Virus record (IMG/VR): IMGVR_UViG_3300032240_001531
Location: 1 to 64,000 of that record
Reading direction: 5' to 3' (one strand)
Length of the DNA: 64,000 nucleotides
From: a virus
Taxonomy: Duplodnaviria; Caudoviricetes
In this document: positions 1 to 64,000 of the stretch, piece by piece
How the letters are laid out: each line of letters starts with the position of its first letter
Position numbering within the stretch: position 1 is the stretch's first letter
The notes under the pieces: generated by a model
Database searches by the model: none
Told to the model about the DNA's origin: nothing
The model's input: the letters and a program-made list of their open reading frames with translations, nothing else
Position numbers and translations under genes: made by a program

Positions 1-81
1 CCCAACAAAAAGCCAATAGCCATTCGCCGATCAGGTGAATGGTGGCTATTGGCTTTTTGTTGGGTCGGCGCGACACGCCCG
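1..81. repeat. Conserved palindromic cassette-boundary element, copy 1 (cut by window edge)
   Basis: 22-bp inverted repeat CCCAACAAAAAGCCAATAGCCA/TGGCTATTGGCTTTTTGTTGGG followed by TCGGCGCGACACGCCCG; same frame as copies at 585 and 1380. Confidence 0.9.
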
Positions 82-110
82 AAAAACATGTTATCAAAAT
101 GTTATAAAAC

Positions 111-150
111 TCCCCGAGGGGAGCGGAGGGCTAGGGCTAGCCCTCCGCTA
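111..150 (-). terminator. GC-rich double hairpin after ORF 156-458
   Basis: AGCGGAGGGCTAG/CTAGCCCTCCGCT stem plus TCCCC-GA-GGGGA; near-identical copy at about 711-751. Confidence 0.6.
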
Positions 151-155
151 TTTTG

Positions 156-458
156 TTAGGCGTTTAGTTTTATCTTAGAGCGCTCTTTGATTACACAAAG
201 CAAAGTTTCTGCCATGTTGTCAAACATACCAAAGACACTTCCAGTGTCCTCGCCAGTTTCAGAATCAACGCTGAAAGTTTCTACCCTAAAAACTAATCTG
301 CTGTATTCATTGATTCTACCCTCTAAGATTATGGAGTTTTCTGTGTCTAGTTCATAAACCCAACTTAGAGTTTCTGGTTGGCGAACCATTGACAAACCTA
401 CCTCTAAAATCTGGTTATCAATGCTCTCGGTAAGTTCTGCTAGTGTTTTATTACTCAT
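156..458 (-). CDS. Early hypothetical protein (cassette 1)
   Basis: 100-aa ORF with AGAGAG-type RBS, 5' stem-loop and promoter upstream. Confidence 0.8.
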   Translation of the reverse strand: MSNKTLAELTESIDNQILEVGLSMVRQPETLSWVYELDTENSIILEGRINEYSRLVFRVETFSVDSETGEDTGSVFGMFDNMAETLLCVIKERSKIKLNA

Positions 459-504
459 TTTTGATACTCTCTCTGTTTTGGAGGAACACTCGGGGAACCT
501 CTCA

Positions 505-580
505 CTTACTAACTTACCGCTAAATAGGGCTATTAGATACCAATTTTGATAACGATATCGTTATATAACGATTTGATAAC
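505..580 (-). promoter_or_regulatory. Early promoter of cassette 1 with GTTAT-n6-GTTAT boxes
   Basis: Minus strand TTGGTATCTAATAGCCCTATTTAGCGG-TAAGTT; similar to 1300-1345 and 2243-2290. Confidence 0.6.
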
Positions 581-584
581 GGCC

Positions 585-684
585 CGCCAACCCAACAAGT
601 CTAAGAAATCGAAGATTTCTAGACTTGTCAAAAAAGCCAGTTAGCTATGCTACTGGCTTTTTTGTTGGGTCGGCGACACGCCCG
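585..684. repeat. Conserved branched palindromic element, copy 2
   Basis: CGCCAACCCAAC-[hairpin]-T-[hairpin]-GTTGGGTCGGCG-ACACGCCCG. Confidence 0.9.
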
Positions 685-756
685 AGATTTTCGTTATCAA
701 ATTGTTACAATCCCCGAGGGGAGCGGGAGGGCTAGAGCAACCCTCCCGCTATTCTG

Positions 757-1005
757 CTAAACTGTTGTGATAAGTGAAACTGGAGTGTCTTGTTCAGTGC
801 AATACTTTAGTTTGCCCCAAGGGGTTTCGATAAAGTAGTTGTAGCCCTCGCATTTAGATTCATGTTCGCGGTTGCAGTTTGAATCTAATTTGATTCTTAC
901 AGGTTCTACAAACTCATCGCCAGCCCAGATTGCCATGATGTAGCCGTTCCAGAGTTCGCCGTCGGATCCTGTGGTGATGTGTTGCTCAGTAATTCTAATT
1001 TCCAT
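757..1005 (-). CDS. Early hypothetical protein (cassette 2, gene 2)
   Basis: 82-aa ORF; AGGAA RBS lies inside the repeated 60-bp intergenic unit. Confidence 0.75.
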   Translation of the reverse strand: MEIRITEQHITTGSDGELWNGYIMAIWAGDEFVEPVRIKLDSNCNREHESKCEGYNYFIETPWGKLKYCTEQDTPVSLITTV

Positions 1006-1062
1006 TTCATTTCCTAACTGTTTGAGTGGTGGCAGTTTTACAGGTCTGCCAACTGTTTTGGA
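1002..1062 (-). repeat. About 60-bp intercistronic repeat, copy A (pseudoknot plus RBS)
   Basis: Nearly identical to 1864-1923: CATTTCATTTCCTAACTGTTT...GTGGCAGTTTTACAGGTCTGCCAACTGTTT. Confidence 0.9.
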
Positions 1063-1067
1063 ACTGA

Positions 1068-1253
1068 TTAGTTGTTTTTGCGAACTAACTCCATTAGTCC
1101 ATTCTTTATGTTGCCAATTGCTGAATTGATTGCCAAAGTGTCTTGCTGACTAAGTGTTGGTTTTGCCAGCTCTTGCTGTAGCAATTCCAAAACCTCGCCG
1201 TAAGCAAGTTGCTTACCAAGTCTGGTAACCAATTTAATCATCTCTGCATCCAT
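1068..1253 (-). CDS. Early hypothetical protein (cassette 2, gene 1)
   Basis: 61-aa helical ORF with AGAGAG RBS and leader stem-loop. Confidence 0.75.
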   Translation of the reverse strand: MDAEMIKLVTRLGKQLAYGEVLELLQQELAKPTLSQQDTLAINSAIGNIKNGLMELVRKNN

Positions 1254-1299
1254 GTTCTAGTTCTCTCTATTTGTGAGCAAGTTCTCTTGACTTGCTTCA

Positions 1300-1372
1300 C
1301 TACTAACATTACGGCAAAATAGGGTTATTACACTAAAAGTTACCATTTCGTTACATAACGAAATCGTTATAA
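1300..1372 (-). promoter_or_regulatory. Early promoter of cassette 2 with GTTAC/GTTAT boxes
   Basis: Minus strand TAATAACCCTATTTTGCCG-TAATGT; GTTAC-CATTTC-GTTAC at 1339-1354. Confidence 0.6.
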
Positions 1373-1379
1373 AACACGC

Positions 1380-1481
1380 CGCCAACCCAACAACTATTGG
1401 AAACTTCGTTTCCTAATAGTTGTCAAAGCCGCATATGCTAAAGCATATATGCGGCTTTGTTGGGTCGGCGCGACACGCCCG
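1380..1481. repeat. Conserved branched palindromic element, copy 3
   Basis: Same flanks as copy 2; arm sequences differ but remain complementary. Confidence 0.9.
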
Positions 1482-1544
1482 GGCTGCATTGTTACACAAC
1501 TGTTATAAAGAGTCAGTTTAGCCACTTGACTCAGGTGGTGTTGC

Positions 1545-1778
1545 TTATAGTTCGAAGTCGCGAGGGAAGGTGATTACTATCTCGCCCTTGTGGCTGTAAT
1601 TGATATCGAGTTTGATGTTTGTCTCGATAGCTTGCACGAGCAAGCGAGTAATCAACTTGTCGTCTGCCCAAGCGTTGCCGTTGCATACATCACAAGTGCC
1701 TGATGCAGTGCCACAGCCACGCTGGTTTATCAGGTTCGGCTTGTCGCTGAACAGGTGGATACTAGTTATTCTTGCCAT
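1545..1778 (-). CDS. Early hypothetical protein, possible Zn-binding (C...CxxC)
   Basis: 77-aa ORF containing GCGTASGTCDVC. Confidence 0.7.
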   Translation of the reverse strand: MARITSIHLFSDKPNLINQRGCGTASGTCDVCNGNAWADDKLITRLLVQAIETNIKLDINYSHKGEIVITFPRDFEL

Positions 1779-1779
1779 T

Positions 1780-1866
1780 TTATTTTCCTAACTTAGATAC
1801 TAGATAACCAATTGCAAAGGCAATGATCATTTCCAATAGGTCTTGCCCGTTTATTATGTGTGTCAT
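1780..1866 (-). CDS. Small hydrophobic peptide (28 aa)
   Basis: MTHIINGQDLLEMIIAFAIGYLVSKLGK; ATG follows the RBS of repeat copy B. Confidence 0.6.
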   Translation of the reverse strand: MTHIINGQDLLEMIIAFAIGYLVSKLGK

Positions 1867-1923
1867 TTCATTTCCTAACTGTTTAGTGTGTGGCAGTTTT
1901 ACAGGTCTGCCAACTGTTTGGAG
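1864..1923 (-). repeat. About 60-bp intercistronic repeat, copy B
   Basis: Duplicate of 1002-1062. Confidence 0.9.
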
Positions 1924-1927
1924 CGTT

Positions 1928-2197
1928 TTATGCCAATGGTAATTCTGTGATGTCTGGCATAATCCATTCTGGAGCCGAACCGTTGACTTCATCAACTTGC
2001 CAGAGTCCATCAACAGACTGCCAAGAATGTGACTGTGCAATTCTGAAACTGTCAATGCCCTGAACTGTGATAGTCAAGATAGACTGCTGACCACTGACAT
2101 CATTGCCAACTGTGTACCCTGATACTTTACCAATGACTGAACTATCTAGTGCTTCATTAGCAAGATAGATAGTGTCGCCGATAGATAACTTGAACAT
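1928..2197 (-). CDS. Early hypothetical protein (cassette 3, gene 1)
   Basis: 89-aa ORF with AGAGAG RBS. Confidence 0.75.
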   Translation of the reverse strand: MFKLSIGDTIYLANEALDSSVIGKVSGYTVGNDVSGQQSILTITVQGIDSFRIAQSHSWQSVDGLWQVDEVNGSAPEWIMPDITELPLA

Positions 2198-2242
2198 AAT
2201 TACTACTCTCTATTAGTGGCAAACTCTGGGGGCTTGCTCTAC

Positions 2243-2302
2243 TATCAACATTACACCTGCCAAGCCTATTAGGATACCAATTTAGGTTACAAAATGGTAA
2301 CG
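2243..2302 (-). promoter_or_regulatory. Early promoter of cassette 3
   Basis: Minus strand TTGGTATCCTAATAGGCTTGGCAGGTG-TAATGT; GTTAC-n6-GTAAC at 2286-2301. Confidence 0.6.
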
Positions 2303-2310
2303 ATTAGTTC

Positions 2311-2368
2311 CGATCATCTGTTCGGACAAGATGCTTTGGGGGGGTACGGTTAGGCGAACACTTGTTCG
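2311..2368. promoter_or_regulatory. Two putative LexA (SOS) boxes
   Basis: CGAAC-ACTT-GTTCG (2355-2368, perfect CGAAC-N4-GTTCG) and CGATC-ATCT-GTTCG (2311-2324, one mismatch). Confidence 0.6.
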
Positions 2369-2682
2369 GGAAAGCCGCCAGGGCTTCCCTACGAGTGGGG
2401 TCTAATAAAGTTAGGCAGTAGCCTAAAGGGCGGGGGGTAGCGGGCGCAGCTGTTTGGGTGTTTGGGTGTTTGTAATGAAATCGTTATGAAATCGTTACTT
2501 AAGCTGTGAGGCAGGTGGCCTGCGCAGCTAGTTAAATATTTGATTATCTTTTTGTTTTAATAGGAATACTTATTTGATTGGTATAGCTGTGCTAGCTGCG
2601 CCGCCTTACCTGCAAATTTCACAATATTAGATGTTGTTGTTTTTCGTGTTATAATCTGTTCCCTATGGTTTATACTGGAGCA

Positions 2683-3006
2683 ATGAGTAGCAGAAATAAA
2701 AAATCTAGAGATATGCGTAAGGCTGGCCGAACAGCTCACTTTGAAGCTGGAGTCAGCGGTGGCCGCGAGTATTGGGACAACAGAGACAACGGTCCTCATA
2801 AAGACACTTATGAATGGTCTACAAGGACTACCTTCCCTTTCGGTCCTAAAGAGCAGAAAGCAACAGGTCTAGACTGGCACATGAAGACCGGTAAGTATCC
2901 TACACATCACCCATCTATGGAGTATGACGAGCGTTGTCCTAAGTGCGAGAGCTTAGACCGTACCTTTGACCATCCTAATGGACGTAAGTGGTCGGACGTA
3001 GAGTAA
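2683..3006 (+). CDS. Hypothetical protein with CxxC, probably leaderless
   Basis: TATACT lies 6 nt before ATG 2683; CPKC motif. Confidence 0.7.
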   Translation: MSSRNKKSRDMRKAGRTAHFEAGVSGGREYWDNRDNGPHKDTYEWSTRTTFPFGPKEQKATGLDWHMKTGKYPTHHPSMEYDERCPKCESLDRTFDHPNGRKWSDVE

Positions 3007-3032
3007 TAAAGCAATGAGTAGAAAGAGAAGCA

Positions 3033-3227
3033 ATGCCGTTATATGAAACAAGCTGTAACCTATGCAGCCAAAAGACTTTGCACAACGCTGTAGATGAAGC
3101 GGGAGCTGAAAAGAAGCATCGCGCGCTTGACTCGCACAAGGAAGCTCAATCACAGTTTGATGCGATAATAAAAAAGTACGAAGACAAGCGTGCTGCTTTC
3201 GAGCATGGTAAAGACCATAACGACTAA
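3033..3227 (+). CDS. Small CxxC protein
   Basis: MPLYETSCNLC; TAATG coupling to the next gene. Confidence 0.7.
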   Translation: MPLYETSCNLCSQKTLHNAVDEAGAEKKHRALDSHKEAQSQFDAIIKKYEDKRAAFEHGKDHND

Positions 3228-3595
3228 TGAAGCCTAAAAAAGGGCAGTTTAAGTTCAATGGTCCGCTACAGATTACTCACTCAAAACTTACAGAACCTTC
3301 CGAGTTTGGTGATACAAAGATAACTGCCTCTAAATTTGGTAAAGAAGTTGGGCATATGGGGCTACATCGAGAAGATAGCCAACTTACTTTTGCTGATGGT
3401 GCGACCTCACTGAGTGGCGTAACTGGCAGTAGGAAGTTTCGTGAAGTAGCAATGGTTAGAGTAAATAAGGGCCAAAGACGTAAAGGTGTTGCAACAGCTA
3501 TGTGGAAGTACGCTAAAGACAATGACCTAAAGCCAGAGCATAGCGCCGCACAAACAGATGCAGGCAAAGCCTGGGCTAAGAAAGTAGGCGACTAA
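3227..3595 (+). CDS. GNAT-family acetyltransferase-like protein
   Basis: Acetyl-CoA motif A V-x-V-x4-RRKGVATAM followed by HS..QTDAGKAW. Confidence 0.75.
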   Translation: MKPKKGQFKFNGPLQITHSKLTEPSEFGDTKITASKFGKEVGHMGLHREDSQLTFADGATSLSGVTGSRKFREVAMVRVNKGQRRKGVATAMWKYAKDNDLKPEHSAAQTDAGKAWAKKVGD

Positions 3596-3822
3596 TGAAG
3601 CCCCGCGGACTATTAGAAGAGTTTGCAAAAGGTCGTTCTCCAGAACTACACCAAGTACTAGGTGTATTCACCCAAAATAATGCCGTTTTAGGGCTAGATG
3701 TGATGGGGGCAATTAGATTGAATGATGGTATCTTTAGTGGACCAAAAGGCGCCTATCAACGGTATACTACTTCTAAGGCAGCATCAGATGTTGCACAAAC
3801 CCCTTACGGAAGTTCAATATGA
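3595..3822 (+). CDS. Hypothetical protein
   Basis: Translationally coupled ORF in operon. Confidence 0.65.
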   Translation: MKPRGLLEEFAKGRSPELHQVLGVFTQNNAVLGLDVMGAIRLNDGIFSGPKGAYQRYTTSKAASDVAQTPYGSSI

Positions 3823-4124
3823 ATCCAAAAGAAGAGCAATTTAAAAAAGTCCACAAAGAGACCATGGGACAACTTGATAGCACTATTAAGTTAACTAGAG
3901 GCCTTGCCGATATTTTTAGTAACACCAGTATGTCTTCCAGTGAGAAGGATGCCGCTATAGATGCCCTAAACAAGTCTGTAACGGCCAGCCCGTCGACTAC
4001 AAGCACTGAACATGAATATAATGAGGCAATGTCTCAAGACCCTCGCTACAACGCTCCTGAAGACTTAGAGTCTATGGGTAATGCAATGTTTAAAGCAGAA
4101 CAGGAAAAAAATAATGGAGCCTAA
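3819..4124 (+). CDS. Hypothetical protein (N-terminal PKxxQF)
   Basis: ATGA overlap; 101 aa. Confidence 0.7.
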   Translation: MNPKEEQFKKVHKETMGQLDSTIKLTRGLADIFSNTSMSSSEKDAAIDALNKSVTASPSTTSTEHEYNEAMSQDPRYNAPEDLESMGNAMFKAEQEKNNGA

Positions 4125-4266
4125 AGATAAGCAGCTAGAACCTAAGCGTAATTCGTTGCCAAGCAAGTGTGATACTTGTGGTGGCGGTTTTCACAATGGT
4201 TTTTATGGTAGCCCTACTACTTGTGATGATTGCATTGTAGAAGCTGAAGAAAAGGGTAAGAAGTAA
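4114..4266 (+). CDS. Small zinc-finger protein
   Basis: CDTC...CDDC; GGA RBS before ATG 4114. Confidence 0.65.
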   Translation: MEPKDKQLEPKRNSLPSKCDTCGGGFHNGFYGSPTTCDDCIVEAEEKGKK

Positions 4267-4592
4267 TGCCTTTTAAAGGAAGACAATTTAAAGGCTTAAC
4301 GCCTGAACAAAAGAAATCTGCTCGTATTGCTCAGGGTGGAGAATATCGTGTAACTCAAGGGCATTTAGCTTCTGAGTCTTTAAGCCCATCTACTACAAGC
4401 GGTAGAAAGAAAGTTGTTGACACTGCGATGTCAAACAATAAGAGAGAACTTGAAAACTTTCGCAATTCTGGTAAAAGTGTTAAAGACCTTGACCGAATGT
4501 ATAAGACTACTGGTAAAACAGTAGAAGCTAGTGGTGGGGCCATTGCTCGTATTAGAGCCGGCGAACCTGCTAGATATGATAAGGGTAGATAA
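4266..4592 (+). CDS. Basic hypothetical protein
   Basis: TAATG-coupled; N-terminus MPFKGRQF. Confidence 0.7.
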   Translation: MPFKGRQFKGLTPEQKKSARIAQGGEYRVTQGHLASESLSPSTTSGRKKVVDTAMSNNKRELENFRNSGKSVKDLDRMYKTTGKTVEASGGAIARIRAGEPARYDKGR

Positions 4593-4933
4593 TGGCTGAA
4601 AAGAAAAAAGCAACCGCAAGTAAAGCTAAAACTAAAGCCGGTACTACTAAAGACGGTAAAAAGGTTTATGGACCGTTTAAAGGCTCTGCTAAGAACGGTG
4701 GGCGTCCTATGATGTCTGTTGTGAATAAAGATGGTTCTCGTACATCTATTGATGCTGCTAAGTACAAGTACGAGAAGAAAACAGGCAAGAAGTTGCCTAA
4801 AGGTACCGACGTTGACCACAAGGACAACAACCATTCTAATGACAGCATGTCTAACCTTCGCCCTATGAAGCACGGTAAGAACACTGCTAAAGAGAACAAG
4901 CGTCGTGCAGGTAAAAAAGAAAACGACAAATAA
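4592..4933 (+). CDS. HNH-motif protein
   Basis: DVDHKDNNHSNDSMSNLRPM..GKN matches the HNH pattern. Confidence 0.75.
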   Translation: MAEKKKATASKAKTKAGTTKDGKKVYGPFKGSAKNGGRPMMSVVNKDGSRTSIDAAKYKYEKKTGKKLPKGTDVDHKDNNHSNDSMSNLRPMKHGKNTAKENKRRAGKKENDK

Positions 4934-5034
4934 TTCGGTTTAGATAAGAAATCTGAAACAACTCACGCCATACTTATTACTATGGCGTTCCGATCAAGCG
5001 TCTTTAAATCTATCTCTAGAGAAAGTATAAATCA

Positions 5035-7413
5035 ATGGCAAACAACCTAGGTGACCTTCAGGACAGCGGTACGCTAGTCCAAAACACCAATGCAATTGTG
5101 AACGGTGCCACTACAAACAGCACTAGCGTCATCATTGCCGCAGCTAACCCTTACATATTCGTTGGTCAGACCGTAACTGGTTCTGGTATCCAAAATGCTA
5201 ACGGTATCACAGGAGCTACTAAAGTCACAGCAATTAGCGCTGATGGACTAACCCTAACCCTTAGCAACCCTGCAACTCTTGTAGACAAGGTGACTCTTGT
5301 CTTCCTATCTGTTTATGCACCTACTGCTACCACTACTGTAAACGGTGCTATCTCAAGCGCAACTAACTCAGTTACTATTGTTGCTAACACCCTAATTGCT
5401 GTTGGTCAGCTTGTTTCTGGTGTCGGTATCAACGCAGCTACTGCTACAACAGCTAACACTGTAAACAACAACGCTACCTCTACTACCTTGGTTCTTAACG
5501 CTGCTACTTCTGCGGCAGTTGCAGACAAGGCTGTCCTAGTGTTCTGGAACTTGGCTAACGCTAACATCAGTACTGACTTTGTATGGGGTAACTATGCAAT
5601 TCAGCCAAACGATGACCGCGCAACCACTCCTGCTGGTAACTTTGTTGCTTCTGGTGTTACAACTGCAAAGATTACAGATGCATCTAGCACTGGTAAGATT
5701 ACTACTTTTATAACTGACGTAGCCCACGGTATTTCGGCAGGTCAGTACGTAAACACTGGTGTCTATGCTATCGGTGGTACAGTTGCTGTTCCAACAGCGG
5801 GTACAACAGTATCTAACCAAACAGGTACCTCTTCTACTGTAACTCTTGCTGCTGCTACTCCAACCGCTGACACTACTCAGGGAACTGTAACTCTAGCCAC
5901 TTCTGCTGCCCACAATATTAGCGTTGGTGAACTAGTAACTATCTCAGGTGGTTTGACTACAGCCGCTGTTTACAACGGTACTTTTACAGCTTTGGCTGGT
6001 ACAACTGGTAGCACACTAGTAGTTGCTAACGCTACTGCTGCTGTTGCTTCACCTGCTGCAACAACTACAGCTTGTACTCTTGCCGTTAACCACTTCGATG
6101 TTAACAGTGCCCTTGTACTATCTGTACCTTCAACAACTACGTTTACAATTGCTCAAGCGCTTCCAAATATTAACGCAGTTGCTCCTACAGGTAAGACTGC
6201 TTCTCTTGAGGTTGTTTATGACTCAAGCTGGTCAGCTACTACTAAAGCACAGAGCTCACGTCTAGCTGTTTCTAAACTTACTGACAGCAACAGCAAGGAT
6301 AGGTTCGTAATTAGCAACACTGTAAACGGAAACTCTCTAGAGACTCCAATTGACAGTGCTCTTCTTGTAGATTCAGGTTTCTACGGTTTCCCTAACTTCA
6401 ACACTGGTAAGTATTCAGCATCTGCTGCTACTGTTGGTGGGAGCACAGGTAACTCATATATCGTAGTAACTTGCCCAAACAACTTTGCTGAGACCCTAAC
6501 TCTAGGTACAAGCACAGTAAACGTAACTGGTTTCAACAACACTGCTCTAACCACAGCCCTAACTGGTGCAATTGTCGTTGCGGCTACTTCTGACTACTTC
6601 GTGGTTGCAGGTACTAACGCACTTCTAGGTACAACCGTAACCGGTACTGCACTTGTGCAGGTTGTTGGTTGGGGTATTGCAAACTACAACGTAACTGCCG
6701 TTACTGTTGATGGTACTACTAACACCACTTACATCTACACTGCACAGAACAACTTGCAGAAGGGTGACAAGGTTACAGTTACCGGTTTGGTTAGCAACGC
6801 CACATTGAACCCTAACATCAGCAACGTAACTGTGGCTTCTGCAACTGCTACTAGCTTTACAGTAACTGGTCAGACTGCTTCAACTGTTAACTACTCATTC
6901 ACTGGTCAGGTTGGTAAGGCAGAATACACAAACGCTTTGGCTAACGTGGATGGTGCTTTTGCTACAGGTACTTTCGGTTATCTAGTTCCTAGCGTAATTG
7001 GTAAGTACGACGCTTTGGCAAACGACGCCCTAAAGGACCGTGGTTTTGTACAGAGCGCTGGTTCAACTACATCATCAAGCTCTAACGCAGTAACTATCAG
7101 CTCTGTTGCTCGTACTGCTGGTAGCACCCTGGCTGTTCTAACCCGCAGCGCAGGAACTGACTTTACCAACATTGTTGTCGGTGACGTTCTGACTGTATCT
7201 AGCTCATCTCTTGCAGGTCTTGTGAACGCACTTGACTACCAGGTTGTAGCTAAGATTGATGCAAACAACGTTGTAGTTAACTCAGGCTCTAGCGCAGTAC
7301 TTTCATCAGGTACCCTAACCCTAACCCCACGTGTTGGTACAGTCCACGCTCAGCAGTATGCTGCTGGTACTGCACGTACAACTACTGCAATTACTACTGG
7401 CCTCTGGGCTTAA
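5035..7413 (+). CDS. Large Thr/Ala/Val-rich virion protein with repeated beta modules and a split C-terminal PASTA-like domain
   Basis: Repeats VGQxVxGxGI and HxIxVGxxVTISG..YNGTF; VPSVIG..A.DALKDRGF ... GTVHAQ is PASTA-like. Confidence 0.65.
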   Translation: MANNLGDLQDSGTLVQNTNAIVNGATTNSTSVIIAAANPYIFVGQTVTGSGIQNANGITGATKVTAISADGLTLTLSNPATLVDKVTLVFLSVYAPTATTTVNGAISSATNSVTIVANTLIAVGQLVSGVGINAATATTANTVNNNATSTTLVLNAATSAAVADKAVLVFWNLANANISTDFVWGNYAIQPNDDRATTPAGNFVASGVTTAKITDASSTGKITTFITDVAHGISAGQYVNTGVYAIGGTVAVPTAGTTVSNQTGTSSTVTLAAATPTADTTQGTVTLATSAAHNISVGELVTISGGLTTAAVYNGTFTALAGTTGSTLVVANATAAVASPAATTTACTLAVNHFDVNSALVLSVPSTTTFTIAQALPNINAVAPTGKTASLEVVYDSSWSATTKAQSSRLAVSKLTDSNSKDRFVISNTVNGNSLETPIDSALLVDSGFYGFPNFNTGKYSASAATVGGSTGNSYIVVTCPNNFAETLTLGTSTVNVTGFNNTALTTALTGAIVVAATSDYFVVAGTNALLGTTVTGTALVQVVGWGIANYNVTAVTVDGTTNTTYIYTAQNNLQKGDKVTVTGLVSNATLNPNISNVTVASATATSFTVTGQTASTVNYSFTGQVGKAEYTNALANVDGAFATGTFGYLVPSVIGKYDALANDALKDRGFVQSAGSTTSSSSNAVTISSVARTAGSTLAVLTRSAGTDFTNIVVGDVLTVSSSSLAGLVNALDYQVVAKIDANNVVVNSGSSAVLSSGTLTLTPRVGTVHAQQYAAGTARTTTAITTGLWA

Positions 7414-7424
7414 TAGTTAAATAG

Positions 7425-7456
7425 AAAAACCCCAGTCGTTTGGCTGGGGTTTTTTT
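7425..7456 (+). terminator. Intrinsic terminator
   Basis: AAAAACCCCAGTC-GTTT-GGCTGGGGTTTTTTT. Confidence 0.85.
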
Positions 7457-7498
7457 ATTTAAACTGCTAAACTTAAAAAAAAGGAATAGGATTTAATT

Positions 7499-8458
7499 AT
7501 GGCTGATAACACCGAAAAATCTGCTGCCGAAGCTATGGCAGGCTCACAAAGTAAAGGTACCAGTTACTTAAAAGATTTGCTTAAATTTAGTACTTTCTCT
7601 GGTAATAACCGTAATAACTCTGGCTCAAACTCAGGTAGTTCATCCTCTAGCTCTAGCTCTACAGTAGGTGGGCAAGGTACAACCGGTAATGGTTGGACTG
7701 CTGAGGACTATAAGAACCACAATGAATATAAGCAAAATGAGCACGCAAGAAGCCAAGACGCTGAAAATAACGCATATGTTCGTGGAGAATCCGTTAAAGA
7801 TAACGACCTTATTCGCACAAACGCCGCGGAAAAAGCAAGGCATAAAAGAAGCCAAGAAGCGGAGAATAACTCGTATATTCGCGGAGAGTCTGTTAAAGAT
7901 AACGACCTTGTTCGTACAAACGCCGCAAAAAATGCAAAATATGCTCGTAAAGAGTTGCAAAGAAACAACGATGTTACTCGTAATAACACAATACTTGAAA
8001 ATGCAAAAAAGAACGGCCAAGTATCTAGCATAGATGTTGATCACAAAAGTGGCCGCCAACAGATTAGATTTAACGATTCTCCGGTTAGAGAAACTAACCC
8101 AGGAAATGGCGCAGGTAACCAAGGCGGAAGCACACAGCAAAGTCAACCTGGCGGTAGAAAAGCTCCTGCTGGTAAAGGTAAGCCTAAAGTAGACAACCCT
8201 TTTGAAACTCGTTTTCTTGATGAAGGCGCTAAAAACAGCCAAGATTACTTAGGTGATACTCGAAAGAAGAGTGAGTGGGCGACCATCGATAAGAAAAACC
8301 GTAGAGATGTTGCTAATAGTTACGTTACTAAAGGCGATAAGCTAACTCCAGCGCAAAAGAGACAAAATACTGCTGCTAGGTCATACGCAACCCCTTTTAA
8401 GCCAGGCACCACTGCCGGACAAGCTAAGGCTGGCAGTACTCGTGGAAAAAAGGCTTAA
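7499..8458 (+). CDS. Hydrophilic low-complexity protein with a 33-aa tandem repeat
   Basis: Ser-rich N-terminus; 99-bp duplication at 7741-7938. Confidence 0.75.
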   Translation: MADNTEKSAAEAMAGSQSKGTSYLKDLLKFSTFSGNNRNNSGSNSGSSSSSSSSTVGGQGTTGNGWTAEDYKNHNEYKQNEHARSQDAENNAYVRGESVKDNDLIRTNAAEKARHKRSQEAENNSYIRGESVKDNDLVRTNAAKNAKYARKELQRNNDVTRNNTILENAKKNGQVSSIDVDHKSGRQQIRFNDSPVRETNPGNGAGNQGGSTQQSQPGGRKAPAGKGKPKVDNPFETRFLDEGAKNSQDYLGDTRKKSEWATIDKKNRRDVANSYVTKGDKLTPAQKRQNTAARSYATPFKPGTTAGQAKAGSTRGKKA

Positions 8459-8648
8459 AGTAGATATACGTCGTAAAGGGCCTTTAGCGGCTCGTACAGG
8501 CGCTATAACCTCTACTGACGTATACGAACGTGATGAACGCCCTGTAGGGCGCTCTAGAGAGTTCACAGACGCGCTTATGCGTGCTGGAGACTCTGCGATT
8601 GCAGGTATGCCTACTCATATGAAAGAGTGGGGTAGATGGCGAACGTAA
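8442..8648 (+). CDS. Hypothetical protein
   Basis: Overlapping operon ORF. Confidence 0.55.
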   Translation: MEKRLKVDIRRKGPLAARTGAITSTDVYERDERPVGRSREFTDALMRAGDSAIAGMPTHMKEWGRWRT

Positions 8649-8803
8649 AACGTAAAACAGAGTTTAAAAAAGAAGCACAGTTTAAACCTGTGCAAATAAA
8701 TGATACGCGCTTTGGTATTCGTAAAATATATCTGAATCAATCGGAAAAGCCACAAACTTTTTCATACGCTAATCCCGGCCGTAGCTGGTGGGGAACCAGA
8801 TAA
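8636..8803 (+). CDS. Small hypothetical protein (55 aa, not in ORF track)
   Basis: MANVKRKTEFKKEAQFKPVQ...WWGTR. Confidence 0.55.
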   Translation: MANVKRKTEFKKEAQFKPVQINDTRFGIRKIYLNQSEKPQTFSYANPGRSWWGTR

Positions 8804-8812
8804 TAGGAACTT

Positions 8813-9082
8813 ATGTCTACTGACCAATTAATTGCTCTTATTGCTACGCTTTGTACTATTCTTAGCTTAGGTGGCTTCGTTGTTGCCCGTTTAGTTAAGG
8901 GTTATACGTCTGAGATAGTGAGCACTCTTGTAAAAGACTATTTGTCAGAACTTAAGCCAAATCACGGTTCATCTCTTAGGGATGACATTATTTGCATAAA
9001 AACTGACTTGACTAGCCTCAAAGTAAATGTTGCTACTTTAGAGGGTAAGTTTGACCAGCACATCACGGAGAATATTAGTTAA
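8813..9082 (+). CDS. Single-TM membrane protein with PNHGSS motif (actinophage-type)
   Basis: N-terminal TM, ELKPNHGSSLRD, C-terminal coiled coil. Confidence 0.65.
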   Translation: MSTDQLIALIATLCTILSLGGFVVARLVKGYTSEIVSTLVKDYLSELKPNHGSSLRDDIICIKTDLTSLKVNVATLEGKFDQHITENIS

Positions 9083-9100
9083 ATCTGGTATCATTAGTTA

Positions 9101-9268
9101 ATGCGAATAACTAATCATCAAGCTTACCAAGGACATCCGGTTCCTACGCATGTTTATTATGCCGCTCCTGGAGAAATCCCATTAGACTACGAGATTCTTG
9201 AAGAACCTGAAATGGTCTATGAAGAAGGCACTATCCCAATTGATGACGATATGGATGACAACGAGTAA
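9101..9268 (+). CDS. Small acidic protein, leaderless
   Basis: TGGTATCAT extended -10 lies 6 nt before the ATG; couples to next ORF. Confidence 0.55.
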   Translation: MRITNHQAYQGHPVPTHVYYAAPGEIPLDYEILEEPEMVYEEGTIPIDDDMDDNE

Positions 9269-9759
9269 TGGCTAATAAAAGTAATAATCCTTGGAGTAAT
9301 AGAAGAAGAGCCGAAGCGCAAACAGTTGGCAATGACCAAACTAAAAACACTAAATATTGGTTAGATGTGCTTACGGATGAAGAAAACCCTGATGTTGATG
9401 GCCCAAATGATGACAAGTTTGAAGTAGATACTCAAACTAGTTTTCCGTCTCTTACTGCCACCTCATCTACTAACCCAGAAAAACCAAGAACTGTAAAAGC
9501 TGGGTATGATTTTAATGAAGAAAAGTTAATAGTCGTATTTAGAGATGGAACTTGGTGGGAGTATCGCGGAGTATCTGAGTTCATATGGTATGATTTTTTA
9601 TCGGCTGAATCTAAAGGTAGATTTCTTAGGCAATCAGGCCTTGACCAGTGGGCAGATATGGGCCCAGTTGATATCAATGCTATGCCTAAACACCGCAGAG
9701 TCCAGATGACAGAGATGAAAAATTTCTTAGATTATACATACGATAAAAAGGATAAGTAA
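9268..9759 (+). CDS. KTSC-domain protein
   Basis: GYD...LIVVFRDGTWWEYRGV...F..AESKGRF. Confidence 0.75.
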   Translation: MANKSNNPWSNRRRAEAQTVGNDQTKNTKYWLDVLTDEENPDVDGPNDDKFEVDTQTSFPSLTATSSTNPEKPRTVKAGYDFNEEKLIVVFRDGTWWEYRGVSEFIWYDFLSAESKGRFLRQSGLDQWADMGPVDINAMPKHRRVQMTEMKNFLDYTYDKKDK

Positions 9760-9760
9760 A

Positions 9761-10015
9761 TTGCAATCATTCGGTTCACTATATGTTGACACTATTAAAT
9801 TAAAGCACCCAGTTTTTCCTTTGTTTGAATGGGGCTGGAGTCAAGAAACTGAATACCCATTTAGAGCAAGTAAAACTTGCCTAGTGGTTTGGGTACCGTT
9901 TGCTCCGCGAGGTTATGCTTTTGGTATTTGGGGTAGTTCTGTTGATGAAGACGAAGCATTAGGCAAGGTGCTACGTAAACTTGATACTCCTAGCGAGGAA
10001 ATCAAGAAATGGTAA
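9761..10015 (+). CDS. Hypothetical protein
   Basis: Operon ORF, TTG start. Confidence 0.6.
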   Translation: MQSFGSLYVDTIKLKHPVFPLFEWGWSQETEYPFRASKTCLVVWVPFAPRGYAFGIWGSSVDEDEALGKVLRKLDTPSEEIKKW

Positions 10016-10254
10016 GTTTTAAGAAAAAACGTTGGAATAAACCATTTCCAGAAAAGATTTCTAAACGCGTATCTAGGATTCCTAGCGCAGACCTAATAAC
10101 TTGGGCAGATCAAACTTTATATGAATTAGGCCGTTTAATTAGCATTTATCAAAGAGTTCGCACACCAGAAGCTTTAAACGAGCTGGTGATTAGCGCAGAA
10201 GCGTTCCATGCGGTTGTAGAGGAATTGAATAAAAGAACAAATACTACTTTATAA
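10009..10254 (+). CDS. Hypothetical protein
   Basis: 81-aa helical ORF upstream of terminase. Confidence 0.7.
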   Translation: MVSFKKKRWNKPFPEKISKRVSRIPSADLITWADQTLYELGRLISIYQRVRTPEALNELVISAEAFHAVVEELNKRTNTTL

Positions 10255-10367
10255 AGTTTAATGCTTATTTGTGATAGTATTGTTAAGCCAACCTTCCTTC
10301 TCTCCCGTATGGCACTTAGTAACCCTGAGTCATAACGGCTCAGGGTTACTTTACTTTAAGGCGATAT

Positions 10368-11951
10368 ATGAATAACGACGACGAATTTTACGAAGATGAA
10401 GAACTTGAAGAGCATGAAGATTCGGGCGATTCTGAGTTTGAAGAATATGATGATGGCTTAGATGAGCTATCGCGTGAATTTGTAGACCAGTTAATCGATA
10501 AGATTATGATCTTTATGACTGCTCTTGTAGGTCATCCACTTCGCCCTTATCAGCAACCATTAGCTCGCCGTATTATTGAATCAGTAGTAATTAATGAGGG
10601 TGAGGAAATCACTGCACTTGCCTCTCGTCAGTCAGGTAAGTCTGAGACTGTTGCCGATACTGTAGCTGCGTTAATGGTTATTCTTCCACGCCTTGCCAAA
10701 ATGTACCCTGATTTGTTAGGTAGGTTTAAAGATGGCCTATGGGTAGGTTTGTTTGCCCCTGTTGAAGGTCAGGCTGAAACCTTGTTCTCCCGCGTTATCT
10801 CACGCCTTACTAGTGAACACGCCCTTGCTGTTTTGGAAGACCCTGAGATTGATGATGAGGCTAAAAAGGTTGCTGGTGTAACTAAACAAGTTAAGCTCCT
10901 TAACTCAGGCTCATCAGTCATGATGATGACAGCTAACCCTAGGGCCAAGATTGAATCTAAAACTTTCCATCTTATTGTTATTGATGAGTGCCAAGAAGCA
11001 GATGACTTTATTGTGGCTAAGTCTATTGGTCCTATGCTTGCGTCTACTAACGGTACTATGGTTAAAACCGGTACCCCTACTACGCATAAAAATAACTTCT
11101 ACCGCGCTATCCAATTAAATAAGCGTCGTTCTACTGGGCGTGGCGGAAAGCAAAACCATTTCCAATGGGATTGGCGTGATGTCTCTAAGTTCAGCGATGA
11201 GTACGGCAAGTTTGTTCGTAAAGAGATGTTGCGTATTGGCGAAGATTCTGATGAGTTCCAGATGGCCTATAACTGTAAATGGCTTCTAGAACGCGGTATG
11301 TTTGTATCATCTACCGTTATGGATGAGCTTGGAGATACTTCTCAAAAGACTGTAAAAGCTTGGCACCGTACTCCAGTTATTGTAGGTATTGACCCAGCCC
11401 GTAAGATGGACTCCACAGTAATAACTGTTATCTGGGTGGACTGGGATAGGCCTGATGAATTTGGTTATTATGACCACCGCATCCTAAATTGGCTTGAAAT
11501 CCAAAATGATGACTGGGAGGACCAATACTTTCAAATTGTAAGTTTCCTTGAAAACTACAACATACTGTATGTAGGCGTAGACGCTAATGGTGTGGGTGAC
11601 GCAGTGGCTCAACGCCTTCGTTTGCTTCTTCCTAGAGCAGAGGTTATCTCTGTAGGAAGTAGCCAGCAAGAGCAGTCAAAGCGATGGAAGCATCTTAAAA
11701 CCCTTATTGAACGCCGACTTATTGGTTGGCCAGCTCACGCTGAAACGCGCAGGTCACGGTCTTGGAAGCGTTTTTATCAGCAGATGACTGACCTTGAAGT
11801 TAAGTTCCAAGGACCTAACTTTCTTGCTCATGCTCCAGAAGAAGCCCATGCCCACGACGATTACGCCGATAGTTTGGCTATTGCCATCAGCCTGACCCTC
11901 GATTTAACTATGCCTTCTGTAGAAGTAACTTCTTCACCATTTTTCAGATAA
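10368..11951 (+). CDS. Terminase large subunit
   Basis: Walker A ASRQSGKS, Walker B IVIDECQ, TGTP motif, nuclease GIDPA and HDDYADS. Confidence 0.95.
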   Translation: MNNDDEFYEDEELEEHEDSGDSEFEEYDDGLDELSREFVDQLIDKIMIFMTALVGHPLRPYQQPLARRIIESVVINEGEEITALASRQSGKSETVADTVAALMVILPRLAKMYPDLLGRFKDGLWVGLFAPVEGQAETLFSRVISRLTSEHALAVLEDPEIDDEAKKVAGVTKQVKLLNSGSSVMMMTANPRAKIESKTFHLIVIDECQEADDFIVAKSIGPMLASTNGTMVKTGTPTTHKNNFYRAIQLNKRRSTGRGGKQNHFQWDWRDVSKFSDEYGKFVRKEMLRIGEDSDEFQMAYNCKWLLERGMFVSSTVMDELGDTSQKTVKAWHRTPVIVGIDPARKMDSTVITVIWVDWDRPDEFGYYDHRILNWLEIQNDDWEDQYFQIVSFLENYNILYVGVDANGVGDAVAQRLRLLLPRAEVISVGSSQQEQSKRWKHLKTLIERRLIGWPAHAETRRSRSWKRFYQQMTDLEVKFQGPNFLAHAPEEAHAHDDYADSLAIAISLTLDLTMPSVEVTSSPFFR

Positions 11952-12027
11952 ATTACGTTTATCCTGCAAAAAATCGGTTTTAGTATAAAACTTGTATAGA
12001 GGCCTCAACCTTTATTAGGAGATATTA

Positions 12028-12426
12028 ATGTCAATTGCACCAGACCCAAAATTCCCAGAACGCGCTCCAGTCACTTACGACCGTAAGATGTCTCCAGCAG
12101 TTCCTGGTCAGCGTGGACCTCTTCGTTTTGAAGAAGGTATCGGAACTGACACAGACGTACCAGACGAGTTTATGCTCGGAGCTCAGCAGGGGTACACCCC
12201 AGCTGCTGGTCGTCCAAACCGCAACGCCGCTGTACACACCAAGACTGCTGAAGAAACCATGAGCGAACGTGCTCACGTTGGTTCAGCTGCATGGGTGGAA
12301 GCACCAGATTACCTAAGTGAATTCTCAGGCTCTGCCTTTGAAGACCACGGCTCAAACGTTATTGAAACTGTTACTCGTAGCGGTTCACGTCAACAGCATC
12401 CAAACCCTGCTCAGGTTCAGGACTAG
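12028..12426 (+). CDS. Hypothetical head-region protein
   Basis: Strong AGGAG RBS; lies between terminase and portal. Confidence 0.75.
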   Translation: MSIAPDPKFPERAPVTYDRKMSPAVPGQRGPLRFEEGIGTDTDVPDEFMLGAQQGYTPAAGRPNRNAAVHTKTAEETMSERAHVGSAAWVEAPDYLSEFSGSAFEDHGSNVIETVTRSGSRQQHPNPAQVQD

Positions 12427-12505
12427 GTAAAAAACTCTTAGGCTACCTTGCATACCACTGATGATGGGATGCGAGGTGGTTTAAGTACTTTTAAGGCGGT
12501 GAATT

Positions 12506-12823
12506 ATGGCTCTCATTAAGGGTCAAGAAGTAAAAGAGACGCCACATCAATACCCCACAAATCCACGTCTCTGGAACTTAATTACTACTCAAGCAAAAAC
12601 TCGTTTTTCCAAATATCCTTCCCCGGCCGCTGCTCACTGGGTGCACAGCAAATATATTCAACTTGGCGGTCAATTTGTTGACTCTAAAAAAGATGTTGAC
12701 CCGCGTATGCGTGACCGTGCTCAAGAAGAGATGGACAAAAAAGAAGAGCAACAAAAAGCCTCTATACGCAAAGATGTAAATAAGAAAGTAACTAAAAAGG
12801 TTACTAGGCCAATTGCTAAATAG
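12506..12823 (+). CDS. Hypothetical protein (YPSxxAxxW motif)
   Basis: 105-aa ORF with RBS. Confidence 0.7.
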   Translation: MALIKGQEVKETPHQYPTNPRLWNLITTQAKTRFSKYPSPAAAHWVHSKYIQLGGQFVDSKKDVDPRMRDRAQEEMDKKEEQQKASIRKDVNKKVTKKVTRPIAK

Positions 12824-12898
12824 TAATACCGTAAAAAAATAAGTGGATTATGCGTTACACTATAACTATCACTAAACTTACTGAAGGCGCTTTATAGC

Positions 12899-14623
12899 AT
12901 GTCGATTGACTTTTCCCCACCGTCATATAGAGCCGCATCGTCTGACCTTACAATCAGCATTTCCCCTCTGGGCCTTGTAGAGCTTGCTGATGAGGAGTTT
13001 GAAGTACACGGTCCTCGTCTAAACCGTTACTCACTTAACTGGGCTATGTACCTTGGCCACCACACTTCTTTTCGCCGTCAAGCCGGTGAGCCATCTATTG
13101 TATTGAATTATTACCGTGCTATTACGGACTTTATTATTAACTTTACATTTAGCAAGGGTGTACAATTCCGCAGCGCTAAAGCTACCGAAGCTATTGTGCC
13201 TACGCTACTTGAGCGTGTTTGGGAAGTAGATAATAATAAAGCCACTGTACTTTGGGAAATTGGCCAACAGGGCGGTGTATCTGGCGACTGCTTTATCAAG
13301 GTGGCTTATGAAGAAGGTTATGAAGACCCTGCTGGTGGTATCCATCCAGGCCGTGTTCGTGTTCTCCCACTTAACTCCTCTTTTGCCTTTCCTGAGTTTC
13401 ACCCTCACGACCGTGAGCGCTTAATCAGATTTAAGCTTAAGTATCGTTTTTGGGGCACATCTTTAGAAGGTACTCGCCAGGTTTATACCTATACTGAGAT
13501 TCTTACTGATGACACCATTGAAGAGTACATCAATGACGAGATGATTGACTCTCGCCCAAATCCATTGGGTGTTATTCCTGTTATCCATATTGCTAACGTT
13601 CGTGTATCAGGTTCTCCTTGGGGTCTATCTGACTGTAATGAAATGATTAGCATTAACCGTGTTTATAACGAAACTGCTACAGATATTGCAGATATTATCA
13701 ATTACCACTCAGCTCCTGTTACCGTGATTATTGGTGCTAAAGCTTCTCAATTGGAGAAGGGCGCTAATAAAGTTTGGGGTGGTCTACCAAAGGATGCTAA
13801 GGTTGAAAACCTTGAAGGTGGAGGCCAAGGTCTAAAGGGCGCTATGGAGTTCATGGACCGCCTAAAGAAGGCCATGCATGAAATGACTGGTGTGCCTGAG
13901 ACTGCTCTAGGTCAAGCACAGCCTATTTCTAATACTTCTGGTGTTGCACTTTCTATTCAGTTCCAACCTTTGATGAACCGTTACCACCAAAAGATTGTTC
14001 AATATGCCCATGGACTAGAGCGTGTTAATGAACTTATCCTTCGTACTCTTGCGTTTAAAGAGCCTGAAACATTCTCTTATGACCCAAATACAGAAGGTAC
14101 CCCTGAGCCAGACCAGGTTATTCAACTAGACCCTGCTGACCCAGAAACTTACCGAACTTACTGCCACTTCCCTCCACCATTGCCTCTAGATAAGTTAATC
14201 GTATTGAACGAAATTCAGTCATTGCTATCGCTTGGTTTGCAGTCTAAAGAAGGCGCTTTGCGTGAGCTTGGTGAAGAGTTCCCTGCGGCAGTGCTTCAGG
14301 AAATTCGTAAAGAACTTATTGATGACGCAGTTGCTGATGGTGCGCTACGCCTTGTACAAACTGAAATTGACCAAGAGATTATGGCTATGACAGGCCAGAT
14401 GGCTCCGCCTGATGGTACTACTGGAGGTGGCGGTGCTACTCCAGGTGCAGGTGCCGCGGGTCCTGCTGCTGGAGCACAACCACCAGTTGCTGGTCCTGCA
14501 TTAGACCCAGAGACTATGGGTAACCTACAACTTGGCGAAGCAGAACTACGAAACCGCTTGGTCACAGAAGCTTATGGAACAAAATTACCTACTAAGAATG
14601 TTCCGCAAGATTATCAAAAATAA
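12899..14623 (+). CDS. Portal protein (SPP1 gp6-like)
   Basis: NPLGVIPVIH, SGVAL motif, size and synteny. Confidence 0.9.
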   Translation: MSIDFSPPSYRAASSDLTISISPLGLVELADEEFEVHGPRLNRYSLNWAMYLGHHTSFRRQAGEPSIVLNYYRAITDFIINFTFSKGVQFRSAKATEAIVPTLLERVWEVDNNKATVLWEIGQQGGVSGDCFIKVAYEEGYEDPAGGIHPGRVRVLPLNSSFAFPEFHPHDRERLIRFKLKYRFWGTSLEGTRQVYTYTEILTDDTIEEYINDEMIDSRPNPLGVIPVIHIANVRVSGSPWGLSDCNEMISINRVYNETATDIADIINYHSAPVTVIIGAKASQLEKGANKVWGGLPKDAKVENLEGGGQGLKGAMEFMDRLKKAMHEMTGVPETALGQAQPISNTSGVALSIQFQPLMNRYHQKIVQYAHGLERVNELILRTLAFKEPETFSYDPNTEGTPEPDQVIQLDPADPETYRTYCHFPPPLPLDKLIVLNEIQSLLSLGLQSKEGALRELGEEFPAAVLQEIRKELIDDAVADGALRLVQTEIDQEIMAMTGQMAPPDGTTGGGGATPGAGAAGPAAGAQPPVAGPALDPETMGNLQLGEAELRNRLVTEAYGTKLPTKNVPQDYQK

Positions 14624-14748
14624 TTTTGATTTAGCAACAAAAACGCTATATAAAGCGTAAAACTTAATATTAGAACATAACGTGCGGCTACATGTGCTAC
14701 GTGTCGAAAGATACATTCGGAAAACGCCCTATAAAACTAAGGATATAA

Positions 14749-15552
14749 ATGAGTACAGCAGAATCAACACCGAATGCAGAAGCCTTCCAGGCTGAAGCAG
14801 GAACAGCTCCAACAGTAGCAACGCCTGACGCTAATGCGTCAATTGCTACGTCAGTATCTTCTACTGAAGTACCTGCAACAAATGCCAGAGTCTACACAGA
14901 CGAGGACTTGTCTAAGGTTCGTACACAGGAAAAAGATAAGCTTTATCCGCAAATCGATTCACTAAAAGCAGAACTCGCAGAGATTAAACGTCAACGTGAA
15001 GAAGAGCTTGCAGCGAAGCGTGCGGAAGAAGAGGCCCGTGCCGCTGAAGAGCGCGTAAAGGCCGAAGCTGATATGGACATTCGTGACCTTCTTAAACAGA
15101 AGGAAGGCGAGTGGCAGGAGCAATTGGAGCGTGAGCGTCAAGAACGTGAACGCGCATTTGCACTATTCGAGCGTGAAAAAAACTATGCTGAACTAACCAG
15201 TTACAAGCAGCAATTGCTTGAAACTGAGCGGGATAACATTATTCCCGAGTTGTTGGACCTTGTAACGGGTAACACCCCGGAAGAGGTCTCCGCGAGTGTT
15301 GAAGGCTTGAAAGAGCGTTCAGCTCGTATCCTTGATTCGGCACAGGCAGCGATGCAGAATGCCCGCAAGGAAATGACGGGTAGTCGGGTAACCGCGCCAC
15401 CCACCGGACCATTGGATATCAATTCGGAACAACGTACACTCACGGCTCAAGAAATTGCAGCCATGCCGATGAACGAATATGCACAATATCGTCAACGTCT
15501 TCTAAGCGATAAAGCTCGAGGACGCGGACAGGGTTTGTTCGGGAACCCATAA
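14749..15552 (+). CDS. Capsid scaffolding protein
   Basis: Charged coiled coil; C-terminal IAAMPMNEYAQYR; directly before capsid gene. Confidence 0.8.
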   Translation: MSTAESTPNAEAFQAEAGTAPTVATPDANASIATSVSSTEVPATNARVYTDEDLSKVRTQEKDKLYPQIDSLKAELAEIKRQREEELAAKRAEEEARAAEERVKAEADMDIRDLLKQKEGEWQEQLERERQERERAFALFEREKNYAELTSYKQQLLETERDNIIPELLDLVTGNTPEEVSASVEGLKERSARILDSAQAAMQNARKEMTGSRVTAPPTGPLDINSEQRTLTAQEIAAMPMNEYAQYRQRLLSDKARGRGQGLFGNP

Positions 15553-15589
15553 AACTAATAACGTCAATTTAATTTAGGAGCCCACACAA

Positions 15590-16678
15590 ATGGCATCAGG
15601 TATTACGGGAACCGGCAATTTAGCTGCCGCCCCAACCTCGTACTCCGGTACAAACACCCAGCTAACTCAGGCGATTCAGCAAATCTGGTCAAAGGAAATA
15701 CTTTTCCAGGCTATGCCGATTCTTCGCTTTGAGCAGTTCGCAGTTAAGAAGACAGAACTTGGTGTTGCACCAGGTCTTCAGATTAACTTCCTGCGTTACA
15801 ACAACCTAGGCTTCGCTTCGGCGCTTGTTGAAGGTGTTCGTATGCAGACCAACGCACTAACAGCACAGCAGTTCTCAATCACAGTATCAGAGCACGGCTA
15901 CGCACTTGCAGTTTCAGAGCTATTGCTAAACGCATCTTTCGATGACGTTATGGCTTCAGCTTCTCGTCTGCTTGGACGTAACATGGCTCTATACCTAGAC
16001 AAGCTAAGCCGCGACACTTTGTACGGTGCAACATCTCAAATCTGGGGTGAAGACCGCACAAACATGACCGCTATCACTAACGGAACTGGTAACTTCAACC
16101 AGTACGGTTATGGTACAAACGGTTCAAGCAACGCTGGTATGACTGGTAACTATCACTTGACTCCACGTACCGTTAAGGACGCAGTCGAGAACCTATCAAC
16201 TAAGAACATTCCAAGACTAGGCGAAACCTATGTTGCATTCGTTCACCCTCACCAGTCACGTCGTCTACGCGACACTGCTGAGTTCATCGAAGTAACTAAG
16301 TACGCTGCTCCTGGTAACTTCATGCTAGGTGAAATCGGTCGTCTATATGACACCGTGTTCATCGAAACAACACAGGTCCGTAAGGTAACTAACGGTGCTG
16401 GTTCTGGTTGGACTGTTGACACAGCTGTTTCTAACCCAGTTCCTGCTGCCGGTGGTGGTTACGTAGCTCCTGCTGAATGGACCGGTAACGGTAACCAGGA
16501 CCGCTATGACGCTATCTTCATTGGAGATAACGCATTCGGACACGCTATCTCACTTCCAGTTGAGCTTCGTGACGGTGGTATTCTAGACTTCGGTCGTGAA
16601 CACGCACTAGCATGGTACTCGATTTTCGGTCTAGGTCTAATCACTGACCAGGCTGTAATCGTAGCTTCAACAAACTAA
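15590..16678 (+). CDS. Major capsid protein (N4-gp56-like, HK97 fold)
   Basis: YVAFVHP, GEIGRL, DFGREHALAWY motifs; strong codon bias. Confidence 0.9.
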   Translation: MASGITGTGNLAAAPTSYSGTNTQLTQAIQQIWSKEILFQAMPILRFEQFAVKKTELGVAPGLQINFLRYNNLGFASALVEGVRMQTNALTAQQFSITVSEHGYALAVSELLLNASFDDVMASASRLLGRNMALYLDKLSRDTLYGATSQIWGEDRTNMTAITNGTGNFNQYGYGTNGSSNAGMTGNYHLTPRTVKDAVENLSTKNIPRLGETYVAFVHPHQSRRLRDTAEFIEVTKYAAPGNFMLGEIGRLYDTVFIETTQVRKVTNGAGSGWTVDTAVSNPVPAAGGGYVAPAEWTGNGNQDRYDAIFIGDNAFGHAISLPVELRDGGILDFGREHALAWYSIFGLGLITDQAVIVASTN

Positions 16679-16685
16679 TTGTGCT

Positions 16686-16712
16686 AGGGGGGTCAGCAAT
16701 GGCCCCCCTTTT
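16686..16712 (+). terminator. Intrinsic terminator after capsid gene
   Basis: AGGGGGGTCA-GCAA-TGGCCCCCCTTTT. Confidence 0.8.
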
Positions 16713-16754
16713 ACAACCCCCGCAATACCGAGACACTAATTAGGAGAATACCCC

Positions 16755-17123
16755 GTGGCAACACAAAAAAAACCGGCAGACTTTACAGGTCGCCAAAGAG
16801 ATGCCCTTGTCGCACAGCAGCTAGAGGACCAGGCAAGTCGTGCAAACGAACTTGCTATGGCTACCGCAGAAGCTGCTCGTAAAGTAGAGACAGAAGTCAT
16901 CGACGCTACAGTGCCTAACAGGCCACAGCCAATCCTTTTGGATGAAGTTGTTAAGAGCGAAGATAAGGCTGCAACAGTCACTATTAGAGTATCTGATGAT
17001 ATTGAAGGTATGACCTTCGGTCCTGGAAACTACTACAACTTTAAAGCAGGTCAGAAGTATGAAGTTACTCCAGAACTAGCAGCTCATCTTGAGCTAAAGG
17101 GTTACGTATCAGCAAGATACTAA
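16755..17123 (+). CDS. Head-associated hypothetical protein
   Basis: AGGAG RBS; position after capsid gene. Confidence 0.7.
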   Translation: MATQKKPADFTGRQRDALVAQQLEDQASRANELAMATAEAARKVETEVIDATVPNRPQPILLDEVVKSEDKAATVTIRVSDDIEGMTFGPGNYYNFKAGQKYEVTPELAAHLELKGYVSARY

Positions 17124-17140
17124 ACACTACTTCAGATGGG

Positions 17141-17170
17141 GCAGCGGGCTTAGTGCCCGCTGTTTCGTTT
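17141..17170 (+). terminator. Intrinsic terminator
   Basis: GCAGCGGGC-TTAGT-GCCCGCTGTTT. Confidence 0.65.
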
Positions 17171-17234
17171 ATCCAGACTTTTTGTACGTTCTAAGTCATT
17201 ATAGAAGTGACTCATTTGTTAGGTTGGGCTTAAT

Positions 17235-18506
17235 ATGGCTACTCTTGCAGACCTTATCTCTAAGGTTCGTACTGAAATTAACGACCAAGCTAAACAGTTT
17301 ACTAAAACTTTTACTGGCGATGGCGTTACCAATACTTTTAATTTGGGCGTGCACCCTGTTGATTCCACAACTCTTTTAGTCAAAGACAACAGCACTACTC
17401 TTCTTAACCCTGCTGATTACACAGTAGAAACTGTGTATGGAGTTATTCACACTACTACTGCTCCTGCTTCTGGGCATACATTGACCGTAAGCGGAAATGT
17501 TTATAGATACTTCTCAGATGATGAGATTACAAACTTTGTTAACACTGCTGTTTTACAGCACACAGCGAACCGCACAGACTCCTTTGGAAGCGCTATAACC
17601 ATAGCTACCTTACCGGAGATAGAAGTTTATCCCTTGGTCGTTCTATGCACCGTAGAAGCCCTATTTGCCCTAGCTACGGACGCTTCCTACGATATTAACA
17701 TTAATGCTCCTGATGGCGTATCTATTCCTCGCGGTCAACGTTTTCAGCAAATGAGTTCGCTGATTAATCAGCGTATGGAACACTATAAAAGCATTTGTGC
17801 TGCTCTTAACATTGGCCTATGGCGAATTGAGATAGGAACCCTACGTCGCGTGAGCCGTACTACTAATAAGCTTGTTCCAGTATATATGCCGCAGGAAGTA
17901 GATGATTCAAGAGCACCTGAGCGCGTCTATATGCAGAATGACCTTAATGGTAGAACTGTTATAGCATCTACTGCTACTACTCTTGATTTGCAGGCATATC
18001 AAGGCGATACCTTTACTAAGACTATTACTCTTCCAAACACTGTCACTATGACTAGCTCTGCGGGAGTTACAGCTAACGTAGCGGCTAATACTAATATCAC
18101 TATTCCAACTAACTCTTCTATTACAGTTGGCATGAATGTTTCAGCAACTGGCGGAACAATTACTACATTCCCTACGGGAGTGACTGTTACTAAAGTGGTT
18201 AACTCTACGACTATCTGGCTAAGCGCTGCCATAAATATTTCTGGAACTAAGCTTAATTACATTGACCAAACACTCGCTTCTCAGATTAGGACTTACCCAA
18301 ACTCACCTACGTTATGGGCAACCTTTACTATTGCTATCGTAGACGCGGCTGCAAGAACTGTAAGCCTGTCTTTGGCTGGTTCAGTTACTACAACTCTTCC
18401 AGTTCGTACGTTTTGGGATATTCAAGGAACTTCAACTTCTACAAGTGCTGTTACTACGTATTTTAAAGGCCAGGTCTTTACCGACCAGCAGGCTACGATT
18501 GTATAG
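17235..18506 (+). CDS. Head-tail adaptor-like protein with added domains
   Basis: MATLADLISKVR...YFSDDEI core; C-terminal QGDTF...WDIQ Ig/BppU-like domain carrying an inserted beta module. Confidence 0.6.
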   Translation: MATLADLISKVRTEINDQAKQFTKTFTGDGVTNTFNLGVHPVDSTTLLVKDNSTTLLNPADYTVETVYGVIHTTTAPASGHTLTVSGNVYRYFSDDEITNFVNTAVLQHTANRTDSFGSAITIATLPEIEVYPLVVLCTVEALFALATDASYDININAPDGVSIPRGQRFQQMSSLINQRMEHYKSICAALNIGLWRIEIGTLRRVSRTTNKLVPVYMPQEVDDSRAPERVYMQNDLNGRTVIASTATTLDLQAYQGDTFTKTITLPNTVTMTSSAGVTANVAANTNITIPTNSSITVGMNVSATGGTITTFPTGVTVTKVVNSTTIWLSAAINISGTKLNYIDQTLASQIRTYPNSPTLWATFTIAIVDAAARTVSLSLAGSVTTTLPVRTFWDIQGTSTSTSAVTTYFKGQVFTDQQATIV

Positions 18507-18581
18507 TTCAGGCTCAATTAACTTGGCTTTTGCCGTAAAATTAAACAAGGTTCACGCTTTAACCGATAATTTAGGAATAAA

Positions 18582-21464
18582 ATGACCGTAAATAACCCTC
18601 AGTTAGACCCTACCAATAAGCTACGCGTTACGCAGCCACAGGCGCTTATTGATACCGACTTCGAGTATGGTACTCAGGTATCTAAGTGGGAGAACTTAGC
18701 TTTAACTAATAACCGCCCATACGCATACCCAAGCGCCCCTATTACAATTACTGAAGTTAAAGTTGACCCAAGCTCTACTGATAAAACTTTAGTAACAGTT
18801 TCTAGTTCTACGACAGTAGCTGTAAACTCAATTATTATTGTGACTGATACACTTTTGCCAGCTGCTAATGGTACTTTCACAGTAACTGCTAGCTCAGCAG
18901 GTACATCATTTTCTTACAAGATGAAGACTGCAAGCGCAACTAGCAACTACTCTATCTATGATGCTAATAAAACTGCTGTTTCAACAGCAACTTTGTACAC
19001 AGGCGCTCAAATCGGTACAGACCTTACACAAGCGGCTTTTTCTACAACTGGTTCTGACGGGTCTTCAAAGATTACTGTAACTACTTCACACCCTCACGGT
19101 CTTTCTATTGGTAATGAGATTGCAGTTACTGCTACTGGAGCAACGGCAGGACTTACAGGTTCTTTTGTAGTTTCTCAAGTAATTAACGCTACCCAATTTA
19201 ATTATTTTGCCCGTGTTCAGGTAGCCTCTGTGGGTACGTTTAGCGATGGCCGTATTTATGTTCGTCCACAGGCACAGTTCTTACACCGCCCTGCTGATGG
19301 TGGAGTTATTTTTACAAGTAATGGTCAGTCTTCTTGGCAGTCTGCTGCTCGTCAGACTCGTCGTTATTTCCGATACCAGTCGGGTAAAGGTATTCAGATT
19401 TCATCTGGTACTATTCTTAAACCTAACTTCCAGGCCGATTCTTTAAAATATGTTCAGTCAACTGGGCTAATTACAGTTACTACAAAAGATCAACACAACT
19501 TGCAGACTGTACCACCAGACGCTACTGTCACAATTTACGGCGCTAATGAAGCAGGTTTTAATGGCACTTTCCAAATTACCAGCGTTACTTCAGCTAGCAC
19601 TTTTACAATAACTCCAGCTGTTGGAACATTTACTGCTGATACTACTGCTTCAGGAAACTTCTACGTTTCTACATCAGGTTGGTGGGGAGCTAAAAACCGC
19701 CTGGGTATATTTGACCAGCAGAACGGTCTTTTCTTTGAATTTGACGGTCAAACTCTTTATGTTGTTCGCCGTAGCTCTACTTATCAGATTGCTGGTCGTG
19801 TAAACGTTACCAATGGTAGCACTACTGTTAGCGCAACCACTGTAGTTAATAACGCGTTCAATGAAACGCTGTTTTCTAAGCAATTAACCCCAGGTGACTT
19901 TATTGTTATTAAAGGCCAATCATATCGTGTTGAAGGAATTACAGACGATAAGAACATGGTTATTTCTCCGGCATACCGTGGCACAACTGCTACTGCTGTT
20001 ATGGTTTCAAAAACTGTTGATGTACGCGTACCTCAGTCACAGTGGAACTTGGACAGAATGGATGGAACTGGCTCCAATGGAACTAACGGAAGTAGCCCAA
20101 CTGCTCCTTCTGGCTACACACTTGACCTTACAAAAATGCAAATGTTCTACATTGATTACTCATGGTATGGTGCAGGATTTATTCGTTGGGGACTTCGCGG
20201 CACCGATGGTGACGTGACCTATGTACACAAAATGGCTAATAATAACGTAAATGCTGAAGCATATATGCGTTCTGGTAACTTGCCTGGTCGTTATGAAAGC
20301 GCCACTATTCCGCCAGTAACTACTGCTACAACTAACATTGTTTCTACCGATACTGTGATTAACGTAGCCGATACTAGTTTATTCCCATCATCAGGTGTTC
20401 TAGCAATTAAGCAGTATACAAGCGCTACGGCTGCAAAAATTGAACACGTTTACTACTCAAGTAAAACCGCTACTTCTTTCAACATCCCGGTTTACAACGC
20501 TACTGCGGGTACTCCACTAGGTCGTGCTGGTTCAGGAGCTACTTTAACCACAACTACTTTTGGTTCTGGAGCAACTGCTAACCGTATTACAGTTCCTACC
20601 GCTAACTTGGCTAACGTTCAAATTGGTATGCGCTTAACTTCGGCAGGAACTCCTAGCGGTGGTACTGCAAACGTATTTAATGAATATACTTACATTACTG
20701 GCTTAGATACTGTTAATGGCTATATCTATACAAGCCAAACTCCATTGGTAACTACTTCTAATACTGTAGTAACAGCTATTCCTATGAGTGCAACTACTCC
20801 GCAGGCGTTTACTTACGCGTCTACTCAGCCTATTGCTATAGAATTGGCTTACCCTACTTTGGCTCCTACAATTAGCCACTGGGGTACTTCAGTGATTATG
20901 GATGGCCGTTTTGATGATGACAAGTCTTTGCTATTTACTTATGGTCAAATTACAAAAACAACAATTGCCGCCAACGCAACAAATGCGCTTATGTCAATTC
21001 GTGTTGCCCCTTCTGTAGATAACGGTACTGTTGGTGCTTTTGGTTCTAGAGAGCTATTAAACCGTATGCAGTTGGTTCTTCGTGCTCTAGATATTTCACT
21101 ACTGACTACCGCTAGTAACATTCTAGTAACAGCTGTTCTTAATGGTGTTCCGGGCTCTGCTGTAGCATGGAATGCAATTGGTACAGGTACGTCAAGTTTG
21201 GCGCAAATTGCTGATTACGCAGGAACTACAGTTACAGTTACTGGTGGTGAAACTACTGGTGGATTCTTCGTATCAACTACTGGTAGCGTAGACCTATCAC
21301 TAGTCCGTGACCTTGGTAACTCCATGCTTGGTGGTGGAAGCGCAAACTCAAATTCTGGTATTTATCCGGATGGTCCAGATACGTTAACTATTTTGGTTAA
21401 AAACCTTGGTGGTGCAAACGTTGACGTAGTAGGCCGTCTATCTTGGACTGAAGCTCAGGCGTAA
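18582..21464 (+). CDS. Large virion structural protein (fibre or decoration)
   Basis: 960 aa; IDTDFEYG, RYFRYQSGKG and YSWYGAG lectin-like core interleaved with T/S-rich modules. Confidence 0.65.
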   Translation: MTVNNPQLDPTNKLRVTQPQALIDTDFEYGTQVSKWENLALTNNRPYAYPSAPITITEVKVDPSSTDKTLVTVSSSTTVAVNSIIIVTDTLLPAANGTFTVTASSAGTSFSYKMKTASATSNYSIYDANKTAVSTATLYTGAQIGTDLTQAAFSTTGSDGSSKITVTTSHPHGLSIGNEIAVTATGATAGLTGSFVVSQVINATQFNYFARVQVASVGTFSDGRIYVRPQAQFLHRPADGGVIFTSNGQSSWQSAARQTRRYFRYQSGKGIQISSGTILKPNFQADSLKYVQSTGLITVTTKDQHNLQTVPPDATVTIYGANEAGFNGTFQITSVTSASTFTITPAVGTFTADTTASGNFYVSTSGWWGAKNRLGIFDQQNGLFFEFDGQTLYVVRRSSTYQIAGRVNVTNGSTTVSATTVVNNAFNETLFSKQLTPGDFIVIKGQSYRVEGITDDKNMVISPAYRGTTATAVMVSKTVDVRVPQSQWNLDRMDGTGSNGTNGSSPTAPSGYTLDLTKMQMFYIDYSWYGAGFIRWGLRGTDGDVTYVHKMANNNVNAEAYMRSGNLPGRYESATIPPVTTATTNIVSTDTVINVADTSLFPSSGVLAIKQYTSATAAKIEHVYYSSKTATSFNIPVYNATAGTPLGRAGSGATLTTTTFGSGATANRITVPTANLANVQIGMRLTSAGTPSGGTANVFNEYTYITGLDTVNGYIYTSQTPLVTTSNTVVTAIPMSATTPQAFTYASTQPIAIELAYPTLAPTISHWGTSVIMDGRFDDDKSLLFTYGQITKTTIAANATNALMSIRVAPSVDNGTVGAFGSRELLNRMQLVLRALDISLLTTASNILVTAVLNGVPGSAVAWNAIGTGTSSLAQIADYAGTTVTVTGGETTGGFFVSTTGSVDLSLVRDLGNSMLGGGSANSNSGIYPDGPDTLTILVKNLGGANVDVVGRLSWTEAQA

Positions 21465-21467
21465 TAT

Positions 21468-22001
21468 ATGAGAGCCTACACACCAGGTGGTAGGTTTGAT
21501 TCTGATTTTGAATCAGACCAGATTAGCGAAGGCATCACAGCTGACCTCACTAACCCAGTAGGAACATCTGCTGAGTGGTGGAAGTTTGATGCCGCCAGTT
21601 CTGTCAAAGATACCATTTATGATGTTGAACCTATTGGCACTGGTCGTGTTTGGATTGGCCCTAAGACTATTTCTGTAATTAGAGCTAGTCTTACTCAAGG
21701 TTCTTCTTTGCTAAATGAGCGCGGTTTCTACAACGTAGATACTCTACACTTAACCCTAAATGTAGATGATGTTCAGGCAGTAGCCCCAGAAATCTTTACG
21801 AATATTGGCGTTATTACTTCCTCAGTAGACCTCTTGGATAAATACCGCGTTGTCTATAAGGGCGAAGTTTTTAGACCTACTAAAGCTCAGCCAGCAGGTT
21901 TAGTTGCTAACCGATATACTTTAGTAGTCATGGACCTTTCACAACTAGCTCCAGATGAGCTTGTTAATGATTCACAGTTCTTAAGTTACGCCCAACCATA
22001 G
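21468..22001 (+). CDS. Head closure/neck protein
   Basis: Synteny; DKYRVVYKGEVF. Confidence 0.55.
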   Translation: MRAYTPGGRFDSDFESDQISEGITADLTNPVGTSAEWWKFDAASSVKDTIYDVEPIGTGRVWIGPKTISVIRASLTQGSSLLNERGFYNVDTLHLTLNVDDVQAVAPEIFTNIGVITSSVDLLDKYRVVYKGEVFRPTKAQPAGLVANRYTLVVMDLSQLAPDELVNDSQFLSYAQP

Positions 22002-22010
22002 GAGATATAA

Positions 22011-22364
22011 ATGGCTAAAAAAGCAGCCGCAGCGGCACCATCAACACCGGAGTACTCGGATGAGACCCACGACATTGTGCCTATTGTAGACCACGCTAAA
22101 GACAAAGAAAAAGGCACTACCGCTATGCGAGGAGCTCCTCACGTAGATATTGCTAACCACATGGCTGAATTGGCTAAACAAGGTTATAAGACTACTCTTC
22201 GTTATGCCGCTATTCGTAAGCCTGGATACGCAACATCAGAAAAGTCTTCAATACCTAAGACTAGTGGTACTCCAGATGCTGCAAAGCCAGCACCTAAAAA
22301 AACTGCTGCTAAACCAGCCGCTAAGCCAGCTGCAAAGAAGGCAGCACCTAAGAAAGCTAAATAA
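22011..22364 (+). CDS. Lys/Ala/Pro-rich protein with histone-H1-like tail
   Basis: AAKPAAKPAAKKAAPKKAK. Confidence 0.7.
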   Translation: MAKKAAAAAPSTPEYSDETHDIVPIVDHAKDKEKGTTAMRGAPHVDIANHMAELAKQGYKTTLRYAAIRKPGYATSEKSSIPKTSGTPDAAKPAPKKTAAKPAAKPAAKKAAPKKAK

Positions 22365-22495
22365 TGCCTTTTAAGTCTAAAAAACAAGAAAAATGGATGT
22401 TTGCCACTAAGCCGGAAATGGCTAAGCGTTGGGCTAAAGAAACTCCTAACCAAAAATCTTTACCTAAAAAAGTAAACGTAAAGAAGAAGAAATGA
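22364..22495 (+). CDS. Small basic protein (43 aa)
   Basis: MPFKSKKQEKWMFATKPEMAKRWAKET; TAATG-coupled. Confidence 0.7.
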   Translation: MPFKSKKQEKWMFATKPEMAKRWAKETPNQKSLPKKVNVKKKK

Positions 22496-22605
22496 CTATC
22501 GACCTACCTTATTACACCGGAATACTACTTATTGTTGGATTAACTATTGTGTCTGTTGTAGCAATTATTGCTAAGGCAGTTGTTGAAGTAAAGAAGAGGA
22601 AGTAA
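22492..22605 (+). CDS. Small single-TM peptide (37 aa)
   Basis: ATGA and TAATG coupling on both sides; hydrophobic core. Confidence 0.55.
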   Translation: MTIDLPYYTGILLIVGLTIVSVVAIIAKAVVEVKKRK

Positions 22606-22820
22606 TGGCTAAAATAACTGCTTCTGGTAAAGCGCATAAAGTCACTAAAAAGAAAGTTGACAAAGGCGCTGGTAAAAAAGGCGATATTATTGTTGAGCAA
22701 AACAGCAAGACTGGTAAGAAGCAACGTATGAACCTTACTAAACTTGCTGGCTCAAAGACTGTTAAACAAGGCGTAAAAGCCACTAAGAAGTTTCACAAAG
22801 AACACCCGGAGATTAAATAA
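22605..22820 (+). CDS. Small basic protein
   Basis: Lys-rich, coupled. Confidence 0.7.
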   Translation: MAKITASGKAHKVTKKKVDKGAGKKGDIIVEQNSKTGKKQRMNLTKLAGSKTVKQGVKATKKFHKEHPEIK

Positions 22821-22993
22821 TGGCTAAAGAAAAGAAAGTCTGGGAAACACCAGACCCTACTAAAAAAGACAAGAAGCTGTCTTCGTCTAAAAAGTCCGCC
22901 GCTAAAGCCCGTGCTAAGGCTGCTGGTAGACCTTACCCTAATCTTGTAGACAATATGGCAGCTGCTAAAAAGAAGAAGAAGAAAAATGGCTAG
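22820..22993 (+). CDS. Small basic protein (AKAAGRPYPNLVDNM)
   Basis: TAATG-coupled, Lys-rich. Confidence 0.7.
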   Translation: MAKEKKVWETPDPTKKDKKLSSSKKSAAKARAKAAGRPYPNLVDNMAAAKKKKKKNG

Positions 22994-23318
22994 TGAAGCA
23001 TGGCAAAAAAAGTCTGGTAAAAACGCAAAAGGTGGCCTTAATGAAAAGGGCCGTAAATCCTATGAAAGAGCTAATCCTGGTTCTAACCTAAAAGCACCTG
23101 TAAAGTCTGGAGATAACCCGCGTAGGGCCTCTTTCTTGGCTCGTATGGCTGGTAACCCAGGTCCTGAACGTAAGCCTAATGGCGAGCCTACAAGGCTTCT
23201 ATTATCGTTGCAAGCTTGGGGTGCTTCTTCTAAAGCTGACGCTAGAAAAAAAGCTGCGGCTATGTCTAAGCGCCTAGAAGGCAAAAAGAATGTTTCCAAA
23301 AAAACAAAATCTAAATAA
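22986..23318 (+). CDS. Basic protein (GGLNxKGR...RRASFLARM phage family)
   Basis: Motif recognised as a widespread phage hypothetical family. Confidence 0.75.
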   Translation: MASEAWQKKSGKNAKGGLNEKGRKSYERANPGSNLKAPVKSGDNPRRASFLARMAGNPGPERKPNGEPTRLLLSLQAWGASSKADARKKAAAMSKRLEGKKNVSKKTKSK

Positions 23319-23469
23319 GGCCGCTAAGGTAATGCGTAATATTGCTTCGGCTGAGCTGCATGAAAGTATGGGCAAATTTAAAACCGGTGGGCATAAAAAC
23401 CCTGCTACTAAAAGAGCTAGAACAAGATCGGCGGCTAAGAATAAAGCTGTTGAAGATTTTAAGGAGTAA
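23290..23469 (+). CDS. Small basic protein
   Basis: 59-aa ORF containing GGHKNPATKRARTRSAAK. Confidence 0.55.
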   Translation: MFPKKQNLNKAAKVMRNIASAELHESMGKFKTGGHKNPATKRARTRSAAKNKAVEDFKE

Positions 23470-23526
23470 GACCAATAATGCCAGAGTGTAAATGTAATAA
23501 TTGTAACTGTCGAAAGGACCAGCCTA

Positions 23527-23757
23527 ATGGCTAAATCAAAAACTTGTAGTTGTGGTAAATGCTCTGCGTGTAAGGCAAAGAAGAAGCCTGCATTGGGACA
23601 AGGTGGCCGTTTCAAAGCCATTGAAAAAAAAGCTGCTGCTTCTGGCGCAAAGAACCCTGCTGCGGTCGCCGCTGCTGCTGGTATTAAGAAGTATGGCGAA
23701 AAAAAGATGGTGAAGCTTGAACAAAAAGGCAAGCGCGACGCTAAGAAAGGCAAATAA
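23527..23757 (+). CDS. Small basic protein with CxCxxCxxC
   Basis: CSCGKCSAC then LGQGGRF..AAAAGIKKYG. Confidence 0.7.
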   Translation: MAKSKTCSCGKCSACKAKKKPALGQGGRFKAIEKKAAASGAKNPAAVAAAAGIKKYGEKKMVKLEQKGKRDAKKGK

Positions 23758-23759
23758 CC

Positions 23760-23999
23760 ATGGCAATGCACGCTAAAAAGAACGCAGCAAACAAGGGCAA
23801 GAACCCTTGGACCGGCTCAAAAGCTGATGAAAAAGCTGATAAGAAAGAAATGCAGGGCATGAGCCCTAAACAGAAAGCTGCTTTTAAGAAGGGTGACAAG
23901 AAGATGGATGCAAAGATGCCATCTAAGAAGGCCGACATGAAGATGGACGCTGCTCTAGCCAAGAAGGTTAAGAAAACCGTTCCAGGAAAGAAGAAGTAA
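23760..23999 (+). CDS. Lys/Asp/Met-rich small protein
   Basis: KADxKxD repeats. Confidence 0.7.
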   Translation: MAMHAKKNAANKGKNPWTGSKADEKADKKEMQGMSPKQKAAFKKGDKKMDAKMPSKKADMKMDAALAKKVKKTVPGKKK

Positions 24000-24359
24000 A
24001 TGGCTGCAAATCCAAAGCCAACCCGTAAGAAAGCGGCAGTTACTACTAGGTCCGCTAGAACTCCTGACGGTAAAAAAGTTACCTATCAGACTAGTAAAAC
24101 ACAGAAAACACCTGTTACTGGTCGAGGCGGGGGACCTGTACTAGATAAAGCAGGAAAGGGCAAAATGAGTATTGCTAAAGTTACTGGGAACTATGGTGAG
24201 GAACTGTTTTCTCTAAAAGGGGTAAAGACAAACTCTCAGATGAAGAAGGCTGTTAAGTCGGGTCAACTTCCTACAAGTGTGGCGGGCGAAGGCAAGGCAA
24301 AAGCACCTGCGGCTAAGTACGGAAAAGAAGGCCCTTCTTTTAAGAAAAAGAAGCCGTAA
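24000..24359 (+). CDS. Basic protein
   Basis: Lys-rich; last gene before terminator. Confidence 0.7.
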   Translation: MAANPKPTRKKAAVTTRSARTPDGKKVTYQTSKTQKTPVTGRGGGPVLDKAGKGKMSIAKVTGNYGEELFSLKGVKTNSQMKKAVKSGQLPTSVAGEGKAKAPAAKYGKEGPSFKKKKP

Positions 24360-24372
24360 TAATTAAAAGTTT

Positions 24373-24399
24373 AGCCCCCTAACTGGGGGCTTTTCTTTT
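24373..24399 (+). terminator. Intrinsic terminator
   Basis: AGCCCCC-TAACT-GGGGGCTTTTCTTTT. Confidence 0.85.
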
Positions 24400-24471
24400 A
24401 TCCTAATAGTAGCCCTATGCGGGGGCTGATTTAAATTTGCGTTGTATATTGCTACTCCATTGGAGACTAAC

Positions 24472-24618
24472 ATGTCATCTATTGACAAGGACCCTAAGTC
24501 TAAGGTATCTAAGCCTTCAGACAAAAAGTTCTTTTTAGGCTTTTTGGATGGCTTTCCAGACGACAAAAAATTATTGATTGCGCTTATTTTAAATAAATCG
24601 ATGCGGCGTAAAAAATGA
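24472..24618 (+). CDS. Small hypothetical protein
   Basis: GGAG RBS; ATGA overlap with next gene. Confidence 0.55.
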   Translation: MSSIDKDPKSKVSKPSDKKFFLGFLDGFPDDKKLLIALILNKSMRRKK

Positions 24619-24941
24619 GCGTAGAATTTGTAGCGTATTCTAAAAAGGCTTTTACGGGAATAAACAAAGACCTTACTAAGTTATTAAAGATAGACGCTGA
24701 AAACGCAGAGTGGCCAAGAAACATATCTTCTCAACTTAAAGTTGAAATAAAAGATTTAAAAATCATTGTTTATTATCCTGAACGATATACCCAGCAAATT
24801 GATGACTTAGAGTATGGCGACGGTATTGAGAGCCCTAAGCCTATATTTAGAAGATTTGTTACTAAAAACATGAACTTCATTGCTAAGGACTTAGCTGGTT
24901 CATCCCTAGACTATTTAACTGAACAGGGGATAATTCCGTGA
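24615..24941 (+). CDS. Neck/tail-completion protein (HK97 gp10-like)
   Basis: LEYGD...PKPIFRRF resembles the EYGT...P.P motif. Confidence 0.6.
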   Translation: MSVEFVAYSKKAFTGINKDLTKLLKIDAENAEWPRNISSQLKVEIKDLKIIVYYPERYTQQIDDLEYGDGIESPKPIFRRFVTKNMNFIAKDLAGSSLDYLTEQGIIP

Positions 24942-25555
24942 GTTTTATCCTAAGTGAAGATTTAGCTCTTAAAACCCTGCTTACTGGGATTGTAGTAGCG
25001 GATGACAAAAATGCTACCCGTTCAGTTGGCGTATGGTTTTCTAACCCAGATTTAGAGTCTAGAGCCCAAAGTTACCCTTATATTACTATTGAGTTATTAG
25101 ACTTTGACCCAGCCACTTACCGCCAGCACTCTGGGGTATTTCAAGATAATGACTTACAGGGCACAATTGCTCCTAGCGGTAATATTGTTTATAGCTATGA
25201 AATTCCTGTGGCTTGGGATTTAATGTACCAGATTACTACTTATTCCCGCCATCCTAGGCATGATAGGGCTATTATTGCCTATCTGTTAAATAAGGTTTTT
25301 ATATCAAAACGCGGCTATTTAGCGGTTCCTAATGACTTAGCGACCGAGACATCTTATAGGCATTTGATATTAGAAGAGTTCACAAAACGTGATACCATTG
25401 AAGATAACCGCCGGTTATACCGAAATGTATTCACCGTGACCGTGAGTAGCGAAGGAACCGCAGCTACATACACAACAGTTACAAATACAGTATCCACTGT
25501 AAATATAAATAAATCAACAACAGCCGACATCCCATCTGGACAACAACCCGTTTAA
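24938..25555 (+). CDS. Tail terminator protein
   Basis: YPYITI, P..WDLMYQIT; directly before sheath. Confidence 0.65.
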   Translation: MSFILSEDLALKTLLTGIVVADDKNATRSVGVWFSNPDLESRAQSYPYITIELLDFDPATYRQHSGVFQDNDLQGTIAPSGNIVYSYEIPVAWDLMYQITTYSRHPRHDRAIIAYLLNKVFISKRGYLAVPNDLATETSYRHLILEEFTKRDTIEDNRRLYRNVFTVTVSSEGTAATYTTVTNTVSTVNINKSTTADIPSGQQPV

Positions 25556-25594
25556 TATTTGTTTACCCTCAACTAACCTCAAGGAGAAAATCTT

Positions 25595-28321
25595 ATGGCG
25601 ACTTATAACCGCCCCGGAGTATACCTAGAAGAAGTCGCTTCTTCTGTAGCGCTGTCCTCTACCCCTACTGCCACAGTAGCTACTTTTATGGGCTATTTTG
25701 CAAAAGGCCCACTTGACGCCACTCTAGTGTCTTCATGGAGCCAGTTCACATCTCTGTATGGTGATATTTTGGCTAACTCTACAGACGCAGATGCTGCAAC
25801 TGCTGTTTATCTATTTTTTGCTAATGGTGGAAGCCAGTGTTATATTCAGCGTGTAGTAGTTACTACAATTGCTGTTTCAGGTTCTGCTACTTCAAATAGC
25901 GCTACGTTAACTATTGCCGCTGCTTCTGGTCTTCCTACATCGGATGGAACTACCGCGGGCACAATTACTTCTGCAAATGCTGTTGGCGCAACTATTACTG
26001 GTAATGGTATTTCAGCAGGAACTATTATTACCGTGGTAGCTGGTACAACTTTGACTTTAAGCAAAAATGCTACTGTTCCAGCAGGAACTACGCTTACAGT
26101 TACAAGCACTATAGCTTCTTCTGTGAAGATTAAGGGAAATACTACAGTTGCTGTTGGTCTTCAGACTCCAGTAACCAGCGGAACTAGCGTAACTCTTACT
26201 ACAGGTACTGGTTACCCTACTGGTACCCCTACCCCTACATATTCTGCCCCAAACAGTTCTATTGGAATTAGCGCAATTACCGGTTTAACTGTTGGTACAG
26301 TAGTTACTATTTCTGGTGTTACTCCAGCCGGTTATAACGGTACTTGGACCGCACAGACTGGTACAACTACCACATCTTTGGTAATTAACACAGGTGCAAA
26401 CTTAGGTGCGATTACTGTTGCCGGTAACATTGTGGTTAACACAGCGCACAATATAAAGGTTGGACAAACTGTTGTGGTAGCAGGTGCTGTTCCTTCTACT
26501 TACAATGGTACATTCGTAGTAACAGCTGTGCCAACTACTTCTTCATTCACGGTTACAAATGTTCAGTCACCTTCTGCAATTATTACTACTGCGGGCACGG
26601 CTACTTCACAAAGCGGTACAGATGAGCTTACACTAACCGCTAAGACCCCTGGTTTATGGACTAATGGTCTTTATTATGAAATTTCAAATTCTACCTCAAA
26701 CACATCATATCCTGGTAAGTATTTTAACTTGGCTATTTATTCGGGTGGAACTTCTGCTGGTTACATTGTAGAACGTTTTAGCGATCTTACATTACTTGCA
26801 ACAGAATCATCATATGCACCTACTATTATTAACGCTTCGTCTAACTACGTAATTGCTACTGATTCTAACGCAGCTAACCACACCGCAGTTAACTTTGCTA
26901 CTACAAATACTCCTGTTACAACAGCGTTAGTATCTCAAACAGCTACTTCAACGGGCGCACTTGGTGCAAGCACTTTGGTTAACTTAACTAGCACTAGCTC
27001 TAGCATTAATGCGGGTATGAACGTTGCTGGTAATGGTATTACTTCTGGAACTACTGTTTCTAGTTATGGTGTTGCTGCGGTTATTATTGCGCAAACTGTT
27101 AGCTATTCTGCTCCAAACATTACATTGTCTACTGCTAGCAATCACAATATTGCTGTAGGTGCAACTGTAGTTGTTTCTGGCGTTACTCCAACAGGTTACA
27201 ATGGCACTTGGACAGCTCAAACCGGTACGACTGGTACAACATTGGTAATTAACGTGGGGTCAAACCCAGGTGCAATTACTGCCCTTGGAACAGTTACTTC
27301 TAATACTGCGGTTTTAAGCGCATCAATGACGGTACCTGCAAACACTTCTTTAACATTTACAAATGTCGCCCTTACCGGTGGTAGCGATGGTTCTACTGTA
27401 ACCAACACTGCTGTAGCAGCTACTAGTGCTACTGCAAAGTTGGATGCCATTAACCAGCCTATTTTGCTAAATGCTTCTGGTGTTACTGAAGCAGCTAACG
27501 TAAACGCGCTTCTTACATACGCGTATAACCGCGGTGATGTTTTTGTAATCATTGACCCTACACAAGCTACTCTAGATGTGACAAGCCAACTTACTTTGGC
27601 TAACTCATACACAGGCGGTTCTGCGGGTGCTGCGGCTCTTGGTTATGGTGCGGTTTACTATCCCAACCTAACAATTCCAAACCCTACATCTAGCAGCCCT
27701 GGCGCAATTACTACCGCCTATCCTGGTGGAGCAATTGCTGCTAAGTATGCTACAACTGATAGTTCACGTGGTGTCTTTAAGTCACCTGCTGGTCTAGAAG
27801 CTCGTTTGTCTGGTGTTGTATCAGTCACTACTTTGACAAATAACGAATTAGATTACTTAAACAACGGAACAACTAACCCTAGTACGTTTGCTACCGCCAC
27901 TCCTGTAAACGCTATTCGTTATATACCAGGTTCTGGAATTGTAGTTATGGGTGCTCGTACACTTAGCAGCACATACAATAACCGCTATATTTCAGTTCGT
28001 AGAAGCCTTATTTACTTACGTAAGACTCTTACAGACGCAACAGCTTTTGCTTTATTTGAGTCAAACGATGAACGCCTATGGAACCGTCTTCAGACCACTT
28101 GTGAAGCGATTCTAATTAACTTCTGGCAATCTGGAGGTTTAAAAGGAACTACAGCATTAGACGCTTTCTACGTAAAATCCGATAGCTCCATCAACACCGT
28201 ACCTAGCATTGCTGCTGGTGAGGTTCACTTAGAAATCGGTGTAGCACTTCAGCGCCCTGCTGAATTTGTGGTAATCCGTATTAGCCAGTACGACAGTGGT
28301 TCTGTTGTAACAGTCCTGTAG
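25595..28321 (+). CDS. Contractile tail sheath with large beta-module insertions
   Basis: N-terminal RPGVYLEE; C-terminal GVFKSPAG, GARTL, YISVRR, PAEFVVIRI. Confidence 0.95.
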   Translation: MATYNRPGVYLEEVASSVALSSTPTATVATFMGYFAKGPLDATLVSSWSQFTSLYGDILANSTDADAATAVYLFFANGGSQCYIQRVVVTTIAVSGSATSNSATLTIAAASGLPTSDGTTAGTITSANAVGATITGNGISAGTIITVVAGTTLTLSKNATVPAGTTLTVTSTIASSVKIKGNTTVAVGLQTPVTSGTSVTLTTGTGYPTGTPTPTYSAPNSSIGISAITGLTVGTVVTISGVTPAGYNGTWTAQTGTTTTSLVINTGANLGAITVAGNIVVNTAHNIKVGQTVVVAGAVPSTYNGTFVVTAVPTTSSFTVTNVQSPSAIITTAGTATSQSGTDELTLTAKTPGLWTNGLYYEISNSTSNTSYPGKYFNLAIYSGGTSAGYIVERFSDLTLLATESSYAPTIINASSNYVIATDSNAANHTAVNFATTNTPVTTALVSQTATSTGALGASTLVNLTSTSSSINAGMNVAGNGITSGTTVSSYGVAAVIIAQTVSYSAPNITLSTASNHNIAVGATVVVSGVTPTGYNGTWTAQTGTTGTTLVINVGSNPGAITALGTVTSNTAVLSASMTVPANTSLTFTNVALTGGSDGSTVTNTAVAATSATAKLDAINQPILLNASGVTEAANVNALLTYAYNRGDVFVIIDPTQATLDVTSQLTLANSYTGGSAGAAALGYGAVYYPNLTIPNPTSSSPGAITTAYPGGAIAAKYATTDSSRGVFKSPAGLEARLSGVVSVTTLTNNELDYLNNGTTNPSTFATATPVNAIRYIPGSGIVVMGARTLSSTYNNRYISVRRSLIYLRKTLTDATAFALFESNDERLWNRLQTTCEAILINFWQSGGLKGTTALDAFYVKSDSSINTVPSIAAGEVHLEIGVALQRPAEFVVIRISQYDSGSVVTVL

Positions 28322-28333
28322 GAGGAAAAATAA

Positions 28334-28963
28334 ATGGCACAGAGCGCAATTTCACGCTTTTCAAAACTACAAACTGACCCTTTAAGAAACTTTAGGTTCA
28401 TTGTTGATTTCCGTATAAATGGAGATACTGGTGTACCAGGTTCATCTGCTGCCGGTGTAAACAGCTTCTTGAAGTTCAAGGGTGGGTTTACATCTGTATC
28501 AGGTCTAGGTATGACTATTGATGGAATTAGCTATCGTGAAGGTGGTATGAATACATCTCTACACCAACTTCCTGGTCGCGTAACTTTCCAGCCAATCACT
28601 CTTTCACGCGGTGTAATCTTAGGCCAGAGCGAAGGTATTAACTGGTTTAAACAGTTGTTTGCTGCTAGCTCTGGTGAAGGTATTGCTGGAGTAGATGGTT
28701 CATCATTCCGCTGTGATATGGATATCTACGTACTAGACCACCCAGCTACTGGTGCTCCTGCTATTAGCGCCTCAGACATCATTAATAAGTCTTCTTACAA
28801 GATGAAGTTTATTGTGCACAACGCGTGGATTTCAGGCCTTAGCTATTCAGACCTAAGCGCTTCTGACAACTCATTGATGTATGAAACTATGACTTTGGTT
28901 CACGAAGGTCTATCAGTTCAGCTAGCTAACTTTGGTTCAAACGTATCAGCTACACTAACGTAA
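28334..28963 (+). CDS. Tail tube protein (T4 gp19-like)
   Basis: DPLRNFRF, SYREGG, ITLSRG, LVHEG. Confidence 0.9.
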   Translation: MAQSAISRFSKLQTDPLRNFRFIVDFRINGDTGVPGSSAAGVNSFLKFKGGFTSVSGLGMTIDGISYREGGMNTSLHQLPGRVTFQPITLSRGVILGQSEGINWFKQLFAASSGEGIAGVDGSSFRCDMDIYVLDHPATGAPAISASDIINKSSYKMKFIVHNAWISGLSYSDLSASDNSLMYETMTLVHEGLSVQLANFGSNVSATLT

Positions 28964-29013
28964 TTTAACATTTAAAATCTGATAAAATAGCTATATCTAA
29001 TTAGGAGTACAAC

Positions 29014-29814
29014 ATGGCAAACAATATCTCTAACGACCCAAACCTTATTTCCCAGTACGCACAGGATTTGGAAAAAGGTCCAGAGTCCGAAATTAAAACC
29101 GTTGCACCGTCAAACTCGAATGTAATTCTTCCGGGTGGGTTCTTGGCTAAGGATGGTTCTTTGATTAAATATGGTGAAGTTCGTGAGTTAAACGGCATGG
29201 ATGAAGAAGCTGTATCAAAGGCTGGTTCTGCCGGTAAGGCGCTTGCTGCAATGTTGCAGCGAGGCGTAATTTCTATTGGAGCTAACGCAGTAGATAAGGC
29301 AGACCTTGACCAATTATTGAGCGGTGACCGAGACGCTTTGTTGATCGGTATTCGTCGAGTTACTTTTGGCGATACCGTTGACTATGAGTTCCCTTGCCCA
29401 CACTGTAACACTGATTTAGAAGTAGCTGTTGATTTGGTTAAAGATGTCCCTGTCAGGGAGCTTGAAGACCCAATCAATGACAGAACTTTTACATACATGT
29501 CTAAAAAACATGGAGCAATCGTAGTAGGTCTTCCTACTGGGGCTGCTCAAAAGAAACTTGTTGAAAACTCTGATAAGACAAATTCAGAGCTCAACACCAT
29601 CTTACTCGCTTCATGTCTCAAATCAATAAACGGTGAGCCATCATTAGGTGCTAGCACTGCCCTTACATTAGGTATGGCTGACCGTGACGGTGTGATTAAT
29701 GAAATTATTAAGCGTAACCCGGGCCCACGCCTCGGGGAGGTGAAGACGACTTGCGAGGCTTGTGGTGAGGATATTCCTCTTCCACTGTCGTTAGCTGACT
29801 TGTTTCGTCTATAA
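29014..29814 (+). CDS. Tail assembly chaperone with CxxC motifs
   Basis: Lies between tube and tape measure; LLSGDRDALL, CPHC, CEAC. Confidence 0.8.
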   Translation: MANNISNDPNLISQYAQDLEKGPESEIKTVAPSNSNVILPGGFLAKDGSLIKYGEVRELNGMDEEAVSKAGSAGKALAAMLQRGVISIGANAVDKADLDQLLSGDRDALLIGIRRVTFGDTVDYEFPCPHCNTDLEVAVDLVKDVPVRELEDPINDRTFTYMSKKHGAIVVGLPTGAAQKKLVENSDKTNSELNTILLASCLKSINGEPSLGASTALTLGMADRDGVINEIIKRNPGPRLGEVKTTCEACGEDIPLPLSLADLFRL

Positions 29815-29950
29815 AGAAAAAGATTACGAACAACTACTCGACCAATATGAAGCACTATCTAGAACATTTCCCGGCTGGACGCTGTCTGACATCAGAAGTT
29901 TGTCCGTAAGAGAACGTAGAAATTGGCTGTCTAGGGCAGCCCGTAAATAA
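29804..29950 (+). CDS. Chaperone C-terminal extension (+1 frame, no start codon of its own)
   Basis: YEQLLDQYEALSRTFPGWTLSDIRSLSVRERRNWL resembles the typical gpT/GT segment. Confidence 0.7.
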   Translation, partial: FVYKEKDYEQLLDQYEALSRTFPGWTLSDIRSLSVRERRNWLSRAARK

Positions 29951-29959
29951 AGGTAGAAC

Positions 29960-32146
29960 ATGGCGGCGAGTGTAAAAAGCTCTTTTGGTTTAGGCGGAGG
30001 TACATCTAAAACCCGCCTAGTCGCTGACCTTAACGACGAATATAAAAAGCTTAATATTACCCTTAAAGAAACTGAAAAGTTATCTAAAAGCATTGCTGGT
30101 AATTTACAAAACTCTGGTAAAAAACGTCGTGGTGGCGGTGCTTCTTCCATGTCGGAACCTAGTGAACCGCCAGAGCCAGGAGAGCCGGGTGGACCAGGCG
30201 GTCCGGGTGGAGGGCCGCGAGGCGCTAGTGCCTCTGGTTCTAATGCAGGTAGTTGGGCTTCTGCCGTAAAAACAATGGCAGGTGCAGCAGTTACTGCCCT
30301 TGCTACGGGTGTTGATGGCGAGCAATATATAACCAACGATATAGCCCGTCGTCGTTTTGGTTTTTTTCAAGGGTCGTATAGTAGAAAAAATGACAATATT
30401 GGTACCATAGGTGGCGGATTTGCGTTTGCTTCTATGTCCAGTCGCGGTACCCCTATTAGTGCTATGGATGCCGCTAATGCAACTATGGCCGGTAACTCTA
30501 TGGGCCTTATGTCTGGCCTTAAAAACTATAACACCATTATTAACAGCACAGCCGGTATCTCTAACGTAATGCCTGGTGTTGGCCTTGAAGGCGGTATGAA
30601 TGCGCTAAGCGCCCTTAACCAAGGCTCAAGTATTAATAAGCTTCGTATGATTGGTATTAACGTACGCGACCAAAATGGTTTTATGCGTAATGTTGAGGAT
30701 ATTGCACGCGATCTTTGGCGTTCACTAAATGGAAGTAAATCTGGAACTGCGCGAATTACTGAAGCTGATTTGTCATACTCTTTGCAAGCAGGTAACTCAG
30801 TGGCCATGTTGCTTGACCAGTACTTTGGAACAGATGCTGTTCTTAAACAATCTATTATTTCTTACCTATTTCAATTTGCTAAAAATAATGGCGCAAAAGT
30901 TGGCGGCGGGTATCAAACTGAAGCGGGTAAAAAAGAACTTCTTACTACCGGTGCTAACCCGGGTATTACTCAAAGTATTGGTCGTAGAAATGCCGCAGGT
31001 AGTGCAAACGTAAACGCTTATACTTCAGGTGGTGTTTTAGGTATTCAAGGCGCTAATGATTTAATTACAAGTTTTACTACAATGGCTACAGCAATGATGC
31101 CTTTAATGGAAAGTTTAGTTACAACAACCACGTTTAGCCAAACTCTAGGTGGAGCAAGTAATGGCACCGGAGGTATCCTTATTAAAGGACTTATTGATGC
31201 AGCTAAAGGTACCGTTGATGTTTCTCTGGAAGGCATTAAAGCAATTAAATATGTTGCTTTAGCCGCAGCAGTTGCTTTGGGTGTGGGAGCTATATCTAGA
31301 AACGTTACGCAACAACGTGATGAGCAATGGTACAAGGACATTATGTCTGGTAAGAGCACTCCTGATAGCGGAACTTCTGCTTGGGCAGGTAGCGGTTGGG
31401 ACGTAGGAATTTTAGGTAGTTTGATGCTTAATCAAAACTACGACAACAGCTTGAATGGCACTAACGGAATGACCCCCAACGGAACTTCAGGTACGGGTGA
31501 TAACGGATTTCCTGGAGGAAGCCCTACTGGCGGGGGTGGCGGTGGAAGCACAATTATTCCTAAACCTAAAAAAGAAACTCATAACTCTTCCGAACGACGA
31601 AATCAAAAACTTCATCCTAAAGGATTTAAACAGTCTAACGACAGCATTTTAGGGTGGGCTGGAAAAGTACTAAAAGGCATGGGCGCTCCGGTAACTAAAT
31701 CAAATTTAGCTGCTATGGTATCTTGGATTCAAACCGAAAGTACCGGTAAAAATAATTATCAAACTTGGAATAACCCATTAAATACTACCCGCTCTGATGA
31801 TAATTCTATACCAGTAAATTATGCGGGATGGTCATTATCAAACCCAAATGGTGGTGTGCAAGAATTTGCTAATGAAGATGCCGGAATTGCGGCGACTATT
31901 GCAACTTTGCAACAGGATAATTTTAAAGATATTGCTACTGTGTTTAAAAAAGATAAAGGCATAGAAGCATTAAATGTAGCTGTAAAAGCCGACCAATGGG
32001 GTAGTCCATCAATTACACCAGTAAAAAATATTACTATTAATGTTAATGGTGCTCAAGATACCGTAGGAATCGTAGAAGCTATTAAACAATATTTAGCTGA
32101 TGAAGCAATTAAAGATGAGGCTAGAGGCTCAGGAGGAGGACACTAA
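29960..32146 (+). CDS. Tape measure protein with C-terminal lysozyme-like domain
   Basis: Ala/Gly-rich helical body; WIQTES...NNPLNTT; position. Confidence 0.8.
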   Translation: MAASVKSSFGLGGGTSKTRLVADLNDEYKKLNITLKETEKLSKSIAGNLQNSGKKRRGGGASSMSEPSEPPEPGEPGGPGGPGGGPRGASASGSNAGSWASAVKTMAGAAVTALATGVDGEQYITNDIARRRFGFFQGSYSRKNDNIGTIGGGFAFASMSSRGTPISAMDAANATMAGNSMGLMSGLKNYNTIINSTAGISNVMPGVGLEGGMNALSALNQGSSINKLRMIGINVRDQNGFMRNVEDIARDLWRSLNGSKSGTARITEADLSYSLQAGNSVAMLLDQYFGTDAVLKQSIISYLFQFAKNNGAKVGGGYQTEAGKKELLTTGANPGITQSIGRRNAAGSANVNAYTSGGVLGIQGANDLITSFTTMATAMMPLMESLVTTTTFSQTLGGASNGTGGILIKGLIDAAKGTVDVSLEGIKAIKYVALAAAVALGVGAISRNVTQQRDEQWYKDIMSGKSTPDSGTSAWAGSGWDVGILGSLMLNQNYDNSLNGTNGMTPNGTSGTGDNGFPGGSPTGGGGGGSTIIPKPKKETHNSSERRNQKLHPKGFKQSNDSILGWAGKVLKGMGAPVTKSNLAAMVSWIQTESTGKNNYQTWNNPLNTTRSDDNSIPVNYAGWSLSNPNGGVQEFANEDAGIAATIATLQQDNFKDIATVFKKDKGIEALNVAVKADQWGSPSITPVKNITINVNGAQDTVGIVEAIKQYLADEAIKDEARGSGGGH

Positions 32147-33552
32147 TGGCGGGAAATACTAGCAGCTCAGCAAGCGCAAGGTCTATGGGCTACATTACAA
32201 GCACTAATGCTAATAACACTATTGTAAACGTATATGTAGATAGTTCATCTTATGCTGTGGGTGATACCTCTACAACTATGTCAGCATCAGTTAATTATGA
32301 AGTTAGCCCTGGAATTACTACTTCTTTAAAGAAGAGCTATAAGTATGTTCCGACTGTGCCAAACGCGTCTGGCAAATTCTTTTTTGATTCAGTTACCCCT
32401 GGCTTATCTACTAAAGACGGAACATCTATTCAAACTATTGGTTCGCCTATTAAACTTACTAAAGGTAATGGGTCAATCACTCCTTCTATAACTTATGGAG
32501 ATATTACAAAAGTAGTTCCTAGGTTTGACCAAAAAATAAACGCTACCTCTGACAATAAGTTTAATGTTAAAGTTCCCGTAGCTCCAGCAAATCCTGGGGA
32601 GTACCAGTGGAATTTGCCGCCACACAAATGGAGTATGCCTAGATTTGCTAGCTCAGACCCTAATAACATGCCTCCTGAAAACCACAAGCCTGCTTCAGAT
32701 GACCGCTATCGCAGAGGCCGTATTTGGTGGAGAGCCACAGACAATTCTTTGAGCACTATCGATGGCAACGGTAAAACTACAAAAATTGATAATGCTGACC
32801 GTAAGTATGGCTTCCAGTTTTTGTGGAATCCTACAAGTTTTGGTACAAGCGTGTCTGTTCAAATGGATGCTACGCCAAACGTTAATGACCGTTTCCTAGG
32901 TCAAGTAGGCGCTTTCCCTGCTACTGAATCTATATCATTTACTATTGAAGTTAACCGTATAAATGACTTTGCTTGCGCAAACGCTATATTTAAACGCCCT
33001 GATAATATTGGTAGTGCGCTAGGTAATCCTGGAACTAATAACTTTATTACAGAAGCTGATGTAGCTAAATTTGTTCCTTACTATTCAAACAACGGAAGTT
33101 TTACCGCATCTTTGCTTAAAAATGGTCGTTTAAAAACTGTTGAAAAAAAGCTTGTTGACCTATTTCAACGCGGAACTTTAGCAGATATTGAATATTTATA
33201 CACTGCTATCAATGGTCCAGGTCCTGGAAGCACCGCAGCCGGTGGAGATTATTGGAAAAATGGTCGTGGTATAATTACTGCTGACATTGGTTTCTTAATG
33301 CCTACACTATTAAATATTGATATAGGCCCATTATCTTATTTAGGTTACGTAACTAACATGGCTGTTACACATACTATGTTTACCCAAGATATGATTCCAA
33401 TTCAAAGCACAGTGCAAGTTGCGTTTAATCTACTGGCTACTGCTGGCCTTACTACTGCTAGTGTTAGTGCTGATATTAGCAATGCTGGTGGTTCTGGAGG
33501 CCAAGGTTATTCTGGTGGCGGTAGCGGCGGCGGCGGCGGAGGAGGTATTTAA
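32146..33552 (+). CDS. Tail tube initiator/baseplate protein
   Basis: FQFLWNPTS and GYVTNMAVTHTMF..DMIP pattern of tube initiators. Confidence 0.7.
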   Translation: MAGNTSSSASARSMGYITSTNANNTIVNVYVDSSSYAVGDTSTTMSASVNYEVSPGITTSLKKSYKYVPTVPNASGKFFFDSVTPGLSTKDGTSIQTIGSPIKLTKGNGSITPSITYGDITKVVPRFDQKINATSDNKFNVKVPVAPANPGEYQWNLPPHKWSMPRFASSDPNNMPPENHKPASDDRYRRGRIWWRATDNSLSTIDGNGKTTKIDNADRKYGFQFLWNPTSFGTSVSVQMDATPNVNDRFLGQVGAFPATESISFTIEVNRINDFACANAIFKRPDNIGSALGNPGTNNFITEADVAKFVPYYSNNGSFTASLLKNGRLKTVEKKLVDLFQRGTLADIEYLYTAINGPGPGSTAAGGDYWKNGRGIITADIGFLMPTLLNIDIGPLSYLGYVTNMAVTHTMFTQDMIPIQSTVQVAFNLLATAGLTTASVSADISNAGGSGGQGYSGGGSGGGGGGGI

Positions 33553-33553
33553 A

Positions 33554-33838
33554 ATGGCAGCACCATCTAATGATTCAAGGTACTACGATGCTACTGTAGA
33601 TTACTTTGCTACAAAACCTAATGGCGAAAATGCGCCAGTCTTACTCTATGATTTTAGCGAGTTTGGTGCACTGAACTATATTGATTATGAATGGAAAAAT
33701 GGGGACCGCTTAGATAATTTAGCCACTAAGTTTTTCTTGTTTCCTACTCGCTGGTGGATTATTGCTGAATTTAACCCTAAGATTTCAGACTGGTTGAACG
33801 TACCTGCCGGCACAAACATTAGGATTCCACGTGTCTAA
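33554..33838 (+). CDS. LysM/tail-X-like baseplate protein
   Basis: GDRLDNLA..F....WWIIAEFNP...PAGTNIRIP. Confidence 0.85.
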   Translation: MAAPSNDSRYYDATVDYFATKPNGENAPVLLYDFSEFGALNYIDYEWKNGDRLDNLATKFFLFPTRWWIIAEFNPKISDWLNVPAGTNIRIPRV

Positions 33839-35141
33839 TTACGTTACCGTTAACTTTCCAACTAGTGCTACACAACCTAAAAGAGTGTATAGAGTAAGTC
33901 TTACTCAAGAGATTTTTGCTCATGATTATGCAACTGTTGAATTTAGAGACTGGAACTTAGACCCGTTAAACATTAAACCTGGTTCTTTAATGATACTTAC
34001 AATTAAAGGCAAAGACTACCACGGTTATGTGCATGATTTACAAGGTAGCCAATCTGCTACTAAAAGCTTTACAAAAGTAGGTTTTATTGGTGCATCATAT
34101 GTTATGAAACAGGCTAGCCAAAAGATTTATCAAAACATGTCTGCCGATCAAATAGTTGCGGAAATAGCAAAGAAATATAATTTTGCGTATAAAGTTACTC
34201 CGCATCCTCGTATATATTCTCAGGTAGCTCAAGCTGGTATGACTGACTGGGAGCTTATGGTGCGCCTTGCTAAACAGTCTGGTTACTTTTTAAGAGCTGA
34301 AAATACTGAAATTTACTTTCAACCACTTACTGAAGACTTTACTAATCTTATTACAGAAGCTGTAAGTTTTCAAAAAGCCGATGGTGGGTTTAAACCTACA
34401 AACCCTATTTATTCATTTAAAACCGTTATTAGTGAAACTTTAAGACAGTTTGGGTTTAAAAAAGCGGCTACTTCAGTAGCTGGTGTAAATCCCGCTACCG
34501 GTCAAGAGTTTAAAATAACTACTCAAACTTCTTTTAATCCTAGCCGTCAATTCTCTAATCAAGAGTTTTTTGATGACCATGCTACTGATGTAGTTGCTAA
34601 TGACTACCAGACCGCTAACCAATTAGCAAATGCTTCTGATGAATACAGTAGATTTCCTTATGCGGCTAAAGTACAAACCATTGGTGTGTCGTCTATGAGA
34701 CCATGTTTACCTGTGTATCTTAAGAATGTTGGGGCAGAATATTCTGGCTATTGGACAGTACTTAGTGTTACCCATGAAGTTGTAGAAGATAACTTAAATC
34801 AACAAATGTATACCTGTGAGTTAATGGTAGCGTCTGACTCTCTTGGTAGGGCATCTGACATTAGAATACCTGAAGTGCCTTCTGTCAACCCAACAAAAAG
34901 GCTTATACCAAATCAAAGAAATACTAATGTTAAACCTAAAACTATTATAAATTTGCCTACAATTACTACTAAACGTTATCAGCAAACAGAACTTGTAACT
35001 AGAATTAACCGAGCTGCTCAGACTGGTCCTTTCGTAGCTACTTCTCGTTGGGGTTCTACTCACCGTGATTTAAATTATAAAATAGTAGACGAACGTATGC
35101 CACAAGCTGTATGGGCAAAATTGAGGTCTAATGCAATCTGA
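33831..35141 (+). CDS. Baseplate hub (gpD/VgrG-like)
   Basis: QAGMTDWELMVRLAK, YSGYWTV..VTH. Confidence 0.85.
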   Translation: MSNYVTVNFPTSATQPKRVYRVSLTQEIFAHDYATVEFRDWNLDPLNIKPGSLMILTIKGKDYHGYVHDLQGSQSATKSFTKVGFIGASYVMKQASQKIYQNMSADQIVAEIAKKYNFAYKVTPHPRIYSQVAQAGMTDWELMVRLAKQSGYFLRAENTEIYFQPLTEDFTNLITEAVSFQKADGGFKPTNPIYSFKTVISETLRQFGFKKAATSVAGVNPATGQEFKITTQTSFNPSRQFSNQEFFDDHATDVVANDYQTANQLANASDEYSRFPYAAKVQTIGVSSMRPCLPVYLKNVGAEYSGYWTVLSVTHEVVEDNLNQQMYTCELMVASDSLGRASDIRIPEVPSVNPTKRLIPNQRNTNVKPKTIINLPTITTKRYQQTELVTRINRAAQTGPFVATSRWGSTHRDLNYKIVDERMPQAVWAKLRSNAI

Positions 35142-35823
35142 TATTAAATACCATGGGATTTACCGCGGCGTAGTAGTAGCTACTAATGACCCTGAAAACC
35201 TAGGCAGAATTACTTTAAGGGTTCCACAAGTTTTTGGTACTGAAGTAACTAACTGGGTTTACCCTATTGTTGGGGGGCCTAAAAATAATAAAATACCTTA
35301 TGGTTCTTTTTATGACACTACTACTCAAACTTTAACAGGAGCTAATACGCCCAAAGCAATTACTCTTAATACAACAGATAAAAGTAACGGAGTTACTATT
35401 GGGGCACCAACCTCTAAAATTATATTTAAATACGCTGGAACATATAATGTTCAATTTTCTGCGCAAGTAGCAAATAATGGAACTGGTATTGCAAATCTTT
35501 GGTTACGTAAAAATGGCACAGATGTGCCTTGGACTAATGGTGAAGTAACAACCTCAAATACAAACCATCACGTCCTTCCTGCTTGGAATTATGTATTAAC
35601 TTTGGCTGCTAACGATTATCTTGAATTTGTTTGGATGAGCAATGATGCGGCTAATACCCTAGAGGCACAGGCGGCAACTACCTCCCCTGCATCTCCGGGG
35701 GTACCTTCAATGATTGTTACCGCCACGCTTGTCGGTAATTTTTTACCTTCCTCCGGAGACCCTTGCTGGGTTATGTTCGAAGGCGGAGACCCCAATTTTC
35801 CACTATGGTTAGGAACATTCTAA
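35131..35823 (+). CDS. Baseplate spike gp5/gpV OB-fold protein with internal C1q/BclA-like insert
   Basis: GIYRGVVV..NDPENLGRI.LRVPQV ... P..GD.CWVMFEGGDPNFPLW. Confidence 0.8.
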   Translation: MQSDIKYHGIYRGVVVATNDPENLGRITLRVPQVFGTEVTNWVYPIVGGPKNNKIPYGSFYDTTTQTLTGANTPKAITLNTTDKSNGVTIGAPTSKIIFKYAGTYNVQFSAQVANNGTGIANLWLRKNGTDVPWTNGEVTTSNTNHHVLPAWNYVLTLAANDYLEFVWMSNDAANTLEAQAATTSPASPGVPSMIVTATLVGNFLPSSGDPCWVMFEGGDPNFPLWLGTF

Positions 35824-36242
35824 TGGCAATTAATGTAATCAATTATCCATTTTCTTTAAGCAAAAACATTGCTGGTACTTATATTAATACAGTCGCAGCT
35901 ACTACTGACCCTAAGAAAATATGGCAGCAACGAGTGTTGTTAGTGTTAGGAACTAGGCCAGGAGAACGCTTAATGCGCCCTGATTTTGGCAGTAATTTGC
36001 ATACTGTTGTATTTGAACCAGAAGCTACTGCTGGTCAAATAGCTAAAGATAGTATTACCCGAGCATTTAACGATTGGTTGCCAAGCCTTGAATTACGCCA
36101 AATTAGCCCGTCATTTAACCCAACTACAGGAACTTTAACCGTAAGTATTACCTATGGACTGCCCAACGGAGAGGCAGATAGTGTTACAATTAATACTGGA
36201 ATATTCAACCGTTCTGGTGACTTGCTTCAGGAGATTAACTAA
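35823..36242 (+). CDS. Baseplate wedge gp25/gpW-like
   Basis: LGTRPGERLMRPDFGS. Confidence 0.9.
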   Translation: MAINVINYPFSLSKNIAGTYINTVAATTDPKKIWQQRVLLVLGTRPGERLMRPDFGSNLHTVVFEPEATAGQIAKDSITRAFNDWLPSLELRQISPSFNPTTGTLTVSITYGLPNGEADSVTINTGIFNRSGDLLQEIN

Positions 36243-38482
36243 TGGCTACTAACGTTAGCGTTACTAAAAACTATATTCCGCAAATTGACTACGTCTCACG
36301 TGACTATACAGCAATTTTAACGGACTTAACTGCTATCGCTAAGCAATTCAACCCTACCTGGGCTGTTAGCGACCCTAGTGATATTGGTGTAGCACTCCTT
36401 GAAACATTTGCATACCTTGGCGACATTCTTAGCTTTTACACTGACCGCATGGCTTCTGAAGGGTTTTTAGGTACCGCTAGCCAACGCGCCAGCGTTTTGC
36501 AAATTGCAAACATGCTTGGATATACTCCTACCCCAAGTAGCGCAGCTACTGTATCTTTATCTATTAAAAACAATAACACTAGCGGAACTTTAACAATTCC
36601 GGCGGGTACTCAAGTTGCTTCTACAACCAATGTTAATGGGCAAAGCACTCAAGTAGTATTTGAGCTTGACTCTGATGTGTCTGTAGCGTTTGGTGCTACA
36701 GTCAATACAACTGCTACTCAAGGCATTACAACTACTGACGAATCACTTGGAACCTCTAATGGAACACCAAGTCAAGTATTTAAGATTTCTCAAGCTGGCG
36801 TCGTAATTAATAGCACTGGAAGTAATATTACTGTCAAAGTTGGCGGTGTTCCGTATACATACAGTTCTGCTCTTGTAGACAATAACCCTTATGATTCGTC
36901 TTTTACAACAAACATGGACTCAGATGGCTATACCTACATCGTGTTTGGTGACGGAGTTGGTGGACGTATTCCACCCGCAACTTACACAATTACGGTTACC
37001 TACCGTACCGGAGTTGGTTCAGCCGGAAATATTGCTTTAGGTTCTTTAGCTGAAAAAACTCTTACTGGTAGCTACAACGTAACTGTTGCTCAGCTTAACG
37101 CTGGTACTGGTGGCGCAGACCTTGAGTCTACTGACTCTATTAGAGTTAACGCACCTAGAGCATTAAGAACTTTACGTCGTGCAGTGTCTTTAAAAGATTA
37201 TGGTTATCTGGCTCTTCAAGTAACTGGAGTATCTAAAGCTAACGCAGATGCTTCTGTCTGGTCTAGCGTAAATCTATATATAGCACCTTTTAGCAGTAGT
37301 GCTGTAAATACCTATGGCCCATTTACTAATGTTACTGCTGTAGCTGAAACGGCAAGCGATAGTACTGCCGGTACGGGTTATCTAACTTACACTATTGCAA
37401 CTACAGGCCTTGTTACTAATCAAAGCTACGTAACAGTTACGGGATGTACCTGGGCTACTTATGACATAGTCACCCCTACCATGGTTACATATGCAGACAC
37501 TACAAAATTTACTGTGGCTAAGCCTTCTGGAATTACCACACTTCCTAATAAATCAGGAGTTACTGCCGGCCCTAATGCTATAGTTACTGCTACTGGCGGT
37601 AACACTGACGCTTTTACTACTCTTAAAACAGATGTAGTTAACTACTTTACAGATAAAGTTGCACCTAACGTTAGCTTATCTGTATTACCCCCTACATATG
37701 TTCCTGTTAACCTTAATATGACTTTGCACGTGCTGCCACAATACAGCCAAGCATCAGTAGTAACCCAAGTTCAAAATGCCCTATCTAATTTAGTTTCTTA
37801 CAATAACTCATTTTTTGCTGATAGGGTTCCTCCGCACTTTGTTCTAAATGCTATTACAAATATTGACGGTGTTGACTATGCCACTATTGAACACTTACGT
37901 AAAAACTCTAATGAACAACGCTATTGGGTTTATTACTACACTCGTACTGCTGGTACTGCCACATTATTTTTTCCAAATAACCACAACATTATTGCAGGAC
38001 AAATAATCACAATATCTGGCGTATCTACTTTTGACGGCACATACGCCGTAAACTCCGTCACTACTAACTCAGTAACAATTACAGTACCTGCGGGTACAGC
38101 AACACCTTCGGGAGTTACATCATCAGCTGTGACGGTTCCTGGAACTAATACAATTCCTATTACAACCCCTGCTTCTAAAGGAATTGTAGCTGGTATGTAT
38201 GTTACTGGAACTAACGTACCTACTGGCACATACAACCCAGCAATAGTTACATCGGTTGGTGCAAGCTCAATTACTATTGATCAAACTATTGGTTCTGTTA
38301 CAGCAAGCGGTACAGCTCTTTCATTTAGCTGGCCTCCTAGCACATACTTAAACTTAGCTTCTGTAACAGCAATAGATTCAACTACTTCAAATGGAGTTGT
38401 TACATCTGGAATTGTTTGTGCCGCTAATGAAATTCCTATTAAAGGTACATTCACTATTGCTGCTACTGGCGGACTTCAATAA
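36242..38482 (+). CDS. Baseplate J/gp6-like wedge protein
   Basis: IDYVSRDY, FGDGV.GRIP, RAVSLKDY. Confidence 0.9.
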   Translation: MATNVSVTKNYIPQIDYVSRDYTAILTDLTAIAKQFNPTWAVSDPSDIGVALLETFAYLGDILSFYTDRMASEGFLGTASQRASVLQIANMLGYTPTPSSAATVSLSIKNNNTSGTLTIPAGTQVASTTNVNGQSTQVVFELDSDVSVAFGATVNTTATQGITTTDESLGTSNGTPSQVFKISQAGVVINSTGSNITVKVGGVPYTYSSALVDNNPYDSSFTTNMDSDGYTYIVFGDGVGGRIPPATYTITVTYRTGVGSAGNIALGSLAEKTLTGSYNVTVAQLNAGTGGADLESTDSIRVNAPRALRTLRRAVSLKDYGYLALQVTGVSKANADASVWSSVNLYIAPFSSSAVNTYGPFTNVTAVAETASDSTAGTGYLTYTIATTGLVTNQSYVTVTGCTWATYDIVTPTMVTYADTTKFTVAKPSGITTLPNKSGVTAGPNAIVTATGGNTDAFTTLKTDVVNYFTDKVAPNVSLSVLPPTYVPVNLNMTLHVLPQYSQASVVTQVQNALSNLVSYNNSFFADRVPPHFVLNAITNIDGVDYATIEHLRKNSNEQRYWVYYYTRTAGTATLFFPNNHNIIAGQIITISGVSTFDGTYAVNSVTTNSVTITVPAGTATPSGVTSSAVTVPGTNTIPITTPASKGIVAGMYVTGTNVPTGTYNPAIVTSVGASSITIDQTIGSVTASGTALSFSWPPSTYLNLASVTAIDSTTSNGVVTSGIVCAANEIPIKGTFTIAATGGLQ

Positions 38483-38496
38483 AGGAGAATAAATAA

Positions 38497-39201
38497 ATGG
38501 CAACTTATCCAAGTGCATTAACAACCTATACTAATAAAGTAGATGGTGTCGACATAGTATTAGCTAATGATATGAACAGCGTTCAAGGAGAAATCCAAGC
38601 AATTGAAGGCGAACTTGGCACCAACCCAAGAACTTCTACCATAGGTAATACCGCTGGTAGTTTTGTTTCTAATTTAAATTCAACAGTAGCTGCAAGATTA
38701 TCTAATATAGAAGCTGGACTTACTGGGGGTACTTCAGATGGCTCACGTATTGGATATACACAACTTGCTACTGGTTCTTTAGCTAGCACCTCAACCTCAG
38801 TTTCAGTCACTACTACGGGATATAATAAAGTAGTTGTAATTATTTATGTCGCTACCATAGGTTCTGGAACTCAAATTCTTATGAACGCTAATAGCTCTAC
38901 TTTACAAAAATTTGGTAGGTTTAACTTTGCTGCTTCTCCACCTGTTGTAGGAGATAACGCTGCTACTACTGGTCTTCCAATAAGTAATGGTGCGGCTCCT
39001 GCTAGCGGTGACGTAATACAAGCAGAAATTTATAACGCATCTGCATCTGGTACTAAACCAGTTAACTGGACAAACGCACTTGGTTGGGGAGCTGGTTCAT
39101 ATATTTCTGGTGGAACAATTACTGGAGCAATTACAAACATTACTTTTTCTCATACCACTGCCCCTACTACATCGACATATTATATCTACGGCGTTAAGTA
39201 A
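38497..39201 (+). CDS. Short tail fibre-like protein
   Basis: A.DMNSVQGEIQAIE.ELG fibre anchor and beta-rich C-terminus. Confidence 0.55.
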   Translation: MATYPSALTTYTNKVDGVDIVLANDMNSVQGEIQAIEGELGTNPRTSTIGNTAGSFVSNLNSTVAARLSNIEAGLTGGTSDGSRIGYTQLATGSLASTSTSVSVTTTGYNKVVVIIYVATIGSGTQILMNANSSTLQKFGRFNFAASPPVVGDNAATTGLPISNGAAPASGDVIQAEIYNASASGTKPVNWTNALGWGAGSYISGGTITGAITNITFSHTTAPTTSTYYIYGVK

Positions 39202-39212
39202 TAGGTAAATAA

Positions 39213-42200
39213 ATGACAGTTTATGGTTCTAGGGTATATAGGTCTTTTAGGTATGGAGTTGGTTCTACCACTGATATAAGCGTATACCCTTTTACAGCAC
39301 AGTCTTTAGACTATGGGACTATTAAACTATCTTGGGTATACCCAACTCCAACTTCTAATTTTACAACATTTTTACTAGTAAGGAATCCTTCCGGTTTTCC
39401 AATTACCCCGGATGGTGGGGATTTAATTTATAAAAGTTCTAAAACTGCGTTGGCAACTGCGGGCGGTCTTTTAGCAACTAAAACATCAGTAAGTTCTTCG
39501 GGAACTACTTTTACTGTGTCTAATACAACAGGATTATCTAAAGGGCAATCTATATTTGTTACTGCGGGTACGGGGACATTAAGTTCGGCTGGTTACACTG
39601 TAATTACCTCAATAGATACTACTGCTTCTACATTTACAGTTAATTTAGCCCCTACAGTTCCATTATCCGGAGCAACCATTACAGTTTATGGTTGCTATCT
39701 TGATAGTGCTGTTCCTATTACAGATACAGGTTCTTTTTACGATCCTATTACCGGCTCTGCAACTACTACTTATACATCTATCACTACGGGCACAGTAGAT
39801 GCTAGCATTTACGTAACTCTTACTGCGGCTAATGCAAATATTAAAGTTGGTCAACTAGTTACTTATACTGCGTCTGGATATTTAACTGGAGCTAACGCTG
39901 GCAGTGGAATTATCGGAAACACTACAGTTGCTGCAATTAATGGAACTACTTTAACTTTAAGCAAACCCGCTTATATTCCAAGCGGAACTACTTTAACATT
40001 TTCTCCAACATTCTTAACTCCAGGTAAGTCCTATTACTATTCCGCTTTTGTTTACACAAATAGTTATTGGCAACGTGTTGGAACTGCCATGGGTACATCT
40101 ATTAAGGACTATAATACCGCTAATGTAATGTATAACTCCTTGCCTCAAGTTTACTTATCTTCCTCAACTAGCTCTAATAAAAATAATGACTTATATAACT
40201 TATTAAGAGTTATTGGTGTTCAGTATGACCTCATTAAAACAAAAGTAGAAAACGCTAAAAATAGATACGATGTAAATAATTTAGACGGCAAGTTATTGCC
40301 AGCTCTTATGGACCAAATGGGCTTTTCATATGAGAGCGGATTAGGCATACAACAAAGCAGAAGAATGCTTAATAACGCTGATTATATCTACCTTAATAAA
40401 GGAACTGGCCAAGGCGTAAAACAATTTGTTACTTCATTTACCGGTTACCCGGCGACTATTAACCCCTTTAAGAACTTATTTTTGACACTTGATTGTGCTT
40501 CTTTTGAAGCATCTGATGGGTACTGGAGTACTAGCGGAAACGCTATAACGGCCGTAAATACTACCCCGACTTTAGAGGGAGGAAGCCCAGCAGCTTACGC
40601 CGAATCTAATTCTCCTACTGGTTATGCAAATAGTCGTCTTGGTTATTTAAAAGCTACTATAACTGCAACAGGTGGTCAATCGGCATGGGAACTATCATAT
40701 GGAACATCTCCCGATAGTGTTAATGTACCAATTACCTCATCATTTACAACTACAACTACAACTACCGGAGCTATCACTTCCTCTACCAATATCACTCTTG
40801 CTTCTGCCGCAGGTGTGGTTGTAGGTCAAAAAGTTTCTGTATCTGCTGGTACTGGTGTGCTTGGTACCGGCGCAATTGTGACATCTGTCATAGGTTCGGT
40901 AATTCAAGTTAGCGTTGGTTCTACTACTAACTTTGCTAGCGGAGATACTTTACGTTTTGATACAACTGCATCTAATAACGTTACTGATGGTTGGGGCATT
41001 ACTACCCTCACTACTTCTAAAGAACACGGTTTTTCTGTTGGACAATCTATAGTTCTTCAAGGAATGTCCCCAAATTATATAAACGGTATTTTTAAAATTA
41101 TTGCTGTCCCTAACTCAAAATCTTTTACTTTTTACAATGCAGCGGCTGCAAGTGCCGGTCCAAGTGCTGGCGTAATTACAATTGTTCCGGTAGGGGATGT
41201 TGGAATAGTTAATTTGTATGATCCTGTACTCTATGGAATACCTATTTCCTCTAGCACAAGTCATAAATTTTCTTTTTATGTATACGCCCCGTCTGCACGT
41301 TTTATTGATTCCGGTATTAAATGGTACGACAAAAATGGGACGTTTATATCTACTGGAACTAGCAGTTCTTCAGTTACTACCACAAATACATGGACTCAAT
41401 TAAGCCATACTTCATCATCTCCTAGTTATGCTGCCTACGGTGTTCCGTTTATAAAATTACTTAATACTACAGGCGCTGGTGTTCCAACAGCTATGACTGT
41501 CGGAGAAAAATATTATTTTGATGCTTTGCAGTTTGAGGCAACTCCTTTTTCTACAAAATACTATGACCCTAGACGTGTAGACATTTACCTAAGCGCTCCT
41601 AGAATAAATCAAATTATTAACCCGGGATTTGAAACAGATAAAACAAATTGGGCCGCCACTGGTACATCCGCGTTTAATACAACTACATCCGCAGGTAATA
41701 TATATCCTACTAGTGTTGACGGTTTAGGAGTAGCCGTAAGCACTAGAGCAATATTTATGGTAGCAAACGCTCTTACTAGTACTCTTGCACCTACTAGCCC
41801 TATTACGGTAACAGGAAACACTAAGTACGCGTTTAGTGTTTATGTAAAAGGGTCTAATATTAATGATACAGTTACAGCTACTATTGTTTGGAAAGACTCT
41901 GGCGGTACTACTTTACAAACTGATACTTCAGCTACATTAGCTTTACCTACTTCTAATTTTACTCGTTTGTCATTAGCACCTACTTCTGGCTCTACACAAA
42001 TGATTTCTCCAGCAACTGCTACGACAGCAACGCTTACATTAACTTTTGGCGGATTTAGCCCATATGGGCATACTTATTATGTAGATTCCGTACTATTTGA
42101 GGCGAGCGCCACAGTAAATGCTTATTTTGATGGTGGTACTGGTTACAATAACACGGATGATTTAATTTGGGAGCAAAATGCTGCTGGAACTAAGGGCACT

Positions 42201-42329
42201 TCGGAAACAGGTAGAAGCCTTTATTACCCTAACAGATTATTAACCCAAAATCGTTTAAACGCTGTACTAGCTGACTATCTACCTCTAGGCTCTACTTACG
42301 CGGTATTTATTGGTACTACCGCTACTTGA
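39213..42329 (+). CDS. Baseplate wedge/tail protein (P2 gpI-like core) with carbohydrate-binding-like modules
   Basis: LLPALMDQMG, YLNKGT.QG core; NQIINPGFE and YFDALQFE CBM-like motifs. Confidence 0.7.
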   Translation: MTVYGSRVYRSFRYGVGSTTDISVYPFTAQSLDYGTIKLSWVYPTPTSNFTTFLLVRNPSGFPITPDGGDLIYKSSKTALATAGGLLATKTSVSSSGTTFTVSNTTGLSKGQSIFVTAGTGTLSSAGYTVITSIDTTASTFTVNLAPTVPLSGATITVYGCYLDSAVPITDTGSFYDPITGSATTTYTSITTGTVDASIYVTLTAANANIKVGQLVTYTASGYLTGANAGSGIIGNTTVAAINGTTLTLSKPAYIPSGTTLTFSPTFLTPGKSYYYSAFVYTNSYWQRVGTAMGTSIKDYNTANVMYNSLPQVYLSSSTSSNKNNDLYNLLRVIGVQYDLIKTKVENAKNRYDVNNLDGKLLPALMDQMGFSYESGLGIQQSRRMLNNADYIYLNKGTGQGVKQFVTSFTGYPATINPFKNLFLTLDCASFEASDGYWSTSGNAITAVNTTPTLEGGSPAAYAESNSPTGYANSRLGYLKATITATGGQSAWELSYGTSPDSVNVPITSSFTTTTTTTGAITSSTNITLASAAGVVVGQKVSVSAGTGVLGTGAIVTSVIGSVIQVSVGSTTNFASGDTLRFDTTASNNVTDGWGITTLTTSKEHGFSVGQSIVLQGMSPNYINGIFKIIAVPNSKSFTFYNAAAASAGPSAGVITIVPVGDVGIVNLYDPVLYGIPISSSTSHKFSFYVYAPSARFIDSGIKWYDKNGTFISTGTSSSSVTTTNTWTQLSHTSSSPSYAAYGVPFIKLLNTTGAGVPTAMTVGEKYYFDALQFEATPFSTKYYDPRRVDIYLSAPRINQIINPGFETDKTNWAATGTSAFNTTTSAGNIYPTSVDGLGVAVSTRAIFMVANALTSTLAPTSPITVTGNTKYAFSVYVKGSNINDTVTATIVWKDSGGTTLQTDTSATLALPTSNFTRLSLAPTSGSTQMISPATATTATLTLTFGGFSPYGHTYYVDSVLFEASATVNAYFDGGTGYNNTDDLIWEQNAAGTKGTSETGRSLYYPNRLLTQNRLNAVLADYLPLGSTYAVFIGTTAT

Positions 42330-42353
42330 CGTTTTTTAATTCTTCTGTATACT
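42326..42353 (+). promoter_or_regulatory. Housekeeping-sigma promoter for the replication operon
   Basis: TTGACG-16-TATACT, then AGGAGG RBS. Confidence 0.7.
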
Positions 42354-42379
42354 AATACTTCCGTTCATAGGAGGTAATT

Positions 42380-42988
42380 ATGAGACGAGTAACCATCGCG
42401 GTTATGGGTAATGGTAAAACAACCCGGGCTAACGTAGAGGCCCTTATTAGTGATGTTGTAGATTCAGTTGATGAAGCAACTATCGCTATTGTATATAATG
42501 AAAAAAAGTCTGATGGAGTCGAATGGACTTATCAATACGCAATCGATAAAGAACTACCAATTCTTGATTATTCTAGGAATAATTATGAAGAACTTCTGGT
42601 TGATAATACTAAGGAAGAGCTTAGATTCTTCGCCTTATGGGATGACGACGACTCAGAATGTCAAGCCGCTGCTGCAATAGCTCAGCAACACAATATCCCT
42701 GTTTATGACCTTACAAACGGTCTTATGCTAATACCTTTAAGCCAAGGAACTATCGCAAGTCCCCCACGCGTTGTAATGCCGGTGGTAGAGACTCAAATAA
42801 CTGAGGAGCCTGCCCCCGCAGAAAAAGTAGTTAAAGCTATTACAGAAGCTTTGCCTGATGATGAAGAAGATGAAGCATATGACAGCGAGTACGACCTAGA
42901 AGAGAATTTGGTTGTGCTAATGTCAGAGATGGGTAAGATTTTTGCCCGATCATTTGCTAAAGAATTTAAGCGCATCATCAAGGAATAG
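42380..42988 (+). CDS. Hypothetical protein, possible SLOG/Rossmann-like N-terminus
   Basis: IAVMGNG...A.QHNIPVY; acidic C-terminus. Confidence 0.55.
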   Translation: MRRVTIAVMGNGKTTRANVEALISDVVDSVDEATIAIVYNEKKSDGVEWTYQYAIDKELPILDYSRNNYEELLVDNTKEELRFFALWDDDDSECQAAAAIAQQHNIPVYDLTNGLMLIPLSQGTIASPPRVVMPVVETQITEEPAPAEKVVKAITEALPDDEEDEAYDSEYDLEENLVVLMSEMGKIFARSFAKEFKRIIKE

Positions 42989-42989
42989 C

Positions 42990-43862
42990 ATGTCTATCAA
43001 TATTAGTCGGCAGGCACAGGACTGCCTAGCTTTCCTATACCTGAATCCAACTCTTATAATAAATCACCGTACCCTAATGGAACACAAAGGCTTGAGCAGA
43101 CGCAAGAGCCTATCTGTTTTACAGGAATTACGAGACGCAAACTGCATCAAAATGACTAGAATAGTTGGTGCAGGTACTAAAACTAAAGTGGTAATGTCTG
43201 ACGTGACCAAATCGGTCATATCAGGTTATCGCCATATAGCAGTACAGCTAGTAAGCCATATTTCTAATAGCAATACAGCTAGTACTACTAATATAGCTAC
43301 AAATAAATTCCTCGACGAGGTCGAGGGGAAGGAAGAAGAAGTGGGTTATGAGTACTTTAAAAAGATGTCGTCTCCAGATGACGATACTCTGGCGGACCGC
43401 GCAAAGCATCTGGCACAGAAGAAAGCCGAGTACGTGGAGATTCGCGAGGCTAAGGCGCAAAAACGCAAAGACCAGCACCGCTCTAAGATTTCTCCAGCAG
43501 ACTGGACATGCAAAGACGTTGCCTATGAGTTTGGCGACCGAATGGCCGACATATGGTCAATCAAGCCATTCAGTGTCACTCAGTCCAGGTTTGTACAGGC
43601 ACTCTCGGTATTCCGGAAACAACATGATACGAACGGTGAAGTGGAGCTCAAGATTATCGAGTTATTCTTCAGCACCCTCAAGTCCGAAAAGTACACTGAC
43701 GGAAATCACCTTTGGAGAGCTTTCCTCTACAAAGCCCCCAGTTTGCTAATGCAGGCTCGTGAGAGTATCATCACGGTAGAGCAGATGGAAACTAACATTA
43801 TTCGTGACCAAGAGCTAACTAACCGTAAGCTTGCTCTGCTAGACGAGGACGAAAATGTATAA
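42990..43862 (+). CDS. Putative replication initiator (N-terminal HTH)
   Basis: GLSRRKSLSVLQEL HTH-like segment; precedes DnaC-like ATPase. Confidence 0.55.
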   Translation: MSINISRQAQDCLAFLYLNPTLIINHRTLMEHKGLSRRKSLSVLQELRDANCIKMTRIVGAGTKTKVVMSDVTKSVISGYRHIAVQLVSHISNSNTASTTNIATNKFLDEVEGKEEEVGYEYFKKMSSPDDDTLADRAKHLAQKKAEYVEIREAKAQKRKDQHRSKISPADWTCKDVAYEFGDRMADIWSIKPFSVTQSRFVQALSVFRKQHDTNGEVELKIIELFFSTLKSEKYTDGNHLWRAFLYKAPSLLMQARESIITVEQMETNIIRDQELTNRKLALLDEDENV

Positions 43863-44541
43863 GCCAAACGATTTGCCGGCCCGTAGACGGACCTGGGTTA
43901 AGATTGCGAGTATACCCCCAGCCAAGCTTGGTTGGACCCTTGAGGACTGTTCTGACGTCTCTGCGGATGTAATGACGGCCGTCTCTAAGTGGTTTTCAGC
44001 AGTAACAGCCGACAAAGTAATTAGAGCCGAAGGTAAGCAAACTTGTGGCCTTGGTTTAATGCTTTATGGACTTCCAGGTCGCGGTAAGACCACAATGGCT
44101 AATACCTTGATTCAGGAAGTGCTTCGTAAAGCAGCTCCAGAAATTTTAGGTATGGAACCAGGAAAAACTGTTTCTCGCCCTTGCTATTTCATAACATACA
44201 ACGGGCTACTAGACCTTAAGGGCGCAATCATGGAAGACCATGAGAGCGATGATGAGTTGCTTTACAACGGCATACTTGGCGAGGCATATGATGATGCTTA
44301 CAACGTCCGTGTTCTAGTCCTAGATGATGTCGGTAAAGAGCACGCTAGTGCTTCAGGTTGGCAGAAGAATATGCTTCACCACGTTCTTAGAACAAGATTT
44401 AATAACGGCCTTCCTACTATTGTCACTACTAATATCAAGATGGATGACTGGGAAGCTCACTATGGGTCTGCAACTCAGTCGTTTGTTCACGAAGCTTTTA
44501 TTTATGTGAACATGGATTCATCTGCCGATTTAAGGAAGTAG
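43855..44541 (+). CDS. DnaC/IstB-like AAA+ helicase loader
   Basis: GLPGRGKT, LVLDDVGKE, R....LPTIVTTN. Confidence 0.85.
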   Translation: MYKPNDLPARRRTWVKIASIPPAKLGWTLEDCSDVSADVMTAVSKWFSAVTADKVIRAEGKQTCGLGLMLYGLPGRGKTTMANTLIQEVLRKAAPEILGMEPGKTVSRPCYFITYNGLLDLKGAIMEDHESDDELLYNGILGEAYDDAYNVRVLVLDDVGKEHASASGWQKNMLHHVLRTRFNNGLPTIVTTNIKMDDWEAHYGSATQSFVHEAFIYVNMDSSADLRK

Positions 44542-44542
44542 C

Positions 44543-44845
44543 ATGGTTGAAAATAAAAGACTGCTACAAATATTTCTTAGCCATAGGTCAGACAGTCCAG
44601 GTCCAGGTATTTTTGAAGTGAACACTACTCCAGATAAATATTTGTCATGTAATTGTCCAGGATTTGCTGCCAAAGATAGTTGCAAACACACAGCGTTAGT
44701 AGAGCGCAGAATCGAAGAGGGTGGAGGAATGTATCCATTTGATTTTTCTGACAGAGTTAACACAGAACAAATACGAGTTGCAATGAAGACCGAACAAACA
44801 TTTCGCGACTTTATAATTAAGCACGCTAAAGTGGAGATTTACTAA
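44543..44845 (+). CDS. SWIM zinc-finger protein
   Basis: CNCPGF....CKH. Confidence 0.8.
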   Translation: MVENKRLLQIFLSHRSDSPGPGIFEVNTTPDKYLSCNCPGFAAKDSCKHTALVERRIEEGGGMYPFDFSDRVNTEQIRVAMKTEQTFRDFIIKHAKVEIY

Positions 44846-45252
44846 TGCAAGGAAATGACATTAGCAATTCTTTACCGCAACGTGTTATAGTGACTGCTGA
44901 TGTGATTGTAGATATTTACGAGGACAATAGAAAAGTTCTTGGATTTGTGCCAGTTAAAAAAAGACGTAAGGAGTATAACAGGATGGTTCTTAGCCACTTG
45001 TATATGACCACTCTTAGACGCGGCATTACAATGGAGCTTATTAGCTTTACGCATTCAGAAGATGAAGTGATAGAGTTAATGCTTCATTTAGACAAGATCG
45101 GAACGAACCCATTTCGGTACGGCTCGTCTTACAAATCGGTTGATAAGTTAGTTGCAGAACTTCCTTATAGGCCAGAGGTTATTGGTGTAATAGATATACC
45201 ATCGCGACTACTTCGGTACGGTCGATGGGGGATGGATTTTCCTTCATTATGA
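44845..45252 (+). CDS. Hypothetical protein
   Basis: Coupled ORF in replication operon. Confidence 0.7.
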   Translation: MQGNDISNSLPQRVIVTADVIVDIYEDNRKVLGFVPVKKRRKEYNRMVLSHLYMTTLRRGITMELISFTHSEDEVIELMLHLDKIGTNPFRYGSSYKSVDKLVAELPYRPEVIGVIDIPSRLLRYGRWGMDFPSL

Positions 45253-46475
45253 GTACAGAAACAAAATTAATTGGTGCGGCTATCCGTGTCCGCGATCTAT
45301 CCCCGCTGTTTGAACGGGGTGTATCAGATTCGTGGTTTTCTAACGAAGAAGATAAACGTGTATGGTCTTACTTGCGCACGCATTTTGCTAAGTACGGTGA
45401 ATGCCCTAGCGAAGAGGTAATTGCCTCTAACTTTCCTACTTATCGCGTAGCGGAACTAACTGATTCAATTGACTTTCTGCTAGATGACTTAGTAGATAAG
45501 CGCCGTAAACTTTCTATTAGCAATACGCTACGTCTTGCCGTAGAAGCAATTCAAACTGAGAAAGACCACGAAGCCGCATTACTTTTGATGCAGGGCGGTC
45601 TTGTAAAGCTTGAAGAAGAAGGCTTAAATAAAACCTCCGATATCAACTTGATTACAACTACCGAGTCGCGTTGGGAAGATTATTTATTCCGTAAAAACAA
45701 CCCGGGCTTGCTAGGAGTTGCTACTGGTTTTCCTACTATCGATGCGGTAACCAATGGGCTACAGAACGGTCAGTTAATTGTTATCGTAGCTACTCCTAAA
45801 ACTGGTAAGTCAACGCTTGCTTTGCAAATTGCTAATAACATTCATAAACAAGATATGTCACCTATGTTCCAGTCATTTGAGATGACTAACCGTGAACAAC
45901 AGAACCGCTATGACTCTATGCGTGCACTAGTTTCACACAATCGTCTCATCTCAGGTACCCTGACTAAAGATGAAGAAAAGCGATTCCAAGATTCGCTAAT
46001 CTCTATGGCCGATGACCCTACTAACTTTTGGCTTGTAGACGCCGCTCATGGAATTACCGTGTCTGCTATTCAAAGTAAGATTCAGACTCTTAATCCAGAT
46101 GTCGTATTTATTGATGGTGTGTATTTGATGCTAGATGAGCAGACCGGTGAGTCAAATACTCCACAAGCTTTGACTGGTATTACTCGTTCGCTTAAGCGTC
46201 TAGCCCAACGTACAAACAAGCCTATTGTGATTACTACTCAGGCTCTTAACTGGAAAACTAAAAAGGGTAAAGTATCTACCGATTCAATTGGTTATTCATC
46301 ATCATTCTTACAGGATGCTGACGTAGTGTTTGGCCTTGAACGTGAAGACGAGAACGTAGATGATACTAGAACGCTAAAGGTTATGGCTGCTCGTAACAGC
46401 GGTAACGTAGAAGCTTCTTTGATGTGGGACTGGGCCAGCGGTTTATTCCGTGAGATGACAAGCGACGACGTATGA
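45249..46475 (+). CDS. dnaB: Replicative DNA helicase
   Basis: ATPKTGKS, SFEM, FIDGVYLM, QDADVV, ARN. Confidence 0.9.
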   Translation: MSTETKLIGAAIRVRDLSPLFERGVSDSWFSNEEDKRVWSYLRTHFAKYGECPSEEVIASNFPTYRVAELTDSIDFLLDDLVDKRRKLSISNTLRLAVEAIQTEKDHEAALLLMQGGLVKLEEEGLNKTSDINLITTTESRWEDYLFRKNNPGLLGVATGFPTIDAVTNGLQNGQLIVIVATPKTGKSTLALQIANNIHKQDMSPMFQSFEMTNREQQNRYDSMRALVSHNRLISGTLTKDEEKRFQDSLISMADDPTNFWLVDAAHGITVSAIQSKIQTLNPDVVFIDGVYLMLDEQTGESNTPQALTGITRSLKRLAQRTNKPIVITTQALNWKTKKGKVSTDSIGYSSSFLQDADVVFGLEREDENVDDTRTLKVMAARNSGNVEASLMWDWASGLFREMTSDDV

Positions 46476-47419
46476 GACTAGAACAGATGGAAACGGTATT
46501 ACGCCGTTTAGATATTGAACCAGTAAACGCACGCGGGGCAGAGATTCTTGCTTTATGTCCAGGACACAAAGAGATTACTGGTAAAGAAGACCGAAGTCCA
46601 TCATGGTGGATTAACTCCGATACCGGCGCACATATTTGCTTCTCTTGTGGGTTTAAGGGCAACTTGTGGTCACTTATTGCAACTGCACAAGGATTAAAAG
46701 ACGCTAACGGATTTTTAGACTATGCGGATGCTAAAGATTGGCTATATCTTTCGTTTGATAATATACAACTTGGTACTCACGAAGAAGAAGAAATAGAACC
46801 AGTTTTTAAAGAGGTTACAAATATAACTGAGTCTAGACTTGCCTTGTTTACATACCCGCCACAGCACGCATTAACTGCTCGGGGCTTCACGCTACAGGCG
46901 GCTGAAAAACATCAATTGCTTTGGGATACTGCACACTCTAACTGGATTTCAGTCATACGCGACCCGCATTTAAATAAATTGTTAGGTTGGCAGGAAAAAG
47001 GGTTTAGTCGCCGTTATTTCCGAAACTACCCTGTAGGAGTAGAAAAGTCCACTACTTTATTTGGCCTTAACCGATATGCTGGTGGTCGTATGATTGTCGT
47101 AGAATCTCCGTTAGATGTAGTGCGTTTAGAATCAATTGGCGTAACTGGAGCAGTATCTACGTATGGTTCAATGATTTCCAATACCCAAATAGAACTTATT
47201 AAAGAGGCAGATGAAATCCTATTTGCCTTAGATAACGATGAGTCTGGAATTAATGCGTCAAAGAAGATGTTAGAACAAAATTTTGAAGCATGGTATTTTA
47301 ACTATGGCCATACAGATATGAAAGACGTAGGTGCCATGAGCAGATTAGAAATCCTCACAGGTTTAGATAACGCTAAACACTCTGTAAATGGATTAGGAGC
47401 TTTATCATGGGATTCGTAG
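46472..47419 (+). CDS. dnaG: DNA primase (CHC2 Zn finger plus Toprim)
   Basis: CPGH..EDRSPS, CFSCG, VESPLD, DNDESG, KDVG. Confidence 0.9.
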   Translation: MRLEQMETVLRRLDIEPVNARGAEILALCPGHKEITGKEDRSPSWWINSDTGAHICFSCGFKGNLWSLIATAQGLKDANGFLDYADAKDWLYLSFDNIQLGTHEEEEIEPVFKEVTNITESRLALFTYPPQHALTARGFTLQAAEKHQLLWDTAHSNWISVIRDPHLNKLLGWQEKGFSRRYFRNYPVGVEKSTTLFGLNRYAGGRMIVVESPLDVVRLESIGVTGAVSTYGSMISNTQIELIKEADEILFALDNDESGINASKKMLEQNFEAWYFNYGHTDMKDVGAMSRLEILTGLDNAKHSVNGLGALSWDS

Positions 47420-48990
47420 GAACGCTGCTTCCATATCAGCCAGAGGCCGTTGATAAAATGACCGAACGTGGCAAAATGCTTGTTGCGTATGACCTTGGCC
47501 TTGGTAAAACAGTTTTAACTATTGCCGCTATTGAAGAACTAATGGATGAGGGTAAGATAACCGAGCCCGGTTTAATCATTTGTTTGTCCAGCCTTAAATA
47601 CCAGTGGCAGTCGTCAATTACAAAGTTTACTAATGGCTCAAACGCTATAGTTATTGACGGTAATCCTGAGCAACGTAAAAAACAATATGACCGTGCGATG
47701 CGCTGGAAAACTTCTAAAATCGATTACATCATTATGAATTATGAGCAAGTAGTTAATGACTGGGCTTCTGTAAGCAAATTACCTAGAGGGTTTATTGTTT
47801 TAGATGAAGCTACCGCTATTAAATCATTTAAATCAAAACGCGCTAAAGCCGTTAAAAAGTTAGCTACTTGTGAATATCGATTTGCCCTTACCGGTACTCC
47901 AGTAGAAAATGGTAAACCAGAAGAACTATTTAGTATTATGCAGTTTGTAGACGATAGCGTTCTTGGCCGGTTTGATAAGTTTGATATGACATTTATTGTA
48001 CGTAACGCTTGGGGCGGAGTAGAACGTTACCGTAACTTGTCTACTTTGCATGAACGTATGAAAACAGCATCTGTTCGTAAAGCTCAAAAAGACCCAGACG
48101 TCGCCCCGTTTTTGCCGGCTACAATACATAAAGACCCAATTTATGTGATGATGGATCGAAAAACAGCTAAGCTATATAAGCGTATTTCAGATGACTTAAT
48201 ACTGGACTTAGATAACGCTCAAACACTTTTTGGCAGTTCATTTAATGTACTATCTCATTATGGATTTGAAAAATCTTGGGGAGGTGCTGCTGACGAAGTG
48301 CGTGGAGATTTAATGTCTAAAATAACTTGCCTTAAAATGCTTACTTGCTCACCAGAGCTATTAAAAATTAGTGCCGCTAAATATAAAGCAGGAAACGGAG
48401 AAGGTTCATCATACGCTTCTTTGCTAAATGATGAAGAACTATTAGAAGGTCTATCAAGCCCAAAACTTGAGGCATTTATAAGTTATGCTAAAGACTTCCT
48501 AGAGCAAGACGAATGTAATAAACTAGTAGTATTCTGTTCTTACGTAGACATGGTAGATATTATTGCTGACCGTCTTGGTCGTGACATTAGTGTTACGTAT
48601 ACAGGGCAACTTGATGCTAAGACAAAGGAAAAACATAAAAATGCTCTCAATAACGACCCTTCTATTCGTGTGTTCGTTAGTTCTGACGCCGGCGGTTATG
48701 GCGTGGACCTTCCGGCGGCGAACATGCTCATTAACTATGATTTACCTTGGTCTTCTGGTTTGGCTACTCAGCGTAACGGCCGCATTCGTAGGGCTTCTTC
48801 TGAGTGGAAAACCATTGTAATCCAAGACGTGTTAGTTACTAATTCTATCGAAGTACGTCAACATTCAGCCCTTCAACAAAAGAACGCAATTGCCGCAGCC
48901 GTTATTGACGGCGAAGGTATTAATGATAATGGTGGAGTGGACTTGACAATTGGCACACTTCGTGGTTTCCTAGTAGATATGTCGGTGTAG
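47407..48990 (+). CDS. SNF2-family helicase
   Basis: DLGLGKT, LDEA, LTGTPVEN, QRNGRIRR. Confidence 0.9.
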   Translation: MGFVGTLLPYQPEAVDKMTERGKMLVAYDLGLGKTVLTIAAIEELMDEGKITEPGLIICLSSLKYQWQSSITKFTNGSNAIVIDGNPEQRKKQYDRAMRWKTSKIDYIIMNYEQVVNDWASVSKLPRGFIVLDEATAIKSFKSKRAKAVKKLATCEYRFALTGTPVENGKPEELFSIMQFVDDSVLGRFDKFDMTFIVRNAWGGVERYRNLSTLHERMKTASVRKAQKDPDVAPFLPATIHKDPIYVMMDRKTAKLYKRISDDLILDLDNAQTLFGSSFNVLSHYGFEKSWGGAADEVRGDLMSKITCLKMLTCSPELLKISAAKYKAGNGEGSSYASLLNDEELLEGLSSPKLEAFISYAKDFLEQDECNKLVVFCSYVDMVDIIADRLGRDISVTYTGQLDAKTKEKHKNALNNDPSIRVFVSSDAGGYGVDLPAANMLINYDLPWSSGLATQRNGRIRRASSEWKTIVIQDVLVTNSIEVRQHSALQQKNAIAAAVIDGEGINDNGGVDLTIGTLRGFLVDMSV

Positions 48991-48991
48991 T

Positions 48992-49165
48992 ATGCCTAAC
49001 TATCATTATAAATGCCTTGATTGTGAAGCTACTTGCACGATTACACAAAACATAAATGAAGAAACAAAGACACCTAAATGCCTTGCTTGCAATAAACCAA
49101 TGACCAGGATTTTTGGAAATCTTGCAGTTCAGTTTAGAGGCGGCGGCTGGGGAAGAGGAAACTAA
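48992..49165 (+). CDS. FmdB-like zinc-ribbon protein
   Basis: MPNYHYKCLDC...CLAC...M.RIF...FRGGGW. Confidence 0.75.
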   Translation: MPNYHYKCLDCEATCTITQNINEETKTPKCLACNKPMTRIFGNLAVQFRGGGWGRGN

Positions 49166-49419
49166 TGGCACTTGGACAAATGATGACCTTTGATGAATGG
49201 CTACAGTACGGCCTTACACAAGGTTGGTGTGGACCATCAATTTGTGAGACACATGACGGTATGCCTATGACAATTGAAGAAGAAAACGCCTATGAGGCTG
49301 GGGAAGACCCCTGCATCCATATACTTAGACTTTACGACAGTCAGTTAGATAAAGCTGAAGTAGAAAAAAATCATTCACCAAGCACTTGGAGAGCAACTAA
49401 CTCCGGGTATGAACTATAA
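49165..49419 (+). CDS. Hypothetical protein (CxxHD...DPCIH)
   Basis: Coupled ORF. Confidence 0.7.
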   Translation: MALGQMMTFDEWLQYGLTQGWCGPSICETHDGMPMTIEEENAYEAGEDPCIHILRLYDSQLDKAEVEKNHSPSTWRATNSGYEL

Positions 49420-49428
49420 GGAGATAAA

Positions 49429-49557
49429 ATGGCAAAAGGAAAGCCAGCACCAGCACCAGTTAAGAAAGCCGGAGACGGCCGCAATAACGGTAAAGCACCA
49501 AAAAAGCGCCCAAAGATTTTTGACGCAATTAAGCGCAAATTAGTTCGCAAGAAGTAA
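49429..49557 (+). CDS. Small basic protein (42 aa)
   Basis: AAGGAG RBS; MAKGKPAPAPVKK. Confidence 0.6.
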   Translation: MAKGKPAPAPVKKAGDGRNNGKAPKKRPKIFDAIKRKLVRKK

Positions 49558-49558
49558 T

Positions 49559-49591
49559 AAAAAACCCCCTGCTAAACAACAGGGGGTTTTT
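49559..49591. terminator. Bidirectional intrinsic terminator
   Basis: AAAAACCCCCTG-loop-CAGGGGGTTTTT between convergent operons. Confidence 0.85.
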
Positions 49592-49600
49592 ACTTAAGAT

Positions 49601-49969
49601 TTAAGCCAATGGCTCTTCTTCTTCAGGGGCATCTACATGGTCTGTTAGTTCTGTTAGATCACCAAAGTCAGCAAGTTCTGGAGTTTCAGCAGCTGATTCT
49701 TCTAGTGCTTGTTTAACTTCAGGGTCATTTGCTGATTGTTTTGCAACAGCAGCACGGAAACCTTTTTCAATGTCTTCGTTTGAAATGTTTGCATCCCAAG
49801 CTAGTTGAACACCAAAGTAAATGATGATTGATGAGAATACGGTAGCAACACCATTCAAAGCACCAAGTACTGGACCAATGCCTGATGCAGCACCAGTAGC
49901 CATACCTGGAATTGCAGCAAACATGACCACACCAATAGTGCGCTTAATTAAATTACCAAGTGCTTTCAT
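49601..49969 (-). CDS. Membrane protein (holin candidate), paralogue of 52414-52710
   Basis: Two hydrophobic segments; MKxxGN..R..A..G..G and DxxIxxxxIxxxF. Confidence 0.65.
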   Translation of the reverse strand: MKALGNLIKRTIGVVMFAAIPGMATGAASGIGPVLGALNGVATVFSSIIIYFGVQLAWDANISNEDIEKGFRAAVAKQSANDPEVKQALEESAAETPELADFGDLTELTDHVDAPEEEEPLA

Positions 49970-50493
49970 TATTTAACCTCTTGCTTACAAGTTGGGCAAA
50001 CCTTTGGGTCTGCGTGGACTGGGGCAGCTACTGGCTTAGCGGCTGGTTTAGCAGCTTTTTGCTTTGCAATCTGACCTTTAATGTATTCGTGAGCATTGTA
50101 AACTTTGCCACCAAACACGCCTTCGGCAGAGCCGCTTAGTGTAAAGTGCAAGTGACAGCCAAAACTGGCTGAACCTGTGTTACCTGCTTTACCAACTACG
50201 TCGCCTGACTTCACGACTGTTCCAACCTTAAGTGGTGATGGTTCATTCATGTGGCAGTAACCAAAGTAGTGGCCATTATCTGTTTGTAGTACAACAACGT
50301 TACCAAGAACGGTGCTTTTTGCTAAAGGTCTATTAAGTACGATTGTTCCATCATTTACAGCAAGCAAAGGCTCGCCAACAGGGAAACCGTTATAATCGGT
50401 TCCACGATGACCTGGGGCTTTGTGCCACTGGTCTACTGCGCCAAATAGTGATCCGAGTTTGACCTTCTTTACCGGGAAAATCCAGTTACCCAT
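49969..50493 (-). CDS. M23 peptidase (endolysin candidate)
   Basis: HRGTD, YCHM, GNTG.S.GCHLHF. Confidence 0.9.
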   Translation of the reverse strand: MGNWIFPVKKVKLGSLFGAVDQWHKAPGHRGTDYNGFPVGEPLLAVNDGTIVLNRPLAKSTVLGNVVVLQTDNGHYFGYCHMNEPSPLKVGTVVKSGDVVGKAGNTGSASFGCHLHFTLSGSAEGVFGGKVYNAHEYIKGQIAKQKAAKPAAKPVAAPVHADPKVCPTCKQEVK

Positions 50494-50542
50494 AGTGGGG
50501 TTCCTTTCGAAGGGTTGGAGGGGACAGTTCTATTGTCCCTTA

Positions 50543-50704
50543 TTAGTCTTTATTTCGCAGGGGGAACGTAGCTACCCATATAACTAATGAGCCGATAATA
50601 CACCAGCCAACTACTGCCTTAGCAGAGCCTTCTAGTACAATCCAGGCAACAAACATGCCTAAAAGAGTCCATATTTGGCCTATAAGGTCATTTAAAAATT
50701 TCAT
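50543..50704 (-). CDS. Small 2-TM membrane protein (53 aa)
   Basis: MKFLNDLIGQIWTLLGMFVAWIVLEGSAK; ATGA overlap. Confidence 0.7.
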   Translation of the reverse strand: MKFLNDLIGQIWTLLGMFVAWIVLEGSAKAVVGWCIIGSLVIWVATFPLRNKD

Positions 50705-50976
50705 TTGTCTTTCCTTCGGCTAGAACCTGCTGAATTTGATGCTGCACTTGCCGCACTTTGAGCAGCCATAGATGCAGCTTGTGTTGCAACCTGTGTAACA
50801 ATAATTGCGGAAATAACTACCTTTTGTGCTTTTGCTCGCACAGCAGGAGGTAGGTCTGCACCAATGTTACCCAAAGCATTAAACGCATCCGCTAATCCTT
50901 GAAATGCTGCCCCCAACAATGGAATATCTGCAACTGGATTATTGTTGTTAAATTCCTTTGGGGGTATTATTTTAAA
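50701..50976 (-). CDS. -1 frame extension of the PA14 protein carrying a membrane anchor
   Basis: Frame opens exactly at T-TTA-AAA; hydrophobic VVISAIIVTQVA segment and basic tail RRKDK. Confidence 0.65.
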   Translation of the reverse strand, partial: FKIIPPKEFNNNNPVADIPLLGAAFQGLADAFNALGNIGADLPPAVRAKAQKVVISAIIVTQVATQAASMAAQSAASAASNSAGSSRRKDK

Positions 50977-52430
50977 TTAATTACAAACGCTTGCCTAGGA
51001 AGGTACGCACCATCGGCAAAATACTTTGGGTTGTTCTTTTTTGACCGTCTCTTATCAGCAGCAGTAGGCTTTGGGATGTTTGCTAAATCTACTTTTGCCT
51101 GAGCAACTTTGATTTCTAAGTCATCTACTTGTTGTGCCGCAGATTCAATAGCAGCAAATGTGCTGCTGTATTGGGCTTTTAAGTCACGCAAGTTAGCATC
51201 AGCTTCTACTTTGGTATCGCTACTGTTTTGCCAAACAACTTCGGCATTACTCATAACATCTTCTAAAGGCCTAAGTATCTCTCGTTTACTCGCTAAAGCA
51301 CTACCAGCATATCCATAGGTAATTTGCTTACCGTCATAGTCATCACAAGCATTTCCATAAACTACACTTGCCTGTTCTTCAGCGGCTACTGCCTGAACAT
51401 AAAGAACAGTCTTAGTGTTTAAAATAGCCAACAGTGCTGGGTCTTTAACCATGGTGACTACTGCATCTTGTGTAAAGAACGATGAAGGGGCAACTGTATA
51501 AGAGCTACCGCCTAATGGCTTGTAGTAAAGACTAGAACAAGCACCGCCAGTCCACTCGTAGAACCACGCGTCAATAGCGTAAGACTTACCACCAGTGAAA
51601 GAAAATAGTCCAGTTGAGTTTGCTCCACAGCCCTTTAATGACCAGTCATTGATTACCTGAGTTCCGTTGATAGACATGTAGAAACCGTCATCGGCAGGAG
51701 CCTGGAAGTAAACCTTAGTGGTTGTTGGGTATGTGATGTAACCCTTGTAGTGAAGCATGATGTAGTCAGAGCCACAACCTAGAATGTCACCGCCACCCCA
51801 GTTAAGGTCAATGTTGCTTACAGTAGTTGTCTTACACTTGGTGTAAACAGTATCTGACTTCTGTGGAGGGTTTCCATAACGACCGATACCTGTGTAGACA
51901 TCTACCTTCAAACCTGCACTACTGCCCTGACCACCAGCGTTGATTAACTTGGTGTCATAGTCATTTTTAGCCTGATTCATAACAGCTTGAGCGTTGTCGG
52001 CATTCTGCTGGGCTATTGCGTAAGAATCATAAGTATAATCTACTACATCAGCAGCAGCGTTTACTGCGGCTACTGCCTGAGCAACTGCTGCTTCAGCAGC
52101 ACGAACATCAGCAAAAACAACATCATAATTAGCTTTTTTGCCATTGTAATCAGCAACAGCAGCGTCTAAAGCATCTTTTGCCTCAGTAGCGGCAGTTTGA
52201 GCAGAGTTAATAAGGTCAGCCTGAGAGTTAGATGAGTTAGTCCAGCTATCAAGGTTAGCCTGTGCGTTGTTTAATTGATTCTGAAGGTCTTGTACCTTTG
52301 CTTGCGCCTCGGCAACTTTTTGGTTATAGTCAGTTGTGCTATCAGCCATAGCAGGGCTAGACAACCCAAACATAAGAAATAGTGAAGTTGCGGCTACAAA
52401 TAAAGTAGAGAACTTACGCATTTTTTTCAT
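50967..52430 (-). CDS. Secreted coiled-coil protein with central PA14 domain
   Basis: Signal peptide ending AMA; IDLNWGGG, ADDGFYMSING, WFYEWTGGA. Confidence 0.85.
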   Translation of the reverse strand: MKKMRKFSTLFVAATSLFLMFGLSSPAMADSTTDYNQKVAEAQAKVQDLQNQLNNAQANLDSWTNSSNSQADLINSAQTAATEAKDALDAAVADYNGKKANYDVVFADVRAAEAAVAQAVAAVNAAADVVDYTYDSYAIAQQNADNAQAVMNQAKNDYDTKLINAGGQGSSAGLKVDVYTGIGRYGNPPQKSDTVYTKCKTTTVSNIDLNWGGGDILGCGSDYIMLHYKGYITYPTTTKVYFQAPADDGFYMSINGTQVINDWSLKGCGANSTGLFSFTGGKSYAIDAWFYEWTGGACSSLYYKPLGGSSYTVAPSSFFTQDAVVTMVKDPALLAILNTKTVLYVQAVAAEEQASVVYGNACDDYDGKQITYGYAGSALASKREILRPLEDVMSNAEVVWQNSSDTKVEADANLRDLKAQYSSTFAAIESAAQQVDDLEIKVAQAKVDLANIPKPTAADKRRSKKNNPKYFADGAYLPRQAFVINLK

Positions 52431-52710
52431 TGGTTTTTTCCTTTTCATTTTCGACATTTTTTAAAGATACGGTTTGCTGGAAGGCAGCATTAATTTCATT
52501 TAGAGTAAGTTTTCCATCTTCTAAGAAAGCCAAAGCAAGCAGTTCAACTACTTTAGCTACGGCCATTACACCGCCCATTACAGCGCTAAACCAGATAGGA
52601 ATTTGGATACCGCTCATAGAGCCGGCGACTGTACCCGCACCGATTACGCCCAGTGCTGAGGCGACAAATGTTGCAAGTACACGCAACATTACATTGCCAA
52701 AAAGTTTCAT
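52414..52710 (-). CDS. Membrane protein
   Basis: 2-3 TM segments then FLEDGKLTLNEINAAF. Confidence 0.75.
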   Translation of the reverse strand: MKLFGNVMLRVLATFVASALGVIGAGTVAGSMSGIQIPIWFSAVMGGVMAVAKVVELLALAFLEDGKLTLNEINAAFQQTVSLKNVENEKEKTNEKNA

Positions 52711-52956
52711 AATAATTTTCTAAACTAAGGATTTATAGGGGAGTTTAGGTATAGAAACGCGTGTTTTAAGCAGGTAACTGCGCGATTAATTTGACAAATA
52801 GGGTCAATTCCATTATCTACTAGCCAGGTGTGTTTTTTTGGCTAAACGTTGTTTGGCTTCGTATTTCTATGCTATGGTCTTACCTATAACTGAATATAGT
52901 GTCACTTCGACAATAAACGACCCCAGTACTAAAGCAATGAAAGGTAAGGTCGCCAA

Positions 52957-53484
52957 ATGAAAAAGTACGTAATTATAGCCAGCATACTTGTAACACTTGC
53001 TGGTTGTTCCGCCTCTACAGCAACAGCTGTAGCTCAAATTACACAAGAAACAAAGCAACATCAAGTTAAACCATTAACCTTAATTGAGACAGCTAAAGCA
53101 CACCGCAATACTGCTCAAATGAGGCATGTAGTTAAGTATCTGAAAACTCGCGTAGGAAAAACATCTTATGTGTTTTCAGGTGCCAGTCCCCGTGGATGGG
53201 ACTGTTCAGGTCTAGTACGCTGGACCTATGAACGATTCGGTATAGTATTACCGCACTCGGCAAATGCCCAAGGGCATATTGGAACCCGCGTCTCAAAACC
53301 AAAACTTGGAGACATAGTTGTGTTTGCTTATAACGGCAGCACTAATTTCTATCACGCCGCCATTTACATTGGAAATGGAAAAATAATTAATGCACATCGT
53401 GGAGCTAACGCTACGATAATTCAACCGCTTACAGATTACAAAAGCGGGCAAATCCGATTTGTCCGTATAGTAAAAACACTGTAA
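52957..53484 (+). CDS. NlpC/P60 cell-wall peptidase, lipoprotein
   Basis: Lipobox LAGC; YVFSG..P.GWDCSGLV; HAAIYIGNG. Confidence 0.9.
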   Translation: MKKYVIIASILVTLAGCSASTATAVAQITQETKQHQVKPLTLIETAKAHRNTAQMRHVVKYLKTRVGKTSYVFSGASPRGWDCSGLVRWTYERFGIVLPHSANAQGHIGTRVSKPKLGDIVVFAYNGSTNFYHAAIYIGNGKIINAHRGANATIIQPLTDYKSGQIRFVRIVKTL

Positions 53485-53491
53485 ACTAATT

Positions 53492-53530
53492 GTGGGCCGG
53501 ATGTGCCTCTCACTCTCCGGCCCACTTTTT
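53492..53530 (+). terminator. Terminator-like hairpin with CU-rich loop
   Basis: GTGGGCCGGA-loop-TCCGGCCCAC-TTTTT. Confidence 0.7.
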
Positions 53531-53564
53531 ACAAGTTCGATTTGTAGTGTGGTACACTTTACAC

Positions 53565-53960
53565 ATGGCATACATCGGAGATAAAAAACGCGTCTATCAA
53601 AACACTTGGCTTAATTTACGCAGGCTTGCTTGGATTGAATCACAAGGCGGCAAATGCGTTAAATGCGGTTCTGAAGAGCGTTTAGAGATAGACCATATTA
53701 ATAGACATGAAAAGTCTATGAAAATATCAGCTTTGTGGTCCAGGTCAGCCAGTGTTCGTGAAGTTGAATTAAGCAAATGTCAAGTACTTTGCCATACTTG
53801 CCACAAAGAAAAGACTATTGCCGAATCTACTACGGCTAAATGCGGTCAAATAGCTATGTATAATAAAGGCTGTAGATGTGACGAGTGTAGAGAAGCCAAC
53901 CGATTGCGTGTAAGTAAAGGTAGGGAATTAAAAAAACAACGTCTTAATACGCCCCTATAG
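53565..53960 (+). CDS. HNH endonuclease, leaderless
   Basis: CVKCG...LEIDHI...CQVLCHTCH; TGGTACACT lies 6 nt before ATG. Confidence 0.85.
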   Translation: MAYIGDKKRVYQNTWLNLRRLAWIESQGGKCVKCGSEERLEIDHINRHEKSMKISALWSRSASVREVELSKCQVLCHTCHKEKTIAESTTAKCGQIAMYNKGCRCDECREANRLRVSKGRELKKQRLNTPL

Positions 53961-54022
53961 CTCAACGGCAGAGCGCCGCTCTTGTAAAGCGGAGGTTGTG
54001 ATATCGTAATTCACTGGGGGCT
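53951..54022 (+). tRNA. tRNA-Thr(TGT) with atypical T arm
   Basis: Acceptor GCCCCTA/TGGGGGC, D arm GCTC/GAGC, anticodon arm CCGCT-CTTGTAA-AGCGG. Confidence 0.8.
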
Positions 54023-54148
54023 CTTTATATAGACAACGTGTATAGTTTCTGCTAAAATCTATATAGGTACGCCAATTGGGTACCGTAAATAATACTGTGC
54101 TACGGGCAGTCAAAGTACCAAGGCACAGTTGTCGTCTAAGGAGACAAC

Positions 54149-54700
54149 ATGAAGATACGTGATCAATTCCCAGACCCGTGGGATAAGCACAAAAATCCAT
54201 ATGACCCATATGGTAAAGCAACTCCAAATCCGCATGACCCTGCGGATATTTATACTAAATGGCAGAAACCGCCTGCCCCAAAGGTTATTACCATCAATGA
54301 CCTATTTCCAAGCCTAGACCGTTGGTCTATTGGTTGGTCCCCGCTGTTAGAGCAGCTTAAAGAGTTGTCAACTGCCAAGGCGAGTTATCCTCCCTATGAC
54401 ATTATTGACCACAAAAACGACACCACAGTCATCAATGTAGCTGTTGCTGGTTTCGATAAGAAAGAACTATCAATCACAGTAGAAGAACAGGCGTTGAAAA
54501 TTGAAGGTAAAAAGAAAGACAAAGAACAAGAAGGCGAACTCGTTCACAACGGTATCGCTGGACGCGATTTTAAGCTCACTTTTGCCCTTGCTGAATTTTA
54601 CGAAGTAGAGTCAGCCAAGGTAGAAAACGGGCTTTTATCAGTCAAGTTGTTTAAGAATATCCCTGACGAAAAGAAGCCAAAAGTCATAGATATCAAATAA
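54149..54700 (+). CDS. Small heat shock protein (Hsp20/IbpA-like)
   Basis: YPPYDI, AVAGF, GIAGRDF, A.VENGLLSV. Confidence 0.9.
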   Translation: MKIRDQFPDPWDKHKNPYDPYGKATPNPHDPADIYTKWQKPPAPKVITINDLFPSLDRWSIGWSPLLEQLKELSTAKASYPPYDIIDHKNDTTVINVAVAGFDKKELSITVEEQALKIEGKKKDKEQEGELVHNGIAGRDFKLTFALAEFYEVESAKVENGLLSVKLFKNIPDEKKPKVIDIK

Positions 54701-54713
54701 ACTGTAGTGGTTA

Positions 54714-54784
54714 TGGTTCTAAGTGTTACGGTAGCACGGCGGTCTCCAACACCGCAGGCGTAGGTTCGACTCCTACAGAACCAG
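54714..54784 (+). tRNA. tRNA-Trp(CCA)
   Basis: TGGTTCT/AGAACCA acceptor; GCGGT-CTCCAAC-ACCGC; GTAGG-TTCGACT-CCTAC. Confidence 0.9.
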
Positions 54785-54806
54785 CTTTTTATGGTAAACT
54801 ATAGGT

Positions 54807-54971
54807 ATGCCAAACGCACCTAAAACCCCGACACGCACTATCCGCGTACCTGACGCCCTATGGCTAGCCGTACAAAAAGAAGCCGCTAAGCAGGGTATAA
54901 CCGTTACTAGCATTCTTCTAGAAGCTATGGAAAAATTTATTGCTGAAGGACTTGACAAAGTCGCTGAGTAA
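54807..54971 (+). CDS. Ribbon-helix-helix DNA-binding protein, leaderless
   Basis: TRTIRVPDALWLAVQKEAAKQGITVTSIL; TGGTAAACT lies 6 nt before ATG. Confidence 0.8.
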   Translation: MPNAPKTPTRTIRVPDALWLAVQKEAAKQGITVTSILLEAMEKFIAEGLDKVAE

Positions 54972-54981
54972 GGTTTAGATT
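54952..54981 (+). promoter_or_regulatory. Housekeeping-sigma promoter
   Basis: TTGACA-18-TAGATT. Confidence 0.55.
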
Positions 54982-55033
54982 TATACAGCTAAGACATAGC
55001 ATCCCCCACGGGGGTTAGACTACAGAGGTATAA

Positions 55034-55471
55034 ATGCCCATTAATAACGAGTCAGTTCCAGACTCAAACTTGGAACCATTACGCAAAGAAGTACAGCAGT
55101 ATGTATTTCTAAAGGAAGAAGTTACTGCTATTGAGGCCCGCGTCGGCACTCTCAGAAAGCGTATCCTAGCTGCTGTTGAAGAACTCGGCGAAGAGAACGA
55201 AAAAGGAAGTCTTGTACTTCCTATTGACGATAATGTCAGCAACACTGCTAATGTAGTAAAACAACGTCGTGTGTCTAAAGTATTTGACGAAGACAAGGCT
55301 GATACTTTACTAAAGGAAAAAGGTTTGTTTGATTCATTAACTAAAACAGTTGTAGTACTTGACCAAGATGCTGTCATGGCTGCATACTATGATGGTAAGC
55401 TAACCGACGAAGACATCGAATCTATGTTTCCTGAGAAGGTTACATGGGCACTAATATTGGAGAAGAACTAA
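55034..55471 (+). CDS. Hypothetical coiled-coil protein
   Basis: GAGG RBS; 145 aa. Confidence 0.75.
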   Translation: MPINNESVPDSNLEPLRKEVQQYVFLKEEVTAIEARVGTLRKRILAAVEELGEENEKGSLVLPIDDNVSNTANVVKQRRVSKVFDEDKADTLLKEKGLFDSLTKTVVVLDQDAVMAAYYDGKLTDEDIESMFPEKVTWALILEKN

Positions 55472-55707
55472 TGGGACGCATGTCAGATTTAGACGCAGAA
55501 CTACACGAATTACCTGACGAAATTAAAGACTTTATGCACGGGTTTAACAGAGGCCGCGCCGAAGGACTTGCTATAGGTCAAGAAGAAGGTGCTTTTGCAG
55601 AACGTGAACGCATCGTTAAGCTGCTAGAAAATCAACACAACTTTGACCAAATCTTTTTAGATGCTGTGAGTCACGTTATTACTCTTATCAATGGAGAAGA
55701 CAATTAG
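55471..55707 (+). CDS. Hypothetical protein (ERERIVKLL)
   Basis: TAATG-coupled. Confidence 0.65.
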   Translation: MGRMSDLDAELHELPDEIKDFMHGFNRGRAEGLAIGQEEGAFAERERIVKLLENQHNFDQIFLDAVSHVITLINGEDN

Positions 55708-56146
55708 CCAAATAAATTCTGGTCTATACTCTAGCGCAACTGATGACTGGGGTACGCCTCAAGCATTGTTTGACGAGTTAAACGATGAATTTAATTTTAC
55801 CCTGGATGCTTGTGCTAGCGCACACAACTTTAAAGTAGATGTTTATTTTACTAAAGAGGATAATGCGCTAGTGCAGGACTGGGTGGGTACCGTATGGATG
55901 AACCCGCCTTACGGTAGAACTATCGGTAAATGGATGGCTAAGGCATACGCTGCTTCACAAACTGGGGCAACTGTAGTATGCTTAGTGCCTGCCCGTACAG
56001 ATACTATCTGGTGGCATGACTATGCAATTAAAGGCGAAGTAAGATTTATAAAAGGCAGGCTAAAGTTTGAACAACCAGGGTTTGCCAAAAATAGCTCAGC
56101 ACCTTTTCCAAGTGCTATAGTAATTTTTAAAGGAGTTAACTCATGA
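55691..56146 (+). CDS. Phage DNA N6-adenine methyltransferase
   Basis: DDWGTPQ, LDAC, WMNPPYG, LVPARTDT, GRLKF. Confidence 0.9.
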   Translation: MEKTISQINSGLYSSATDDWGTPQALFDELNDEFNFTLDACASAHNFKVDVYFTKEDNALVQDWVGTVWMNPPYGRTIGKWMAKAYAASQTGATVVCLVPARTDTIWWHDYAIKGEVRFIKGRLKFEQPGFAKNSSAPFPSAIVIFKGVNS

Positions 56147-56316
56147 ATCAACGCATAACTAAAAAAGAAATTATTGCAATTGCGGGAATAATTTTGGCTA
56201 TGTTTGGTTCTTTATTATACGGCTATTTTTTAATTAGAGAAAACAAGCCTAAATCGTGTTGGGATTTATATACAACTGAGAATGAAGCTATTTTGCACTG
56301 TGAGGTTCACGACTAA
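56143..56316 (+). CDS. Small membrane protein
   Basis: AGGAG RBS; TM plus CWD.Y.TE..AI..CE. Confidence 0.65.
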   Translation: MNQRITKKEIIAIAGIILAMFGSLLYGYFLIRENKPKSCWDLYTTENEAILHCEVHD

Positions 56317-56786
56317 TGAGTGAAAAAGATTTTATTGACGATATGTTTGGCGAACTTGATGTTTATTATCCCGGCAGTAAACGTAAGCGTAAAGAGGTTC
56401 CAGAAATGCCTGCATTAGATACAGACTGGGAAAAAGATTTTGTGTTAAAAACTTTACCAAATGGTAGAGAAATTGAAGTTTATATGTTAGGCTCATTAGC
56501 CAAAGCATTAAATAAAACCATCCCTACGCTTAGGCAATGGATGGATAGAGGAAAGCTTCCTCAGTCACCTTATCGCTTACCGGCTAAACCCGATAAGAAT
56601 GGTAAGATGCATGAGGGAAGGCGTCTTTATAGTAAGGCAATGGTAAAAATTACAGTTGAATTGTTCGCAAAAGCTGGACTTTTGGGCACAGATCGTATAG
56701 ACTGGAATATACACCGGAATCTTACTAGTAGGATAGCCGAGGCGTGGGAATCAATCCGCGCAGAAGAAAACAAAATAATCAACTAA
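56316..56786 (+). CDS. MerR-like HTH DNA-binding protein
   Basis: LAKALNKTIPTLRQW...G.LP...RRLYS. Confidence 0.75.
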   Translation: MSEKDFIDDMFGELDVYYPGSKRKRKEVPEMPALDTDWEKDFVLKTLPNGREIEVYMLGSLAKALNKTIPTLRQWMDRGKLPQSPYRLPAKPDKNGKMHEGRRLYSKAMVKITVELFAKAGLLGTDRIDWNIHRNLTSRIAEAWESIRAEENKIIN

Positions 56787-56793
56787 GGAAAAC

Positions 56794-57453
56794 ATGCCCC
56801 TAAACAATAATGCCCCAGATGCCGCTAGCTACCTTGCCGACGACATCGATGCCCGCCCATCACAGGCCACAGCAACATCTACATCAGTTCAGTCTGGTTG
56901 GGATGCTGCCGAAAGCCTTGCAGTCTCAAGCGAATTTCCAACGGAAGTTAAGTTTGAGGAAAACCAGCACCAGGTCTTCAAGTTTCTTGACGAGAACGGC
57001 CCGTTTGCTATTTACAAGCAGCACTTCCTAAAGCAGAAGACAAGCGGTAAGCGCTCGTATGTCTGTATTGGTGCTAATTGCCCACTTTGCGTCAAGCTCC
57101 AGGACCGCCCGGAGAACAAGCGCGCTTTTACAGTTGTGTCATTAAACTCACCAATTGGAATGCAGCGTCAGATGCTAATTTCAGGTGCACGCCTATATCA
57201 GGCTTTGCACGCAGCTCACTATTCACCACAGGGTCCTCTTACAAAGGGATACTGGGCGATTGTGCGTATCGGTAAGGGTCCATCGACTTCTTACACCGTA
57301 TCTCCAATCAAGGAACGCGACCTAGAGGAAGACTGGAAACTAGATGCAGATGCTGCGTCTAAAGTTGTCAGTGCTTCAGAGGTTTACACCCGCGGGCTAA
57401 TCAAAGAGCACTCATTTGAAGAGCTCGATGAAATCGCGGATTCGCTAATCTAG
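56794..57453 (+). CDS. Single-stranded DNA-binding protein (gp32-like, Zn)
   Basis: QHF...SYVC..ANCPLC; R.GKG..TSY; acidic tail; precedes polymerase. Confidence 0.65.
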   Translation: MPLNNNAPDAASYLADDIDARPSQATATSTSVQSGWDAAESLAVSSEFPTEVKFEENQHQVFKFLDENGPFAIYKQHFLKQKTSGKRSYVCIGANCPLCVKLQDRPENKRAFTVVSLNSPIGMQRQMLISGARLYQALHAAHYSPQGPLTKGYWAIVRIGKGPSTSYTVSPIKERDLEEDWKLDADAASKVVSASEVYTRGLIKEHSFEELDEIADSLI

Positions 57454-57513
57454 ATTCAATAGCAATAGGCGGGGACTTGACATCCCCGCCTATTACGCTA
57501 TTGTGGAGATATT

Positions 57514-59496
57514 ATGAATATTATTACTACTGCCGAACAACTTGCCGAGATGGTAGATTACTACCTAACTCAAGATGCCTTTGCCTTTGACGTTGAAACC
57601 GTAGGCCCACGCCGAGGCATGACTCCTGTAAATGAAGTCTTATGGATTACATTTGCAACTAACGGACGCTGTGACGTCATCCCTATGGGCCACCCACACG
57701 GCGACTTTATTGAAGAAGTTTTTCCGCTCACCGGTCAGGGCGAAGTTCGCAAAGAAAAGGGGCTAACCCTTAGACCTAGCGACTACAGCCGTGACTCGAA
57801 GAAAGCCACTAAAGTTTTTGGTCCCGCACCAGAACAGCTGTATCCAGCTGAGGTGTTTAAGGCATTAGAGCCATTGATGTTTAGCCAAGATGTCCTTACT
57901 ATTGGCCATAACTTAGTTTTTGACCTTACATCAGTTGCAAAGTATTACGGTGGCCGCGTTCCTGCCGGCCCTTACTTCGACACTATGATTGCTTCATTTA
58001 TTTCAGACAACCGCAATAAAAATAAGTGTGGTCTTGCTGACTGCCTTAAGCGCGAGTTTGGGTATGAGATGGAAAAAGGTGTTGGTAAAGAAGTTGAAGT
58101 TTATGACTTTAATACTGTAGCTAAATACGCTTATCTAGACTCTAAGTACACTTTTTTATTGTGGAAGTCGCTTGTACCTAAATTAGACGCCGCAGACCTT
58201 AACCGAGTATTTGCATTAGAAATGGATGTATTGCGTGTTTTATGCGACATGAAATTAACTGGTGCAGTTATTGATACGGTATCCCTAGAACAATTAAAGA
58301 TTGATTTAGAAGCTAAAGTAGATGAGGCACGAGCCAATATTTATAAAGCTGCCGGTCGCGAGTTTAATATTAATTCTAATCAAGAAAAACAAGTATTACT
58401 GTATGGCGCTAAAGAAGACGGCGGACGAGGGCTAAAGCCTAAAGTTCTTACGACTAAAGGTAGTCAAAAAGACAAAGAAGGCGCAGACCTATCACAGTCA
58501 GATTATTCAGTATCAGCCGAGGCACTAGAACCTTACCGTGATAAAGACCCACTAGTTACAGCTATGTTGGAATACGCTGACTATAATAAGCTTCTTTCAA
58601 CTTACGTAATTCCATATTTAGGCGGAGATATTGAACGCACAACTTCTGGAAAAACTCGTACAGAGACCAAGGAAAGCCTTTTAATTAACGGGCGATTACA
58701 CGGTGACTTTGTACAGCACGGAGCTGAGACAGGCCGTTTTTCAAGCCGTAACCCTAACTTGCAAAACGTACCGGCACCGCATACTGCGCATGGTAAAGCT
58801 ATTCGTAATTTGTTTACAGCACCTCCGGGCCAAGTATTAGTTGTGGCTGACTACTCACAGATTGAGCCACGCGTTATTGCGTCATTCTCAGAAGATCCGA
58901 TTATGATGGATAACTATTTAGAGGGTAGAGACATTTACACCACTATTGGTGACACTATGGGCGTAGACCGTAAAGCGGGTAAAGTACTTGTGTTAGCTAT
59001 GGCATATGGTGTTGGTCCAGATAAAATTGCCGCGTCTATTGGTTGTTCTAAAACTGAAGCTAAAGACTTATTAGATAGGTTTGCTAAAGAGTTCCCTGCT
59101 ATTTCTGCTTATCGTTCCAAAGTTATTTCAGCCACTCGTGCAGGTAAACCAGTTGCACATATCAAAACTATTACGGGACGCCGTCGCTATCTTCCTGAAA
59201 TTATGTCAAGAGATAATGGACTTCGTGCAGGAGCTGAGCGTCAAGCGTTTAACACAAAGATTCAAGGTAGTGCCGCAGATATTATTAAAATTGCCATGGT
59301 ACGTGCTTGGACAATGATTCCAAAAGAGGCTAAGATAATACTTACTGTTCACGATGAATTGGTAGTTACTACACCAGCAGAACTGGCAGAAGAAACAGCA
59401 GAAAAGCTGCGTGAAGCTATGGAGGATATTCAAGTGTTAAAAGTACCATTAATTGCTGATATTAAAATTGTCGATAAGTGGGGAGAAGCAAAATGA
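57514..59496 (+). CDS. polA: DNA polymerase family A (3'-5' exonuclease plus polymerase)
   Basis: DVET, HNLVFD, TGRFSSRNPNLQN, DYSQIEPR, VHDE. Confidence 0.95.
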   Translation: MNIITTAEQLAEMVDYYLTQDAFAFDVETVGPRRGMTPVNEVLWITFATNGRCDVIPMGHPHGDFIEEVFPLTGQGEVRKEKGLTLRPSDYSRDSKKATKVFGPAPEQLYPAEVFKALEPLMFSQDVLTIGHNLVFDLTSVAKYYGGRVPAGPYFDTMIASFISDNRNKNKCGLADCLKREFGYEMEKGVGKEVEVYDFNTVAKYAYLDSKYTFLLWKSLVPKLDAADLNRVFALEMDVLRVLCDMKLTGAVIDTVSLEQLKIDLEAKVDEARANIYKAAGREFNINSNQEKQVLLYGAKEDGGRGLKPKVLTTKGSQKDKEGADLSQSDYSVSAEALEPYRDKDPLVTAMLEYADYNKLLSTYVIPYLGGDIERTTSGKTRTETKESLLINGRLHGDFVQHGAETGRFSSRNPNLQNVPAPHTAHGKAIRNLFTAPPGQVLVVADYSQIEPRVIASFSEDPIMMDNYLEGRDIYTTIGDTMGVDRKAGKVLVLAMAYGVGPDKIAASIGCSKTEAKDLLDRFAKEFPAISAYRSKVISATRAGKPVAHIKTITGRRRYLPEIMSRDNGLRAGAERQAFNTKIQGSAADIIKIAMVRAWTMIPKEAKIILTVHDELVVTTPAELAEETAEKLREAMEDIQVLKVPLIADIKIVDKWGEAK

Positions 59497-59948
59497 CCGA
59501 TTGGCCAATACCTGAACCAGAAGGTGTGGGAGAAATACATCAAGTACCGGTCACAACTTTGTTTAGATGGTACTTATACGATACCGTTGGTTCTGATGCT
59601 AATAAAAATATTGGAATTTTTAATCTGTCACCCGTTAGTGAAGAAGGACATGAAAAAGAACAAGATGATTCTGATAACCGACTTTTTAATATCGACGCGT
59701 TGTTACCTTTCCTAACTATCTATGCAAACATGAATGCTGAGTTTTCTTTTGAAGCTCACCGCAAAGAGATGTTAAAAATCCCAGGAGTTGACGAAAGTAT
59801 GTTAGAATCAAGTTCCACAACTTTAAAAGAGTTCTATAGCAATTTAACTTTTAATGGATTGTTAGCAACTATTTCAGCTGCGGTAGAGCTTAATTTAATT
59901 AAACTTCACGGTACCTATACCGGATTAAAGGAGACAGATAATGAGTAA
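59493..59948 (+). CDS. Hypothetical protein
   Basis: ATGA overlap with polA. Confidence 0.7.
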   Translation: MTDWPIPEPEGVGEIHQVPVTTLFRWYLYDTVGSDANKNIGIFNLSPVSEEGHEKEQDDSDNRLFNIDALLPFLTIYANMNAEFSFEAHRKEMLKIPGVDESMLESSSTTLKEFYSNLTFNGLLATISAAVELNLIKLHGTYTGLKETDNE

Positions 59949-60360
59949 TTGGTGGGCAGATAAATTAGGCACCCCAAGACAACCACAGCAACCACGATTA
60001 CCTGAACAACAAGTTCCTGTAGTCCAGCCTGGTATAACACCGCAGTATCCTGGGTATACTCCTAATCAAGGTTATCCTCCGGTTACCCAACAGCCTACTT
60101 ACAACCCAGATTTAGCTGGGCATGTTCTTCCAGCAAGTGCATTGACCCCAAGTCGTTGTCCAAACTGTTCTAGTGGTAATTATGGAAAAATGACCCCAGA
60201 GACAGCGCCTCGTTGCTATGATTGCGGTTATCCAATACAGCAATCTGGTTCAGGTATGCCGGGAGTCAGAGTACCATCTAATGGTAATACACAAGCTGCT
60301 AAGCAAATCAGTACAGCAAATAATTTTAACCCAGGCACAATTGTAGATAGGATCGGTTAA
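59941..60360 (+). CDS. Pro/Gln-rich zinc-ribbon protein
   Basis: CPNCSSGNY...RCYDCGYP. Confidence 0.75.
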   Translation: MSNWWADKLGTPRQPQQPRLPEQQVPVVQPGITPQYPGYTPNQGYPPVTQQPTYNPDLAGHVLPASALTPSRCPNCSSGNYGKMTPETAPRCYDCGYPIQQSGSGMPGVRVPSNGNTQAAKQISTANNFNPGTIVDRIG

Positions 60361-61379
60361 TGTCTAAAGTAGTAGATGCTGTAGTAGCAAAATTAAATAA
60401 AAAACTTGGTGAAAATACTATTGTCAAGGCGTCTGAGATTGTACCTATGACTAGGTTTACATCGGGATCATTGTCATTGGATATGATTTTGGGCGGTGGT
60501 TGGCCAACTAACCAATGGCATGAGATTATTGGTGAAGCAAGTAATGGTAAGACCGCACTAGCCCTTAAAACCATTGCAGCTAATCAGAAAATTAACCCTG
60601 ATTTTACTACTATTTGGATTGCTGCTGAGCAGTGGGTTCCAGAATATGCAGAGATGTGCGGAGTAGATTCCTCACGAGTGTTTGTGTTTAGTAGCAACGT
60701 TATGGAAATTGCTTTAACAGCTGTCTTAGAATTTGTAGAAACTAAAGAAGTTGATTGTGTAGTTATTGACTCACTTCCGGCCCTTGTACCTTCAGCAGAA
60801 GACGAAAAGGAAATGGAAGAATTTACAGTTGGCCGTGGCGCAATGCTTATGGGTAAGTTCTTTCGTAAGATGGAACGAGCTGGCAAACGCAGTATGTTAG
60901 GCGAAGAGCGACCATTCATTGGTTTAATTATTAACCAGTTTCGTATGAAAATTGGCGTAATGTATGGAGACCCACGCACTACTCCAGGTGGCGAAGGTAA
61001 GAATTACTTTTTCTTTACCCGCGTTGATGTAAAGCGCGATGAATGGATTGAGATTGGCACAGGTCAGGAAAAGCGTAAGGTAGGCCAAACTATCAAATTC
61101 CAGACCAGAAAGAACAAGTCGTCACCTCCGGGACAGACTGCGTTTGTAGATTTTTACTTTGATGACGGCTCTGGCATTGACAAGGGTGAATATGATTTTG
61201 CCAAAGAAATCGTATCGCTAGCCATCATTAATAAAATTGTTGTGAGAGCCGGAGCATATTACCGCTATTCTGACCGTCAATGGCAGGGTGCAGATGCGTT
61301 GCTTAGTTCAATTAGAGAAGAAGTAGACTTGCAGGAACAATTAACTAAAGACGTGATGGGTACTTTAAAGCTTGGCTAA
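60360..61379 (+). CDS. recA: RecA-like recombinase
   Basis: SGSLSLD..LGGG, GEASNGKT, VIDS, INQFRMKIGVMYGDP.TTPGG. Confidence 0.95.
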   Translation: MSKVVDAVVAKLNKKLGENTIVKASEIVPMTRFTSGSLSLDMILGGGWPTNQWHEIIGEASNGKTALALKTIAANQKINPDFTTIWIAAEQWVPEYAEMCGVDSSRVFVFSSNVMEIALTAVLEFVETKEVDCVVIDSLPALVPSAEDEKEMEEFTVGRGAMLMGKFFRKMERAGKRSMLGEERPFIGLIINQFRMKIGVMYGDPRTTPGGEGKNYFFFTRVDVKRDEWIEIGTGQEKRKVGQTIKFQTRKNKSSPPGQTAFVDFYFDDGSGIDKGEYDFAKEIVSLAIINKIVVRAGAYYRYSDRQWQGADALLSSIREEVDLQEQLTKDVMGTLKLG

Positions 61380-61716
61380 ATCTGAGGGTCAGAAACAATC
61401 CCTAAAACATGAAAAACGCCTTGCCAAAGCCATCGGAGGTCAACGTAATGTTGCCTCCGGTGCTTTTTGGTTTCGCAAAGGCGATGTACGGTCACAAGAC
61501 CTTCTAATTGAACATAAGTGGACTGGTAAAAAGTCGTTTACCCTGAAGTCTGATGTATTAGAAAAGATAACCACAGAGGCCCTCCTAGACAGCCGTACGC
61601 CTGTTTTGGGCATAAGCCTAAATGATGTCAACTATGTGGTTATGGACGAAAATGACTTTTTGACAATGAGAGAATTTCTGCTACAATGTATAGAGGAGCA
61701 CACGGAAGAGAAGTAG
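61372..61716 (+). CDS. PD-(D/E)xK nuclease (resolvase-like)
   Basis: E.RLA...GG..N.ASGA....KGDV.....IEHK. Confidence 0.75.
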   Translation: MAKSEGQKQSLKHEKRLAKAIGGQRNVASGAFWFRKGDVRSQDLLIEHKWTGKKSFTLKSDVLEKITTEALLDSRTPVLGISLNDVNYVVMDENDFLTMREFLLQCIEEHTEEK

Positions 61717-61735
61717 CTCAACTATTGGAGTTTAT

Positions 61736-62110
61736 TTGTCTACCCCGTTTACTAGCTTTCTTTCAGAACCAGACCCTTGGCAATATGAGTCCAAGTGCGG
61801 CACCAGAAGATATGATGATGAAACCAAAGATTATGTATCTGTTTATAATCCAGACCTTTGGTTTCCGCCAAGAGATAAAGAATTATACAAACCAATAGCA
61901 GACAAAGCTAAATCAATTTGTTTTGGCCGTGATGGCAAAGGTGAATGCCCTGTTCGTTTACAATGTTTAATGTTTGCGGATAAGAATGATGAAGTGCACG
62001 GTATCTGGGGCGGCATGAGCCATCGTGAACGAAACGCTTTAAAACGTAAAGCTAAAAAGCAAGGAACTACTTTAGAAGAACTTGCTAAAAAAGCTAGTAG
62101 ACAACCATAG
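61736..62110 (+). CDS. whiB: WhiB-family transcription factor
   Basis: C...WFP...AKSIC...CPVRLQC...GIWGGMS.RER. Confidence 0.9.
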   Translation: MSTPFTSFLSEPDPWQYESKCGTRRYDDETKDYVSVYNPDLWFPPRDKELYKPIADKAKSICFGRDGKGECPVRLQCLMFADKNDEVHGIWGGMSHRERNALKRKAKKQGTTLEELAKKASRQP

Positions 62111-62147
62111 AAAAGTGTGCTATGTTCTTAAGTGGAGGACATAAAAC

Positions 62148-63023
62148 ATGCCAGAGAAAAAACTAAAAAAGATACCAGCAGGTGCATTGAAAAGCTTTGT
62201 AGATGCCGGTAAATCAACCACAAGAGTGATTAGCAAAGTAGAACGCTTTGTACTATCACAACCTATAGATAATTCTAGATCGTTTAATGGTTTACACCCA
62301 TCCGCTATGGTTAGCCCATATTGGTGCCACCGAGCGTCTTACTTTCATTTAAAAGGTAATCATCCTACACCCGAAGCTCGCCAATTTAAACGCGAACTAA
62401 TTTTTGCACAAGGTCACGGTATTCATGCTACTTGGCAAAATTGGTTTCGTGACATGGGTAAGTTGTACGGTGTATGGGAGTGTAAGAGCTGCTTTATTAA
62501 AATTTGGGAAACTAGCCCAGAAGGTTGTGACTCCTGTAGTACGCAAGGAACAATGCGTTATAAAGAAGTTCCCGTAGAATATGACAAGTTGATGATTACT
62601 GGCCATTCAGACGGTTGGCTAAAAGGATTTGGCGATGACCTAATGCTTGAAATTAAGTCAGTAGGTGCCGGTACATTTATGTGGTACGACCGGTCAAACT
62701 GGTTTGCATCAAATCAAGATTTTGCTGAAGCATGGAAAAATCTTAAGTCACCATTTGAGGCGCACATAGCCCAGGTTCAGTTATATATGAAAGTGTTAGA
62801 GTTATCTGGTCGGACAGATGTACCACAAGAAGCTGTGTTATTGTACGAAGCAAAGCCTACACAGGAAATTAAAGAGTTTATTGTTCGCAAAGATGATTGG
62901 GCGATTCAGCCAATTATTGATGGCGCACAAATTGTGGTAGACTCGTTATCTAAAAACAGCGCCCCAGACTGTAATGTTGGCGGAGCGTTAAAGTGCAAAC
63001 AATGCGGAGGGTTCAATGAGTAA
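62148..63023 (+). CDS. Cas4-like exonuclease
   Basis: HPS....C.R, GHSDG, EIKS, QVQLYM, terminal C..CKQC. Confidence 0.8.
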   Translation: MPEKKLKKIPAGALKSFVDAGKSTTRVISKVERFVLSQPIDNSRSFNGLHPSAMVSPYWCHRASYFHLKGNHPTPEARQFKRELIFAQGHGIHATWQNWFRDMGKLYGVWECKSCFIKIWETSPEGCDSCSTQGTMRYKEVPVEYDKLMITGHSDGWLKGFGDDLMLEIKSVGAGTFMWYDRSNWFASNQDFAEAWKNLKSPFEAHIAQVQLYMKVLELSGRTDVPQEAVLLYEAKPTQEIKEFIVRKDDWAIQPIIDGAQIVVDSLSKNSAPDCNVGGALKCKQCGGFNE

Positions 63024-63519
63024 GACAACATTAATCACAAATGACACCAGCAAGTACATCTTAGATATGCTTGATGAACAAGGATTGACTGTAGACCGTG
63101 AAACGTCTATGCCACGCCCAGAGCTTCCAGCTGATATCACAGAGTTAGATGATGAAGACCTAATGCGTTTATACACACATTTATCGGCTTACAGTGAATT
63201 TCTAAGTACTCAATTAGCCTGTGCCATTATTGATGAAAAAGATGCAGAACGTAACAAAGATTATGCTGAGTCAGAGGCAATGTTACGTCATCAGACAAAC
63301 AACGCTAAGACCACAGTAACTATTATTAAAGCCTTAGTTGATGGCGACCCTACACTCGGTGAAGTGCGCCAGGAGGCCTTGGTCAAGTACTCGTATCGCA
63401 AAATGCTAGAGACCATGGTTAATAACTACGAACGTAGCACCGCGGTCTGTAGCCGTGAACTGACCCGTAGAACATCAAGCGATAACTTTAAGACCAGAAG
63501 TCGTAAGTTTACCGCATAA
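63016..63519 (+). CDS. Hypothetical helical protein
   Basis: C-terminal SRELTRR; lies in recombination cluster. Confidence 0.7.
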   Translation: MSKTTLITNDTSKYILDMLDEQGLTVDRETSMPRPELPADITELDDEDLMRLYTHLSAYSEFLSTQLACAIIDEKDAERNKDYAESEAMLRHQTNNAKTTVTIIKALVDGDPTLGEVRQEALVKYSYRKMLETMVNNYERSTAVCSRELTRRTSSDNFKTRSRKFTA

Positions 63520-64000
63520 TGGCAAAAGATAAGGTATTTGGGCCAGGACTAGGGCGAGATGTAAATAGTATTGCAATTGGTATAGACCAATCTTATTCCG
63601 GGTTTGGGATAACCGTACTTGACGCAAAAGACGTAGCGGATTATAAAACTAATGTGTTTAAAGCAGAAGGACTACACATTGACCGTTTGGTTTGGATTCA
63701 AGAAAAACTTACAGAAATATTGGACTACTATACTTTCTATAATAAGCCTTCGTCAATTATTGTAGCCATGGAAGGCTATGCCTTTGGCACCACAATGGCC
63801 CATATGCTGGGCGAATTAGGTGCCATAGTAAAACTGGTTTGCTACAATGAACTGGATGAATTTGAGGGTAAGTATCCATACATTATTCCGCCAACTACTT
63901 TAAAGAAATACATTACAGGTAAAGGCACAGGCGTACAAAAAAATCAGGTACTTTTAGCGGTATATAAAAAGTGGGGCGTAGAGTTTAATGACGATAACGC
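63519..64000 (+). CDS. ruvC: RuvC-like Holliday junction resolvase (3' truncated)
   Basis: IGIDQSYSGFG, AMEGYA, PTTLKKYITGKG...K, DDNA. Confidence 0.8.
   Translation, partial: MAKDKVFGPGLGRDVNSIAIGIDQSYSGFGITVLDAKDVADYKTNVFKAEGLHIDRLVWIQEKLTEILDYYTFYNKPSSIIVAMEGYAFGTTMAHMLGELGAIVKLVCYNELDEFEGKYPYIIPPTTLKKYITGKGTGVQKNQVLLAVYKKWGVEFNDDN

Follow-up and report, generated by a model that had tools for sequence, protein, structure and literature searches.

Repeated palindromic boundary cassettes frame variable units of small genes in an uncultured phage lineage

The left end of a 79,408-nt virus record from IMG/VR (IMGVR_UViG_3300032240_001531, hereafter G000) raises the question of why small genes without mutual similarity are set between conserved boundaries. 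The window analyzed here is the whole stretch of 64,000 nt that starts at position 1 of this record; its region 1-2300 comprises three leftward transcription units with one common boundary layout, which we call A, B and C from right to left. An earlier, sequence-only reading regarded this region as a system for the capture or shuffling of gene cassettes, comparable to the elements of T4-type phages and to integrons.

Origin and extent of the array

The phage is probably a myovirus of roughly 90 kb with an actinobacterial host. A blastn search for a close cultured relative returned zero matches, and the best cultured match of the large terminase subunit TerL is Streptomyces phage BRock, at only 54% identity. 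In Actinobacteria the -35 element of promoters is often absent, and the presence of WhiB genes in G000 and in its 97% complete relative G001 is consistent with such a host.

The G000 contig starts within the third copy of a palindrome, at the CCCAAC of its left arm. Region 1-2300 is best explained as the promoter-proximal part of a long array of autonomous, leftward units of accessory genes. On its right lies a divergent control region (2302-2664) that separates the array from the rightward genes, shows 72-77% identity to the relatives G002 and G003, and contains a further box pair (2483-2498) and a TATAAT-type -10 element for the rightward genes. In G001 the array continues round the contig ends, which overlap by 14 nt, and its nine complete palindromes delimit eight bounded units, with one open-ended unit at each end. 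Scans for the element revealed 40 stretches in IMG/VR and 46 in metagenome contigs, and none in the genomes of 185,579 species. All scans together yielded 60 related loci with 199 palindromes, 142 of them unique. The units have a median length of 754 nt (range 399-2774) and carry one to three small genes in region 1-2300 and up to five elsewhere.

Anatomy of the palindromes

The sequence-only reading had singled out as the boundary element the motif GTTGGGTCGGCG(CG)ACACGCCCG, located at 59-81, 664-684 and 1459-1481 (three forward matches, no reverse match and no control match in the whole record). This motif is indeed a conserved repeat, with two matches of the 23-mer at up to three mismatches and none across 100 shuffles, but it turned out to be the right arm of an inverted repeat and not a complete element. 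The left arm CGCCAACCCAACAA (585-598 and 1380-1393) pairs with TTGTTGGGTCGGCG (662-675 and 1457-1470) over 12-14 bp and encloses two inner hairpins, yielding a very stable structure that includes a terminator-like hairpin. All three copies are assigned to the minus strand, as are the units. In E1 (1380-1470) a 14-nt closing stem, complementary at 13 of 14 positions, surrounds the terminator-like hairpin and a second hairpin, with a folding energy of -58.9 kcal/mol (z -6.4 vs shuffles). E2 (585-675), which marks the junction of units B and C, has an inner hairpin at 629-664, after which the gene strand has six T (-61.0 kcal/mol, z -8.5 for the element). E3 (1-70), clipped by the contig start, is a single hairpin with perfect arms of 22 nt (-49.8 kcal/mol, z -8.4); a contig from metagenome run X1 extends 123 nt past the cut point.

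Among the 47 elements of the unique set, 35 are single hairpins with contiguous perfect stems of 23-40 bp, while the other 12 possess a perfect closing stem of 12-13 bp. The base of the palindrome is conserved as CCAAC-YC-AACAA / TTGTT-GR-GTTGG. The central dinucleotide of the arms varies (CC/GG, TC/GA, CT/AG, GT/AC), and its two copies are complementary in 82 of the 85 elements listed, including cases where different types occur within one phage. This 12-nt word is found in two topologies, W-hairpin-W' and W'-hairpin-W, with constant orientation of the inner hairpin; a role as a plain terminator leaves the conservation of the base in two topologies unaccounted for. The interiors are hypervariable and unrelated to each other (142 unique sequences among 199 elements), and the exactly conserved stretches are short, namely 12-14 nt in the arms, 26 nt in the longest repeat of the element, and about 45 nt in hpX, a second class of repeat described below.

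Control blocks, leaders and hairpins

The layout proposed from the sequence, i.e. GTTAY boxes, a TAATA...TAAKKT block, a leader, AGAGAG, one to three small ORFs, a 3' hairpin, further boxes and the element, was recovered in all three units. In each of them TAATAG or TAATAA is followed after a gap of 12-13 nt by TAAKKT, and there is no -35 hexamer; a sigma-70 scan found no consensus promoter at the cassettes. The control block of unit A (2240-2301), alignable to those of units B and C and of a related locus (L004), contains GTTAC (2286-2290), GTAAC (2297-2301), TAATAG (2266-2271) and TAATGT (2248-2253), and is followed by a leader (2198-2239) with a weak stem-loop and AGAGAG (2206-2211) ahead of the ATG. 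In unit B the block and leader together (1254-1379) comprise boxes at 1339-1375, TAATAA at about 1325-1330, TAATGT (1306-1311), a stem-loop, and AGAGAG (1263-1268). Those of unit C (459-584) comprise boxes at 549-581, TAATAG (530-535), TAAGTT (511-516), and AGAGAG (467-472). The 5' stem-loops claimed earlier are supported by their constant position despite changed sequence, but not by additional stability, since they are no more stable than shuffled sequences (z -0.13, -0.57 and +0.80, the last in unit A).

Downstream of the genes, the units differ. In unit B the 3' part (674-756) has a GC-rich hairpin at about 712-750 (z -3.0), a box pair at 693-708 and the 11-mer at 674-684; in unit C (71-155) the corresponding features lie at about 110-150 (z -4.6), 90-105 and 71-81. 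Unit A has the box pair (GTTAC 1491-1495, GTTAT 1502-1506) and the 11-mer CGACACGCCCG (1471-1481) within 1471-1509, but the hairpin preceding them is of another, intercistronic type (z -0.6). The pseudoknot suggested earlier as an alternative to the 3' hairpin finds no support. This hairpin, hpY (1510-1545), is 36 nt long and 100% identical to its counterpart in G003 and 94.4% to that in G001; it precedes a gene in G001, and no gene follows it in G000. The class hpX, overlooked in the earlier reading, is represented by GGCAGTTTTACAGGTCTGCC at 1031-1050 and 1892-1911, between genes within units. Its first copy is an intercistronic hairpin element (1025-1052), and the second (1886-1913), with the stem GGCAG...CTGCC, precedes the next ATG by about 20 nt.

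Pairs of boxes with the spacing GTTAY-N6-GTTAY occur eight times in the record, six of them inside the first 2.5 kb (shuffles: mean 1.0, maximum 4). The boxes form phased pairs or triplets of direct repeats 11 nt apart, and both orientations are present. Across the family the operator type switches while the palindrome arms persist, with RTAAC-type boxes after 66 elements and GTTYAY-type boxes after 57. G000 encodes a Cro/C1-like HTH protein (76966-77211 of the record), whose homologs in G001 and locus L157 retain the same putative recognition stretch despite the differing box types.

Genes carried by the units

Unit A encodes three products on the minus strand: A1 (1928-2197, 89 aa), without family matches; A2 (1782-1868), a hydrophobic ORF of 28 aa kept in G001, G002 and G003 (88.9% nucleotide identity to G003 over 1788-1868); and A3 (1545-1778, 77 aa), in place of which a strain from run X2 has 140 other letters. 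Unit B encodes B1 (1068-1253, 61 aa), for which no relatives were found among the arrays compared, and B2 (757-1005, 82 aa), whose homologs in G001 and L157 have different partner genes in their units. Unit C encodes C1 (156-458, 100 aa), with homologs in loci L140, L144 and L148. Searches of five ORFs of region 1-2300 against Pfam and PHROGs gave zero matches, and the ESM Atlas provided nothing usable for C1 and B2. The proposal that the cargo serves host takeover or anti-defense finds no support in the genes of this region; the DUF932 and Api92-like domains encoded in units of relatives are only hints of such functions. The units may be expressed early.

Exchange of units and genes between relatives and strains

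The same frames hold different genes and units, both among relatives and in co-occurring strains. The 139 complete units fall into 65 gene compositions, 26 of 50 gene families are shared by two or more of these compositions, and 8 of 46 units have at least two different following units; the underlying gene calls are crude (longest ORFs), and many loci overlap or stem from near-identical phages, so that these counts do not represent independent events. The prediction that content and order vary while boundaries persist was thus borne out among relatives as well as among metagenome strains.

In variants of G000 from runs X3 and X4 unit B is missing, and the junction (581 to 1412) lies in the left arm and first hairpin. 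A variant from run X2 has the 77-aa ORF replaced, with the joint running from 1545 to 1778, and one from run X3 shows a swap at hpX (1884 to 1040). One contig from run X4 (depth 7.2) joins 581 to 673 as though E2 were cleanly missing, the intervening letters being not known. The junctions in strains of G000 sit in or beside conserved intergenic elements. When homology blocks (HSPs of at least 250 nt) are compared, 55 of 151 block ends fall in palindrome modules, which make up 21.5% of the sequence (1.7-fold), and 51 of 151 in other intergenic DNA, which makes up 22.5% (about 1.5-fold). The similar enrichment in the latter indicates that the palindromes are not uniquely favored, and these data would also fit illegitimate recombination with subsequent selection for intact genes.

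As to enzymes that might mediate the exchange, the use of phage-encoded RecA and RuvC-like proteins had been suggested. RecA is encoded at 60360-61379, and a Cas4-like exonuclease at 62148-63023, but RuvC (PF02075) has no match in G000 or G001, and nothing ties RecA or the exonuclease to the array. The tyrosine recombinase family PF00589 has no match at E <= 1 in G000 or G001, while 14 of 14 control genomes were recognized. Absence of an integrase from the matches leaves no sign of temperate life, and a dedicated gene-capture machine is not supported.

Interpretation of the cassettes

We consider it probable that each boundary is a composite cassette of terminator, operator and promoter, which both insulates accessory units and offers a patch of homology for recombination, in the manner of the PeSL elements of T4-type phages. 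Read along the gene strand, each cassette would start with one or more terminator hairpins inside or just ahead of the long near-perfect palindrome, continue with direct operator boxes in 11-nt phase, bound by a phage-specific regulator, and then with the promoter-like block devoid of a -35 hexamer (TAATAG, 12-13 nt, TAnnnT), and end with the leader comprising the 5' stem-loop and AGAGAG, after which the small genes follow. The cassettes would thus terminate transcription, insulate the units and restart transcription, and their near-identical repeats of 12-45 nt would provide homology for general recombination, which may swap, delete and insert whole units or single genes. Such recombination could be performed by the phage RecA and Cas4-like exonuclease or by host enzymes, and the mode of exchange would be the one held for PeSL cassettes.

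According to the available accounts, PeSL (promoter-early stem-loop) elements are small composite terminator/promoter motifs present in many copies in hyperplastic regions beside ORFans; they delimit the indels and replacements by which close relatives differ, exchange is ascribed to homologous recombination between copies of the motif, and mini-circles have been demonstrated (Arbiol et al. 2010, PMC2839356; Comeau et al. 2014, PMC4122927). The comparison, already made in the sequence-only reading, fits. Here too the copies are concentrated in a plastic region beside ORFs without family matches (all three in the record lie within region 1-2300, and G001 has nine), and insertions, deletions and replacements among relatives are bounded by cassettes, although other intergenic sites show an equal enrichment of block ends. 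As for the composite of promoter and terminator, the stability of the stem-loops is very high (z -6.4 to -8.5) and the promoter-like block is conserved, but the sigma-70 consensus is absent. In contrast to PeSL, the phage belongs to a lineage different from the T4-type (as indicated by TerL and the WhiB gene), the cassettes include additional phased operator boxes and a perfect palindrome with the conserved 12-nt base, and the units form one contiguous array.

Other known systems share individual features with the array. Stoperators of Cluster A mycobacteriophages are short asymmetric sites in many intergenic copies, 20-30 across the genome, oriented with transcription, and their consensus differs between L5 and Bxb1 (Mavrich and Hatfull 2019, PMC6550527). 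The boxes discussed here are likewise short, asymmetric, repeated and intergenic, reside in an actinophage-like genome, and differ in consensus between related phages (RTAAC vs GTTYAY); unlike stoperators, they are phased, occur in both orientations and do not extend beyond the array and the divergent region. No cognate repressor was recognized for them, and no integrase (PF00589) was found in G000 and G001. Morons of lambdoid phages are autonomous promoter-gene-terminator units added to the phage backbone, as are the present units, but they are scattered and lack a common boundary cassette, while here one cassette is common to all. The early region of T7 is one operon, in which RNase III cuts at bubbled hairpins; the long intercistronic hairpins found here might similarly serve as RNase III sites, but here a separate promoter-like block belongs to every unit, and a terminator lies before or within the hairpin.

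It could be argued that the repeats are purely regulatory and inherited by duplication, and that the mosaicism reflects rare illegitimate recombination at any site, with selection confining it to gene boundaries and without a causal contribution of the cassettes to exchange. This agrees with the enrichment of block ends in non-palindromic intergenic DNA, with the replacement of the 77-aa ORF, which stops at the ORF limits and not at a palindrome, and with the assembled metagenome contigs, none of which is circle-like or has a terminal direct repeat, or shows any other recombination intermediate (an observation that says little). On the other hand, many junctions lie inside conserved repeats (hpX, hpY, arms, box blocks), and unit-level indels have palindromes at both flanks. 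Moreover, one type of inner hairpin recurs at G003 4414, L144 1286 and L152 1625, in two near-identical copies and a third with more differences in the loop, and the flanking genes differ on both sides. We regard a purely regulatory role as rather unlikely.

A more specialized scenario, which we find unlikely, is a dedicated exchange platform, an integrase-free analog of the integron in a lytic phage. A putative phage protein would recognize the 12-nt base and create programmed hotspots by nicking or cutting extruded hairpins, acting as a structure-specific nuclease on cruciforms or as a nickase in GATC-bearing loops. The 12-nt word is kept across phages with changed operators, and its occurrence in two topologies around an inner hairpin of constant orientation suggests recognition of the sequence over that of a bare hairpin. 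GATC is scarce genome-wide (33 observed vs 177 expected) yet occurs in 13 of the 47 unique palindromes, at 3.5 per kb compared with 0.69 per kb in arrays, although the GATC-holding palindromes are partly interrelated and hence not independent. Exchange also takes place at other intergenic sites, and with PF00589 and PF02075 unmatched in G000 and G001 no candidate enzyme was found.

The parallel with integrons was drawn in the earlier reading as well. The consensus of the integron core site is RYYYAAC / GTTRRRY, the attC hairpin is imperfect, having extrahelical bases and a central spacer that is unpaired, and the promoterless cassettes depend on a single promoter of the platform. The array resembles those of integrons in being a row of small unrelated genes with imperfectly conserved palindromic sites between them and variable interiors. 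Three of the four arm variants (CC, TC and CT) fit the core consensus, but the GT/AC variant (five elements, L158) breaks it, and the pattern itself carries little information (about 1 in 1000). The comparison fails because there is no match to PF00589, the stems are perfect, without the bulged bases or unpaired spacer of attC (35 of 47 unique elements), and each unit has its own promoter-like block.

Finally, it is very unlikely that the palindromes are small mobile elements of the MITE or Correia kind that insert between genes and carry a terminator. The inverted terminal words, the strictly intergenic location and the apparently clean absence of E2 from the run X4 contig agree with such elements, but the interior of a spreading element should be conserved, and here it is hypervariable. 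Each unit boundary has a single element, whose position with respect to the terminator and the boxes is fixed. The families searched did not include a match to a transposase, and copies are absent from the rest of G000 beyond the array as well as from the species' genomes scanned.

Implications for phage evolution

The interpretation as PeSL-like composite cassettes bears on how phages trade genes. In T4-type phages, accessory genes have been reported to recombine at repeated terminator/promoter cassettes (PMC2839356, PMC4122927). The array described here suggests that an unrelated and uncultured lineage, found widely in freshwater metagenomes, follows the same logic, and that lytic phages in general may exchange small accessory genes in this manner. 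The lineage has a cassette grammar of its own, in which a terminator, a palindrome and an operator are combined with a promoter-like block that lacks a -35 hexamer. Primers or search patterns based on the conserved frames could recover the whole accessory-gene pool of this phage group, the two types of operator are markers of testable regulatory specificities, and the conserved palindrome base and the GATC anomaly stand out as concrete peculiarities of the palindromes.

Layout of the leftward units

The gene strand of 1-2300 is the minus strand, and the sequence, its repeats and an alignment of the blocks confirm that this region holds three leftward units (A, B and C) of one layout, as the sequence-only reading had proposed. 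Along the gene strand, each unit begins with phased GTTAY/RTAAC boxes, followed by TAATAG or TAATAA, 12-13 nt and TAAKKT; it continues with a leader hairpin, AGAGAG with ATG, and one to three small ORFs, and ends with a 3' hairpin, two more boxes and the element CGGGCGTGTCG(CG)CCGACCCAAC. This element occurs three times in the 79,408-nt record, always in the array (chance expectation zero), and box pairs with 11-nt phasing number eight in the record, six of them in the first 2.5 kb (shuffle mean 1.0). The element as first described is one arm of a larger inverted repeat: its partner, CGCCAACCCAACAA, lies 63 nt away, and between the two arms stand two inner hairpins, of which one resembles a terminator. 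Folding of two window palindromes gave -61.0 and -58.9 kcal/mol (z of -8.5 and -6.4), and the contig starts at the CCCAAC of a third copy, a single hairpin with perfect 22-nt arms. The 5' stem-loops are present in the leaders, but their stability is no greater than that of shuffles. A sigma-70 consensus scan found no promoter within the cassettes, unlike the rightward genes beyond 2640, which are preceded by a TATAAT-type -10 as read from the sequence. Reading the boxes as IHF sites suits some GTTAY boxes and fails for the GTTYAY type found in relatives.

The intercistronic hairpin hpX (GGCAGTTTTACAGGTCTGCC) lies at 1031-1050 and 1892-1911, in each case some 20 nt before an internal start codon. 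In the form GTGGCAGTTTTACAGGTCTGCCAACTG it spans 1025-1052 and 1886-1913, and it recurs in two other loci, L004 (330-349) and L111 (2806-2825). The L111 copy is identical over about 27 nt and again stands just upstream of a start codon; by eye, this locus is richer in G+C and has no other likeness to the window. Internal genes of the related contig G001 are preceded by hpX variants with different stems and the same loop end (AAAC). A 28-aa hydrophobic ORF (MTHIINGQDLLEMIIAFAIGYLVSKLGK; 1782-1868, minus strand) is conserved in relatives better than any other coding part of unit A and always directly follows hpX. The divergent control region at 2302-2664 shows 72-77% identity with relatives and contains a box pair, G-rich repeats (gtttgggtgtttgggtgtttg and ggcggggggtagcgggcg) and, as ttaggcagtagcctaa, a small hairpin; it matched no Rfam family, and Rfam over 1-3000 at E <= 1 returned two chance-level matches and nothing else. 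The first rightward gene (113 aa, 2665-3006) is absent from L004 and from the strains in metagenome runs X3 and X4, the loss joint being 2680->3012 with 10 letters shared, and its G001 homologue sits further downstream.

The array in related phages

A search with the 792-aa protein encoded at 5035-7413 recovered four related contigs. One of them, G001 (88,562 nt, 97% complete, 83% identity in the 792-aa protein), repeats this layout with CCAACTCAAC / GTTGAGTTGG as its arm variant. Its right end (88549-88562) shares 14 nt with its left end, within an element, and therefore the map closes into a circle. The window and G001 contigs both begin at CCCAAC, inside a palindrome, which together with the overlap of the G001 ends indicates that assemblies break in this repeat. 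The G001 array runs leftward from ~3300 through position 1 to ~82,150, with nine complete palindromes bounding eight units and one open-ended unit at either end. The window thus covers just the promoter-proximal stretch of a longer array, and the rest belongs to the 13% that the record lacks. One contig from run X1, the likely source run, reaches 123 nt past position 1, and another contig of that run has a further box-plus-arm copy.

Pattern scans detected 40 stretches in IMG/VR and 46 in metagenome contigs, and none in one genome per species from 185,579 prokaryote species; the elements are thus a feature of this phage group, and that scan found none in prophages or hosts. Several candidates were rejected: single high-G+C matches in the IMG/VR scan had no boxes and are probably due to chance, the 14-mer TTGTTGGGTCGGCG was too unspecific as a probe (the paired motif being found in L004 only among the loci then compared), L005 was a chance match, and the loose pattern CAACNNAACAA...TTGTTNNGTTG picked up mostly fortuitous matches outside the family.

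Gene content and host

The window spans the first 64 kb of a linear IMG/VR record (79,408 nt, completeness 87%). Its genes include those for a tail sheath, a baseplate J protein, a T4-type large terminase and an SPP1-type portal, and also for a family A DNA polymerase, a primase, a DnaB-like helicase, an SNF2 helicase and RecA; the phage is thus a myovirus. Window positions 1-8000 gave no blastn match to cultured phages, and the closest cultured TerL is that of Streptomyces phage BRock (54% identity, a weak match). RecA (60360-61379) stands in a row with a WhiB-family protein (61847-62041) and a Cas4-like PD-(D/E)XK exonuclease (62148-63023), the sole family match among the ORFs beside RecA. 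G001 also has a WhiB-family gene (63211-63474), and a WhiB search of 14 control genomes matched Corynebacterium only. From WhiB, the G+C content near 42% and the freshwater metagenome labels of the runs containing this phage, we infer that the host is a freshwater actinobacterium. Two tRNA genes (53951-54022 and 54714-54784), the only gathering-level Rfam matches, flank an Hsp20-family gene (54149-54700), and a 151-aa ORF at 55691-56146 has a match to a DNA methyltransferase family that covers no more than part of it.

Anatomy of the palindromes

The 47 unique elements fall into two forms: 35 fold as single hairpins whose contiguous perfect stems measure 23-40 bp (median 26), and 12 have two hairpins and a closing stem of 12-13 bp. 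In the stem, the conserved word CCAAC-NN-AACAA is followed by two tandem 8-mers that vary between elements. The central dinucleotide of the word is CC, TC, CT or GT, and different variants adjoin within one phage; since the partner is complementary in 82 of the 85 listed elements, which come from partly overlapping loci, pairing is kept within each element. Mismatches at the third arm position, read on the gene strand, are G.T in eight elements and A.C in six, i.e. there is no strand bias separating RNA from DNA structure. In distal G001 elements (82155-82232, 83925-84002, 84792-84870 and 86034-86111) the two outer 10-nt words have changed places (GTTGAGTTGG ... CCAACTCAAC), with the orientation of the inner hairpin unchanged. 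Swapped elements are also present in L152, L183 and L158, and L158 carries swapped GT/AC elements together with normal TC/GA ones. The two topologies are poorly explained by bare hairpin function and suggest that the word itself is recognised. Distal units have a canonical terminator (GC stem, then up to nine T) directly before the palindrome; window-type palindromes have a terminator-like hairpin inside. When inner hairpins were clustered at 85% likeness, their low-complexity 8-mers linked unrelated ones, and the neighbour counts were discarded.

Of all 4-nt palindromes, GATC is the one most strongly avoided in the record (33 observed vs 177 expected, ratio 0.19). Even so, 13 of the 47 unique elements hold it, a density of 3.5 per kb in the palindromes vs 0.69 per kb in the arrays; where seen, it lies in loops, often as CCT(A)GATCGG. 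The GATC-bearing palindromes are partly related and not independent, and the excess is suggestive only. A plain terminator role does not account for the conservation of the 12-nt word in two topologies.

Operator-like boxes

By a simple typing rule, 66 elements are followed by boxes of the RTAAC type (TTATAACGAAATGATAACG) and 57 by boxes of the GTTYAY type, phased at 11 nt, while the rule left 76 elements unclassified. The palindrome words are constant among related phages while the box type differs. The split in box type sets L146, L157, L144, L148 and L165 against the window's phage, G001, G003, L140 and L152, and related phages have switched from RTAAC-type to GTTYAY-type boxes; L127 has both types side by side, and L137 has boxes inside the palindrome stem. 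A Cro/C1-like HTH protein was considered as the box binder and rejected, as homologues of the one protein examined did not track box type. Heteroimmune Cluster A mycobacteriophages have an operator/stoperator consensus that differs between phages (PMC6550527). The box consensus here likewise differs between related phages; in contrast to those stoperators, the boxes keep to the array and stand in both orientations.

Variation of the cargo genes

The 60 loci compared, many of them near-identical or overlapping, contain 199 palindromes and 139 complete units with 65 gene compositions, as counted from crude longest-ORF gene calls and with two units merged wherever the pattern missed an element. 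More than one composition was found for 26 of 50 gene families (one family occurs in 12), and 8 of 46 units have two or more different following units. These compositions, together with the strain variants, bear out the claim that cargo differs while boundaries persist. Gene B2 follows a 61-aa gene in the window and a 116-aa gene in G001, and its homologue in L157 comes first in a three-gene unit. The related contig G003 has an extra unit between two that are neighbours in G001, and its first unit combines the first gene of G001 unit 2 with the hpX-plus-28-aa module of G001 unit 1. Assembled variants of this same phage in other runs add further changes: unit B is missing in two runs, with the junction (581->1412) in the left arm plus first hairpin; the 77-aa ORF is replaced within its own limits (1545->1778), and a further variant join falls at hpX (1884->1040).

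The window's five ORFs had no match in Pfam or PHROG, and the ESM Atlas yielded nothing usable for C1 and B2 (every score < 0.9). Units of relatives encode a DUF932 protein and an Api92-like domain. Members of both families are frequent in the leading regions of plasmids and in accessory regions of phages, and such cargo is no more than compatible with accessory or takeover genes.

Mechanism of exchange

The observation made from the sequence is confirmed, and its interpretation as a cassette capture or shuffling system is partly supported: cargo has been shuffled between kept boundaries, but a dedicated mechanism is not evidenced. Neither a tyrosine recombinase nor the postulated RuvC-like protein (PF02075) was found in the record or in G001, and the contigs of the loci compared carry no terminal direct or inverted repeats. 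The palindrome arms suit, in three of four variants, the integron pattern (RYYYAAC / GTTRRRY), which is a weak one; the perfect stems and the promoter-like block of each unit differ from integrons.

When the ends of homology blocks of at least 250 nt were assigned, 55 of 151 fell in palindrome modules (21.5% of sequence), 51 in other intergenic DNA (22.5%) and 45 in coding sequence (56%). Palindromes and other intergenic DNA thus behave alike, and exchange is tied to intergenic DNA generally, much of which is itself repeated (hpX and the second intercistronic hairpin, hpY). An earlier endpoint test, in which 287 of 779 ends lay no more than 30 nt from an element vs 90 expected, was inflated by cassette-to-cassette matches and is superseded. 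The similar enrichment of block ends in the two intergenic classes would also suit the view that the cassettes are purely regulatory and take no part in exchange, which we regard as less likely.

The promoter-early stem-loop (PeSL) cassettes of T4-type phages are presented as composite terminator/promoter repeats that serve regulation and offer short homologies for general recombination (PMC2839356, PMC4122927). By analogy, the simplest reading would be that the cassettes regulate and also supply short homologies for general recombination, to which the phage RecA and Cas4-like exonuclease may contribute. On balance, we favour the view that these are PeSL-like regulatory cassettes through which modules are shuffled, and that they represent a new lineage in which the cassette grammar is richer.

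Follow-up and report, generated by a model that had tools for sequence, protein, structure and literature searches.

Three Compact Pseudoknots Between Small Minus-Strand Genes

The window, a stretch of 64,000 nucleotides from a Caudoviricetes genome (IMG/VR record IMGVR_UViG_3300032240_001531, positions 1 to 64,000), carries near its left end a series of small ORFs on the minus strand, and three compact H-type pseudoknots lie between them (Table 1). All three had been proposed from the sequence alone, and re-reading of the sequence located each of them at the proposed position and on the proposed strand. The two type A copies are 26 nt long and identical to each other, an agreement reached by 0 of 100 shuffles. 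Each consists of a stem P1 (ACAG/CUGU), a loop L1 (UU), a stem P2 (GGCAG/CUGCC), L2 (AC), and L3 (AAAA). The type B copy has different paired bases, namely P1 CCAC/GUGG, L1 CU, P2 GAGUC/GACUC, L2 AA, and L3 CUAAACU. The AAAC described earlier as common to all knots before the last strand is an approximation: type A has an AAAA loop, and pairing starts with the C.

Table 1. Pseudoknots, spacers, and ORFs at the locus (window coordinates)
Feature	Coordinates	Strand	Remarks
89-aa ORF upstream of copy 1	1928..2197	-	no known family; stop 10 nt before knot
Type A pseudoknot, copy 1	1892..1917	-	sequence read; family covariation
Spacer and RBS, copy 1 to 28-aa ORF start	1867..1891	-	AGGA at 1876-1873; within 80-nt repeat
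28-aa hydrophobic ORF downstream of copy 1	1780..1866	-	similar small ORF in L004
77-aa ORF	1545..1778	-	stop 6 nt before type B knot
Type B pseudoknot	1510..1538	-	sequence read, H-type descriptor; family covariation
61-aa ORF	1068..1253	-	stop 11 nt before copy 2
Type A pseudoknot, copy 2	1031..1056	-	identical to copy 1; ACCA directly 3'
Spacer and RBS, copy 2 to 82-aa ORF start	1006..1030	-	AGGA at 1015-1012; within 80-nt repeat
82-aa ORF downstream of copy 2	757..1005	-	homologue in L008/L375, 61% identity

The sequence-only reading had also placed two of the knots just upstream of the next gene's RBS. This is true of both type A copies, where AGGA lies in between, the knot ends 25 nt before the next ORF in each case, and that ORF has its own RBS and ATG. 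Knot and RBS both lie in one 80-nt repeat whose two copies are 80% identical, and because both copies belong to it, the window's type A pair provides no covariation. The type B copy has no gene start behind it and stands at the end of the first transcription unit, a position that is taken by GC-rich hairpins in the other two units. The bases that follow the three knots are ACCA, ACAC, and UUUA. In a promoter and terminator scan of positions 1-3100, sites relevant to the motif were no more frequent than in shuffles. We also considered whether the ACAGUU repeated after the type A copies might act as a switch and rejected this, as it is absent in the relatives L004 and L356.

Taken by itself, the window gives weak evidence for the knots. 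Nested folding recovers P2 alone, with an energy in the ordinary range (z-scores of -1.2 to -1.8). The bare H-type topology is common, since a loose descriptor matched 107 times, at about 50 places on both strands, in the 79,408-base genome. A further candidate at 55049-55076 on the plus strand lies inside an ORF (55034-55471) and was dismissed as a chance match. The window knots are significant because covarying relatives exist elsewhere.

Relatives in Viral Contigs Form Two Covarying Families

Relatives were gathered by scanning IMG/VR viral contigs and fall into two subtypes. The consensus of type A is nnnG-UU-GnnnG-A-n-Cnnn-AAAA-CnnnC, and that of type B is nnnC-CU-GnnnC-A-n-Gnnn-CUAAACU-GnnnC. 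Covariation was assessed with the loops and closing bases held fixed and six stem pairs left free. Of 99 type A matches, 9 had complementary bases at all six free pairs, where 0.28 were expected and a control with swapped partners gave 0. For type B, this was so in 38 of 48 matches, and a further scan found 31 of 33 matches paired. With P2 of type A fixed, the three junction-side P1 pairs were kept in 33 of 75 viral matches, represented by six different P1 sequences. With P1 fixed instead, all five P2 pairs were present in 10 of 121 matches, in which P2 was GGCAG, GCUAG, or GAGGG. Paired cells made up 93.5% and 96.8% in the two families, compared to 24-43% when the partners were slid, and the covariation score was reached by 0 of 500 shuffles. 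Finally, a strict descriptor found 62 matches in 2.56 Mb and 4 in the reversed sequence. Both P1 and P2 thus covary in both families, so that homologues do conserve the two stems and the pseudoknot topology originally proposed is correct.

Neither the loops nor the two junction base pairs vary within a subtype. The G8-C18 pair, U9, U10, and A22-A25 are invariant in type A; type B has a C-G pair followed by CU where type A has G-C followed by UU. Both subtypes have an invariant U just before P2 and a G-C pair at the opening of P2. The base before the 3' strand of P1, on the other hand, varies, with 34 C, 15 U, 7 A, and 6 G among 62 type A copies, and L003 and L005, whose surroundings are otherwise identical, read AG and AA at this junction. 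Loop bases that stay fixed while stems covary across unlinked contigs are usually the sign of a demanding molecular task.

The window knots are members of this phage-specific family of H-type pseudoknots of 26-30 nt with two subtypes. That the third, sequence-divergent window knot is a version of the same device, as the first reading had it, is borne out by the neighboring genes as well as by type B forming a covarying family of its own. In L008 and L375, the homologue of the window's 82-aa ORF is preceded by a type B knot instead of a type A knot. L004 has a small ORF similar to the window's 28-aa ORF behind the same knot, and L356 carries a knot identical to the window's type B copy.

The Family Is Spread Across Phage Contigs and Is Absent From Rfam 15

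The motif occurs in more than a hundred viral contigs that have no neighboring genes in common. It is rare in prokaryote genomes, where the fold is present in 4 of 35 matches. None is part of a repeat array, and one falls inside a CRISPR spacer, not a repeat. Among GenBank phages, no real match was obtained either by megablast with a 6-kb query or by blastn with the cores of types A and B and with a 110-nt flanked variant. The terminase shares 54% identity with its counterpart in Streptomyces phage BRock. Record G000 contains 0 copies of the cyanophage marker HIP1.

The Rfam search that had been suggested for the motif was carried out, and the motif matches no family of Rfam 15. At the gathering thresholds, the whole window yields two tRNAs only, and in E-value scans of a 3-kb region and of short stretches, the only matches on the motif were weak and partial ones to Bacilli-1 and Ref64. 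We found no description of the motif in the literature; a catalogue of 10,006 candidate viral structured RNAs may include it, as far as the accessible part of that source allows one to say (PMC10690425). Absent from Rfam 15 and apparently confined to phages, the family looks like a missed piece of phage gene-expression control. Being tiny and modular, it is an element whose function is directly testable, and if it turns out to be a stabilizer, an insulator, or a ribosome-binding part, it would be useful across bacterial hosts.

The Knots Sit Between Unrelated Genes on the Same Strand

The knots are found in early-gene clusters and are intergenic in 81 of 90 distinct contexts. The nearest ORF of at least 100 aa lies on the knot's own strand in 58 of 70 cases upstream and in 54 of 61 downstream. 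Complete or near-complete genomes have one to three copies, and in the type A set and the genomes examined, these are single, never tandem. Across the family, a knot typically stands 4-11 nt past a stop codon, and the next start codon follows at 8 nt or at 20-38 nt. Among the type A copies, 20 of 62 begin 4-7 nt after the stop, and no knot is closer than about 4 nt to a genuine one. Where the host uses Shine-Dalgarno sequences, the knot-AUG distance is 20-38 nt and the Shine-Dalgarno sequence lies in between. At loci without one, 12 of 41 type A knots end exactly 8 nt before the AUG, and 14 of 41 end 7-9 nt before it; the AU-rich spacers differ in sequence. Types A and B interchange before homologous genes and RBSs.

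The genes behind the knots are unrelated small ORFs. No common family emerged among 49 downstream proteins, in which the Pfam families DUF7178, GP88, HTH_3, and DUF7227 each had one member, and BLASTP clustering of 1,850 ORFs located within 5 kb of knots gave no cluster present in more than 6 of 85 loci. The suggestion that the motif travels with cargo genes therefore stands, with the cargo being unrelated from locus to locus.

Some copies precede tRNA genes, by 3 and 7 nt. A tRNA gene lies within 40 nt of the knot in 5 of 90 contexts, where about 0.3 would be expected. The L017 variant sits 4 nt past one tRNA and 7 nt ahead of the next, and the L006 knot is found 24 nt past a tRNA pair, where a convergent terminator follows closely and no gene lies behind the knot. 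Of 85 distinct contexts, 10 have ACCA directly 3' of the knot and 14 have ACC, as against 0-2 for each of eight other offsets. An A comes first after the knot in 55 of these 85 contexts, and at least four of the first six bases are U in 24 of 90.

Comparison With Known Small RNA Structures

Of the known RNAs, the preQ1-I riboswitch (RF00522) has many features in common with the knots. Its hallmarks, as given in the accessible text of PMC11625349, are an H-type fold, a G-C pair atop P1, UU, an A usually followed by C, and an A-rich L3. The phage element is likewise a very small H-type knot that has a G-C pair atop P1, UU after the 5' strand of P1, and A-C before its 3' strand. Its L3 is A-rich and lies in the minor groove of P1, and a start codon follows closely downstream. 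On the strength of these shared hallmarks, one could read the knot as a very small riboswitch aptamer, related to preQ1-I or convergent with it, whose ligand would bind at the P1/P2 junction and control the downstream gene. The dimensions differ, however: L2 has 2 nt rather than 4-6, L3 has 4 nt rather than 6-8, and P2 has 5 bp. The would-be specificity base, an invariant cytosine in preQ1-I, is not conserved, even between near-identical loci. The element is phage-confined, and neither a queuosine-pathway family nor any other shared family appears among the 49 downstream proteins (0/49). RF00522 was unlisted at E values up to 10 for stretches of 66, 61, and 46 nt, as were the other Rfam preQ1 models for such stretches, and it did not appear in the 3-kb-region or whole-window scans. 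Copies beside tRNAs and at operon ends also speak against a riboswitch, which we regard as the least probable of the roles considered here.

In Rfam, the best partial match is to Bacilli-1 (RF02931), with 12.7, 9.8, and 8.6 bits on its tail only against a gathering score of 55.6 bits. The consensus of its single-stranded 3' tail, GCUUGGCAGAGC-UAAAAACUG, is close to the type A core. The phage knots, however, are missing the upstream hairpin of Bacilli-1, whose equivalent of P1 would have only 2 bp.

The -1 frameshift knots of luteoviruses (BWYV and PEMV class) measure 26-28 nt, with a short L1 and a junction of one or two bases. Their A-rich loop lies in the minor groove of stem 1, and tertiary triples give them high mechanical stability. 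The phage knots resemble them in size, in the short L1 (two bases, with C first in type B), in the short junction, and in the A-rich loop. Unlike the luteovirus knots, they follow stop codons, not slippery heptamers, which a frameshift stimulator has 5-9 nt upstream: the window knots have TAA stops 6-11 nt upstream, with no X XXY YYZ site before them and no overlapping -1 frame.

The T4 gene 32 leader offers a parallel, since this phage mRNA leader has an H-type pseudoknot with an effect on translation, as mentioned in the accessible part of PMC10690425. The T4 knot serves one gene, that of the ssDNA-binding protein, in autoregulation by its product, whereas the phage element described here precedes unrelated genes and tRNAs. 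A weak comparison is that with the xrRNAs of flaviviruses and plant viruses, compact viral pseudoknots that have been proposed or shown to stop a processive nuclease. According to the accessible text of PMC11702639, xrRNAs are defined by a ring or knot around the 5' end and have at least 44 nt with extra helices. The phage element is a bare H-type knot of 26 nt and two helices, in which such a ring is unlikely for want of an extra strand.

A Possible Barrier or Insulator Between Transcript Units

We tentatively favor, with limited confidence, the reading that the knot is a ligand-independent barrier or insulator for the flanking RNA. The knots would be self-contained modules whose tertiary contacts hold the fold together and which fold without a ligand; this independence is suggested by the base before the 3' strand of P1, since it varies even between near-identical loci. 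The fold would persist with one ribosome terminating a few bases before it and another initiating behind it, and a start 4-7 nt after the stop codon may represent the nearest approach that a terminating ribosome can make without unwinding the knot. In early polycistronic and tRNA-containing transcripts, the knots could then serve as punctuation, at which exonucleases or an RNase scanning from the 5' end would be prevented from crossing between units. A downstream start region or tRNA would also be insulated from upstream sequence at the cost of far fewer bases than a long hairpin needs.

A generic rather than gene-specific module is indicated because the knots are intergenic and on the same strand as their neighbors, share no neighboring genes, and are exchanged between types A and B before homologous genes. 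A barrier also fits better than a purely translational element because copies adjoin tRNAs, end operons, or have no gene downstream. Several observations count against it. One to three copies per genome are few for a general stabilizer, the 8-nt knot-AUG spacing and the co-duplication of knot and RBS point to translation initiation, and the folding energy is unremarkable. A plain H-type knot would also lack the ring topology of proven xrRNAs (PMC11702639).

The main rival of the barrier is a role in translation initiation. The knot would dock on the platform of the 30S subunit, where it would stand in for the Shine-Dalgarno helix or serve as a standby or S1-type enhancer, and it would set the start of the downstream small gene. 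This role is possible, but we consider it rather improbable. The rigid 8-nt spacing is seen in hosts without Shine-Dalgarno sequences and across spacers that are unlike in sequence, and the knot travels with the downstream RBS and gene, not with the upstream gene; both suggest something related to translation, which was not among the roles put forward by the sequence-only reading (an exonuclease block, a processing site, or protein binding). In L162 and L150, moreover, the genes preceded by a knot have no purine-rich leader, although other genes of the same phage do. Such a role is difficult to reconcile with the copies that have no ORF behind them, which include those before or after tRNAs, those at operon ends, and the window's type B knot. 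Crude ORF calling at 21 loci that lack a Shine-Dalgarno sequence showed that the other genes there mostly have none either, a pattern that does not bear on whether the knot stands in for it. Phage-encoded bS21 is absent in six records, G000 and five others, of which three are small fragments.

Does the Knot Engage a Universal Host Machine?

The association with tRNA genes and the ACCA that follows some knots raise another explanation, that the knot mimics a tRNA acceptor arm, so that RNase P or the 3'-trimming and CCA-repair machinery would cut or cap phage transcripts. The acceptor-arm pseudoknot in the tRNA-like structure of TYMV has the same strand order as the phage knot, and the 3' strand of its second stem is followed by ACCA. 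A subset of phage copies shares this ACCA, and the phage knots are likewise associated with tRNA genes; they differ in having no T arm or other tRNA-like part and in being internal rather than 3'-terminal. The invariant U before P2, the G-C pair that opens P2, and ACCA in the copies that have it match the RNase P determinants U-1, G+1/C72, and RCCA, as described in the accessible text of PMC11143913, and the works in that paper's reference list include some on RNase P cutting the tRNA-like structure of TYMV, the C4 RNA precursor of phages P1/P7, and operon mRNAs. According to the same text, however, RNase P measures a 12-bp acceptor/T stack (PMC11143913), while coaxial stacking of the 4 bp of P1 on the 5 bp of P2 gives 9 bp and no T-loop. 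ACCA is present in a minority of contexts and is lost between close relatives, U-1 would probably not be part of a free leader but sit in the deep groove of P2, and cleavage there would destroy the knot. We therefore consider acceptor-arm mimicry unlikely.

More broadly, a portable 26-nt pseudoknot carried by phages of several bacterial phyla might directly engage a universal host machine, an idea that we hold possible yet doubtful and that could take two forms. The knot could be the first bacterial counterpart of viral ribosome-recruiting structures, replacing the Shine-Dalgarno helix 8 nt before the AUG, or it could be a minimal tRNA-acceptor mimic that hijacks tRNA-processing or repair enzymes and caps phage RNAs. 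Either way, no smaller natural RNA would be known to have such an ability, and the knot could be used as it stands in the engineering of gene expression.

RNA polymerase is common to all hosts as well, and a knot that acts on it would fit the absence of a shared phage protein. The knot could be a put-like antitermination element, or a pseudoknot-dependent terminator or attenuator followed by a U-run; terminator-like hairpins do lie downstream of knots in the window and in L006, and some contexts are U-rich just after the knot (24/90). The U-run is missing in most contexts, however, and an action on transcription leaves the fixed distance to the start codon unexplained, which makes this role highly improbable.

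We give an equally low probability to the knot being a trans-acting decoy or aptamer, freed from early transcripts or tRNA arrays, that binds a conserved host protein such as a nuclease or a defense enzyme. Most copies lie within mRNA and keep fixed distances to coding sequences. There are also no tandem arrays or matching repeats in host genomes, as would be expected of type III antitoxin or CRISPR-repeat mimics. In favor of a decoy, the element is phage-specific and occurs in early regions without a linked protein, and RNAs selected as reverse transcriptase inhibitors are H-type knots whose loop reads AAAA. The L006 knot, placed after a tRNA pair with no gene behind it, would suit such a function, and in L017, tRNA processing would release an RNA of about 37 nt.

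The pseudoknots of the window

Reading of the minus strand bore out three compact H-type pseudoknots (stems P1 and P2, loops L1 to L3) directly after stop codons, as a sequence-only reading had claimed, and the analysis was extended from there. From about position 2200 to 1, this strand carries leftward small ORFs of unknown family, arranged as three similar units. The type A copies both end 25 nt 5' of an ORF start (28 and 82 aa) with AGGA in between, while the type B copy forms the end of the first unit and GC-rich hairpins occupy the same place in the other two. The source record has 79,408 bases (estimated 87% complete), and the window covers its initial 64 kb; terminase, portal, and tail sheath genes there identify a tailed phage whose tail is contractile. 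The window has a GC content of 42.4%, and Shine-Dalgarno sites serve its genes.

Pseudoknots and other noncoding or short features, by position
Feature	Location	Strand	Description
Type A knot, copy 1	1917-1892	-	ACAG-UU-GGCAG-AC-CUGU-AAAA-CUGCC; 10 nt from upstream stop
Type A knot, copy 2	1056-1031	-	Identical to copy 1; 11 nt from upstream stop
Type B knot	1538-1510	-	CCAC-CU-GAGUC-AA-GUGG-CUAAACU-GACUC; 6 nt from upstream stop
Two-codon mini-ORF	1862-1870	-	ATG-AAA-TGA, overlapping start codon of 28-aa ORF
Structured block	1-110, 560-720, 1340-1500, 2470-2500		Repeated, heavily structured, noncoding; end of each early unit
tRNA genes	53951-54022, 54714-54784	+	No pseudoknot adjoining either
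CRISPR spacer	L328 (Alkaliphilus MAG contig):3752-3787		Array of at least 18 repeats; matches type A knot and flanks

Within the window alone, the knots were not shown to exceed chance. The identical type A copies stem from one 80-nt duplication, RBS included; a loose H-type descriptor matched at about 50 places in this genome; and nested folding recovered P2 only, with z-scores of -1.2 to -1.8. The type A 26-mer itself had no match in 100 shuffles. We built the case on other phages.

Both stems covary in other viruses

Five viral loci matched when the type A stems were fixed and the loops left open, and each of them had the UU, A-n, and AAAA loops. When P2 was fixed and P1 left free, 33 of 75 matching loci had complementary bases at all three junction-side P1 pairs (ACAG/CUGU, AUAG/CUAU, ACGG/CCGU, AUGG/CCAU, AGAG/CUCU, ACUG/CAGU, and others). 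Fixing P1 and freeing P2 gave, among the 121 matches listed, at least 10 with all five P2 pairs (GGCAG, GCUAG, GAGGG) and at least seven with four of five, six of these being GCGG/CCGC. With only loops and closing bases fixed, all six free pairs were complementary in at least nine of the 99 matches listed, in newly fetched loci, against 0.28 expected and none in a swapped-partner control. A strict descriptor matched 62 times in 2.56 Mb of viral loci and four times in the reversed sequences. In an alignment of 36 distinct sequences, 93.5% of cells were paired (24-43% with partners slid), double changes occurred at six of nine pairs, and the covariation score was reached by none of 500 shuffles; because these sequences were chosen for pairing, the unfiltered match counts weigh more. 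Both P1 and P2 covary in type A.

The type B form matched 43 viral loci. Among fixed-length matches, 31 of 33 had all four P1 pairs, and their central P2 pair was complementary too. When six pairs were freed, full complementarity was seen in 38 of 48 matches, which added the P2 variants GAAUC, GGAGC, and GGGUC. Aligning the window copy to 13 of 14 distinct sequences of fixed length gave 96.8% of cells paired and a covariation score reached by none of 500 shuffles; the 14th, from the comparison locus L356, was left out as a duplicate of the window copy. The RBS downstream of this L356 knot is nearly the same as that behind the type A copies of the window. A relative (L008/L375, 97% complete) encodes a homologue of the 82-aa gene (61% identity), preceded by the type B knot GAC-CU-GAGCC-AU-GUC-CUAAAACU-GGCUC. 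Judged by these comparisons, the divergent third copy is no chance look-alike, and its assignment to the same topology held. Between types A and B, two junction pairs (G-C vs C-G), L1 (UU vs CU), and L3 (AAAA vs CUAAACU) change together, as would be expected from sets of tertiary contacts.

On viral contigs from the P2-fixed scan, 32 of 48 matches to the GGCAG pattern fit the fold. In prokaryotes, scanned with this pattern in one genome per species, only four of 35 matched loci did so: an Alkaliphilus MAG, a Verrucomicrobiota MAG, an uncultured bacterium, and a CRISPR spacer of the same Alkaliphilus MAG. On another contig of that MAG (L303), the knot precedes a gene that has an AGGAG site. No GenBank phage carried the knot forms tested.

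Relation to known RNAs

The Rfam search proposed with the sequence-only reading returned no family in Rfam 15, the best partial match being the 3' tail of Bacilli-1 (12.7 bits; gathering score, 55.6). This tail (RF02931, about model positions 43-65), given as single-stranded in the annotation, resembles a type A core whose P1 has 2 bp and may conceal a pseudoknot of this kind. We take the architecture to be close to luteovirus frameshift knots as well; frameshift knots have a slippery site, whereas none precedes the window's knots. The nearest architecture is that of preQ1-I aptamers, which, according to PMC11625349, likewise have a G-C floor pair, UU, 'AC', and an A-rich L3. Membership failed, as the would-be specificity base varies even among near-identical loci, the queuosine gene context is absent, and no covariance model matched; a riboswitch is the least probable of the functions considered. 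The ring topology by which PMC11702639 defines xrRNAs could hardly be formed by a bare 26-nt knot. We found no description of the motif in the literature, and the catalogue of 10,006 candidate viral structured RNAs in PMC10690425 may include it in its supplementary data. As far as our searches reach, this phage RNA family has not been described before and belongs to a known structural kind.

Genomic context and possible function

The knots are intergenic in 81 of 90 distinct contexts. The nearest upstream ORF of at least 100 aa shares the strand of the knot in 58 of 70 cases, and the nearest downstream one does so in 54 of 61. Of 62 type A knots, 20 start 4-7 nt past a stop. Downstream proteins, mostly of 40-120 aa, are unrelated: 49 of them matched 14 PHROG and four Pfam families, each with a single member, and no protein cluster within 5 kb was common to more than six of 85 loci. 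The element is a conserved pseudoknot on the sense strand of intergenic spacers; its loops are specific to each class, and it is tied neither to a gene family nor to a linked protein. Complete or near-complete genomes have 0-2 exact-pattern copies, which lie near a genome end in the window's relatives; the window's own genome has three. That they serve as trans-acting decoys is very improbable.

In 12 of 41 cases, a type A knot ends 8 nt before the ATG, with differing AU-rich spacers and no Shine-Dalgarno site; most others end 20-33 nt before it with such a site in between, and for type B knots the distance is 14-58 nt. Because this 8-nt spacing is fixed and the knot travels together with the downstream RBS, a role in translation initiation is kept as a possible, close second reading.

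A same-strand tRNA gene lies within 40 nt in five of 90 contexts (about 0.3 expected): 3 nt after the knot for tRNA-Leu, 7 nt after it for tRNA-Asn, and 24 nt before it in three homologous loci. In the comparison locus L006, the knot 24 nt after the tRNA is followed only by the terminator of a convergent gene; a function in transcription would be about as improbable as a decoy. L017, a 48-kb viral contig (100% complete), has a looser variant between two tRNAs; its genes include 11 for tRNAs and one for a tmRNA whose tag peptide is DNNRYATPIAA. ACCA directly follows the knot in 10 of 85 contexts, compared with 0-1 at other offsets, and the knots show only part of the RNase P substrate determinants given in PMC11143913. 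Mimicry of a tRNA acceptor seems unlikely, if less so than a transcription element.

We tentatively favor a ligand-independent barrier or insulator, a reading that accounts as well for copies next to tRNAs and at operon ends. The knot would fold on its own, act through machinery that hosts of many phyla share, and stay folded between a terminating and an initiating ribosome, so protecting the flanking RNA units.

Other elements of the early units

The block at the end of each early unit has an outer inverted repeat (CGCCGACCCAACAA/TTGTTGGGTTGGCGG) around a bidirectional terminator-like hairpin; operator-like palindromes of the ATAACGAnnTCGTTAT form then precede the next unit. The cassette duplicated before the 82-aa ORF repeats the ATGAAATG arrangement of the 28-aa ORF start. 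In two comparison loci, L162 (1600-3400) and L150 (minus strand), a TTGACA-type promoter precedes two consecutive genes, each with a knot 8 nt before its AUG, and the genes of the next unit carry a repeated purine-rich leader, cacataagaaaggaaaaca, instead of the knot.

Follow-up and report, generated by a model that had tools for sequence, protein, structure and literature searches.

The comparisons presented here argue that a freshwater phage gene for a PA14-domain protein, on the minus strand of the window (the whole 64-kb stretch of viral DNA that we analyzed), very probably ends in a programmed -1 ribosomal frameshift signal. The sequence also makes it likely that the shift yields two isoforms differing by a C-terminal module, one of which may be free and the other anchored. 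The signal, its conservation, RNA-level selection on a downstream hairpin, protein-level selection on the extension, the in-frame orthologues and the protein fold were all computed here. The elements of the site are the following:

50967..52457, minus strand: 0-frame gene of 496 codons (ORF list and translation)
50970..50976, minus strand: slippery heptamer T_TTA_AAA in 0-frame phase (read from the sequence)
50967..50969, minus strand: 0-frame stop codon TAA, abutting the 3' side of the heptamer (read from the sequence)
50701..50976, minus strand: -1 extension, 91 codons from the heptamer with 89 new residues (translation and profile)
50910..50964, minus strand: predicted stimulatory hairpin of three stacked helices, after a 5-nt spacer (minimum-free-energy fold)

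Read on the minus strand, the 0-frame gene ends in GTA ATT AAT TTA AAA TAA. The original prediction of a T_TTA_AAA heptamer at 50976-50970 just before the stop is correct to the base, and the heptamer lies in X_XXY_YYZ phase. The -1 frame is closed immediately upstream, as had been stated, by a TAA right before TTT AAA. From the heptamer it runs for 91 codons to a TGA at 50703-50701, and the claimed 89-residue extension ending in RRKDK is present. Taken by itself this arrangement is not clearly beyond chance. We estimated chance from the 95 stop-to-stop ORFs of at least 100 codons within the window: an in-phase heptamer occupies one of the final two codon positions in three of them, and 21 can be read on in the -1 frame for 75 codons or more past the stop. 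The PA14 gene alone combines both features, with about 0.7 such genes expected by chance, which is not rare enough to convince. Since one sequence alone could be a chance case, the argument for frameshifting depends on how well the site is kept in related loci, and there the signal is overwhelming.

Among related viral loci, 38 have a complete gene end. Each of them carries an in-phase X_XXA_AAA heptamer zero to one codon before the stop, and not a single one lacks the slippery site, an absence that would have spoken against the proposal. The set consists of the window, 35 loci (together 36/36 with a heptamer and an open -1 frame) and the loci L060 and L077. It spans 46-96% protein identity, and the names of the first 35 loci include 30 different assembly numbers. 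The heptamers are TTTAAAA, CCCAAAA or AAAAAAA, with no triplets other than TTT, CCC and AAA. On a tree of 35 of the proteins, the heptamer type switched at least three to four times and was perfect after every switch: TTTAAAA arose in two separate clades within CCCAAAA, AAAAAAA arose once, and the one-codon offset once. Each switch on this tree amounts to three base changes, and intermediates were not seen.

The -1 frame opens 7-55 nt ahead of the 0-frame stop and, where complete (34 of 36 loci), is 75-116 codons long; in L011 and L014 it runs off the contig end. Pairs of sequences differ by 0.4-0.7 synonymous changes while amino acids are conserved, both in codons 24-73 and in codons 8-19 of the -1 frame, a pattern suggesting that the extension is under purifying protein-level selection with normal synonymous variation. 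The heptamer sits in the phase of the upstream gene, and the -1 frame is open, coding and enterable only at the heptamer. Searches for homologues returned 166 proteins at E<=0.001. The 120 listed are 312-522 aa long, mostly 481-502, and every one of them terminates in LK, PK, KK or PK plus one residue, the dipeptide encoded by the heptamer.

Downstream of the heptamer, the minimum-free-energy fold contains the previously proposed stem, CCCCCAA (50964-50958) with TTGGGGG (50916-50910) and the inner GGAAT/ATTCC, and adds a third helix, CAAC/GTTG. In RNA letters the three helices read CCCCCAA/UUGGGGG, GGAAU/AUUCC and CAAC/GUUG. The hairpin has an energy of -17.7 kcal/mol (z -2.39 versus dinucleotide shuffles; 2 of 200 shuffles were equally stable). 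Across loci, the spacer between heptamer and hairpin measures 5-6 nt, or 2 nt with extra pairs, and the inner helices vary by clade (CAAC/GUUG, UUUGAG/CUCAAA, GACUGC/GCAGUC and GAAGACC/GGUCUUU). Compared with synonymous recodings, the hairpin came out as more stable for 29 of the 32 distinct sequences (mean z -3.1); in L034, L039 and L040 it was not significantly better. Several codons at the site are fixed, namely AAA in 32/32, CCC for Pro5 in 27/27, AAG for Lys7 in 23/23 and GGG for Gly22 in 27/32 sequences. In ten long genes of the phage, CCC accounts for 3% of the codons for Pro, and GGG for 4% of those for Gly. We counted the freezing of CCC, AAG and GGG in the stem arms, where CCC and GGG are rare codons of the phage, as RNA-level selection on the hairpin.

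Per-sequence folds compared with synonymous recodings were used in place of fixed-column covariation and RNAalifold. In the two outer helices 86.6% of alignment cells pair, with a covariation of 0.052 versus a shuffled mean of 0.061, and RNAalifold kept four consensus pairs on the alignment. Within the main clade the stem shows conservation instead of covariation, and its register differs in distant clades. The recodings and the frozen rare codons point to selection on the structure downstream of the heptamer, for which a spacing of about 5-9 nt is expected at such sites, whereas fixed-column covariation is not significant. Rfam contained no family for the hairpin, its best matches having E >=0.47, far under the gathering scores. 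Of the two outcomes foreseen for homologues, retention of heptamer plus stem holds for the heptamer in 38/38 loci and for a favored hairpin in 29/32, while some syntenic orthologues show the other, fusion in frame.

The protein encoded in the 0 frame has the features of an exported stalk. Homologues start at Met10 (52430), and from there the layout is a signal-peptide-like N-terminus, a helix at residues 41-169, the PA14 domain, a second helix at 340-459 and, at the end, about 37 disordered residues:

52344..52430, minus strand: predicted Sec signal peptide, residues 10-38 (by eye from the translation)
51453..51911, minus strand: PA14 beta-sandwich, residues ~183-335, at the tip of the helical hairpin (Pfam, AlphaFold2 and Foldseek)

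By eye, the N-terminus combines a basic n-region with a hydrophobic core of 17 residues and an AMA preceding D, and is a probable Sec signal peptide. The four invariant cysteines in the PA14 part fit an exported protein. The PA14 domain itself, part of the original prediction, was recovered by Pfam (PF07691; 27.2 bits versus a gathering cut-off of 24, residues 212-322) and by Foldseek, which matched the AlphaFold2 model of the window protein (mean pLDDT 82.4) to PA14 sugar-binding domains with an E of 5.9e-9. The model suggests an antiparallel helical hairpin about 19 nm long, with PA14 at the far tip and both termini at the base, and we describe the putative product as a lectin-like stalk with a predicted sugar-binding PA14 head. 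Its fold resembles the PA14 domains of RsgI anti-sigma factors, a Marinomonas ice-binding adhesin and the yeast Flo/Epa adhesins (Foldseek E 6e-9 to 2e-8), all of which display PA14 outside the cell. Unlike in these proteins, the phage PA14 is modeled as an insertion that caps a long antiparallel hairpin of helices.

The -1 extension would add a different kind of element, with two parts of particular relevance:

50764..50820, minus strand: hydrophobic helix VVISAIIVTQVATQAASMA, 19-residue Kyte-Doolittle mean 1.64 (hydropathy)
50704..50718, minus strand: basic C-terminal end RRKDK (translation)

A profile of the extension matches 501 protein cluster representatives. As judged from sequence, the extension represents an undescribed C-terminal module that occurs almost only on viral contigs. 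The module consists of an amphipathic helix, a GAD-LPP-x-VR turn, a hydrophobic helix of about 20 residues, an Ala/Ser-rich tail and an RRK end; alignments show GAD(L/M)(P/S)PxVR followed by a charged stretch. It lies no more than 10 residues from the C-terminus in 147 of the 150 top members, 112 of which are at least 250 aa long, and 71 of 101 full-length members have an N-terminal hydrophobic segment. Hydrophobicity over 19 residues reaches at least 1.6 in 135/150 members (family median 1.81), and at least two R or K are found among the last eight residues in 146/148. At 1.64 the helix of the window protein is a borderline case; it includes Gln and Thr, and on the side presumed to face outward it is preceded by three basic residues. 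The linkers ahead of the module in in-frame members are rich in Pro, Thr and Glu. The cargo types found ahead of it are PA14, a SUEL lectin and a third type.

In four proteins (P0126, P0128, P0130 and P0137), PA14 and the module are joined in frame. P0126 shares 33% identity with the window protein (E 3e-59), and its locus, L049, has it in the identical gene order. In L051 the module lies behind an in-frame stop. The proposal of released and tethered forms gains support from such in-frame syntenic orthologues and from the modular hydrophobic helix with its basic tail, while the membrane insertion that it also needs is something we infer. The extension matched no family in Pfam, NCBIfam or PHROGs apart from a weak Mmc1_C match (E 0.042), and the ESM Atlas returned no usable match to it. 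Scans of bacterial and archaeal genomes (185,579 species) with module patterns gave zero matches and one match. The single match, L054, is an 85-kb contig in a metagenome bin labeled Bifidobacterium; it is probably a phage contig because it carries the same gene order.

The PA14 gene belongs to a minus-strand operon with the following further elements:

52414..52710, minus strand: small membrane protein of 98 aa, first gene of the operon (phrog_26427, E 4.5e-21)
50543..50704, minus strand: TM53, a highly conserved 53-aa protein with two hydrophobic segments (ORF and alignment)
49969..50493, minus strand: M23 metallopeptidase, likely the endolysin (Pfam Peptidase_M23, E 2.7e-18)
49601..49969, minus strand: small membrane protein of 122 aa, holin-like by eye (ORF list)
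49560..49591, minus strand: intrinsic terminator-like hairpin of 14 pairs plus a T run, at the operon end

The M23 gene matches metallo-endopeptidase and endolysin families of PHROG. The 122-aa protein matched no Pfam or PHROG family, and the nuclease annotation that phrog_26427 would give the 98-aa membrane protein looks doubtful. Together, the small membrane proteins and the M23 peptidase suggest an envelope or lysis function of the operon. The original prediction had offered receptor masking, superinfection exclusion, decoy or adhesion as possible roles of the lectin; the gene neighborhood points to a lysis or envelope module. Spanins are membrane-tethered periplasmic coiled coils of lysis cassettes in hosts with an outer membrane, with an outer-membrane lipoprotein partner or an N-terminal lipobox. 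The PA14 protein has a weak match to phrog_739 (E 3.7e-4, residues 17-100) and its operon includes the adjoining M23 peptidase gene; its N-terminus has no lipobox cysteine by eye, and a spanin assignment was considered and not adopted. The phage is a myovirus that encodes WhiB, which points to an actinobacterial host. None of the 50,697 deposited phages matched a 3.3-kb module in blastn, tblastn with the PA14 protein matched nothing but a PA14 domain in Pelagibacter phage HTVC008M (41% across 115 residues), and tblastn with the extension found nothing; these searches of deposited phages gave no cultured relative.

We lean toward plain membrane anchoring as the job of the module. A second reading, which we judge rather unlikely, accepts the frameshift and has the extension act instead as a docking or sorting module together with TM53; it might, for example, be recognized during processing or wall attachment, or regulate a holin-like partner within a lysis cassette. 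This reading draws on the constancy of TM53, whose gene follows the module in 40 of 42 loci (the contigs of the remaining two stop there) and likewise in all 16 additional loci that carry other cargo types. The TM53 ATG overlaps the TGA of the extension (ATGA), an AGGA Shine-Dalgarno-like run can be seen by eye within the RRKDK codons 7 nt before this ATG, and 21 of the 54 columns in the TM53 alignment are invariant. The module also contains invariant non-hydrophobic residues, G39, D41 and R47 (GAD..P.VR), that a plain anchor would not need, and the operon offers an M23 peptidase and two further small membrane proteins as company.

C-terminal cell-wall sorting signals of the LPXTG type occur on Gram-positive surface proteins, and classical ones have no spacer between the hydrophobic helix and the basic end. 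The likeness extends to the order of parts, with a signal peptide, a binding domain, a Pro/Thr-rich linker (in the in-frame relatives), a motif, a hydrophobic helix and a basic end, the last two being frequent among module members (135/150 and 146/148). Unlike these signals, the module has a helix-turn element before its hydrophobic helix and often an Ala/Ser/Gly spacer before the basic end, variable in many members and up to about 35 residues long. No LPXTG-like motif precedes the helix in the alignments, and a sortase-type signal was considered and not adopted; the searches of Pfam, NCBIfam and PHROGs gave no match to a sorting-signal family. Docking or sorting and membrane anchoring would not exclude one another.

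The frame change might instead arise in transcription, if RNA polymerase slipped on the A run and added one A to some transcripts, leaving the ribosome with no part in it. Every heptamer does end in AAAA, and L034 has seven A's, but 37 of 38 loci have only four, a run much shorter than those known to support productive polymerase slippage in bacteria. Polymerase slippage has no need for a homopolymeric in-phase XXX, yet TTT, CCC and AAA alone occur, and it has no need for a hairpin at 5-6 nt spacing with frozen rare codons. We consider this explanation very improbable here, although Ebola virus is described as switching between soluble and transmembrane glycoproteins in this manner (PMC5009743).

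We are just as skeptical that the downstream ORF is a separate small gene, translated from its own start or by termination-reinitiation after the PA14 stop. Gene callers did predict stand-alone proteins of 50-90 aa (P0122, 82 aa; P0123, 74 aa), and a TTG or GTG falls at codon 19-21 in many loci. The original prediction had named initiation at TTG 50919 as one of the findings that would overturn it, and this codon is not conserved among the loci. In the 34 loci compared, the -1 frame has no ATG, GTG or TTG upstream of the heptamer, and the first such codon varies from codon 4 to codon 50; it is codon 34 in L021 and L027, 36 in L034 and 50 in L024, inside the conserved core. No Shine-Dalgarno run was seen by eye in the 18 bases before candidate starts. 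The -1 stretch ahead of the downstream start codons is protein-conserved with synonymous changes, including codons 3-19 of the extension, and the module is an in-frame C-terminus in 112 of the 150 top members, syntenic PA14 orthologues among them. A separate gene would also leave the in-phase heptamer without explanation.

That the gene is broken and functionless, or that sequencing or assembly introduced an indel, as a one-base frame change at a homopolymer-rich spot would classically suggest, is scarcely credible given an identical layout in 38 loci at 46-96% protein identity, purifying selection on both the PA14 part and the extension, and contigs of three DNA runs without an indel. These contigs, from runs X2, X3 and X5, bridge the heptamer intact, which answers the concern about assembly error raised with the original prediction; X3 and X5 belong to studies other than the possible source study. 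In the RNA-library run X20, contigs of relatives cover parts of the gene, and none bridges the heptamer under a 31-letter rule.

Programmed -1 ribosomal frameshifting, our preferred reading, suggests the following course, in which we infer the slippage itself and its rate, cleavage of the signal peptide, membrane insertion and the biological role. Ribosomes positioned on UUA-AAA would meet the hairpin at the mRNA entrance with the TAA stop next. The majority would terminate and produce a 496-residue precursor with a free, disordered C-terminus, a short form that would be released from the membrane once its signal peptide is cleaved. A fixed fraction would slip back by one base (UUA to UUU, AAA to AAA) and add 89 residues, and the module would most likely hold the C-terminus of this long form in the cytoplasmic membrane. 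Because both termini lie at the base of the modeled stalk and PA14 at its tip, the long form would display the lectin away from the membrane on which it stands, held out through the actinobacterial wall, while the short form would be free.

In tailed phages, -1 programmed frameshifting is known from tail assembly chaperones, such as the lambda-like G/GT, and from some capsid genes, such as T7 10A/10B, and it sets the ratio of two assembly proteins. The PA14 gene is like these in having a probable -1 slip on X_XXY_YYZ near the ORF end, with a short and a C-terminally extended product that would be made at a set ratio, and in keeping the site across distant phages while the sequence drifts. It differs in that its stop directly abuts the heptamer, in being a non-virion gene of an envelope/lysis-like operon of a myovirus, and in that the extension is hydrophobic and placed on an exported protein, so that the two forms would differ in location and not in assembly role. 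The sheath and baseplate genes (25595-38482) are far from the PA14 operon and are encoded on the other strand, and the view that this is recoding outside the usual tail or capsid genes stands. A G/GT tail assembly chaperone was rejected as the identity of the gene, which is not located between tail tube and tape measure genes.

The IS3/IS1 transposases OrfAB and dnaX tau/gamma shift at A_AAA_AAR-type -1 sites that are followed by a hairpin or pseudoknot. The PA14 loci share this bacterial class of -1 site with downstream RNA structure, but their P-site triplet is mostly UUU or CCC and their product is a surface protein. According to Sharma et al. (2014, PMC4066793), V_VV.A_AA.R heptamers rank among the most efficient in E. 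coli and predominate in IS elements, and Y_YY.A_AA.R heptamers are counted as shift-prone there. A parallel in outcome may be Ebola GP (sGP versus GP) and arterivirus nsp2TF, for which Atkins et al. (2016, PMC5009743) describe recoding at one site that sets the presence of a transmembrane region, so that soluble and membrane-bound products arise in a fixed proportion. Likewise, one recoding site would decide on the transmembrane region of the PA14 product. Ebola uses polymerase slippage on a run of seven, and arteriviruses a -2/-1 shift with a protein stimulator, whereas in the PA14 case the ribosome itself would slip by -1, in a bacterial DNA phage and not in a eukaryotic RNA virus.

The frameshift device appears to set the membrane tether of an exported lectin stalk, which would be a change of location encoded in a non-structural operon. 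Among the papers listed in our literature searches, none connects frameshifting in phages to a PA14 protein or to a gene of a lysis cassette in such a way. The comparative evidence is unusually clean, with three interchangeable heptamers, frozen rare stem codons and natural in-frame orthologues.

More speculatively, and with considerable doubt, a lineage of uncultured freshwater actinobacterial phages might possess a phage-specific surface display system made of the module, TM53 and swappable lectin-like cargo, with one clade having placed a frameshift between cargo and anchor. Infected cells would then release some lectin stalks and tether others in a hard-wired proportion, and the switch would be the first prokaryotic-virus counterpart of Ebola sGP/GP. 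Such a display system would sit in the lysis operon, where the ratio of forms may tune lysis timing or prevent progeny from sticking to wall debris. The module is a new, unannotated element with matches in 501 protein clusters, nearly all on viral contigs and always beside one small membrane protein, and it offers a handle on host-envelope remodeling by phages of abundant, hard-to-culture freshwater Actinobacteria. Gene callers split or truncate genes of this kind, and the listed homologues (120 of 166) all stop at the 0-frame end.

The PA14 gene of the window ends in a slippery heptamer, a stop codon and a hairpin. The original prediction read this arrangement as a probable -1 frameshift that switches a PA14 surface protein between secreted and membrane-anchored forms, and on re-reading of the sequence its coordinates for heptamer, stop, -1 frame and hairpin were all correct:

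52457-50967, minus strand: PA14 gene, 496 codons, 3' end reading ...AAT TTA AAA TAA
50976-50970, minus strand: slippery heptamer T_TTA_AAA, in X_XXY_YYZ phase, with the 0-frame stop directly after it
50964-50910, minus strand: three-helix hairpin (minimum-free-energy fold), starting five bases past the heptamer

The hairpin has an energy of -17.7 kcal/mol (z -2.39 against dinucleotide shuffles). In the -1 frame, a TAA lies immediately 5' of TTT AAA and is followed by 91 open codons up to a TGA at 50703-50701, giving a predicted slippage product of 585 residues, 89 of which are added (the extension). Taken singly, the window sequence would not convince as a frameshift case, because about 0.7 cases of heptamer plus long open -1 frame are expected in the window by chance. 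An in-phase heptamer stands at the end of 3 of its 95 long stop-to-stop ORFs and a long open -1 frame lies behind the stop of 21 of the 95, the PA14 gene alone having both. The other two heptamer-ended long ORFs (7490-8458, plus strand, with A_AAA_AAG, and the frame of the 98-aa membrane protein gene, with A_AAA_AAT) were rejected as frameshift candidates, their -1 frames closing after 2 and 7 codons. The window carries genes for tRNA-Thr(TGT) and tRNA-Trp(CCA) at 53951-54023 and 54714-54785 (plus strand); no tRNA-Lys, tRNA-Leu or tRNA-Pro relevant to the slippery codons was found within it.

With the PA14 protein as query, viral contigs yielded 46 loci related to the window, which itself belongs to a 79-kb virus record. 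We set aside 11 loci from the heptamer comparison, either as their contig stops short of the gene's end (L004, L015, L023, L032, L036, and L041) or as the PA14 domain is the sole match, at 39-42% (L043-L047). In the window and in each of the remaining 35 loci (36/36), the 0-frame stop is preceded at 0 or 1 codon by an in-phase heptamer of the type TTTAAAA, CCCAAAA, or AAAAAAA, and all 36 have an open -1 frame, 75-116 codons long where complete (two reach the contig end). The later-found loci L060 and L077 share this arrangement of heptamer, stop, and -1 frame, and the truncated loci L061, L062, and L073 agree with the layout of heptamer and -1 frame. Among the 120 homologues listed, the C-terminal ends are LK (26), PK (63), KK (6), or PK plus one residue (25); LK, PK, and KK are the dipeptides encoded by such heptamers. 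In a maximum-likelihood tree built from 35 proteins, the partial L042 being omitted, TTTAAAA occurs in two clades that lie apart from each other within CCCAAAA, with a single origin in 4% of bootstrap trees, while AAAAAAA and the one-codon offset each arose once. The XXX triplet was thus repeatedly swapped at all three bases together with no intermediates observed on this tree, as predicted by selection for slipperiness.

Codon choice within the extension points to selection on the RNA. In codons 24-73, pairs of sequences with the same residue use a different codon 40-70% of the time; this variation is gone at the signal, where AAA is found in 32/32 sequences, CCC for Pro5 in 27/27, AAG for Lys7 in 23/23, and GGG for Gly22 in 27/32. 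The arms of the outer helix are built from CCC on one side and GGG on the other, codons that account for only 3% of Pro and 4% of Gly codons, respectively, in ten long genes of the phage. When the -1 frame protein was held fixed and synonymous codons were redrawn according to the codon usage of the locus concerned, the native hairpin proved stabler than the recodings in 29 of 32 distinct sequences (≤5% of recodings equally stable; mean z -3.1), the exceptions without a significant difference being L034, L039, and L040. The inner helices vary among clades, the overall hairpin and a spacer of 5-6 nt being retained. A stricter fixed-column test found 86.6% of cells paired, that is, conservation, with no covariation above shuffles and four pairs only retained by RNAalifold; the main-clade stem is invariant and distant clades are one base out of register. 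The hairpin had no family match in Rfam. By these computations a complete cis signal is present and under selection.

Could the extension be a separate gene? Its first downstream start codon in the -1 frame falls at codon 19-21 in many loci. Elsewhere this position wanders to codon 34 (L021 and L027), 36 (L034), or 50 (L024), all within the most conserved part, and in none of 34 loci does the -1 frame contain an ATG, GTG, or TTG upstream of the heptamer; in 12 loci the heptamer is the very point at which this frame opens. Codons 8-19, before any start, keep their amino acids with variable third positions. The start codons and these conserved codons make a separate gene very unlikely, and the computation shows that the extension is coding. 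A sequencing or assembly error is ruled out by contigs from three DNA sequencing runs that span the heptamer with no indel there, a 31-kb contig from X2 and those of two other studies, X3 and X5; the X3 contig, from a divergent relative, has a compensating gap pair 12-16 nt upstream of the heptamer.

The computation likewise identifies the extension as a C-terminal module, present in frame in relatives. PA14 and module share one frame in P0126 (514 aa), P0128 (587), P0130 (616), and P0137 (874), and P0126 aligns with the window protein across 384 residues at 33% identity (E 3e-59). At the viral locus L049, P0126 occupies the equivalent slot, in the order small membrane protein, PA14 plus module (4001-5545), and an orthologue of TM53, the 53-aa protein encoded next to the extension; the last two genes overlap by ATGA, and after them comes a 267-aa ORF that is M23 peptidase-like by eye. 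In a single case, the in-frame-type orthologue L051 (on a contig shared with L059), an in-frame TAG at ~3276 separates the PA14 part from linker and module. Close relatives carry Tyr at this position; possible explanations of the TAG are nonsense mutation, error, or a stop read-through giving an equivalent two-isoform outcome.

We searched a profile of the module, built from 32 distinct extensions, against 1.84 billion representatives and obtained 501 matches at E≤0.001 (139 at E≤1e-10). Among the best 150 of the 501, the match ends ≤10 residues from the C-terminus in 147, the protein has ≥250 residues in 112 and ≤120 in 16 only, and the hydrophobic peak (19-residue Kyte-Doolittle mean) is ≥1.6 in 135, with a median of 1.81 versus 1.64 for the window extension. 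From the same best 150, at least two Arg/Lys lie within the final eight residues in 146/148, and an N-terminal hydrophobic segment is present in 71 of 101 full-length members. Three residues are invariant across the family, G, D, and R, all within a GAD..P.VR turn that joins an amphipathic to a hydrophobic helix. Pfam, NCBIfam, and PHROGs hold no such family, and two pattern scans of the genomes of 185,579 species gave 0 and 1 match, the latter with phage gene order around the module; this points to an undescribed, essentially virus-restricted C-terminal domain. The family comprises at least 501 clusters with PA14, SUEL-lectin, fn3, or a ~330-aa type as cargo, and proteins with the latter three usually begin like a signal peptide and have a linker rich in Pro/Thr/Glu. 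At the 3' end of the extension, the conserved RRK(D/E)K codons (50704-50718, minus strand) include an AGGA stretch 7 nt ahead of the ATG of the following gene, and the basic tail and the neighbor's ribosome-binding site may constrain each other.

An AlphaFold2 model of the window protein (mean pLDDT 82.4, stalk >90) has the following parts:

residues 41-169: helix
residues ~183-335: beta-sandwich head
residues 340-459: helix
residues 460-496: disordered tail

The helix pattern and the high model confidence suggest pairing between the two long helices, in a stalk whose helix of 129 residues measures ~19 nm. Both termini would then lie at the stalk base, so that a C-terminal tether would stand the lectin away from the membrane. 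The model of an in-frame orthologue has the same hairpin and head; a disordered linker comes next, and the module itself is modelled as helices of low confidence. Foldseek placed the head among PA14 sugar-binding domains (RsgI anti-sigma factors, a Marinomonas adhesin, and yeast Flo and Epa); its four invariant cysteines fit an exported protein.

A stop abutting the heptamer should prolong the ribosome pause. Ribosomes would slip at the heptamer at a fixed rate, this class being among the efficient bacterial shifters in excerpts of Sharma et al. (2014; PMC4066793). The short form would be freed after signal-peptide cleavage and the long form held in the membrane via its hydrophobic helix, the basic end facing inward. 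The mechanism itself is a known -1 frameshift; its use here would be to give or withhold the membrane tether of an exported phage lectin whose operon is non-structural. No paper listed by full-text searches outside subscription journals describes such a use, and the sole parallels found to tether toggling, Ebola sGP/GP and arterivirus nsp2TF in portions of Atkins et al. (2016; PMC5009743), are from eukaryotic viruses.

The operon comprises five minus-strand genes, for the 98-aa membrane protein, the PA14 protein with its extension, TM53, the M23 peptidase, and the 122-aa membrane protein, and is closed by a strong terminator at 49591-49560; it may act on the envelope, perhaps in lysis. The gene order is conserved: TM53 directly follows the module in 40/42 loci, the remaining two reaching the contig end, and in 16/16 further loci, other cargo types included; an M23 homologue lies within the fetched flank in 31/42. 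TM53 (50543-50704, minus strand) has two hydrophobic segments and is very strongly conserved, with 21 invariant columns out of 54; its gene overlaps the module's stop by ATGA, and its family is absent from Pfam and PHROGs. TM53 may be a partner of the module, and their constant pairing suggests a role for the module beyond anchoring.

The contig is that of a myovirus (terminase, portal, major head protein, sheath, baseplate, and a family A-like DNA polymerase) with 42% G+C, and the runs holding the sequence are labelled freshwater or lake. A WhiB-family gene at 61847-62041 (plus strand; 49.1 bits, above the Pfam cut-off) makes Actinobacteria the likely hosts, whiB being a marker for phages of Actinobacteria in excerpts of Kavagutti et al. 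(2019; PMC6802176). The 98-aa protein that opens the operon (52414-52710, minus strand) has two hydrophobic segments and the look of a small membrane protein; it matches phrog_26427 (E 4.5e-21), a family annotated as nuclease, probably wrongly. Divergent from the operon, the gene at 52957-53484 (plus strand) has an NlpC/P60-like product (PHROG tail or lysin families) with, by eye, a lipoprotein-type signal (LAGC) at its N-terminus, which would be a second wall hydrolase adjoining the M23 peptidase.
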